Source: Candidatus Brocadiaceae bacterium (lineage in GTDB: Bacteria > Planctomycetota > Brocadiia > Brocadiales > Brocadiaceae). From it: a DNA stretch of 21,964 bases. Positions within the stretch are counted from its first letter, which is position 1, and the number at the start of each line of letters is the position of its first letter. The stretch lies in assembly GCA_030650655.1 (NCBI GenBank), contig JAUSDH010000177.1:1-21964 (forward strand). Reading direction: 5' to 3'. Shown in pieces: positions 1 to 21,964 of the stretch. Under the pieces are notes generated by a model. It made no database searches. It worked only from the letters and a program-made list of their open reading frames with translations, and was not told where the DNA came from. A program made the position numbers and the translations under genes.

Positions 1-1212
1 AAGGAAATCAACCTTGTCTGCCTCATATCCAATACGTGCAGCCTTTAAGGATTGCTCGGCCTGGGGGATTACGCCCGTTTTATAAAGATTTATCGTACTT
101 TCGGATGATTGTACCCTGACTGATAAATCTTTGACCTCAAACATTGTCTTATTATTGACAAAACGATAGTCAGCGTTAGCGGCATTAAGATCTTCTTTTG
201 ATTCTTTAACCTTTGAACGATTTTTCGGCCAGAGCCAGGGGACGTTTATCGTGAGTGACGATGCCCATGTGTCGGAACGCTTATCTTCCTGCATGTATTC
301 CACCATCGGTTCGAGGTCTGCAAAGTAATAATCCTTCTTTGAAAGTTTTAAGGTTGCTTCTTCCTTTTTTACGGCGTGATCAAACTTCTTTAGTTCAGGC
401 CGGTTTTTAATAGCGCGGTCTTCTAATTCTTTAATCGTCAGAGTTAGAGTATGTTTTTTAAATGGTCTTGGTTTTCCCAAAGAGGCGTCTGTAGGTCTAT
501 CTAATAAGCTATTTAGTCGGGCGATAATGGATTCCCTTTCTTTGTTTAAAACAATATGGTTATTGGCTAATATAGACAATTCAACCTGCGCGGCAAGCAC
601 ATCCCTTTGTGTAGTCTTACCTACTGAATATTTTGTTTCAGCAATTTTAGTAAATTTGCGTAATAATTCTCGATTCTCCTCCGTTATGTCAATGGCGCTG
701 TCAACGTAACAGAGTTCATAATAGGCTGATTTTACCAGAGCTGTAATTTCCTGTATTTTAGATTGAGAATCTCTTTCTGTCATGTTAGCTTCTTCGACGG
801 CTACCTCGTTTCGGAGGCGCAATTTTCCTGGGAAAGGTATCTTTTGTGATACACCATAACGCTGCTGAAGCATTTCGGTTTGACCATTGATATTGACCGG
901 ATTGTTAGACATATCATAAGAACCGGCACGAATGGAAGGATCATCTAGTGACTTCGCTTGTGAAATCCGTGCTTTTGCAGCATTAAAGCGTTTTTGGGCT
1001 GCAATTATTTCAGGATTGTGTTCTATGGCTTCTTGGATCAGCCATTTTAAGTCCAAAGGGGCTTCGGTTTCATTCATTTCAATAATAACGTTTTTGCTGT
1101 TCGTTTGTTTTTGGGGCGTGCTGTTACCTTTTTCCCTTGCTAAAATGACGGTGCAAGAAAATACAAAGAGTAGTGGAGTGAATAAAAATATTTTTAAGGG
1201 TATTCTATTCAT
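1..1212 (-). CDS. TolC/CzcC-family outer-membrane efflux protein (partial; C-terminus lies beyond the left window edge)
   Basis: Not in the ORF track because it has no in-window stop. I translated the minus strand by hand from the ATG at 1212 down to base 1: 404 codons, no stop. N-terminus MNRIPLKIFLFTPLLFVFSCTVILA looks like a signal peptide, possibly with a lipobox Cys. '...LDLKWLIQEAIEHNPEIIAAQKRFNAAKARISQAKS...' and '...AEQSLKAARIGYEADKVDFL' are typical of outer-membrane factor repeats. Starts 13 nt after the upstream M56 gene. Confidence 0.8.
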   Translation of the reverse strand, partial: MNRIPLKIFLFTPLLFVFSCTVILAREKGNSTPQKQTNSKNVIIEMNETEAPLDLKWLIQEAIEHNPEIIAAQKRFNAAKARISQAKSLDDPSIRAGSYDMSNNPVNINGQTEMLQQRYGVSQKIPFPGKLRLRNEVAVEEANMTERDSQSKIQEITALVKSAYYELCYVDSAIDITEENRELLRKFTKIAETKYSVGKTTQRDVLAAQVELSILANNHIVLNKERESIIARLNSLLDRPTDASLGKPRPFKKHTLTLTIKELEDRAIKNRPELKKFDHAVKKEEATLKLSKKDYYFADLEPMVEYMQEDKRSDTWASSLTINVPWLWPKNRSKVKESKEDLNAANADYRFVNNKTMFEVKDLSVRVQSSESTINLYKTGVIPQAEQSLKAARIGYEADKVDFL

Positions 1213-1225
1213 GTTAAGAATACGA

Positions 1226-2197
1226 TTATCCGCACTTAGCCATGTTACACGTCCTTGATTTACACTCGATGGTGTGAATGTGATTAAAGGACTTAAAAAA
1301 CAAGGACAAACAAATTATTACTGCAATAAAAACTGATGCTATGCACGAAAGATATAAATACGTCTTGCCCGAATAGGGAAGGGGCTTATGTGTTTCCAGC
1401 AAACGTCTAATTCGATCTTCTACAATATTCTGTTCTTTGGAAAATGCGGTCGAGGGACTCGGCGTATCCATTAATTTAGATTTGGATAACTTTACGAGTG
1501 CGCTTACCAGCTCTAATGGTTCTCTCGAAAAATTTATGGCGCTATCATCGGCTGCCTTTTCAGATGCAGCAGAAAACAGATTTATCAGATAATTATTAAC
1601 TGGAAGGAAAAAATTGAGCGCATACAATATTTGTACGACAAATAGCTTTAATGGATCTTTGCTCTTTTTATGATGTGTTTCGTGGAAGATTACGGCTATG
1701 AGTTCCTTTCTCGATAAATAAGAACAAATGCCCGATGATACGTATATTTTCGGCTTCCATAGACCTAAAGTAAAAGCACAGCGCAACTTGTCATTGTCTA
1801 AGAGTACAAGTTGTCCGTAAAGATTCAAAGTCGGTAGAATATTTTTTAAATTAGGATGAGTTTCGAAGGATAGGGGGGTGATAGGGCCAATAAATCGGTA
1901 ATTCCAGGATAGCATGAGGATTGTTTTACGAGTAGCCATACCTATTCCTATAAAAAGTATTACAACGCAACCCCAGGGAAGTATCGAAAGAAAAGTCCGT
2001 AAAGTAAAAAAACACTTTGAACAAATACTCCCACAGCAGGTGACGGCTTCATAAGCGAATCTGGTATCAGATATGTATCCTTTGATTCCAAGTCCTATGC
2101 CTATGATTATTATGGATACGATGATAAGGTTTATGAATACAATCAGTGTAAAGTAGAGTAGCGCTTTTCCATGTTGGGTTTTTATCAAATTTTTCAT
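1226..2197 (-). CDS. BlaR1/MecR1-like M56 family membrane metallopeptidase (signal transducer) lacking a penicillin-binding sensor domain
   Basis: HEXXH zinc motif with the family-typical following residues ('IFHETHHKKSKDP'). Several hydrophobic helices. Sits directly downstream of a BlaI-family repressor. Start chosen at the ATG at 2197 (MKNLIKT...), 4 nt after the BlaI stop. The track ORF extends to 2236, which would overlap blaI by 35 nt. C-terminal tail is 'NHIHTIECKSRTCNMAKCG'. Confidence 0.75.
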   Translation of the reverse strand: MKNLIKTQHGKALLYFTLIVFINLIIVSIIIIGIGLGIKGYISDTRFAYEAVTCCGSICSKCFFTLRTFLSILPWGCVVILFIGIGMATRKTILMLSWNYRFIGPITPLSFETHPNLKNILPTLNLYGQLVLLDNDKLRCAFTLGLWKPKIYVSSGICSYLSRKELIAVIFHETHHKKSKDPLKLFVVQILYALNFFLPVNNYLINLFSAASEKAADDSAINFSREPLELVSALVKLSKSKLMDTPSPSTAFSKEQNIVEDRIRRLLETHKPLPYSGKTYLYLSCIASVFIAVIICLSLFFKSFNHIHTIECKSRTCNMAKCG

Positions 2198-2201
2198 GGA
2201 A

Positions 2202-2633
2202 TTATTTCCCGGGCTTATTTTTCCTTTTAGATTCAATTAGTTTAGAAAAGTATTCTATCTTGTCAGGGTCTACCTGTGCCATATAATCAACAAAATGCAC
2301 CATCGCCGATTGAAAAGAAAATTCGGAAACTCCCTCTATCATTTTTTTTGATACGACATCAAAAAATTGTTCCCTATTATAAGTAGGGTTATAAAAATAA
2401 GCCCTTCCAACCTTTCTTTTTTTAAGAAGCCCTTTTTTGGCCATTCGATTGGTAACGGTGATTACGGTAGAATATGAAGTATCCCTATCATTTGAAAATG
2501 CATCCAGGATTTCTTTTACACTGGACTCTCCACGATTCCATAACACCTCCATTATGTCCTTTTCCAGCGCTCCCAGGACTTGATTTAGCCCTTCTTTGAA
2601 AGGATTGAAATTAAATTTTACTTGTTTGTTCAT
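2202..2633 (-). CDS. BlaI/MecI/CopY-family winged-helix transcriptional repressor
   Basis: 143 aa. N-terminal 'LGALEKDIMEVLWNRGESSVKEILDAF...YSTVITVTNRMAKKGLL' matches the penicillinase-repressor fold pattern. Paired with an M56 peptidase gene. No C-terminal CxC metal motif, so not classic CopY. Confidence 0.8.
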   Translation of the reverse strand: MNKQVKFNFNPFKEGLNQVLGALEKDIMEVLWNRGESSVKEILDAFSNDRDTSYSTVITVTNRMAKKGLLKKRKVGRAYFYNPTYNREQFFDVVSKKMIEGVSEFSFQSAMVHFVDYMAQVDPDKIEYFSKLIESKRKNKPGK

Positions 2634-2734
2634 GTCGAGTTCTTTACAAAATATATTTGTCTCATTCTTGAATGACTTTTTTATACATTGTGCGATATCA
2701 AAGAGTGGAAATATGTAATACTGAAAGTATTATA

Positions 2735-2751
2735 TTCTACATATTGTAGAA
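2735..2751. promoter_or_regulatory. Candidate BlaI-family operator: perfect palindrome TTCTACA-TAT-TGTAGAA
   Basis: Read directly from the sequence. 7-nt arms with a 3-nt spacer, about 100 nt upstream of the repressor start, in the divergent intergenic region. It contains the TACA/TGTA half-sites known for BlaI/MecI/CopY operators. 'GTAGAATTT' recurs at 2746-2754 and 2759-2767. Confidence 0.45.
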
Positions 2752-2812
2752 TTTGCAAGTAGAATTTATGCTGATTGATTAATTTGATATTCATGCTATT
2801 ATATTTCCAATT

Positions 2813-3544
2813 ATGATTGATATCCATACACATATATTACCAATGATAGATGATGGTCCGACACTGATACAAGAATCTCTTGAGATGTGCAGAATTGCAG
2901 TGAATGACGGAATAAAGAAGATAATAGCTACCCCTCATGTGCAAAATGGGATGGATGATTTAGATGAAAATAAAGTCCTAGAAAAGATACGCATGCTCAA
3001 CCAATTATTAAAACAAGAGGGTTTGGATTTGGTTATATTTCCTGGTGCAGAAGTGCATTTAAATGACCGTCTGTTGGATACAGATATTTTAAGGGAAAGT
3101 AGTATTTTGACTATAAATGAAGGTAAAAAATATATCCTTTTGGAATTTCCATTTCAGTCGGTTCCTCCAGAAACAGAGCAGATTATATTTAAGTTAAAGT
3201 CAATGGGATTTACTCCTATTTTACCTCATCTTGAAAGGAATTATAGAATTCAGCGTAATCCCAATATGGTTGTACGTTACGTAGAGATGGGGGCAATTTT
3301 ACAAGTAACAGCACAAAGTATCGTAGGGGATTTTGATGCTGTACCTTTGAAGTGTGTTTTATGGATGTTAATAAACAATCTCGTACATGTGATTGCATCG
3401 GATGCCCATTCACCAATAGCAAGACCTCCAATACTGTCTAAGGCTGTAAAGGTCGTGTCTGAAATGCTGGGGGAAGAGGCGGCAAAGAAGATGGTATTCG
3501 ATCACCCAAGGATGATATTAGAAGGGTTGCCGTTTAGCACGTAA
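2813..3544 (+). CDS. CpsB/YwqE-type PHP-domain protein-tyrosine phosphatase (capsule/exopolysaccharide regulation)
   Basis: Signature N-terminus 'MIDIHTHILPMIDDGP'. Later 'ATPH' and 'IASDAH' His-rich metal-ligand motifs. Length 243 aa is typical of the family. Confidence 0.8.
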   Translation: MIDIHTHILPMIDDGPTLIQESLEMCRIAVNDGIKKIIATPHVQNGMDDLDENKVLEKIRMLNQLLKQEGLDLVIFPGAEVHLNDRLLDTDILRESSILTINEGKKYILLEFPFQSVPPETEQIIFKLKSMGFTPILPHLERNYRIQRNPNMVVRYVEMGAILQVTAQSIVGDFDAVPLKCVLWMLINNLVHVIASDAHSPIARPPILSKAVKVVSEMLGEEAAKKMVFDHPRMILEGLPFST

Positions 3545-3594
3545 TTATGATAATTCACGGAATAGTGAGCAAATTCTCAGAAAGGGGTTTTTGA

Positions 3595-4530
3595 GTGAAA
3601 ATACTTGTGACTGGTGGCGCCGGCTTTATCGCTTCTCATCTGGTAGATAGATTGGTTGCAGATGGACATCACGTAGTTGTCGTTGATAACCTTTCGGCTG
3701 GGCGAAAGGAAAATGTTAACCCAAAGGCGTTATTTTATGAAGTAGATATTTGTGATACTGTCTCCCTGGAAGAGGTATTTAAAAAAGAAAAGCCGGAGGT
3801 TGTGGATCATCATGCCGCTCATGTTAATGTGCGTAAGTCAGTAGAGATGCCTGCTTATGATGCGAATATTAATATCTTGGGTTCACTCAATCTTTGTGAA
3901 TTGTCAAAACAATATCAGATTAAAAAGTTTATCTATGTTTCTACCGGCGGTGCAGTTTACGGTGAACCCAAGGTCTTGCCTGTCAAAGAAACGTATCCTG
4001 TTGAACCTCTTTCACAGTATGGTGTAAGCAAGCATACGGTAGAGCATTATTTGTCTATTTTTTACAAATTATATGGTTTGAATTTTACCATCTTGAGGTA
4101 TCCGAATGTTTACGGGCCAAGACAGTCTCCGCATGGCGAGGCAGGTGTGGTAGCGATATTTAGCGAACTGCTACTTCAAAATATACGTCCTACGATTTTT
4201 GGTGACGGCTCGAAGACCCGTGATTATGTTTATGTGGACGATATTATAAATGCAAACATGATTGTTCTGAATAACGTGGGAAACGGTGAGATTTATAATC
4301 TTGGCTGGGGGAAAGAAATTTCTGACTTAGAGGTGTTTAATACCGTACGAAGGGCGCTTGCATCAGATATTGAACCTATATTTGGTGAAAAGCGCCCTGG
4401 AGAGATTGATCATATAAGCCTGGACAGTTTAAAGGCAATGGAAAAACTCAAATGGAAGCCAAAGGTAACCTTCGAGGAAGGTATTAAACTTGCCACGCAG
4501 TATTATCAGAAATTAAAGAGAACAAAATAG
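3595..4530 (+). CDS. NAD-dependent epimerase/dehydratase (extended SDR; UDP-sugar 4-epimerase-like)
   Basis: GTG start preceded by 'aaagggg'. 'VTGGAGFIASHL' Rossmann motif and catalytic 'YGVSK' (YxxxK). 311 aa. Confidence 0.8.
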   Translation: MKILVTGGAGFIASHLVDRLVADGHHVVVVDNLSAGRKENVNPKALFYEVDICDTVSLEEVFKKEKPEVVDHHAAHVNVRKSVEMPAYDANINILGSLNLCELSKQYQIKKFIYVSTGGAVYGEPKVLPVKETYPVEPLSQYGVSKHTVEHYLSIFYKLYGLNFTILRYPNVYGPRQSPHGEAGVVAIFSELLLQNIRPTIFGDGSKTRDYVYVDDIINANMIVLNNVGNGEIYNLGWGKEISDLEVFNTVRRALASDIEPIFGEKRPGEIDHISLDSLKAMEKLKWKPKVTFEEGIKLATQYYQKLKRTK

Positions 4531-4546
4531 AGCACCAAACAGAAGA

Positions 4547-4942
4547 TTATCGTTTAGTCCACTGGAAGCTCTTCCGTGCACCCTTTTGGCCATATTTTTT
4601 ACGTTCTTTCATCCTGCTATCTCTTGTCATAAATCCTCCGCCACGCAAACTTTCCGCAAGGGCTGGATTGGATTTAGATAAGGCACGTGCAATACCAAGA
4701 GATATTGCCCCAGCCTGACCAGCTAAACCTCCGCCTTTAACATTAACTAATACATCAAATTCTCCCAGTGTTTTTGTGGTTTTCAGTGGAGTCCTTACCA
4801 TGCCCCTTTCCCGCTCTATGGTAAAATAGCTATCCATATCCTGATCGTTTACCAGTATCTTGCCATTTCCTTTTTTTATCCTTACTCTTGCAATAGATGT
4901 CTTGCGTCTACCTGTACCCCAAATATATTGTTCTCCTGCCAC
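4547..4942 (-). CDS. rpsI: 30S ribosomal protein S9
   Basis: GTG start with SD 'aaggagag'. '...GTGRRKTSIARV...GGGLAGQAGAI..GIARAL...' and C-terminal '...ARKSFQWTKR' are the classic S9 signature. Confidence 0.95.
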   Translation of the reverse strand: MAGEQYIWGTGRRKTSIARVRIKKGNGKILVNDQDMDSYFTIERERGMVRTPLKTTKTLGEFDVLVNVKGGGLAGQAGAISLGIARALSKSNPALAESLRGGGFMTRDSRMKERKKYGQKGARKSFQWTKR

Positions 4943-4957
4943 TTTTCTCTCCTTCGA

Positions 4958-5392
4958 TTAATTACGAATAATCAACTCTTTTGGTTGTTGTGCTAGATGT
5001 GGATGCTCGGCACCCTCATAAATCTTTAATTTTCTTAACATAGCTTTACCTAGTTTCGTTCTCGGCAACATCCTTCTTACTGACCGGTTGAATACTTTCT
5101 CTGGCGCTGTTTCAAGGGTTTTACCGACCATCCTTTTTCTCAAACCACCTTGAAAATGTGTTACATAATAGTGAATCTTCTCTTCCATCTTTTTTCCAGT
5201 AAGTTTTACCTTGCTGGCATTGGTAATAATAACAAAATCCCCAACATCAACATGAGGTGTATATTCTGGTTTGTGCTTGCCTTGAAGCACTCTTGAAACG
5301 GTGGTTAACATTCGTCCCAAAATCTTGTCCTTGGCATCTACGATATACCAATTCCTTTTTACATTCTCTTTTTTTGCCATAAATGTGTTCAT
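4958..5392 (-). CDS. rplM: 50S ribosomal protein L13
   Basis: '...KRNWYIVDAKDKILGRMLT.V...L.GKHKPEYTPHVD.GDFVII.NA' is the L13 signature. Immediately upstream of rpsI, the conserved operon order. Confidence 0.95.
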   Translation of the reverse strand: MNTFMAKKENVKRNWYIVDAKDKILGRMLTTVSRVLQGKHKPEYTPHVDVGDFVIITNASKVKLTGKKMEEKIHYYVTHFQGGLRKRMVGKTLETAPEKVFNRSVRRMLPRTKLGKAMLRKLKIYEGAEHPHLAQQPKELIIRN

Positions 5393-5423
5393 TTTTTATT
5401 TTATTCCTTAAACTGATTGTATC

Positions 5424-5460
5424 AAAAAAAGCGCCTTATGCGAGACAAGGCGCTTTTTTT
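5424..5460. terminator. Bidirectional intrinsic terminator (A7-GCGCCTT-loop-AAGGCGC-T7)
   Basis: Read directly. 7-bp GC-rich stem (5431-5437 / 5447-5453), 9-nt loop, flanked by an A7 run on one side and a T7 run on the other. Lies 36 nt downstream of the small Cys-rich gene on the minus strand. Confidence 0.6.
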
Positions 5461-5495
5461 ATTGAAACTACAAAAGTACTATAAAATTGTTATAT

Positions 5496-5657
5496 TTATT
5501 TGTGACAAGGGCAGGGATCTGTTTTTCCCTTTTCACATTTATCTGCACACTTCGCATCTTTTGGGCAGCCACAAGCTGCTGCAAAAATACTAGTCGTACC
5601 AACAGTGATAATTAACGCGCCAACAAACGCCATTGTTATACCAACCTTCTTCAACAT
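5496..5657 (-). CDS. Small secreted or lipid-anchored Cys-rich peptide (53 aa), function unknown
   Basis: Below the ORF-track size cutoff; hand-translated as MLKKVGITMAFVGALIITVGTTSIFAAACGCPKDAKCADKCEKGKTDPCPCHK. Strong SD 'aaaggaga' 8 nt upstream of the ATG. Hydrophobic signal sequence ends in 'AAAC' (lipobox-like). Followed by its own intrinsic terminator. Confidence 0.55.
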   Translation of the reverse strand: MLKKVGITMAFVGALIITVGTTSIFAAACGCPKDAKCADKCEKGKTDPCPCHK

Positions 5658-5865
5658 TTTCTTATTCTCCTTTCAACCAATGAAAAGTTATAGGGATAAA
5701 GTACAGTATTTATTATGAAGACCAACGAAGGAACGACTTACAAAGTACCACCCATAAGTCACATAAAGTTATTTTACGAAAAAAGAATATTAAGAATAAA
5801 TTTTATATCAAAACATCACATGTTTGTCAAATATATTTTTATCTCATTGTAACATAATATTTTAA

Positions 5866-5894
5866 TTGACATGCCAGAAACCTATCATTATTAT
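5866..5894 (+). promoter_or_regulatory. Candidate sigma70-type promoter (TTGACA-17 nt-TATTAT) for the FabZ-like gene
   Basis: Consensus -35 at 5866-5871, exact 17-nt spacer, and 5/6 match to the -10 at 5889-5894. About 80 nt upstream of the start codon at 5972. AT-rich context makes chance -10 matches common. Confidence 0.35.
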
Positions 5895-5920
5895 ATTAAA
5901 ATATTTTTTTACTTAATTTT

Positions 5921-5952
5921 CTGATTTCCATAAACACTGATTTCCATAAACA
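5921..5952 (+). repeat. Perfect 16-bp tandem direct repeat (CTGATTTCCATAAACA x2)
   Basis: Read directly: copy 1 at 5921-5936, copy 2 at 5937-5952. Lies between the candidate promoter and the FabZ-like start codon. Confidence 0.9.
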
Positions 5953-5971
5953 ATTTACCATTAAGGTTGTT

Positions 5972-6445
5972 ATGCCACAGGAAATATTAGCAGATTTAGA
6001 GACTTTAGATTTAAACAAATCGATTGTAGACATCGAGACCATTCGCTCCATTATACCTCATCGTTACGAGATGGAGCATCTCAGCGGTATTATAAAATTC
6101 GACCCAGAACAGGGTATTATCATAGGTTACAAGGACGTTTCCCAGAATGAATTCTGGGTGCGAGGACACATTCCTGGTCGACCGCTTATGCCAGGGGTAC
6201 TCATGCTGGAGGCTGCTGCACAACTGTGCACTTACTATTATAAAATGACTACCCAAGATGATCGATTCCTGGGTTTTGGGGGTATTGATAAAGTCAAGTT
6301 CCGTGGAAAGGTTGTGCCGGGTGATAGACTCATCCTCATTGCAAAAAACAGAGAATTGCGCGCACGGAGGGCTATTTTTGATACCCAAGGTGTAGTTGAT
6401 GGAAAATTGGTGTTTGAAGGGGTCATTATAGGTATGGTAGTGTAA
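5972..6445 (+). CDS. FabZ/FabA-like hot-dog fold 3-hydroxyacyl-ACP dehydratase (stand-alone paralogue)
   Basis: 'GHIPGRPLMPGVLMLEAAAQL' has the catalytic His and Glu in the FabZ motif HxPxxPxxPGVLxxEAxAQ. 157 aa. Confidence 0.8.
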   Translation: MPQEILADLETLDLNKSIVDIETIRSIIPHRYEMEHLSGIIKFDPEQGIIIGYKDVSQNEFWVRGHIPGRPLMPGVLMLEAAAQLCTYYYKMTTQDDRFLGFGGIDKVKFRGKVVPGDRLILIAKNRELRARRAIFDTQGVVDGKLVFEGVIIGMVV

Positions 6446-6463
6446 TGATCGAATGTCTTAAAG

Positions 6464-7180
6464 TTAGCTAACTTGCAAATTATTCAAAATTTCTAATTCT
6501 AAAATATTTTTGATATGTTTAATAAAATAATCGGGTTTTATATATTTGTCCTGTACTTTTAAATATGCATTGTAATGCCGGCCGTGTTCAAACATCACCG
6601 TAAACATTCCCAGAGACTTGCTAGCAGCTAATTCATCATCTATCTTATCTCCCACGCAGACAAATTCTTTGGGCTGTAAATCGTAGCGTTTCATAATTTC
6701 CTGAAAACAGGCTTTCTTTGACTGACCCTTATTCCTATCAGTAATTACAATATCGTCAAAGTACCTGTTATTTAATCCCAGTACATCGATCTTCTTTCTC
6801 TGAATTTCCTTATCCCCGGAGGTGACAAGAGCCACCCTGTAACCCCGTGCCTTCAACTGAATTACTGTATCCATTACATCGGGAAAGACTGTAATGTTTG
6901 AAATATTTATATGAACAAAATCTTCCAATAACTCCTGTGCATACGTGCCTGGAAGATGGTAATGCGAAACAATCTTTTCATAAATATTTGCCTTTACCCC
7001 GTATTTTTCTTCTATTTCCAGTTGGAGGCTATATGCCTCTTCTTCAGAACACTTAATCAATCTGGCAATCTTCCCGGCAACCTGTCTTCGACCCCGCAAT
7101 ACGAGTGTGCCACTGCAATCATAGAGGGTATCATCCAGGTCAAATATAATAGCCCTAATTTTCCGGGGATTTTTCTGCAT
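6464..7180 (-). CDS. HAD-superfamily hydrolase (subfamily IA-like)
   Basis: Motif I 'IIFDLDDTLYD', motif II 'LVTSG', motif IV 'VGDKIDDE'. 238 aa. Confidence 0.8.
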   Translation of the reverse strand: MQKNPRKIRAIIFDLDDTLYDCSGTLVLRGRRQVAGKIARLIKCSEEEAYSLQLEIEEKYGVKANIYEKIVSHYHLPGTYAQELLEDFVHINISNITVFPDVMDTVIQLKARGYRVALVTSGDKEIQRKKIDVLGLNNRYFDDIVITDRNKGQSKKACFQEIMKRYDLQPKEFVCVGDKIDDELAASKSLGMFTVMFEHGRHYNAYLKVQDKYIKPDYFIKHIKNILELEILNNLQVS

Positions 7181-7184
7181 GCGT

Positions 7185-8882
7185 CTATCGTAAATATGCC
7201 TCGGTTACATATCGACGCATCATGCGATGGCTGTTGAAATAATAGGCAATTTTGCCAATAGAATTTTTCATAATTTTTATCCACTGGTTTCTGTCGTGAT
7301 AATACATTGGGATTATGATATTTTCCAACTTATAGTACAAATCATCAGCATCTGCCGCATCGTTAATATTCGTAAGAGAAGATTCTGTAGGTTTAGGGCC
7401 AATAGACCAACCGGTTATTCCTTCGATATGCCCCTCAATCCACCACCCATCCAAAACACTGAAATTGATTACGCCATTGTGGGCGGCTTTCATACCGCTG
7501 GTGCCTGATGCCTCTCGTGGACGCAATGGTGTATTGAGCCAAACATCTACTCCTGAGACCAACTTTAATGCCATTTCTATATTGTAATCCTTTAAAAATA
7601 CGATCTTGATTTTGTCGTTAACTTTTTTTGAAAGATCGATGATCCTTTTTATGATGTCTTTGCCAGGAGTATCTTTGGGGTGTGCCTTTCCAGCGTAAAG
7701 GATCTGGAACTCGCCTTTTTCACATAGCGTCAATAGACGGTCAAGGTCTGAAAATATTAAATCGGCTCTTTTGTACGAAGTAAATCGCCTTGCAAACCCA
7801 AAAGTTAAAACATCTACCTTGATATCTATGCCTGCTGATTTATTTACATATTGAATAAGGTCTTTTTTAGCCTGGAGATGTGCTTCCCACAATTCTCCAT
7901 CCGGGATGATTTCTGAACGAACGAATAATTCTGGTTCGTTGGCCCAACCGGGAATATATTTATCATATAATTGCTTCATGCCTTCACACGTCCATGTAAA
8001 TGAATGAACACCATTGGTAATGGCATTGATTTCGTAACCAGGGAACAAGGCTTTCGATACCTCTCCGTGCTTTTTAGCGACACCGTTGACATAATTGCTC
8101 AGGTTTAACCCAAGACGTGTCATATTGAGATGATTCTCGCCTCCAAGCTTTTTTAATTGTTCCAGTGGGATTACCTCACCCATCACTTTTTTTACAAGGT
8201 CATAGGAGAATCGGTCATGGCCTGCGTCTATAGGGGTGTGTGTCGTAAATACACACAACTCTCTTACTGCATCAATATCCCAGATCCATCGCTCATCCCA
8301 GACACTTTCGATGTCCCTTTTGTACATCAGAAGCAGTTCAAGCGTCAATAAGCTGGCGTGTCCTTCGTTCATATGGTACTTTTTGATATGAAAACCAAGC
8401 GCATGGAGCATGCGTACTCCGCCGATACCCAGTACAATTTCCTGCTTTAGGCGATAACGATCATCACCACCATATAAAAAGGCAGTTATCTCACGGTCTT
8501 CTTTTGTATTTTCCTCGACGTCTGTATCGAGATAGATCACATCTACTTTTCCTCCGGTAACGCTTTGCACATTGTAACGCCAGGCCTGAATATAAACGTC
8601 GCGCCCTTCAATTTGGACCGCAATCTTTCTGGATAAGCGTATCAGAAACTTTGATGGATCCCAAACTATAGGATATTCAATTTGTCTTCCATCACTGTCA
8701 ATATCCTGACGAAAGTAACCCTTTTTTGAGAGTAGAGTGACGGCAACCATGGGTATTTTGAGGTCTGCGCCTGATTTTATGGTGTCTCCCGCGAGGACGC
8801 CCAGACCGCCGCTATAGGTTGGTATGTTGTTGGAGATGCCAATCTCCATAGAAAAATAGGCAATTTTTACTTCGTTATTCAT
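7185..8882 (-). CDS. glgP: Alpha-glucan (glycogen/maltodextrin) phosphorylase, short GT35 type
   Basis: 'IAYFSMEIG...PTYSGGLGVLAGDTIKSGADL..PMVAVTLL...GYFRQ' N-terminus and PLP-lysine motif 'EASGTSGMKAAHNG'. 565 aa. Confidence 0.9.
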   Translation of the reverse strand: MNNEVKIAYFSMEIGISNNIPTYSGGLGVLAGDTIKSGADLKIPMVAVTLLSKKGYFRQDIDSDGRQIEYPIVWDPSKFLIRLSRKIAVQIEGRDVYIQAWRYNVQSVTGGKVDVIYLDTDVEENTKEDREITAFLYGGDDRYRLKQEIVLGIGGVRMLHALGFHIKKYHMNEGHASLLTLELLLMYKRDIESVWDERWIWDIDAVRELCVFTTHTPIDAGHDRFSYDLVKKVMGEVIPLEQLKKLGGENHLNMTRLGLNLSNYVNGVAKKHGEVSKALFPGYEINAITNGVHSFTWTCEGMKQLYDKYIPGWANEPELFVRSEIIPDGELWEAHLQAKKDLIQYVNKSAGIDIKVDVLTFGFARRFTSYKRADLIFSDLDRLLTLCEKGEFQILYAGKAHPKDTPGKDIIKRIIDLSKKVNDKIKIVFLKDYNIEMALKLVSGVDVWLNTPLRPREASGTSGMKAAHNGVINFSVLDGWWIEGHIEGITGWSIGPKPTESSLTNINDAADADDLYYKLENIIIPMYYHDRNQWIKIMKNSIGKIAYYFNSHRMMRRYVTEAYLR

Positions 8883-10521
8883 TTGTATTGGGAGAAGAAA
8901 GTTTGCTCATCCTTTGGGTGAGAAAAATATTTTCAGAATAGTCAACCGGGCAATCGACAACGCTGACGCCACGTTGTTTGAGGGCATCTTGTAAAATCGG
9001 TTTTAGATCATTTGCAGACTCTACACGATAGCCTTTGGCGCCAAAGCTTTCTGCATATTTGACAAAGTCGGGATTAGAGAAGTCAACAAATGCAGACCGT
9101 CCAAAGAAATTCAATTGTTTTGATTTAATGACACCATAGCTGTTATCATGAAAAATTAATGATACGAATGAGAGACCAAGACGAGTGTCCGTTTCTATTT
9201 CCTGCGAATTCATGAGAAAGCCGCCATCACCCATAATAGCAATGACCCGCCGCTCTGGGTATACCAATTTTGCAGCGATCGCACTAGGCAGTGCAATACC
9301 CATAGATGCAAAACCATTAGAAATAATGCAGGTATTGGGTTTGTACACAGGGTACATACGCGAAATCCATAATTTATGAGCGCCTACATCGCTGATCAAA
9401 ATATCATCAGGTTTTAATACTTCACGGACATCACATAATATTTTTTGCGGTTTCATCGGAAATGACCTATCGTCGTGTGTAATTTTACATTCTTCTGTGA
9501 CAGAATTCCTCAAAATACTGATAATATGTTTTGTTTCTTTTATTCTGACCATACCAGACAAATGGTCAAGGGTTTCAGAAATTTTACCAATTACTTCCAT
9601 ATCAACATTATAATAGGCGTCTACCTCGCTCGGAGTAACGTCGATGTGAAGTATCTTCTTTGACTTATGTGGATTCCATTTGTAGGGGGGGTATTCCACA
9701 AGGTCATATCCGATAGCAATAATTAAATCTGCCTGGTCAAAACCGCAAGAAATATGGTCGTCATCCCTCAAGCCAATTGAAAGCAATGAGAGAGGACAAT
9801 CATCTGAGATTGCTCCTTTGCCCATAAACGTGGTGGCTACAGGTATATTTAATTTTACTGCAAAGTTAGTCAAAGATTCAGAAGCACACGATTGAAGGAC
9901 ACCATTTCCCGCAAGAACAACGGGATAGTTTTCATCTGAAATTAACTTCGCGGCAATTCCTAATGTCTCTTCGGTGGGGTAGGGAGTATGTGCCTCGTCT
10001 TTCAAGGGAATTGGTAGAGCTATGAGGTCTGCCTTTGCTACGTCCTCTGGAAAGTCAATATGAGTGGCACCTGGTTTTTCCATCTGGGCGAGTTTAAATG
10101 CCTTCCTGACAACCTCGGGGATAATATCGGCTGTATGGACAAGGGTATTCCATTTTGTAATGGGCTTGAATAGAGCAACGGTGTCCATATATTGATGAGA
10201 GTCCTTGTGCATACGGTCAAGACTGGCCTGTCCTGTGATAGCAACGAGAGGTACTCGATCCAGATTGGCATCGGCGACGCCCATTACAAGGTTGGGCGCT
10301 TCTGGGCCAAGTGTAGATAAACACACACCTGCCTTACCTGTCAGACGACCATAGACATCTGCCATAAAAGCAGCAGCTTGTTCATGGCGTGTTGGAATGA
10401 ATTGTATCTTTGAATCCAACAGAGAGTCGAGGATGTCTATGTTTTCCTCGCCGGGGATTCCAAAGATATAACGAACACCCTCGTTTTCCAAACATTTTAC
10501 AAGCAGGTCTGATGCCTTCAT
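8875..10521 (-). CDS. Thiamine-diphosphate enzyme, acetolactate-synthase (AlsS/IlvB)-like
   Basis: 'LVKCLENEGVRYIFGIPGEENIDILDSL', catalytic-Glu region 'RHEQAAAFMA', and ThDP motif 'GDGGFLMNSQEIET'. 548 aa. Overlaps the glgP start by 8 nt. The usual 'GPGATN' reads 'GPEAPN' here. Confidence 0.85.
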   Translation of the reverse strand: MKASDLLVKCLENEGVRYIFGIPGEENIDILDSLLDSKIQFIPTRHEQAAAFMADVYGRLTGKAGVCLSTLGPEAPNLVMGVADANLDRVPLVAITGQASLDRMHKDSHQYMDTVALFKPITKWNTLVHTADIIPEVVRKAFKLAQMEKPGATHIDFPEDVAKADLIALPIPLKDEAHTPYPTEETLGIAAKLISDENYPVVLAGNGVLQSCASESLTNFAVKLNIPVATTFMGKGAISDDCPLSLLSIGLRDDDHISCGFDQADLIIAIGYDLVEYPPYKWNPHKSKKILHIDVTPSEVDAYYNVDMEVIGKISETLDHLSGMVRIKETKHIISILRNSVTEECKITHDDRSFPMKPQKILCDVREVLKPDDILISDVGAHKLWISRMYPVYKPNTCIISNGFASMGIALPSAIAAKLVYPERRVIAIMGDGGFLMNSQEIETDTRLGLSFVSLIFHDNSYGVIKSKQLNFFGRSAFVDFSNPDFVKYAESFGAKGYRVESANDLKPILQDALKQRGVSVVDCPVDYSENIFLTQRMSKLSSPNTNE

Positions 10522-10559
10522 AAATTTTTAAATATTTCCAGACACATAATTATAGGTAA

Positions 10560-11993
10560 TTATAAATGTATTGGTTTATCAACAGCAGCATGTGCAGCCT
10601 CTAGAATTGCTTCAGAGAGAGTAGGGTGGGGATATATATTGCTCGATAGCTCAGAAGCCGTACCTTCTAAAATTGTGGTAAGTGAAATACCCCACATTAA
10701 CTCTCCCACATTTGGTCCTACAGCATGCGCTCCTAATATTTCACCGTATTTTTCATCTGCAATAATCTTTACAAACCCATCCTCATATTCTCCGTCAATA
10801 ATGGCCTTACTATTGGCAATGAGTGGAAATTTTCCCACTTTTATTTTGTATCCTTTGTTTTCAGCCTCTTCTTGTGTAAGTCCTACACTTGCTACTTGTG
10901 GAGAGCAATAGGTCACCCGTGGAATGTTTTGATAATTTATTGGGGTAGTTTCTTTGCCTGCAATGTGGGAAACGGCCCAAAGACCTTCATTTGAAGCCTT
11001 ATGAGCTAAAAGGGGAGGGCCAGTAATGTCTCCAATTGCATAGAGCCCCTTTTGGCTGGTTTCCATAACTTCATTCGTTTGCAAATATTTTCCTTTAAAA
11101 TTTAATGACAGTTTTTCTATTCCAAGATGGGTCAAGGCGGGTGTTCTACCTAAAGCCAGGAGTAAATAATCTGCCTTTAAATAGTCCTTGTTTTCGGTTG
11201 TGGTAGGGGAGTGGGGGGTATCAATCTTGCTTTTTATTTCTACACGAACGCCATTATCAACTTCAACCTTCTCTAATGAGGTTTTTGTCAGAATGTCCAC
11301 GCCTCTTTTCGTAAGTATTTTCCTTAAAGTAGCGCGGATTTCTTTGTCTTCGGCAGGAAGAACGTCATCCAGAAGTTCTACGATGGTAACTTTTGAACCA
11401 AGGATATTAAAAAGATACGCGAACTCAATTCCTACAGCACCGCCACCCGCTATAATAATTGATTTAGGAATTTCTTCTTGTAATAAGATGTTATCACTGG
11501 TGAGTACGTATTTCGCATCGTGGGGAATTGTACGAGGAATGAGTGGAACAGAACCGGTAGCCAAGATAACATTTTTTGCTGATAATTCGACAATGTCTGT
11601 TCCATTTTTTTTAATCAATACGTTATTTGCAGAGGTGAGTTGCCCTTCACCTTCAAAGACCTCAACACCATTTTTTTTGAGGAGAAATTGCGTTCCCTGG
11701 AATAATCGTTTAACGACAGACTCTTTGCGTCGATGAAACTGTGGATAATTAATTCCTAATTTATCAAAAGTAATTCCATATTCATGTGCCTTAAGTAACT
11801 TACGGTAAATGTCTGCAGAATGTAAGAGTACTTTTGTTGGAATGCAACCCTGATGCAAACACGTACCACCAACTTTATTCTTTTCGACGAGTGCAGTCTT
11901 TATTCCAAGCTGAGCAGCCTTTATAGCGGATACGTAACCGCCAGGCCCGCCACCAATGATTACAAGATCGAAGGCAGCGCTTCTCTCAGGCAA
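10560..11993 (-). CDS. lpd: Dihydrolipoyl dehydrogenase (E3 / L-protein-type flavoprotein disulfide reductase)
   Basis: 'DLVIIGGGPGGY' FAD motif, redox disulfide 'GGTCLHQGCIPTK', C-terminal 'HPTLSEA' dimerisation/His-Glu region. TTG start 6 nt after SD 'aggagg'. Confidence 0.9.
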   Translation of the reverse strand: MPERSAAFDLVIIGGGPGGYVSAIKAAQLGIKTALVEKNKVGGTCLHQGCIPTKVLLHSADIYRKLLKAHEYGITFDKLGINYPQFHRRKESVVKRLFQGTQFLLKKNGVEVFEGEGQLTSANNVLIKKNGTDIVELSAKNVILATGSVPLIPRTIPHDAKYVLTSDNILLQEEIPKSIIIAGGGAVGIEFAYLFNILGSKVTIVELLDDVLPAEDKEIRATLRKILTKRGVDILTKTSLEKVEVDNGVRVEIKSKIDTPHSPTTTENKDYLKADYLLLALGRTPALTHLGIEKLSLNFKGKYLQTNEVMETSQKGLYAIGDITGPPLLAHKASNEGLWAVSHIAGKETTPINYQNIPRVTYCSPQVASVGLTQEEAENKGYKIKVGKFPLIANSKAIIDGEYEDGFVKIIADEKYGEILGAHAVGPNVGELMWGISLTTILEGTASELSSNIYPHPTLSEAILEAAHAAVDKPIHL

Positions 11994-12122
11994 TTACCCC
12001 TCCTTTTTCCATGTGAATAATATAACGAATATCAGTGCAATAGCAATAACCATAATGGCCTTTGGACTAATATCTGGAATGATCGATTTCTCCATTGATA
12101 AAGATAATAACTTGCCTATCAT
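11994..12122 (-). CDS. Small single-pass membrane peptide (42 aa), unknown function
   Basis: Below the track cutoff; hand-translated as MIGKLLSLSMEKSIIPDISPKAIMVIAIALIFVILFTWKKEG. Near-perfect SD 'aaggaggtg' 5 nt before the ATG. Its stop TAA directly abuts the lpd TTG start. Confidence 0.5.
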   Translation of the reverse strand: MIGKLLSLSMEKSIIPDISPKAIMVIAIALIFVILFTWKKEG

Positions 12123-12162
12123 GTTTCACCTCCTTTTCAAATTAAGATTTTATGGGCGAAAA

Positions 12163-12579
12163 TCAATTATGTAAAAGATACTTGTCAGAATGAGCGACTC
12201 TGTGTAAATCCATAATATTTATAATTTTTATTTTCAACTGATACTCTTCTTGTGGATATTCTTTTTCAATCTTTTCCAACTGCGGTGAGTAACCATTCAA
12301 AACAGCTACCACATTTTTCGAGACCGCTCTGCCAACTATTTGATATCCCGTATCGGTCTTTGCGTCATAAATAGCAATAGATATATTCAGATTTTCAAAA
12401 ATATTTTCTATAGTTTTTTTGCAAAACCACGACTTGAAAGCTACATGTTTATTGTCTGATAAAAAAGTTAAATCTTTAGCAACAGCGAGGTGTACCTCTT
12501 TCTTTTGGTTTGATGTTGCCACATAAAATAGTTCAACTTTTTTACTAAAATCTCTAATTCGATTCAGAATATTTTCCAT
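12163..12579 (-). CDS. Possible pyridoxamine-5'-phosphate-oxidase-like (FMN-binding split-barrel) family protein
   Basis: 138 aa. The pattern 'VELFYVATSN..KEVHLAV.........VAFKSWFCKKTIENI.EN.NISIAIYD.....GYQIVGRA' resembles PNPOx-like small flavoproteins. Assignment by pattern only. Confidence 0.4.
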   Translation of the reverse strand: MENILNRIRDFSKKVELFYVATSNQKKEVHLAVAKDLTFLSDNKHVAFKSWFCKKTIENIFENLNISIAIYDAKTDTGYQIVGRAVSKNVVAVLNGYSPQLEKIEKEYPQEEYQLKIKIINIMDLHRVAHSDKYLLHN

Positions 12580-12619
12580 GACACAACCGTCGAACTCAAA
12601 ACCAAGATTATTATCAATT

Positions 12620-12660
12620 ATAAAGGCACATCAACAGTTTTGAAATTGATGTGCCTTTAT
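12620..12660 (-). terminator. Hairpin terminator closing the ACP-to-radical-SAM operon
   Basis: Perfect 15-bp inverted repeat ATAAAGGCACATCAA (12620-12634) / TTGATGTGCCTTTAT (12646-12660) with an 11-nt loop, 33 nt downstream of the radical SAM stop. On the transcribed strand the A/T-rich base of the stem is followed by 'aattgataataat' rather than a clean U-run. Confidence 0.6.
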
Positions 12661-12692
12661 AAATTTCATTAAGAATTCATGTTTTAATGTAT

Positions 12693-14153
12693 TTATGTGG
12701 TTACTGTTTCCATAACGGGTTTTGAAACAGGTACTGCACTTGATTTGTACCAGTCCTGATAATAATCGCCTGAATCGTATAATTCCTTTAAATTCTGCAA
12801 TACTTGTTCAAAGACCTGCTTCCAATCTGAACCTACCCTGAACGCAAACATGGAGTTTCGGGGATTCTTTGTTGTTTTAATTGAGTTTCTGAATCGTGTT
12901 CTTAGATTATCACCTGCATAAATATGGTCGTAAACATACTGCATGCCGTCAATAAAATCTTCTAATGTCATGTCTACGAAACGGTGTACCACATGGGCTG
13001 TATCGTAGTATTGCCAATCCTCTGGATAGTTTTTCCTGAAGATCCTCTTTTCTGAATCAAGTCTTGCATAGAGTTGTGTCTTGGGGAATGGACAGTTAAT
13101 ACCAAAGGTGAGAATATCAATATTGTTTTCCAATATAAATTCAGTCATTCGCTTAAAAGAATCTTTGCCATCTCCATCGGCTCCAAATACTACGGAGCCC
13201 CAGACAACCAAGCCGGCATTATGTATCTTTTGTATACAATCATAATAACTATCGGTACCCAACTTCAGATTTACACGTTTATTCATTTTCTCCAAAACGG
13301 CCTCATTCGTAGATTCTATACCGATAAGCATACCAAAATTGCCGCTCTTGGCCATATAATCTAATATTTCAGAGTCTTGAGAGATGTTTAACGCAGTGAA
13401 TCCTAGCCAATCTTTGTGTATTCCACGTTCCACCATTCCCTTGAAAAGGTCTCTCGCCCTCTCGTTTGATTTTTTACCATGACCATAGAAGTTATCTTCC
13501 GCCAACATCAATCCCTTGTAATCTGTGGCTGCCATCTCATCGAGGACATCTCCATAAGGTCTTTCCCTGAATTTTCTGCCCTGGAATGTGGGTACACTGC
13601 AAAAATCACAATAGTTCGGGCATCCTTTTGTTGTTACGATGGAAGAAAATTTATAATTGTATTTTTTCTTCAAGAATTCTCGATTTGGATATACCTTCTT
13701 CATCAAACTGAGGGGAGGTAATCCACCCTGATAGACCTTTTTCAGTTTTCCCTCTTCGAAGTCTTTTATAACCTGCGGCCACACTTCTTCTGCCTCACCC
13801 ACAAAAACAGCATCAACGTAATTTGCAGCTTCTTCTGGCACAACAGATGCATGTATTCCACCCATGATTACAGTCATGCCCTTTTTCCTGCAAGCGGCAG
13901 CAATCTTATAGGCCCTGGGTGATTGATAGGTAACCGCTGTAATACACACAAGGTCAACCGGTTTAAAAGTGATTTCGTCTTTGTCATTCATTGCTAATTC
14001 AATATTTTCGTCGATAACGTCAAATTCCCAATCACCGGGTGTAAGAGCAATAACGTAGGCAAGATTTAAAGGCATTTGGACGATTACCGTAATACTCTCT
14101 TCACCATGCCTACCCGGTTTATGTGGATTAATTAACATCATTTTTCTACTCAT
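12693..14153 (-). CDS. B12-binding-domain (class B) radical SAM enzyme
   Basis: Radical SAM cluster motif 'GCPNYCDFC' (Cx3Cx2C), preceded by a ~150-aa Rossmann-like cobalamin-binding-type domain ('DLVCITAVTYQSPRAYKIAAACRKKGMTVIMGGIHASV'). ATG at 14153 lies 11 nt after GGAGG. The track ORF begins at a TTG at 14171, which would overlap the desaturase gene by 10 nt. Confidence 0.85.
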   Translation of the reverse strand: MSRKMMLINPHKPGRHGEESITVIVQMPLNLAYVIALTPGDWEFDVIDENIELAMNDKDEITFKPVDLVCITAVTYQSPRAYKIAAACRKKGMTVIMGGIHASVVPEEAANYVDAVFVGEAEEVWPQVIKDFEEGKLKKVYQGGLPPLSLMKKVYPNREFLKKKYNYKFSSIVTTKGCPNYCDFCSVPTFQGRKFRERPYGDVLDEMAATDYKGLMLAEDNFYGHGKKSNERARDLFKGMVERGIHKDWLGFTALNISQDSEILDYMAKSGNFGMLIGIESTNEAVLEKMNKRVNLKLGTDSYYDCIQKIHNAGLVVWGSVVFGADGDGKDSFKRMTEFILENNIDILTFGINCPFPKTQLYARLDSEKRIFRKNYPEDWQYYDTAHVVHRFVDMTLEDFIDGMQYVYDHIYAGDNLRTRFRNSIKTTKNPRNSMFAFRVGSDWKQVFEQVLQNLKELYDSGDYYQDWYKSSAVPVSKPVMETVTT

Positions 14154-14161
14154 ATTTTTAT

Positions 14162-15616
14162 TTACCTCCAATTCTCCATAATTAAATTAGCTACGCTCCA
14201 CCCCGAAGAGACAACGGCACAAATCCCAGGACCTGGTTTTGTCCAATGACCTGTTAAGTATAAATTTTCAATCGGTGTCTTCTGGGGAAGCCTGTTCTCC
14301 CACATTTGGTCTACAGAGGCCTCCCAGCCATAAGCGGCTCCGTTTGTGTTTGATGTGTAACGTTCCAGGGTTTTCGGTGTAGCTGACTCTCTTACTTCTA
14401 TGTATTTATTTAAATCCGGAATATATGATTCTAATCGATTGATCGTTTGTAACGTCATACTTTCTTTAAAAGATTTCCAATCGGTAACGCTTTTATACAT
14501 CGCTTTATTCAAATAGACAACCACAGATATTATTTGTTTATTTGAAGGTGCAAGGGCAGGACATATTTTTGTTGGAACGGAGATATATAACCATTCTTTG
14601 TCCATGGTACTTGCATCTGTGGCCGTGTGATAAAACCCTCTCTTTAACTTAGTTAAATCTACATCACCTCCAACACCTAAATATAAAAGGAAAAAAGAGC
14701 AACTTTCTTTCATCCCCTCGATTTTTTTAAGGAAGGATGAATCCATTTTACCTTCTAATAAATCAATGAAAGTCTGCCGGGCATCAATATTCGACACAAC
14801 TAAGCCGGATGAAATTTCATTGTCATTCTGTAACTGAATGCCTCTTACGTAATTATCATTCAGAAGGATTTTTTTGACTCTTGATGATAGCATAACGTGT
14901 CCGCCAAAATCAATAAATTTCTTAAAAATTGCATTAGCAAACTCTTGCGTACCACCCACAGGGAAAAATGCGCCATCTTTGAGATAATTGATCATCATTT
15001 GACACATTGCAATAGCAGATGCCTGAGTAGGGGGGAGACCTATATATCCCCATTGGCCGGCAAGTATCATCTTGAGTTCGTCGTTCTTAAAAAAGGCATC
15101 TAACATCTCGCCATATGTTTGGTCCTTATATTTGTCGATAATTTGACTTTTTTCATTATTAAATGTAGCACGGTAGAGTTTTATGAAATCCTGAAAAAAA
15201 TCTTTAATATTACATTTTTCCAATAGATACCGATCCTGTAAACGTGCGATATACTCGTCCAGGTCGGCTGGAATTTCAATGCTGAAGTTGTGAAAAATGA
15301 GGTGATCCATTGGGTCGAGAGAATAGAAATCCATTTCAATCCCAAGCGTCTTAAGACAGCGACCGACAACGCTCCACTTTCCGCAACCTCCGATATGGTG
15401 AACTGCTGCATCAAAGGTAAAGCCCTTTCGCTTAAAAGAAGTACAATACCCGCCAGGAATGAAGTGTTGTTCCACCAGGAGAACTTTTTTCCCACATTTG
15501 GCAAGAAATGCAGCACACACCAAGCCTGCAATGCCTGCACCAATAATAATCGCATCATAATAAGGATATAACTTATCCTTTTTTGTGGATTGAATATACG
15601 TATCGGAAGACAGCAT
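14162..15616 (-). CDS. Phytoene-desaturase (CrtI/CrtN)-family FAD-dependent oxidoreductase
   Basis: 'YDAIIIGAGIAGLVCAAFLAKCGKKVLLVEQHFIPGGYCTSF' dinucleotide-binding motif and overall CrtI-like length (484 aa). C-terminal 'LYLTGHWTKPGPGI' FAD-binding motif. Starts 3 nt after the upstream KS-like stop. Confidence 0.85.
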   Translation of the reverse strand: MLSSDTYIQSTKKDKLYPYYDAIIIGAGIAGLVCAAFLAKCGKKVLLVEQHFIPGGYCTSFKRKGFTFDAAVHHIGGCGKWSVVGRCLKTLGIEMDFYSLDPMDHLIFHNFSIEIPADLDEYIARLQDRYLLEKCNIKDFFQDFIKLYRATFNNEKSQIIDKYKDQTYGEMLDAFFKNDELKMILAGQWGYIGLPPTQASAIAMCQMMINYLKDGAFFPVGGTQEFANAIFKKFIDFGGHVMLSSRVKKILLNDNYVRGIQLQNDNEISSGLVVSNIDARQTFIDLLEGKMDSSFLKKIEGMKESCSFFLLYLGVGGDVDLTKLKRGFYHTATDASTMDKEWLYISVPTKICPALAPSNKQIISVVVYLNKAMYKSVTDWKSFKESMTLQTINRLESYIPDLNKYIEVRESATPKTLERYTSNTNGAAYGWEASVDQMWENRLPQKTPIENLYLTGHWTKPGPGICAVVSSGWSVANLIMENWR

Positions 15617-15619
15617 GAA

Positions 15620-16861
15620 TTACGGTTTGTATTTGGAGATAATTAATGATGAATTATTTCCTAATCGCGAGAATGAGTTTATAAGGACGTTTTTGACTGG
15701 GACAGCCCGGCAGTTGTTTGGCACGTAATCTAAATCACATTCTACATCAAGTTCCTTATAATTTATTGTGGGCGGAATTGTGTGTGTTTTGATGGACATC
15801 AATGCGGCTATTGTTTGTAATGCACCCGAGGCGTCAAAACATTCACCTGTCATAGATTTGATGGCTGACACAGGGATAAGTTTTGCCCGCATGCCAAATA
15901 CCTCTTTGATAACTTTGGTTTCAAGAGCATCACCATGAACACCGGAATAGGCATTAGCAGAAATATAGGAAATGTCATGCAGTGTCAGATTGGCGTCGCT
16001 AATGGCGTTCATAATGGCTCTCTTGTTACCGTCAATTTGATATTCTTTGCTGACGGCCATTTTAGGCTCGAATGCAGTTCCATAACCCTTAACCTCTGCA
16101 TATATGTGCGCATTTCTCTTCAATGCATCTTCCAAAGTTTCAAGAATAACCAATGCCGATGCTTCGCCAATAATCATTCCATTTCGCCGCTTATCAAATG
16201 GAGCACAAATTTCCAGCGTCCCATTCTTGCTGCCAGCCAGTATCTTTGAATTATGGGAGCCCCAAAATATGTCATGGGTTAAACCATGTACGCCGCCAAC
16301 AACGACCGCCTTTACACGACCCATCCGAAGGAAATCAGAGGCATAAATAATCGCATCGATACCGCTTGTTACGCCGTTTGAAATGGTAGTATTGAGTCCG
16401 GTGGCTTTACAGAAAATAGAGGCACGGCTTGCGGGTGCATTCAACACGGTGTTAGGAAAGTCCATGGGATTGACATAACTAGGACCTTCACGCAAAGACT
16501 GGAAATCAAAGGAACTGATGCTGTCAATACTTCCATAGGTAGAGCCAACAACAATGCCTAGTTCATCACCGCTATAGGTATTATTTTCAAGGTTCGCATC
16601 TTTTATGGCAAGAACCGTTCCTGATGATACAAGGAGTGAGGTTCTATCGATATGTCGGATTCCTTTTTGACCAAGATAAATCTTGGCATCAAAATCAGAG
16701 ATTTCTCCAGCCTGTTTGCTATTAAATTTACTTACATCAAACAGGGTGACAGGTTTTATACCCGATACACCTTCGGTTAAATTTTTCCAAAAAACATCCT
16801 TGTCTGACCCGAGAGGAGAGATAACCGAAACACCTGTAATAACGATTCTCGCTTTTTCCAT
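15620..16861 (-). CDS. Ketosynthase-like protein lacking the catalytic triad (KS-beta / chain-length-factor-like partner)
   Basis: Full-length thiolase/KS fold, collinear with the adjacent KS, but Cys->Val ('TISNGVTSG' vs 'ITTACAAG'), His->Asn ('SANAYSG' vs 'SAHGTGT') and His->Glu ('KSMTGECF' vs 'KSMIGHTM'). ATG at 16861 follows 'gaagg'; the track starts one codon earlier at a GTG at 16864. Confidence 0.85.
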   Translation of the reverse strand: MEKARIVITGVSVISPLGSDKDVFWKNLTEGVSGIKPVTLFDVSKFNSKQAGEISDFDAKIYLGQKGIRHIDRTSLLVSSGTVLAIKDANLENNTYSGDELGIVVGSTYGSIDSISSFDFQSLREGPSYVNPMDFPNTVLNAPASRASIFCKATGLNTTISNGVTSGIDAIIYASDFLRMGRVKAVVVGGVHGLTHDIFWGSHNSKILAGSKNGTLEICAPFDKRRNGMIIGEASALVILETLEDALKRNAHIYAEVKGYGTAFEPKMAVSKEYQIDGNKRAIMNAISDANLTLHDISYISANAYSGVHGDALETKVIKEVFGMRAKLIPVSAIKSMTGECFDASGALQTIAALMSIKTHTIPPTINYKELDVECDLDYVPNNCRAVPVKNVLINSFSRLGNNSSLIISKYKP

Positions 16862-16874
16862 CACAAACCTTCTT

Positions 16875-18095
16875 TTATCCTGTGAACTTTTTTACAACCA
16901 GACAGCTATTGTTACCGCCAAATGCATGGGCATTGTTCAAAGCAATAGTTACCTGTTGTTTTCTCATAACATTAGGTACATAATCCAGATCACATTCAGG
17001 ATCCGGCGTTTCATAATTTATTGTAGGAGGAATGATATCGTTCTGGACAACTAATGCGCAAGTAATTGCCTCAATTGCACTGGCCGCACCCATGGTATGC
17101 CCAATCATGGATTTTATTGAACTAATTGCAAGGTTCTTGGGTTTATTCCCGAACACCTTTTTAATTGAAATCGTTTCAGCCTTGTCATTGGCAGGAGTTC
17201 CCGTTCCATGTGCGCTAACATACTGGACATCTTCAGGACTCAGGTTTGCGTTTTTTAAAGCCTTTTTCATGGCAGAGACAACACCTTCACCGTCGGGATG
17301 TGGTATAGTAATATGGTACGCATCACAGCTAAGCCCATAACCGATAATTTCAGCATAAATATTCGCATTTCTTTTTGTTGCATGGTCAAGCGATTCCAGA
17401 AGAAGCATTCCTGCACCTTCGCCCACCATCATGCCTTTCCTGTTTTTGTCAAAGGGCTGGCAGATATCAGGGGCAATAGCGCCCAGTCTGGCGAATCCCG
17501 TATAGGCAACTTTCGAAAAAGGATCCGAGCCACCGGAAAGCATCATGTCCACCCTTCCAAATTTAATCAAGTCACAGGCATATCCAATTGCATAATTACC
17601 CGCGGCGCAAGCAGTGGTGATAATCGTATTAGGACCTTTCAAGCCAAACTCAATAGCAATATTAGCCGGGATATTATTACACGGATGCATCAAAAACAGG
17701 TCAGGAGCAACTTTGTCTTCACCTTCTTTATGCCTGATATAATTGACTTTCTCCAGGATTTGTATTTCACCAGCGGTTGTTCCTACAGAAACCCCAATCC
17801 GTTCTAAATCAACTATACTCAAATCAAGCTTTGCGTCGTTTAAGACCAGCTTTGCGGCTGCTATCGCAAACTGAGAACCTTTGCCAATATTTTTAAGGAC
17901 GCCATTTTTTATATAATCCGAATAAGTAAAATTTTTAACTTCACATCCTTTATGTACCTTATAGCCTGAAGTATCTATGCACGTCACGTCGTCCACTCCA
18001 GACACCCCTGCAATAAGGGCATTCCAAAATGTGTCCTTGCCCGACCCGATAGGGGTGATCATTCCTACGCCTGTTATCACAACACGTTTATTCAT
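16875..18095 (-). CDS. fabF: Beta-ketoacyl-ACP synthase II-type ketosynthase (intact Cys-His-His triad)
   Basis: '[13 protein letters not shown]' (active Cys), '[14 protein letters not shown]' and '[12 protein letters not shown]' (both His). 406 aa. Starts 3 nt after the FabZ stop. Confidence 0.9.
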
Positions 18096-18098
18096 AAA

Positions 18099-18551
18099 CT
18101 ATACCAAAGCACTTTTTTCTGCGATGCCAAAGGTCAACGATGCCTTAGCAACGGTTTTTTCTTCAACTTTTACCGTTGCCTGAACAATAGCTCCCTTGGA
18201 GACAATTTTCTCCACGATGATTTCTATAAAGAGTTGGTCGCCGGGGAATACAGGTTTTGTAAACCGTGCATTATTAATGGATGCCAATAAAAAAACGGTA
18301 TTCTTGTCGTTTTGCTGGGTGGGAAGGCTCTTCCTGAATAAGATAATAGAAGCCTGTGCCATCGCCTCGATGATCAAGACCCCCGGCATGATAGCAAAAT
18401 CAGGAAAATGTCCGACAAAGACGGGTTCGTTGCCGGATACATTTTTTACACAAACAATTTTTTTCCCTTCTTCGAGATCAACAACCTTATCAATAAATAG
18501 AAAAGGGTATTTTTGAGGGAGAAGAGATCGAATTTCCTCAAATAGTATCAT
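18099..18551 (-). CDS. fabZ: 3-hydroxyacyl-ACP dehydratase
   Basis: 'LLPQKYPFLFIDKV' and 'GHFPDFAIMPGVLIIEAMAQAS' give the canonical FabZ His/Glu motif. 150 aa. Confidence 0.9.
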   Translation of the reverse strand: MILFEEIRSLLPQKYPFLFIDKVVDLEEGKKIVCVKNVSGNEPVFVGHFPDFAIMPGVLIIEAMAQASIILFRKSLPTQQNDKNTVFLLASINNARFTKPVFPGDQLFIEIIVEKIVSKGAIVQATVKVEEKTVAKASLTFGIAEKSALV

Positions 18552-18654
18552 CGTAAGTATGCTTTTTTTGTGTTAATCATGTAAAGTATTACTCGGTAAT
18601 ATTGCTGCACAATAATATGGCGCTCTAATTTATTTTTAAATTTTTAATAAAGTT

Positions 18655-18704
18655 TTACCACCTTTATCTACCGTTTATTAAGAAGGGTAAGTAAAGGGTG
18701 GTAA
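18655..18704 (-). other. Imperfect hairpin in the ACP-FabZ spacer (possible partial terminator or processing site)
   Basis: TTACCACCTTTA (18655-18666) pairs with TAAAGGGTGGTAA (18692-18704): 12 bp with one bulged G and a 25-nt loop. On the transcribed strand it lies 37 nt after the ACP stop and is followed by A/T-rich sequence. Confidence 0.3.
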
Positions 18705-18740
18705 TTGGTTTGTGTCTTGCTGCGCTATGTATCAAGCATC

Positions 18741-19010
18741 TTATGAGGTGAGTTTGCCGCTTTCTGCCAATACTGATTTTGTTAAATTAATTGTCGCGTT
18801 TAATGAGGTAATATCTACTAGCTTTTCTTCAGGTATCTGCACTTTGAACTTCTTTTCAATGAGTGCTAGAATTTCAAGGGCTAAGAGGGAATCTATCTCA
18901 AGGTCTTTAAAGAAATTTGCATCTCTTTTGTCCCAAATCTCCTTTTCGTCTAACTCAGTAACCTCAGCGACGATTGCGGTTACACCTTTTTCAATCTCTC
19001 CAGCGTCCAA
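18741..19010 (-). CDS. Acyl carrier protein (dedicated, divergent from housekeeping AcpP)
   Basis: 89 aa, acidic, with phosphopantetheine attachment motif 'LEIDSLLALEIL' (DSL). TTG start 6 nt after a strong SD 'aaaggagga'. The antisense 105-aa track ORF has no recognisable features. Confidence 0.85.
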   Translation of the reverse strand: MDAGEIEKGVTAIVAEVTELDEKEIWDKRDANFFKDLEIDSLLALEILALIEKKFKVQIPEEKLVDITSLNATINLTKSVLAESGKLTS

Positions 19011-19046
19011 AATTATCCTCCTTTATTAAACGACCTAAACAAAAGA

Positions 19047-19183
19047 CACATATATAACTCTGTTGATTAAGTCCCCAAAACACTCATTTTTGAAGAATAT
19101 CGATTTCGTAACCCATTGATAAAACGACACTTAATTTTTGACATTTTTGTAAAAACAGAGTTAATCAACAGATACATATATAT
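19047..19183. repeat. 21-nt imperfect inverted repeat pair flanking a 90-bp spacer in the operon leader
   Basis: Perfect 12-nt cores TCTGTTGATTAA (19059-19070) and TTAATCAACAGA (19161-19172). Arms extend outward to 18/21 matches through 'atatat' tracts. Starts 37 nt upstream of the ACP start codon. Confidence 0.6.
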
Positions 19184-19211
19184 TCATAGTAAATTGAAAA
19201 TAACGAAAAAT

Positions 19212-19240
19212 ATAGTAGCAGACATAATTTATATTGTCAA
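19212..19240 (-). promoter_or_regulatory. Candidate sigma70-type promoter for the ACP operon (TTGACA-17 nt-TACTAT on the minus strand)
   Basis: Minus-strand -35 TTGACA is the complement of 19235-19240. 17-nt spacer. The -10 TACTAT is the complement of 19212-19217 (4/6 match). This would give a ~195-nt leader containing the inverted repeat. Weak evidence in AT-rich DNA. Confidence 0.25.
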
Positions 19241-19299
19241 TAATATTCTTTAACTCGGTAGAAAAGAAATTATTAAGTATCGAAATTAAATTTAAAGGC

Positions 19300-19322
19300 A
19301 CACCATCAACTGATTGTGGTGT
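19300..19322 (-). terminator. Possible weak terminator hairpin between the hypothetical gene and the ACP operon promoter
   Basis: ACACCATCAA / TTGTGGTGT gives a 9 bp stem with one bulge and a 4-nt loop. On the minus strand it is followed by 'gcctttaaatttaattt'. Confidence 0.25.
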
Positions 19323-19590
19323 TAGTTCGTAGGTAAAAGCTTATGCTCTGATACTGGGTCTTACTGGCATTAGGGGAGGAATAAGTTCACGCCGATTGCA
19401 GCCAAAACTTAAAAATCCGCAAACCTCACGAAAGCAAAAATTTCATCGGTAGAGCAGTACACACAACCAAATTTACAACGTCTGATAATATATATTATGT
19501 TACAATAAAAAGCAGCTTTAACAAACCTTGGGTATTCGCATCTTTTTGGCTCTGTATTCCAAACTCACCTTTCATCAAAACGCAACACAC

Positions 19591-20202
19591 CTATTTTGCC
19601 TTCCTTGGTGACCTCTTTTCTGATATTGATCCATGTTGTCTGAGTTTATCCAGTGCACTTAATGCCTTATATATTTGTCTTTCTAAAATGGTCTCATATT
19701 TAGATAATTCCTCAAGCCTATTTTTACCCTCAGTTATTTTTAATGCCTTTAATTGAGATAGTTCTTTATTTGTCCTTTTTCTAGTCCTAAAAAATCCCCG
19801 CTCGTACTCTTGAATGCAAGACGACTCAAACTCTATTATTTGACTTTCTATCTTCAAACACCGTTTCAATCGCCAGATACTAGAAACTATGCGATCCACA
19901 AGAATTGATTCTATTTCTCCAGAAGGTTTTAATTCTTTTAAAAGCTTGTTTCTGATCTCGTCAAGTGCAGATGCACATTCCCCTTCTATTAATATTTCGC
20001 TGCTAAAGATATAATGCCTTGCGGTACTCTCTGCAGGTTTTACTGTTTCGGAGGTTGTTTTGCTTTCTTTACTTTCTGATTTTGGCGGGTTTGATTGCAC
20101 GGGCAGTTTAACTATTGTATTCATTATCTTATCGACCTTTTCTTTGTTGCTGGTTTCCTTATTTCTCCTACGCAAAATATCTTCTTTCAATATCGTTGCC
20201 AT
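19591..20202 (-). CDS. Hypothetical protein (203 aa): Lys/Ser/Glu-rich N-terminal half, predicted helical/coiled-coil C-terminal half
   Basis: Long ORF. I place the start at the ATG at 20202 (MATILKEDIL...), 4 nt after a strong SD 'gggagga'. The track's extra 41 N-terminal residues have no RBS. I recognise no family motif. Confidence 0.6.
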   Translation of the reverse strand: MATILKEDILRRRNKETSNKEKVDKIMNTIVKLPVQSNPPKSESKESKTTSETVKPAESTARHYIFSSEILIEGECASALDEIRNKLLKELKPSGEIESILVDRIVSSIWRLKRCLKIESQIIEFESSCIQEYERGFFRTRKRTNKELSQLKALKITEGKNRLEELSKYETILERQIYKALSALDKLRQHGSISEKRSPRKAK

Positions 20203-20465
20203 AATTCCTCCCTTTCTTGTTTCGGAAATATCCGCAGGGTAATAGTTATATTTATTCTGAACGGAAAACGAAGAATCTAAAATTAGATTTGAACATACTA
20301 TCTCATAATTGATGAAATTATTCAATAAATATTTTTAATAATACACTGATTTCCCTTATAAAATTGGAATAAATTGGGTTATAAACAACTCTGTCGTATA
20401 CAATTTAAATTATACAATAGTACGGAGCTTGCTTTACTCCCACATATTTAATAAAATTAAAATCT

Positions 20466-21101
20466 ATGAAAATTAATGAGATCTTTAAGAGTATTCAAGG
20501 AGAGACATCTTATGCCGGCCTGCCATGCGCCTTCATACGTATAACAGGTTGTAATTTACGCTGTAGCTACTGCGACACCACTTACGCTTATGAAGATGGG
20601 AAAGAAATGTCCTTGAGTACTATTCTTGAATGCATTGCAGGATTCAAGACTAAAATAGTCTGTGTTACTGGAGGTGAACCGCTGTCGAGTCAGGACACGC
20701 CCCTGCTGATAAAAGAGTTAATGAATAAAAATTATACTGTTTTAGTCGAAACAAACGGCAGCTACGATATCCGCACAATTCCTCAAGAAGCTATTAAAAT
20801 CATGGATATCAAATGCCCCGACAGCAATATGAGTCATTTCATGAACTGGCATAATATTAACTATCTGACAAAATTTGATGAGGTGAAATTTGTCTTAAGT
20901 TCACGGAAAGATTATGACTGGACGAAGGCTGTAATACATAAATATAATTTATCTAAAATTGCTCATGTGTTAATAGGAGCTGTCTTTGGTACAATCTCTC
21001 CACGATTGGTTGTGCAATGGATTTTGGAAGATAATCTCGATGTGCGATTTCAGCTCCAACTCCATAAATATATTTGGGAACCGCAAACAAGAGGAGTATA
21101 G
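20466..21101 (+). CDS. queE: 7-carboxy-7-deazaguanine synthase (radical SAM)
   Basis: 'EIFKSIQGETSYAGLPCAFIRITGCNLRCSYCDTTYA' is the QueE signature, including Cx3Cx2C. 211 aa. Confidence 0.9.
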   Translation: MKINEIFKSIQGETSYAGLPCAFIRITGCNLRCSYCDTTYAYEDGKEMSLSTILECIAGFKTKIVCVTGGEPLSSQDTPLLIKELMNKNYTVLVETNGSYDIRTIPQEAIKIMDIKCPDSNMSHFMNWHNINYLTKFDEVKFVLSSRKDYDWTKAVIHKYNLSKIAHVLIGAVFGTISPRLVVQWILEDNLDVRFQLQLHKYIWEPQTRGV

Positions 21102-21104
21102 TTT

Positions 21105-21179
21105 CGATGTATGATTTACGATGTACGATTTGCGATTTAAAGACTGAAAAATAAATCGTAACTCCCAAATCGTAAATCT
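21105..21179. repeat. Short tandem and inverted repeat cluster in the queE-queC spacer
   Basis: 14-nt units CGATGTATGATTTA (21105-21118) and CGATGTACGATTTG (21119-21132), plus partial CGATTTA (21133-21139). These are followed by two inverted copies AAATCGTA (21153-21160, 21168-21175) complementary to TACGATTT. Confidence 0.6.
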
Positions 21180-21214
21180 AAAATGTTTCTCAATTTATTC
21201 GGATAAGGATACTA

Positions 21215-21964
21215 ATGAAGGATTTAGCTATTGTACTCGTCAGCGGCGGTATGGATAGCTGCGTAACCACGGCTATCGCAAATTCACAATACCAGCTCGC
21301 TCTCTTACACGTTAATTACAGCCAGCGCACCGAATCGCGGGAGCTTAATGCCTTTTGGGATATTGCATCGTTCTACAACATTCCTGAAGACAGGATTCTC
21401 ATATCCAATATTGATTATCTCCGCAAGATTGGTGGTTCGAGTCTAACGGACTTGAGCATAAACGTTCAGGATGCTCAGTCGCATAGTAAAGAAATTCCTA
21501 CCTCTTATGTCCCATTTAGAAATACGCTTTTTTTGACCATTGCCGTTTCCTGGGGAGAGGTTATTGGGGCGAAGAAGGTATTTATTGGCGCTGTGGAACA
21601 GGATAGCCCTGGTTATCCCGATTGCAGGCCAATCTATTATGAAACCTTTAATAGGCTCATCAAAGTAGGAACAAAGCCCACAACGTGCATCGAGGTAGAA
21701 ACACCTCTTATTAGCAAGAGCAAATCAGAGATTGTGAAAATGGGCATTTCTTTAAATGCACCGCTACATCTCAGTTGGTCGTGTTACAAAAACACAGATA
21801 AGGCATGCGGCGTATGTCATAGCTGTTTCTTACGGCTAAAGGCCTTTAAAGAAGCAGGGGTCAATGATCCGATTGTTTATAGTATTGACAAGAAAACACC
21901 CCTCACCCAGACCCTCTCCCACAAGGGGCGAGGGGACTTTCCCTCCCTCGATGGGAGGGATTAA
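21215..21964 (+). CDS. queC: 7-cyano-7-deazaguanine synthase (PP-loop ATPase) with a repeat-encoded C-terminal extension
   Basis: 'AIVLVSGGMDSCV' PP-loop (SGGxDS). Zn-cysteine cluster 'SCYK...ACGVCHSCFLRLKAF'. SD 'aagga' upstream. The last ~25 aa are read through a GC-rich repeat. Confidence 0.9.
   Translation: MKDLAIVLVSGGMDSCVTTAIANSQYQLALLHVNYSQRTESRELNAFWDIASFYNIPEDRILISNIDYLRKIGGSSLTDLSINVQDAQSHSKEIPTSYVPFRNTLFLTIAVSWGEVIGAKKVFIGAVEQDSPGYPDCRPIYYETFNRLIKVGTKPTTCIEVETPLISKSKSEIVKMGISLNAPLHLSWSCYKNTDKACGVCHSCFLRLKAFKEAGVNDPIVYSIDKKTPLTQTLSHKGRGDFPSLDGRD
21897..21960. repeat. GC-rich palindromic (REP-like) element at the queC 3' end
   Basis: Sharp local switch from AT-rich to GC-rich sequence. 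Perfect hairpin TCCCTCCC-tcgat-GGGAGGGA (21940-21960). Imperfect pairing of CCCCTCACCC (21899-21908) with GGGCGAGGGG (21926-21935). Confidence 0.6.

Follow-up and report, generated by a model that had tools for sequence, protein, structure and literature searches.

What is the run of six genes on the minus strand of this DNA, and what might it make? The window (the whole stretch of DNA analysed here, 21,964 nt) carries, from 19010 down to 12693, six ORFs in one co-directional run, which ORF and domain analysis assigned as follows.

18741..19010, minus strand: dedicated acyl carrier protein (ACP; amxACP orthologue), 89 aa; TTG start, AAGGAGG Shine-Dalgarno sequence, DSL phosphopantetheine site
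18099..18551, minus strand: 3-hydroxyacyl-ACP dehydratase (amxFabZ orthologue), 150 aa; PF07977 at 96.6 bits
16875..18095, minus strand: active ketosynthase (KS; amxFabF2 orthologue), 406 aa; PF00109 and PF02801
15620..16861, minus strand: catalytically dead KS paralogue (amxFabFmut, chain-length-factor-like), 413 aa; ATG start
14162..15616, minus strand: FAD-dependent CrtI/CrtISO-family oxidoreductase ('PDH', kuste3607 orthologue), 484 aa; PF13450 and PF01593
12693..14153, minus strand: class B (B12-binding-domain) radical SAM enzyme (kuste3608 orthologue), 486 aa; ATG start, PF02310 and PF04055

An earlier note, made from the letters alone, had described this run and had seen in it the likeliest undescribed system of the window. 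Its account of the architecture holds. All six genes lie where it placed them, the operon is headed by a TTG-started ACP gene with AAGGAGG 7 nt upstream of the start, and the gaps of 3, 13, 3 and 8 nt that follow the 189-nt ACP-FabZ spacer were reproduced exactly. The six domain assignments are all backed by Pfam and NCBIfam. The same searches upheld the claim that the six genes include no ketoreductase, enoyl reductase, acyltransferase, thioesterase or PPTase, and they found no ketoreductase or enoyl reductase anywhere in the window. In the KS-like gene a GTG at 16864 is also open as an alternative to the ATG. For the radical SAM enzyme, homologues align over the full length of the 486-aa form, and the gene calls on an identical contig (L001) give this form too.

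The claim of novelty does not hold. For four of the six proteins there are solved chains, taken here to be anammox orthologues, that match with E-values from 1e-44 to 1e-249: the ACP (PF00550, 52.9 bits) matches 7AUF_A (E 1.9e-44; 80 of 87 aligned residues identical by our own count) and 9S5I_E (E 9e-42), FabZ matches 8AYD (E 3e-76) and 7QV0_A (E 8e-60), the KS matches 9S5H_B (E 2.7e-249) and its paralogue 9S5H_C (E 1.5e-242). Published signature residues are present as well. FabZ has both catalytic residues, His48 and Glu62; Ile69 stands where a tunnel Gly is canonical, and the basic ACP-docking residues have given way to Thr98 and Val117 (criteria from PMC10139942). The KS triad is intact (Cys163-His296-His333), and the paralogue has Val/Asn/Glu at the triad positions, plus Lys328 and Arg392, the same as Kuste3606 (Table 2, PMC2649909). 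Gene order and content agree with Cluster I of Kuenenia, which runs kuste3603 (ACP), 3604 (FabZ), 3605 (FabF), 3606 (non-canonical FabF), 3607 (phytoene desaturase) and 3608 (radical SAM) (PMC4790861; bioRxiv 10.64898/2026.05.19.726425), its members also going by amxACP, amxFabZ, amxFabF2, amxFabFmut, phytoene-dehydrogenase-like flavoprotein and B12 radical SAM enzyme. On these grounds the block is the orthologue of Cluster I. Its host is an anammox bacterium, an uncultured member of the Brocadiaceae; Brocadiales supply the closest genomes, in keeping with the earlier assignment to anammox Planctomycetes. Cluster I has already been treated in four papers (Rattray 2009, PMC2649909; Javidpour 2016, PMC4790861; Dietl 2023, PMC10139942; Granatino 2026, bioRxiv 10.64898/2026.05.19.726425). 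The locus tags and the failed production of ladderanes in E. coli, both given in the earlier note, agree with them. The earlier note thus read the block correctly, but the system had been published before; the window adds a new copy of Cluster I.

Is the block a unit? Among low-GC (Brocadiales-type) loci from other genomes and metagenomes that are long enough to tell, 76 of 76 have the order ACP, FabZ, KS, KS-like chain-length factor (CLF), PDH, radical SAM, and this excludes a chance arrangement. A further 20 collinear low-GC fragments end at contig ends, and none is rearranged. The flanks are conserved within Brocadiaceae only. Together with the conservation of promoter and terminator, these observations mark the block as a unit. 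The non-coding elements are these.

19478..19507, minus strand: conserved 30-nt element ATTGTAACATAATATATATTATCAGACGTT with an internal AT palindrome, upstream of the promoter; from comparison of 14 Brocadiaceae loci
19212..19240, minus strand: sigma-70-type promoter-like site (TTGACA, 17 nt, TACTAT, extended -10 TG); 10/12 matches in a consensus scan
18655..18704, minus strand: imperfect stem-loop in the ACP-FabZ spacer, followed by an A/U-rich run; spacer fold -31.9 kcal/mol, z -3.1
12618..12662, minus strand: 18-bp closing hairpin, terminator-like, without a clean U-tract; -24.3 kcal/mol, z = -6.6 against shuffles

The interval 19011-19590, which the earlier note had called a non-coding leader of about 580 bp, is indeed 580 nt long and its longest ORF is at most 46 aa; not all of it is leader, however, as the promoter-like site lies inside it. 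From this site, TTGACA and TGCTAC(C/T)AT are kept across Brocadia, Jettenia, Kuenenia, Loosdrechtia and the window's own clade, and the site is nearly invariant among Brocadiaceae genera. A 5' UTR of about 200 nt, its start predicted from the sequence, is therefore likely, rather than one spanning the whole interval. The ATTGTAACATAATATATATTATCAGACGTT element is nearly invariant in the 14 Brocadiaceae loci, where the adjoining sequence is fully diverged, and was not found in the Kuenenia loci; it is a candidate regulator-binding site. The ACP-FabZ spacer differs in length between genera and is conserved in sequence in the window's own clade only, and its stem-loop might possibly act as a partial terminator that lifts the ACP transcript relative to the enzyme transcript. 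The closing hairpin is confirmed and is longer than the perfect 15 bp given in the earlier note. Brocadia, Jettenia, Kuenenia and Loosdrechtia all keep its core, AAAGGCACATCAA...TTGATGTGCCTTT, apart from a few G-U changes, and the loops vary; Scalindua lacks it, and at the equivalent place Anammoxibacter carries a strong hairpin unrelated to it. The block is thus predicted to be one transcription unit, from the conserved promoter at about 19240 to the hairpin at about 12620.

What could such a unit make? Work on close orthologues describes the first four proteins. amxACP is the dedicated carrier of intermediates (PMC10139942; bioRxiv 10.64898/2026.05.19.726425); amxFabZ refuses the canonical ACP and dehydrates 3-hydroxyacyl-amxACP up to about C8 (PMC10139942). 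The active KS pairs with the triad-less paralogue in a KS/CLF-type heterodimer that starts the chain by decarboxylating malonyl-amxACP and favours C6-C8 acyl chains in crosslinking assays, short-chain preferences that were measured with saturated or crosslinking substrates and not with native intermediates (bioRxiv 10.64898/2026.05.19.726425).

The flavoprotein shares 73-77% identity with proteins of Kuenenia, Brocadia and Jettenia; its best NCBIfam matches, carotenoid isomerase (174 bits) and crtI_fam (170 bits), are below cut-off, and it matches CrtI (PDB 4DGK) at E 1e-23. In the radical SAM enzyme both Pfam domains score above cut-off, and the three cysteines of the CxxxCxxC motif (C178/C182/C185) are invariant in a 39-sequence alignment. 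Its AF2 model (pLDDT 90.5) finds AprD4, MgmA, TsrM, CysS, TokK and OxsB as best folds, and a fold search cannot separate methylation from cyclisation. TokK and CysS are class B enzymes solved with pantetheinylated substrates. The protein is 93-95% identical to its Brocadia and Jettenia counterparts as against 86-87% for Kuenenia (86% for the K. stuttgartiensis protein P0008). In one source the Kuenenia protein carries the annotation bacteriochlorophyllide methyltransferase.

We consider the following reading the best explanation and, on balance, a probable one. Ketoreduction would be borrowed from elsewhere in the anammox genome: the window has no ketoreductase or enoyl reductase, and most of the complete homologues described below have an SDR directly downstream. 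With no enoyl reductase and ketoreduction supplied from outside, the ACP/KS/CLF/FabZ line would deliver a short unsaturated acyl-ACP and not a saturated fatty acid. The chemistry of the last two enzymes we infer: the CrtI-family flavoprotein may adjust double bonds, by desaturation or cis/trans isomerisation, and the B12-type enzyme may act on the ACP-tethered chain by radical C-C bond chemistry. The latter is probably coupled to elongation, since a KS/CLF pair is the most frequent neighbour across this radical SAM subfamily, an association that recurs in several architectures (L076, L078, L079, L081, L082, L090, L119, L140). In anammox bacteria the end product would most likely be the ladderane part of the membrane lipids. 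kuste3603-3608 are natively expressed at a high level (PMC4790861). This reading is weakened by the failure of kuste3603-3608 to yield ladderanes or new fatty acids in E. coli and of kuste3607 to replace CrtI (PMC4790861), and no experiment ties any Cluster I protein to ladderanes (PMC10139942; bioRxiv 10.64898/2026.05.19.726425).

Instead, the block could make a short polyene or another tailored non-ladderane acyl product, common to anammox bacteria and high-GC soil carriers, with the rings built by, or only with the help of, other genes such as kuste2802-2805 or the kuste3335-3352 region. We regard this as unlikely. Cluster I has been called exclusive to ladderane producers in published work, and the earlier note made such restriction a test of its idea. 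The block is indeed in all long Brocadiales-type loci; yet all six genes have collinear homologues, in the window's order and at 32-57% identity, in at least six distinct contigs that are not Brocadiales-like (L073-75/L083, L085, L089, L091, L082, L079). In L073 the identities are 54% for the ACP, 49% for the dehydratase, 57% for the KS, 38% for the triad-less KS, 44% for the CrtI-family protein and 57% for the radical SAM enzyme. Thus 'only in ladderane producers' is no longer an argument, and the earlier note's own test goes in part against its idea. These contigs have 55-69% GC (35-47% in Brocadiales), and depositors label their relatives Acidobacteria, Planctomycetota or Myxococcota. Their dehydratases match aryl-polyene ApeI/ApeP-like Pfam families, and KS/CLF with dehydratase and ketoreductase but no enoyl reductase is a polyene-forming logic; the empty result in E. 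coli also fits. Against this, the block is universal in the sampled Brocadiales loci and its radical SAM enzyme is strongly constrained there, ranking in the top two of the six proteins by conservation (78-82% identity between window and Scalindua, 56-61% for the flavoprotein) and forming a Brocadiales clade of its own with 100% support. Anammox bacteria are not known to make any alternative product, and the soil carriers could themselves make related strained lipids.

Another potential role for the radical SAM enzyme could be that of a C-methyltransferase, the role of most of its structurally solved relatives. The block would then make methyl-branched fatty acids, a class also present in anammox bacteria. 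Methyltransferases make up the majority of the class B radical SAM enzymes so far characterised, which further weakens the ladderane reading; the nearest folds include the methylases MgmA, TsrM, CysS and TokK, the NCBIfam neighbours are HpnR, PhpK and MCR glutamine methylase, and the methyltransferase annotation of the Kuenenia protein points the same way. All these matches, however, lie far below family cut-offs, with identities of 14-18%, and the best fold, AprD4, is not a methylase, nor is OxsB. Mid-chain methylation needs no dedicated ACP, KS/CLF pair or special FabZ, and nothing in the block would then explain the CrtI-family enzyme. We find this role improbable.

A redundant type II fatty-acid synthase operon with a housekeeping role is scarcely credible for the block and already contradicted: some general NCBIfam cut-offs are passed (NF000582 for FabZ, 156 vs 113 bits; NF005589 for the KS, 450 vs 387), but FabD, FabG, FabH and FabI are missing, one KS lacks the whole triad, the ACP (50 vs 70 bits, acpP) and the KS (469 vs 494, fabF) fall below equivalog cut-offs, the FabZ orthologue does not accept canonical ACP (PMC10139942), and Kuenenia has a separate canonical cluster, kustd1386-1391 (PMC4790861). 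The earlier note's 'specialised module' is the better description.

Returning to the ladderane reading, how does the block compare with known systems? Kuenenia Cluster I has the same genes and order, with proteins 74-94% identical to those of two Kuenenia loci (L026, L028), and shares the KS-like triad substitutions, FabZ signature residues, promoter and closing hairpin. The window differs from it only in details of lineage: a 189-nt spacer with a stem-loop of its own, a longer 5' region and an extra 138-aa gene past the terminator. Its host belongs to a different uncultured lineage of Brocadiaceae, nearer Brocadia and Jettenia than Kuenenia.

The high-GC homologues go beyond the published work consulted; they weaken the exclusivity argument and supply new comparative material. 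Most retain the bulky dehydratase-tunnel residue, like the window, and most have an SDR ketoreductase in addition. In some there is FabH or a second radical SAM-KS-CLF unit, and L079 has a cyclase-like and an FGE-sulfatase-like gene besides. Their neighbours include glycoside hydrolases or Ser/Thr kinases. Enoyl reductase is never present with the block or these homologues.

Anammox kuste2802-2805 encode a PPTase, the B12 radical SAM protein kuste2803, FabF and a non-canonical FabB. The radical SAM paralogue belongs to the same subfamily (52-54% identity), in a clade separate from that of Cluster I (100% support); immediately after it come a KS and then a triad-less KS with Phe/Asn/Glu, as in Kuste2805. 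Unlike the block, this system lacks ACP, dehydratase and CrtI-family genes; in their place it has the PPTase, a protein resembling OYE/dienoyl reductases and an enoyl-CoA hydratase. TIGR04072 (rSAM_ladder_B12, 'lipid biosynthesis B12-binding/radical SAM protein') is the top-scoring NCBIfam model for the window's enzyme and shares its domain plan; membership was rejected at 84.9 bits against a cut-off of 360.

The cispentacin machinery (AmcB ACP, AmcE FabZ-like cyclising decarboxylase, AmcF/AmcG KS-like pair) is likewise an ACP-tethered ring-forming line of FabZ-like and KS-like proteins. The matches are weak (FabZ-AmcE 101, KS-AmcF 240, ACP-AmcB 19 bits) and, with cut-offs of 140, 325 and 80 bits, family membership was rejected; the chemistry also differs, giving a five-membered ring without a radical SAM enzyme.

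Comparable in plan are the highly reducing type II PKSs (ishigamide Iga11/Iga12 and aryl polyene clusters), in which KS/CLF, dehydratase and ketoreductase without enoyl reductase form polyenes. We know of no CrtI-family or radical SAM partner in them, and the anammox block lacks their ketoreductase. The anammox CLF-like subunit has Val at the position of the KS active-site Cys, where the CLFs of aromatic type II PKSs have Gln. These systems share with the window a free-standing ACP, a KS paired with an inactive partner and a dehydratase of FabZ type. The window's KS matches Iga11 (PDB 6KXD) at E 2.6e-100, one of its better matches, and the same analogy has been drawn in bioRxiv 10.64898/2026.05.19.726425.

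The six genes that an earlier note had read from the sequence alone as a candidate ladderane operon are real and were correctly read, yet they form a cluster that is already named and actively studied, anammox Cluster I. They lie where the note placed them and all run in the same direction:

18741-19010, minus strand: ACP, TTG start, AAGGAGG 7 nt upstream
18099-18551, minus strand: FabZ, domain confirmed by Pfam/NCBIfam
16875-18095, minus strand: ketosynthase (KS), domain confirmed by Pfam/NCBIfam
15620-16861, minus strand: KS-like protein, ATG start, domain confirmed by Pfam/NCBIfam
14162-15616, minus strand: CrtI-family flavoprotein, domain confirmed by Pfam/NCBIfam
12693-14153, minus strand: B12 radical SAM protein (rSAM), ATG start, domain confirmed by Pfam/NCBIfam

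From ACP to rSAM the intergenic gaps are 189, 3, 13, 3 and 8 nt. The four short gaps and the TTG-started, Shine-Dalgarno-led ACP had been described accurately. The ATG starts of the KS-like and rSAM genes match the gene calls on L001, a contig encoding identical proteins, and also fit the way homologues cover both proteins over their full length. As the note had said, no ketoreductase, enoyl reductase, acyltransferase, thioesterase or PPTase is found within the six genes with Pfam and NCBIfam.

The order of Cluster I is ACP, FabZ, FabF2, FabFmut, phytoene-dehydrogenase-like protein and B12 radical SAM protein on one strand, and the window has it. Gene order and content equal those of Kuenenia kuste3603-3608 as listed in PMC4790861 and in a 2026 preprint that uses the name Cluster I (bioRxiv 10.64898/2026.05.19.726425), so the locus tags and order given in the note are correct; its statement that expression in E. 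coli did not yield ladderanes also agrees with PMC4790861. Four of the six window proteins closely match solved structures: ACP (PDB 7AUF_A, E 1.9e-44, 80 of 87 aligned residues identical; 9S5I_E, E 9e-42, 76 of 79 identical; both counted from the alignment), FabZ (8AYD, E 3e-76; 7QV0_A, E 8e-60), KS (9S5H_B, E 2.7e-249) and KS-like (9S5H_C, E 1.5e-242). From molecule names, entry composition and the papers we infer that these entries are structures from the Barends laboratory, of amxACP, amxFabZ and the amxFabF heterodimer.

Individual residues point the same way. The window ACP scores 50.3 bits against TIGR00517 (acpP), where the cut-off is 70.45, and by its sequence is of the amxACP type rather than a canonical AcpP. 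FabZ has its catalytic His48 and Glu62; judged by the signature in PMC10139942, and against an E. coli reference sequence, it carries Ile69 at the acyl-tunnel position, where canonical FabZ has Gly, and Thr98 and Val117 replace basic ACP-docking residues (positions 96 and 115 in S. brodae). The KS triad is intact (Cys163, His296, His333). In the KS-like protein the triad is replaced, with Val/Asn/Lys/Glu/Arg at 163/298/328/333/392, exactly the residue set of Kuste3606 in Table 2 of PMC2649909. A heterodimer of KS and KS-like proteins has been shown for the Brocadia fulgida pair (bioRxiv 10.64898/2026.05.19.726425), and the window pair matches both chains of PDB 9S5H (E of the order of 1e-249 and 1e-242). 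That the block is anammox Cluster I is close to certain. The earlier note's label of an undescribed system therefore has to be given up: the cluster is known, four of the six proteins have solved structures close to them, and public MAGs already contain near-identical loci. Finding Cluster I in a Brocadiaceae genome will not surprise a specialist; what remains of interest is that the pathway is still unsolved and that collinear homologues occur outside Brocadiales.

Two family names that might be attached to these proteins do not apply. The rSAM is not a member of TIGR04072 (rSAM_ladder_B12), scoring 84.9 bits against a cut-off of 360. The flavoprotein is not a CrtI phytoene desaturase (TIGR02734; 169.9 against 238 bits), and Kuste3607 failed to substitute for CrtI in vivo (PMC4790861); it scores nearly equally with the NCBIfam models for carotenoid isomerase and desaturase, below the cut-off in both cases.

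A scan for the rSAM over one genome per GTDB species, which detects close relatives only, gave 71 loci, and almost every one of them bears the label Brocadia, Jettenia, Kuenenia, Loosdrechtia, Scalindua, Anammoxibacter or Brocadiales or comes from an unnamed Planctomycetota MAG. The closest rSAMs are from uncultured groundwater and lake MAGs (95-98% identity; 90-98% for the closest Brocadiaceae MAGs overall), followed by Brocadia and Jettenia (92-95%), Kuenenia (86-87%) and Scalindua (78-82%). When these 71 loci and 80 metagenome loci were taken together and those with GC of 0.47 or less were counted, 76 long loci had the order ACP-FabZ-KS-CLF-PDH-rSAM, where CLF is the triad-less KS partner and PDH the flavoprotein; a further 20 were collinear fragments ended by contig edges, and among these 96 loci no block was rearranged. 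The flanks are common to Brocadiaceae only and are unrelated in Scalindua. They comprise QueC, QueE and a 244-aa protein without assigned function upstream, and lipoamide dehydrogenase (Lpd), glucan phosphorylase, a HAD hydrolase and a divergent FabZ-like gene downstream; the window shares this synteny with Brocadia, Jettenia and Kuenenia. Since the order extends beyond Brocadiaceae and the flanks do not, the six genes act as a self-contained unit, as had been proposed. Among the six proteins, conservation is highest in the rSAM and the ACP and lowest in the flavoprotein. A search with the flavoprotein for non-anammox relatives listed at least 120 matches, all at least 58% identical and, so far as they are named, of anammox type, which says nothing about outgroups.

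The host, by these sequence relationships, is an anammox (Brocadiales) bacterium. There is no hydrazine-synthase gene in the window, so its anammox metabolism we can only infer. What the window adds is a further Cluster I orthologue; its source is a Brocadiaceae lineage that is uncultured and of groundwater or freshwater type. One contig binned as Thermodesulfobacteriota (L071) carries a Scalindua-like copy of the cluster at GC 0.39, with an ACP 89% identical; the contig is probably misbinned and not a genuine carrier from outside the anammox bacteria.

Around and within the block we find several signals:

19240-19212, minus strand: promoter-like site TTGACA-17 nt-TGCTAC(C/T)AT, conserved in Brocadiaceae, giving a 5' UTR of about 200 nt
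19478-19507, upstream of the cluster promoter: 30-nt element ATTGTAACATAATATATATTATCAGACGTT, near-invariant from genus to genus in Brocadiaceae, within intergenic DNA that has otherwise diverged
18655-18704, in the 189-nt ACP-FabZ spacer: stem-loop in the fold of this spacer, which is specific to the window's clade
12618-12662, after the rSAM gene: terminator-like hairpin of 18 pairs, -24.3 kcal/mol, z = -6.6

The non-coding leader of about 580 bp seen earlier stands in so far as 580 nt contain no ORF longer than 46 aa, but the predicted 5' UTR takes up only some 200 nt of it from the promoter-like site. Across Brocadiaceae, this upstream interval has two near-invariant blocks in diverged surroundings. 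The 30-nt element, of which the Kuenenia loci yielded no copy, may serve as a binding site for a regulator. A riboswitch or other known RNA in the interval or in the spacer can be dismissed, as a search of Rfam at E up to 1 matched neither. Elsewhere in the window Rfam gives a single, sub-threshold match (5423-5538, minus strand; Bacillus sRNA ncr1015, 35 against 60 bits, E 0.096), which falls in the rplM-rpsI operon leader and is probably due to chance. The closing hairpin is present and stronger than the 15 bp first given to it. Brocadia, Jettenia, Kuenenia and Loosdrechtia share its core; because the stem is almost invariant, this amounts to conservation and not to a real test of covariation. 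The stem-loop in the spacer could act as a partial terminator.

Some neighbours of the block deserve a mention. The second, divergent FabZ-like gene (5972-6445, plus strand; 157 aa) reaches 112 bits where the fabZ cut-off is 155; its tunnel residue is Thr, and the basic residues used in docking are retained. Its relative position downstream of the cluster is constant throughout Brocadiaceae, at 80-94% identity. Directly past the hairpin lies a 138-aa gene (12163-12579, minus strand) with a sub-threshold PNPOx-like match (23.9 against 28.1 bits), which is placed outside the conserved unit since it is confined to the window's clade and a part of the Brocadia loci. The 244-aa protein (19591-20325, minus strand), co-directional and directly upstream of the cluster, has no Pfam or NCBIfam match and is syntenic in Brocadiaceae except Kuenenia, at 49-91% identity. 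At 1226-2633 (minus strand), the genes of a BlaI/CopY-type repressor (143 aa) and of a BlaR1/HtpX-like membrane protease (336 aa) overlap; sensor and repressor form an ordinary pair with no relation to the block.

The rSAM has the class B plan (PF02310, 38.2 against a cut-off of 32.1; PF04055, 46.8 against 29.5), and the three cysteines of CxxxCxxC (C178, C182, C185) are invariant in the alignment. It is therefore classed, by sequence, as a class B (cobalamin-type) radical SAM enzyme with predicted use of cobalamin. Its AlphaFold model (pLDDT 90.5) has the class B fold, with best matches to AprD4, MgmA, TsrM, CysS, TokK and OxsB at 14-18% identity. AprD4, the best of these, has a B12-binding domain and is described as working without cobalamin. 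TokK and CysS have been solved with pantetheinylated substrates, so by analogy a carrier-tethered substrate for the rSAM is plausible.

In a bootstrapped neighbour-joining tree, the Cluster I rSAMs of Brocadiales form one clade with 100% support. Genomes of Brocadiales type have at least three members of the subfamily: that of Cluster I, a kuste2803-type paralogue (52-54% identical to the window's) and a stand-alone paralogue (56-58%; L080 at 9001-10425 and proteins P0070, P0079 and P0098). The kuste2803-type gene sits in a cluster PPTase-rSAM-KS-CLF(Phe/Asn/Glu)-OYE/dienoyl-reductase-like-ECH (L076/L077, 10001-16966) matching kuste2802-2805. Named members of the stand-alone clade are from Brocadiales or related lineages, under the labels Brocadiales, Bathyanammoxibius and Hypogeohydataceae. 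When all contexts of the subfamily are taken together, the rSAM most often adjoins a KS that is accompanied by a triad-less partner. Several loci are of interest in themselves. The rSAM of L080 adjoins MlaD/E/F-type lipid-transport and futalosine-pathway genes. The Anammoxibacter MAG OFTM214 has an extra solitary Cluster I-type rSAM (L065, 9998-11419; 73% identity) among unrelated regulatory genes, apart from its complete cluster (L054). Lentimicrobium MAGs (L070, 8801-15235, and L067) contain the closest outgroup rSAMs, at 34-38% identity, as tandem pairs adjoining FabH, SDR, GT2 glycosyltransferase and acyl-AMP ligase genes; the region looks like another uncharacterised lipid cluster.

Cluster I has been claimed to be exclusive to ladderane producers (PMC10139942; bioRxiv 10.64898/2026.05.19.726425). 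This is not what we observe. At least six distinct high-GC contigs carry complete collinear homologues, and nine shorter ones collinear fragments; relatives of these are labelled Acidobacteria, Planctomycetota or Myxococcota, a taxonomy that for these uncultured organisms is drawn from the labels of depositors, from GC content and from the genes nearby. The observation concerns the claimed distribution of the family and not the window's membership in it. The earlier note would have counted it against its reading if the block were common in bacteria without ladderanes or other unusual lipids; of this, only occurrence outside known ladderane producers has been found. We did not find collinear homologues outside Brocadiales mentioned in the mechanistic literature on Cluster I, and antiSMASH 'ladderane' calls in other phyla were reported earlier with no analysis of cluster content.

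Relatives of the window rSAM at 52-63% identity include P0094, from 'Acidobacteria bacterium 13_1_40CM_2_60_7' as named by the depositor, which stands on 60% GC contigs of four independent assemblies (L073, L074, L075, L083). Its neighbourhood runs, in this order, through ACP, FabA/Z-type dehydratase, KS, KS-like, CrtI-family, B12 radical SAM, SDR ketoreductase and divergent FabH genes, flanked by GH28 and apiosidase genes. In block order, the six proteins are 54, 49, 57, 38, 44 and 57% identical to the window's. Other contigs with complete blocks are as follows:

L085, L089, L091 (GC 0.55-0.69): complete collinear block
L082 (GC 0.57), a 'Planctomycetota bacterium' MAG: complete block, then a second rSAM, KS, CLF-like and SDR
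L079 (GC 0.66): complete block with two inserted genes, then a long tail of further KS pairs

Most high-GC blocks have the added SDR, and some have FabH or a second rSAM-KS-CLF unit. An intermediate version occurs on the GC-50% soil contig Ga0070741_10000951 (95 kb), where one block (L130; 46-80% identity to the window proteins, ACP 80%, rSAM 62%) lies about 10 kb from a KS-CLF-rSAM-rSAM group (L119). Among their neighbours are a molybdopterin oxidoreductase and a 1110-aa CarboxypepD_reg/outer-membrane-barrel protein, of a type which we take to be abundant in and typical of Acidobacteria. All high-GC homologues examined keep the active KS triad and have a partner without the cysteine; in most, the tunnel position of the dehydratase is Ile. 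In the tree their rSAMs are nearer to the Brocadiales Cluster I clade than are the two paralogue clades (94% for the node excluding both). The second rSAMs of the fused clusters are not supported as kuste2803 orthologues: that of L082 is a tandem duplicate of the first copy there (96% support), and that of L079 branches elsewhere.

A speculative suggestion can be made here, although we consider it doubtful. The block might not be an anammox invention. It could be a single branch of a broader family, so far without a name, of 'B12 radical SAM + KS/CLF' lipid clusters that also occur in soil bacteria resembling Acidobacteria, Planctomycetota and Myxococcota; the carriers outside anammox would then produce acyl chains that contain cyclobutane or are cyclised in some other way by radical chemistry. 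If correct, the high-GC clusters would show the full parts list that is missing from the anammox block, since they have their own ketoreductase and some have a FabH primer enzyme or a second rSAM-KS-CLF unit, and their carriers could offer more tractable enzymes and hosts for solving ladderane biosynthesis.

How ladderanes are built has been asked since 2002. Cluster I is the consensus candidate for it, ladderane lipids being its putative product. Close orthologues have a dedicated ACP (PMC10139942; bioRxiv 10.64898/2026.05.19.726425); their KS/CLF-type heterodimer decarboxylates malonyl-amxACP and shows a preference for C6-C8 chains in crosslinking (bioRxiv 10.64898/2026.05.19.726425), while the dehydratase is active up to about C8 and on amxACP only (PMC10139942). 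Given the lack of an enoyl reductase and the ketoreductase beside most of the complete high-GC homologues, the elongation part would deliver an unsaturated short acyl-ACP. The CrtI-family flavoprotein would then probably set the number or geometry of double bonds, and the rSAM would act on the tethered chain by radical C-C chemistry, probably in alternation with elongation. Across its subfamily the rSAM stands most often beside a KS/CLF pair, and the high-GC blocks bring the ketoreductase missing from the anammox block and, in some cases, a primer ketosynthase; this favours models with radical chemistry coupled to chain elongation on the ACP. We regard a role of the block in ladderane synthesis as probable, with some reserve; that the rSAM itself catalyses ring formation is possible, though we would not wager on it.

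A premise of the published work is touched by this, for the cluster is kept in every Brocadiales locus sampled yet is not exclusive to them. As a rival reading, a specialised non-ladderane product shared with the soil carriers is, we think, rather unlikely. The structure of the rSAM tells us its class and not its chemistry, since its fold neighbours include methylases and non-methylases at such low identity; a methyl-branching role for the block seems quite improbable. A housekeeping FAS II operon is ruled out, with FabD, FabG, FabH and FabI all absent and one KS inactive, and any housekeeping role has next to no chance of being right.

These observations also point to specific additions for a reconstitution, namely a ketoreductase and possibly the genes of kuste2802-2805. 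The high-GC carriers, for their part, are new organisms with lipids worth analysing. Set against type II PKS KS/CLF systems, which combine a KS and its inactive partner with a dedicated ACP and a cluster-encoded ketoreductase, the window gives a mixed picture: the pair and the ACP are present, and no ketoreductase is. One adjoins most of the complete high-GC homologues.

Follow-up and report, generated by a model that had tools for sequence, protein, structure and literature searches.

An active and an inactive ketosynthase encoded side by side in anammox Cluster I: a probable obligate heterodimer of a putative ladderane pathway

Few natural products are as unusual as the ladderane lipids, and how they are synthesised is unsolved. 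The window analysed here is a stretch of 21,964 nucleotides from a Candidatus Brocadiaceae bacterium, in which an earlier note had described two adjacent ketosynthase genes, the second encoding a protein that has lost the catalytic Cys, His and His. The question raised by this locus is what such a second protein does. The answer favoured here, with a probability of about 0.9, is that KS1 and KS2 are an obligate heterodimer of the Cluster I lipid pathway in which the dead KS2 shapes the acyl tunnel. The features concerned are the following.

19591..20325, minus strand: conserved hypothetical ORF of 244 aa, located upstream of the ACP gene; uncertain cluster member
18741..19010, minus strand: amxACP-type acyl carrier protein, 89 aa, gene 1 of the cluster; Pfam PP-binding
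18099..18551, minus strand: amxFabZ-type 3-hydroxyacyl-ACP dehydratase, 150 aa; NCBIfam FabZ
16875..18095, minus strand: KS1 (amxFabF2), catalytically competent ketosynthase, 406 aa; match to 9S5H chain B
16862..16874, minus strand: KS1-KS2 spacer, with a Shine-Dalgarno-like AAGAAGG before the GTG-ATG start; putative function, read from the letters
15620..16864, minus strand: KS2 (amxFabFmut), dead ketosynthase or chain-length-factor-like subunit, 413-414 aa; match to 9S5H chain C
14162..15616, minus strand: CrtI/phytoene-desaturase-family FAD oxidoreductase, the kuste3607 equivalent; Pfam Amino_oxidase and NAD_binding_8
12693..14171, minus strand: B12-binding radical SAM enzyme, the kuste3608 equivalent; Pfam Radical_SAM and B12-binding

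Both ketosynthase reading frames were confirmed at these positions, and the six motifs quoted in the earlier note occur verbatim in the translations. KS1 and KS2 are full-length homologues (35% identity, E 8e-82) with the Pfam ketoacyl-synt N- and C-terminal domains in both, and are 38% and 32% identical, respectively, to E. coli FabF. The catalytic triad of KS2 was placed by three independent alignments (HMMER against B. subtilis FabF 4LS6, MAFFT with E. coli FabF, and MAFFT of 130 sequences), all of which agree on the replacements that had been claimed, Cys by Val, His by Asn and His by Glu. The residue set in KS1 is CHKHF, comprising Cys163 (17607-17609), His296 (17208-17210), Lys328, His333 (17097-17099) and the gating Phe392 (16920-16922). 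The corresponding set in KS2 is VNKER, with Val164 (16370-16372), Asn303 (15953-15955), the retained Lys335, Glu340 (15842-15844) and Arg399 in place of the gating Phe. The same Val/Asn/Lys/Glu/Arg set has been given for Kuste3606 (Rattray 2009, Table 2). In the 130-sequence alignment all KS1 orthologues keep the complete triad, which is missing in 24/24 anammox KS2 orthologues; these have V, T or E at the Cys position, N or C at the first His and E or D at the second.

KS1 reaches the cut-off of the FabF subfamily model only, because it scores 450 with NF005589 (cut-off 387) but 469 with TIGR03150 (cut-off 493.75). KS2 misses both of these NCBIfam models, with 317 and 324.7. The public record names the two proteins just 'beta-ketoacyl-ACP synthase family protein', and a secure annotation of both is gained here. 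The adjacency of the genes was also borne out: they are closely linked without overlap, with a gap of 10 nt, or 13 nt if counted to the ATG, and elsewhere among anammox loci the two genes overlap by up to 4 nt or lie as much as about 100 nt apart. The start of KS2 is either the GTG at the 16864 end or the ATG at 16861; the ATG gives 413 aa, the length of the orthologues, and is more likely the true start.

KS1 matches chain B of PDB 9S5H (E 3e-249) and KS2 matches chain C (E 1.5e-242), both over the full length; 9S5H and 9S5I represent the Brocadia fulgida amxFabF2/amxFabFmut heterodimer. The identity of the window proteins to the experimentally studied orthologues is about 88-89%, and to the Brocadia, Jettenia and Kuenenia loci 82-90%. 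Phe135 (16457-16459), Thr138 and Val139 are found in KS2 at the exact residue numbers of B. fulgida. Judged by these comparisons, KS1 and KS2 are the amxFabF2/amxFabFmut pair, orthologous to KustE3605/KustE3606 and Broful02171/02170.

The best PDB matches of the ACP are the anammox-specific ACPs 7AUF (E 2e-44) and 9S5I chain E (E 9e-42), and the FabZ protein matches the anammox FabZ structures 8AYD (E 3e-76) and 7QV0 (E 8e-60). The CrtI-like protein scores under the cut-off of the NCBIfam crtI_fam model, and its gene is kept at the same place across all complete anammox loci. For the radical SAM protein the top NCBIfam model is rSAM_ladder_B12, with a score far under the cut-off; its orthologues are 73-94% identical and are found at the same place in anammox loci. 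The order ACP-FabZ-KS1-KS2-CrtI-rSAM is that of all complete loci compared (Wunengus, Brocadia, Jettenia, Loosdrechtia, Kuenenia, Scalindua and deep Brocadiia). The operon is the anammox "Cluster I" (kuste3603-3608), the putative ladderane pathway.

The 244-aa ORF gave no match in a Pfam search. Counterparts that are 52-64% identical lie at the same place in the Brocadia, Jettenia and Loosdrechtia loci, and a counterpart was not detected in the Kuenenia or Scalindua loci compared. A PNPOx-like ORF at 12163-12579 was rejected as a cluster member because no homologue was detected following the radical SAM gene in the other loci. Scanning of 11900-20500 for promoters and terminators turned up no more sites than shuffled sequence did. 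The motif TTGACA-17-TACTAT at 19240-19212 on the minus strand, upstream of the ACP gene, is a candidate site only. A tRNA scan and an Rfam scan of the window found nothing.

The loss of all three catalytic residues could mean that KS2 is a functionless, decaying FabF duplicate and KS1 an ordinary homodimeric FabF, which would agree with KS1 passing the subfamily cut-off (450 bits vs 387). Such decay is contradicted, however, by a dN/dS of 0.04-0.07 for KS2, which is similar to that of KS1. The KS2 reading frame is intact in 24/24 anammox loci and KS2 is still 61-67% identical to the orthologues in Scalindua and deep Brocadiia; in addition, orthologous KS1 needs KS2 for its activity and co-purifies with it. 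A decaying duplicate is thus very unlikely, and since the triad is missing in every one of the 24 orthologues at this low dN/dS, its loss is not a matter of chance or local degeneration. KS2 is under strong purifying selection. Its conservation peaks at residues 61-80 and 101-160 and is relaxed in the former catalytic-motif segments, a pattern opposite to that of KS1. The best-conserved part of KS2 is the motif of the tunnel and interface, where Phe135 is invariant in 74 KS2-like sequences.

The orthologues from K. stuttgartiensis and B. fulgida have been studied in a preprint of May 2026 that is not peer reviewed (bioRxiv 10.64898/2026.05.19.726425). amxFabF2 and amxFabFmut co-purify and co-elute, and the heterodimer is obligate: it is active only on co-expression of both orthologues, and either one alone shows no activity and no cross-linking. 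The heterodimer, amxFabFhet, decarboxylates malonyl-amxACP to acetyl-ACP and makes acetoacetyl-ACP. Cross-linking to probe-loaded ACP involves the intact subunit only (amxFabF2 adduct), the ACP binds at the amxFabF2 (KS1) entrance, and residues of both subunits line the active tunnel. The heterodimer prefers C6-C8, and the mutants F135G/V139G of the dead subunit shift the chain-length preference for the probes, a preference that rests on a non-physiological cross-linking assay; in vitro, acetoacetyl-ACP is the only product and C6 elongation was not seen. In the preprint the amxFabF2 numbering is shifted by 2 and not consistent throughout (one residue appears both as His333 and as His335), and the positions used here are the Cys, His, His and Phe only (+2 offset), Ala110, Ile112 and others not being reliably mappable. 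According to the same preprint, an electrostatic asymmetry of the helix-loop-helix / helix interface, seen in 3-D surface potentials, disfavours homodimers. In the window the interface segments are nearly identical to those of B. fulgida in pairwise alignments, and their net charge, a crude count from the letters without a 3-D model, shows no such asymmetry.

The conversion of malonyl-amxACP into acetyl-ACP by the heterodimer might be ascribed to KS2 as a dedicated malonyl-ACP decarboxylase, that is a KSQ or classical CLF-type priming subunit instead of a tunnel-shaping partner. The earlier note had stated that KS2 lacks even the Gln of chain length factors, and the residue at that position is indeed Val; moreover, both histidines needed for decarboxylation are missing. 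Orthologous KS2 alone has no decarboxylase activity and KS1 has everything that decarboxylation needs, so that this role for KS2 is highly improbable.

It is also unlikely that KS2 is an enzyme with a different chemistry, either ladderane coupling or a reaction using another nucleophile such as Cys341 beside Glu340. The former recalls the idea that the ladderane unit is made separately and that a non-canonical FabF joins it to a short linear acyl chain (Rattray 2009). In favour of this reading, KS2 is strongly conserved. The wider family retains Lys335 together with an acidic residue at 340, and ten anammox orthologues all have Cys341; in the B. fulgida structure a second tunnel reaches the mutated site. 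From this second tunnel, however, a catalytic triad cannot be reached, and no ACP docking is predicted at its mouth (bioRxiv 10.64898/2026.05.19.726425). The lone orthologue has neither activity nor cross-linking to alpha-bromoacyl-ACP probes; within the heterodimer the adduct is confined to amxFabF2. Orthologues differ in the residues that they carry at the triad positions (V/T/E, N/C, E/D), which is unexpected for a catalytic site, and the highest conservation is found in the interface motif and not in the former active site.

The heterodimer with a tunnel-shaping KS2 is consequently the preferred reading, and with about 88-89% identity the window's own proteins are expected to behave like the orthologues. 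The adjacent genes of one operon would give KS1 and KS2 as an obligate heterodimer with a single active site. KS1, with its Cys-His-His, would take the acyl chain from the cluster's own ACP, decarboxylate malonyl-ACP and then carry out the Claisen condensation. KS2, with all three catalytic residues lost, would do no chemistry and yet be required for KS1 activity. Its helix-loop-helix (residues ~105-145, including Phe135, Thr138 and Val139) would be part of the acyl tunnel wall leading from the KS1 active site, and would therefore help to set the chain lengths accepted. The product is presumably the short linear part of the ladderane lipid.

A KS/CLF-like heterodimer with a dead subunit shaping the tunnel, as the earlier note had proposed, has been shown in the orthologues (PDB 9S5H/9S5I, bioRxiv 10.64898/2026.05.19.726425), and its sequence-only reasoning thus reached the same conclusion as the later crystallography. 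The further proposal of a chain-length-controlled product is a well-supported inference, the orthologue product being acetoacetyl-ACP only. The interpretation is already known from the May 2026 preprint, and the Val/Asn/Glu residues of Kuste3606 from Rattray 2009. Few parts of the candidate pathway have a mechanistic description, and the pair is now among them.

A crude neighbour-joining tree places KS2 in a clade whose 185 members all lack the triad; most of them retain Lys335 and have an acidic residue in place of the second His. The sister clade, to which KS1 belongs, consists of 96 intact ketosynthases. Outside anammox, the sequences nearest to KS2 are 41-51% identical and belong to clusters with ACP, FabZ, KS and CrtI-like genes but without the B12 radical SAM gene. 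Such active/dead pair clusters occur mostly in Omnitrophota, and also in Nitrospirota and other MAGs, and fused KS-deadKS proteins of ~820 aa exist. It may not have been the anammox bacteria that invented the active/dead FabF pair. Cluster I would then be a pre-existing FabF-derived KS/CLF lipid module to which they added a radical SAM step; the odds for this scenario are about even. If it is true, 'chain length factors in fatty-acid-type pathways' are widespread and not a first, and the second anammox pair, of the Kuste2804/Kuste2805 type (Phe/Asn/Glu), is predicted to be a heterodimer too. The pairs outside anammox are not discussed in the preprint (bioRxiv 10.64898/2026.05.19.726425). The new value is modest and consists of this evolutionary context, namely the pairs outside anammox, the fused forms and the invariant tunnel Phe, which could help to separate the generic from the ladderane-specific part of the pathway.

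The type II PKS KS-alpha/KS-beta pairs (actinorhodin ActI-ORF1/ORF2, PDB 1TQY) likewise have adjacent active and inactive KS genes and form a heterodimer with one active site, and the inactive CLF lines the acyl tunnel as KS2 would. The actinorhodin-type CLF has Gln where KS2 has Val164. Type II PKS clusters have cyclase/aromatase genes, of which there are none in the window, where the neighbours are FabZ, a CrtI-like desaturase and the radical SAM gene; the substrate of the window pair would be a reduced acyl chain, in contrast to the poly-beta-ketone of type II PKS. With HMMER, KS2 scores 138 bits against the actinorhodin CLF (1TQY_B), 263 against B. subtilis FabF and 241 against amxFabF2. 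Because the FabF score exceeds the CLF score, KS2 appears to be independently FabF-derived and no member of the actinorhodin CLF family, as judged by relative HMMER scores. The highly reducing type II PKS (ishigamide Iga11/Iga12, PDB 6KXD-F; aryl-polyene ApeO/ApeC) also combine a FabF-like KS, a dead partner and a FabZ-like dehydratase, with reduced or unsaturated chains. Against Iga11 the score of KS1 is 339 bits, close to the 366 of its best FabF match. The closest structural neighbour is Iga11 for amxFabF2 and B. subtilis FabF for amxFabFmut (bioRxiv 10.64898/2026.05.19.726425). KS2 has a full-length FabF fold, whereas E. coli CFT073 has an aryl-polyene CLF of 240 aa (annotated 'beta-ketoacyl synthase chain length factor'), and similarity between the two was undetectable by BLASTP (E 1.7); KS2 is thus no member of the aryl-polyene CLF family either. 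The likeness to type II PKS and aryl-polyene systems drawn in the earlier note accordingly holds in function and fails in descent. Canonical FabF (E. coli b1095, B. subtilis 4LS6) has the fold and length in common with the pair, and KS1 keeps every catalytic and gating residue, but canonical FabF is a homodimer and the anammox pair an obligate heterodimer with one active site. Compared with the B. fulgida and K. stuttgartiensis pairs, the window copy comes from another genus (Candidatus Wunengus) and differs in about 11-12% of residues. With the characterised anammox amxFabFhet it has in common the dead triad Val/Asn/Glu, Phe135/Thr138/Val139, the operon order and the anammox-specific ACP and FabZ neighbours.

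The two ketosynthase genes, KS1 and KS2, and the co-directional genes around them are listed below.

16875-18095 (-), KS1, ORF of 406 amino acids with both Pfam ketoacyl-synthase domains
15620-16864 (-), KS2, 414 amino acids from a GTG start, with both Pfam ketoacyl-synthase domains
18741-19010, co-directional with the KS pair, acyl carrier protein (ACP), matching 7AUF and 9S5I chain E
18099-18551, co-directional with the KS pair, FabZ, matching 8AYD and 7QV0
14162-15616, co-directional with the KS pair, CrtI/phytoene-desaturase-family flavoenzyme
12693-14171, co-directional with the KS pair, B12-binding radical SAM enzyme

The KS1 stop and the KS2 start are separated by 10-13 nt with a ribosome-binding-like AAGAAGG in between. 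Starting from the ATG one codon further in, KS2 has 413 amino acids, which equals the orthologue length. Pairwise comparison gives 35% identity along the whole length of the two proteins (E 8e-82). The catalytic columns were set by HMMER against B. subtilis FabF, by MAFFT with E. coli FabF and by a 130-sequence alignment, all of which agree. KS1 has Cys163, His296, Lys328 and His333 with the gating Phe392, and the matching columns of KS2 hold Val164, Asn303, Lys335, Glu340 and Arg399; the codon coordinates of these key residues were checked in the window sequence. Each motif quoted in the earlier note was found verbatim in the translations, and the loss of Cys, His and His (V/N/E) that it had claimed for KS2 is borne out by the three independent alignments. 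The Gln found at the Cys position of classical chain length factors (CLFs, catalytically inactive KS partners) is absent as claimed, the residue being Val164.

A search of solved structures matched KS1 to PDB 9S5H/9S5I chain B (E 3e-249) and KS2 to chain C of the same entries (E 1.5e-242). The structure matches were decisive in identifying the ACP, FabZ, KS1 and KS2 of the window as the anammox-specific amxACP, amxFabZ, amxFabF2 and amxFabFmut of Cluster I (kuste3603-3608) of anaerobic ammonium-oxidising (anammox) bacteria. The database entries MDO8744969.1 and MDO8744968.1 (Candidatus Wunengus / Brocadiaceae MAG) are identical to the two KS proteins and are named only 'beta-ketoacyl-ACP synthase family protein'.

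Directly upstream of the ACP gene is a 244-amino-acid ORF without a Pfam match (19591-20325, -). Brocadia, Jettenia and Loosdrechtia loci have a counterpart of 52-64% identity in this place, and none was detected in Kuenenia or Scalindua loci; the ORF may be an accessory gene that belongs to the cluster in some lineages. A small ORF directly after the radical SAM gene (12163-12579, -) gave a weak, sub-threshold PNPOx-like match. It probably lies outside the conserved cluster, since no homologue was found there in the other anammox loci. About 6 kb from the cluster, on the strand opposite to it and next to rplM/rpsI, is a second gene for a FabA/FabZ-fold dehydratase of 157 amino acids (5972-6445, +; Pfam FabA, weak ApeI-like match), and in the Kuenenia hertensis locus a FabZ-like ORF downstream of the cluster is 31% identical to the cluster FabZ. 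Both flanks consist of ordinary housekeeping genes. Those downstream (7185-11993, -) encode an alpha-glucan phosphorylase, an acetolactate-synthase-type ThDP enzyme and a dihydrolipoyl dehydrogenase. Upstream, on the other strand (20466-21964, +), are two ORFs whose translations, by our reading, resemble the queuosine-precursor genes QueE and QueC.

The KS pair is already known, its sequence deviation since 2009 and its heterodimer mechanism and structures since 2026. Val163, Asn298, Lys328, Glu333 and Arg392 of Kuste3606, the same set as in the KS2 of the window, were tabulated by Rattray et al. 2009 (PMC2649909), who proposed that its substrate or function differs; the label 'non-canonical FabF' was used by Javidpour et al. 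2016 (PMC4790861). A KS/CLF-like heterodimer in which the dead subunit shapes the tunnel, the very hypothesis of the earlier note, was put to the test in a May 2026 preprint (bioRxiv 10.64898/2026.05.19.726425) and is supported there for the orthologues by co-purification, joint activity, structures and mutants. The preprint reports that amxFabF2 and amxFabFmut co-purify, that each alone is inactive and that the heterodimer decarboxylates malonyl-amxACP and makes acetoacetyl-ACP. The B. fulgida heterodimer was crystallised with C8-ACP cross-linked to it and also without, and the structures have a single functional tunnel leading from the intact triad. Residues of both subunits form the tunnel wall, among them Phe135, Thr138 and Val139 from the dead one. 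The preference among C6, C8 and C16 probes is altered in Phe135Gly/Val139Gly mutants. The same three residues are at the same positions in the KS2 of the window. A KSQ-type decarboxylase is excluded as an explanation of KS2, which has neither the Gln nor the two histidines and is inactive alone.

The genome scan, with one genome per species, turned up 24 loci in anammox bacteria, covering Wunengus, Brocadia, Jettenia, Loosdrechtia, Kuenenia, Scalindua and deep Brocadiia. On every contig that reaches far enough, the genes follow the order ACP-FabZ-KS1-KS2-CrtI-rSAM. In the window, as in 24/24 anammox loci, the active gene precedes the dead one, contrary to the statement in the Results of the preprint that amxFabFmut is 'just upstream' of amxFabF2. 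Cys-His-His is always present in KS1 and never in KS2, where Brocadiaceae have Val/Asn/Glu at the triad positions, Scalindua has Thr or Val/Cys/Glu and the deepest lineage has Glu/Asn/Asp. For KS2, comparison with the closest relative (dS 0.25) gives a dN/dS of 0.072, and comparison with more distant relatives gives 0.035-0.043, values similar to those of KS1. KS2 is not decaying, and a pseudogene is excluded by this selection analysis together with the conservation across the order.

Conservation of KS2 is highest at residues 61-80 and 101-160, the latter being the helix-loop-helix at the interface and in the tunnel wall, and is relaxed in the segments where catalytic motifs would lie. The pattern in KS1 is reversed, with variation lowest at the Cys and second-His motifs. 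In 74/74 KS2-like sequences examined, Phe135 is conserved without exception. Such a pattern would be expected of a KS2 that is maintained for a structural, tunnel-shaping role. A cryptic second enzyme activity of KS2 is disfavoured by where its conservation is concentrated, by the variation of the former triad residues among orthologues and by the published absence of activity and cross-linking.

The cluster has been called unique to ladderane producers and amxFabFmut the first CLF in a fatty-acid pathway (bioRxiv 10.64898/2026.05.19.726425); that preprint presents no phylogeny, and non-anammox homologues, fusions and Kuste2805 go unmentioned in it. The same genome scan gave about 55 non-anammox MAG loci with a KS2-like dead ketosynthase (L025-L080; e.g. 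L035:6001-11522, L033, L027 and L037), mostly from Candidatus Omnitrophota and some labelled Nitrospirota/Thermodesulfovibrionales, Planctomycetia or Desantisbacteria. These proteins are 41-51% identical to KS2 and have Phe or Tyr / Asn, Ser, Gly, Thr or Cys / Glu at the triad positions, with the Lys retained and Pro in place of the gating Phe. Their neighbours are an ACP, a FabZ-like gene, an intact KS1-like gene (51-59% to KS1) and, in many cases, a CrtI-like gene. No close homologue of the B12 radical SAM enzyme was found in these loci. The L035 cluster also contains an aminotransferase, a HAD phosphatase and an alpha/beta hydrolase. In Omnitrophota-type clusters the dead gene comes first, unlike the anammox order. 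In two loci (L071:3917-6802 and L077:2603-5984) the arrangement differs: FabZ is followed by an intact KS and a degenerate partner of another kind, which has Gly/Ala/Ser/Tyr and lacks the conserved Lys as well. The wider distribution is only partly new because antiSMASH-labelled 'ladderane' clusters in Omnitrophota and other phyla were noted before (bioRxiv 10.1101/2022.12.20.521206).

A second active/dead pair is found in Candidatus Scalindua (L081:3092-7224 and L082:3124-7221), in the order radical SAM (54-55% to that of the window), intact KS (48-49% to KS1) and dead KS with Phe/Asn/Lys/Glu. The trio matches Kuste2803-2805 in Table 2 of Rattray et al. 2009 (PMC2649909), and the pair may be a second KS/CLF-like heterodimer.

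In an exhaustive search with 50%-identity representatives, most of the 150 closest families proved to be dead as well, and many of the dead KS are the C-terminal half of fused proteins of about 820 amino acids. P0151, P0153, P0157 and about 50 others (about 790-860 amino acids) have an intact N-terminal Cys-His-His KS and a dead C-terminal KS. Such fusions support the pairing in the 'Rosetta stone' sense. NVM52546.1, one of the cluster members, is labelled as from a Candidatus Helarchaeota (Asgard archaeon) MAG. P0053 (ENA contig, 2,503 bp) is KS2-like in the N-terminal two thirds and KS1-like with intact His motifs in the C-terminal third, and is probably an assembly chimera of the two adjacent paralogues, not a real recombinant.

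A crude neighbour-joining tree without bootstraps, of a sample picked by similarity to KS2, placed KS2 within an all-dead clade of 185 sequences; its sister clade, which includes KS1, has 96 sequences, all intact. All 24 KS2 proteins of anammox bacteria group in one clade with the Omnitrophota type as nearest large neighbour, and the Kuste2805-type second anammox dead KS (Phe/Asn/Glu) is further away. The residual novelty lies in this evolutionary context, not in the window itself.

The KS/CLF likeness proposed in the earlier note holds for function but not for family membership, KS2 being closer to FabF. Its bit scores are 263 with B. subtilis FabF and 241 with amxFabF2 but only 138 with the actinorhodin CLF, and it has Val where actinorhodin-type CLFs have Gln. 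The aryl-polyene CLF of E. coli CFT073 (240 amino acids) has no detectable similarity to KS2 (E 1.7). KS2 falls under both curated FabF cut-offs and is best described as a FabF paralogue that has lost catalysis independently and taken on a CLF role. The nearest functional analogues of KS1/KS2 are the highly reducing type II PKS pairs, e.g. Iga11/Iga12; the match of KS1 to Iga11 (339 bits) is almost equal to its best FabF match (366 bits).
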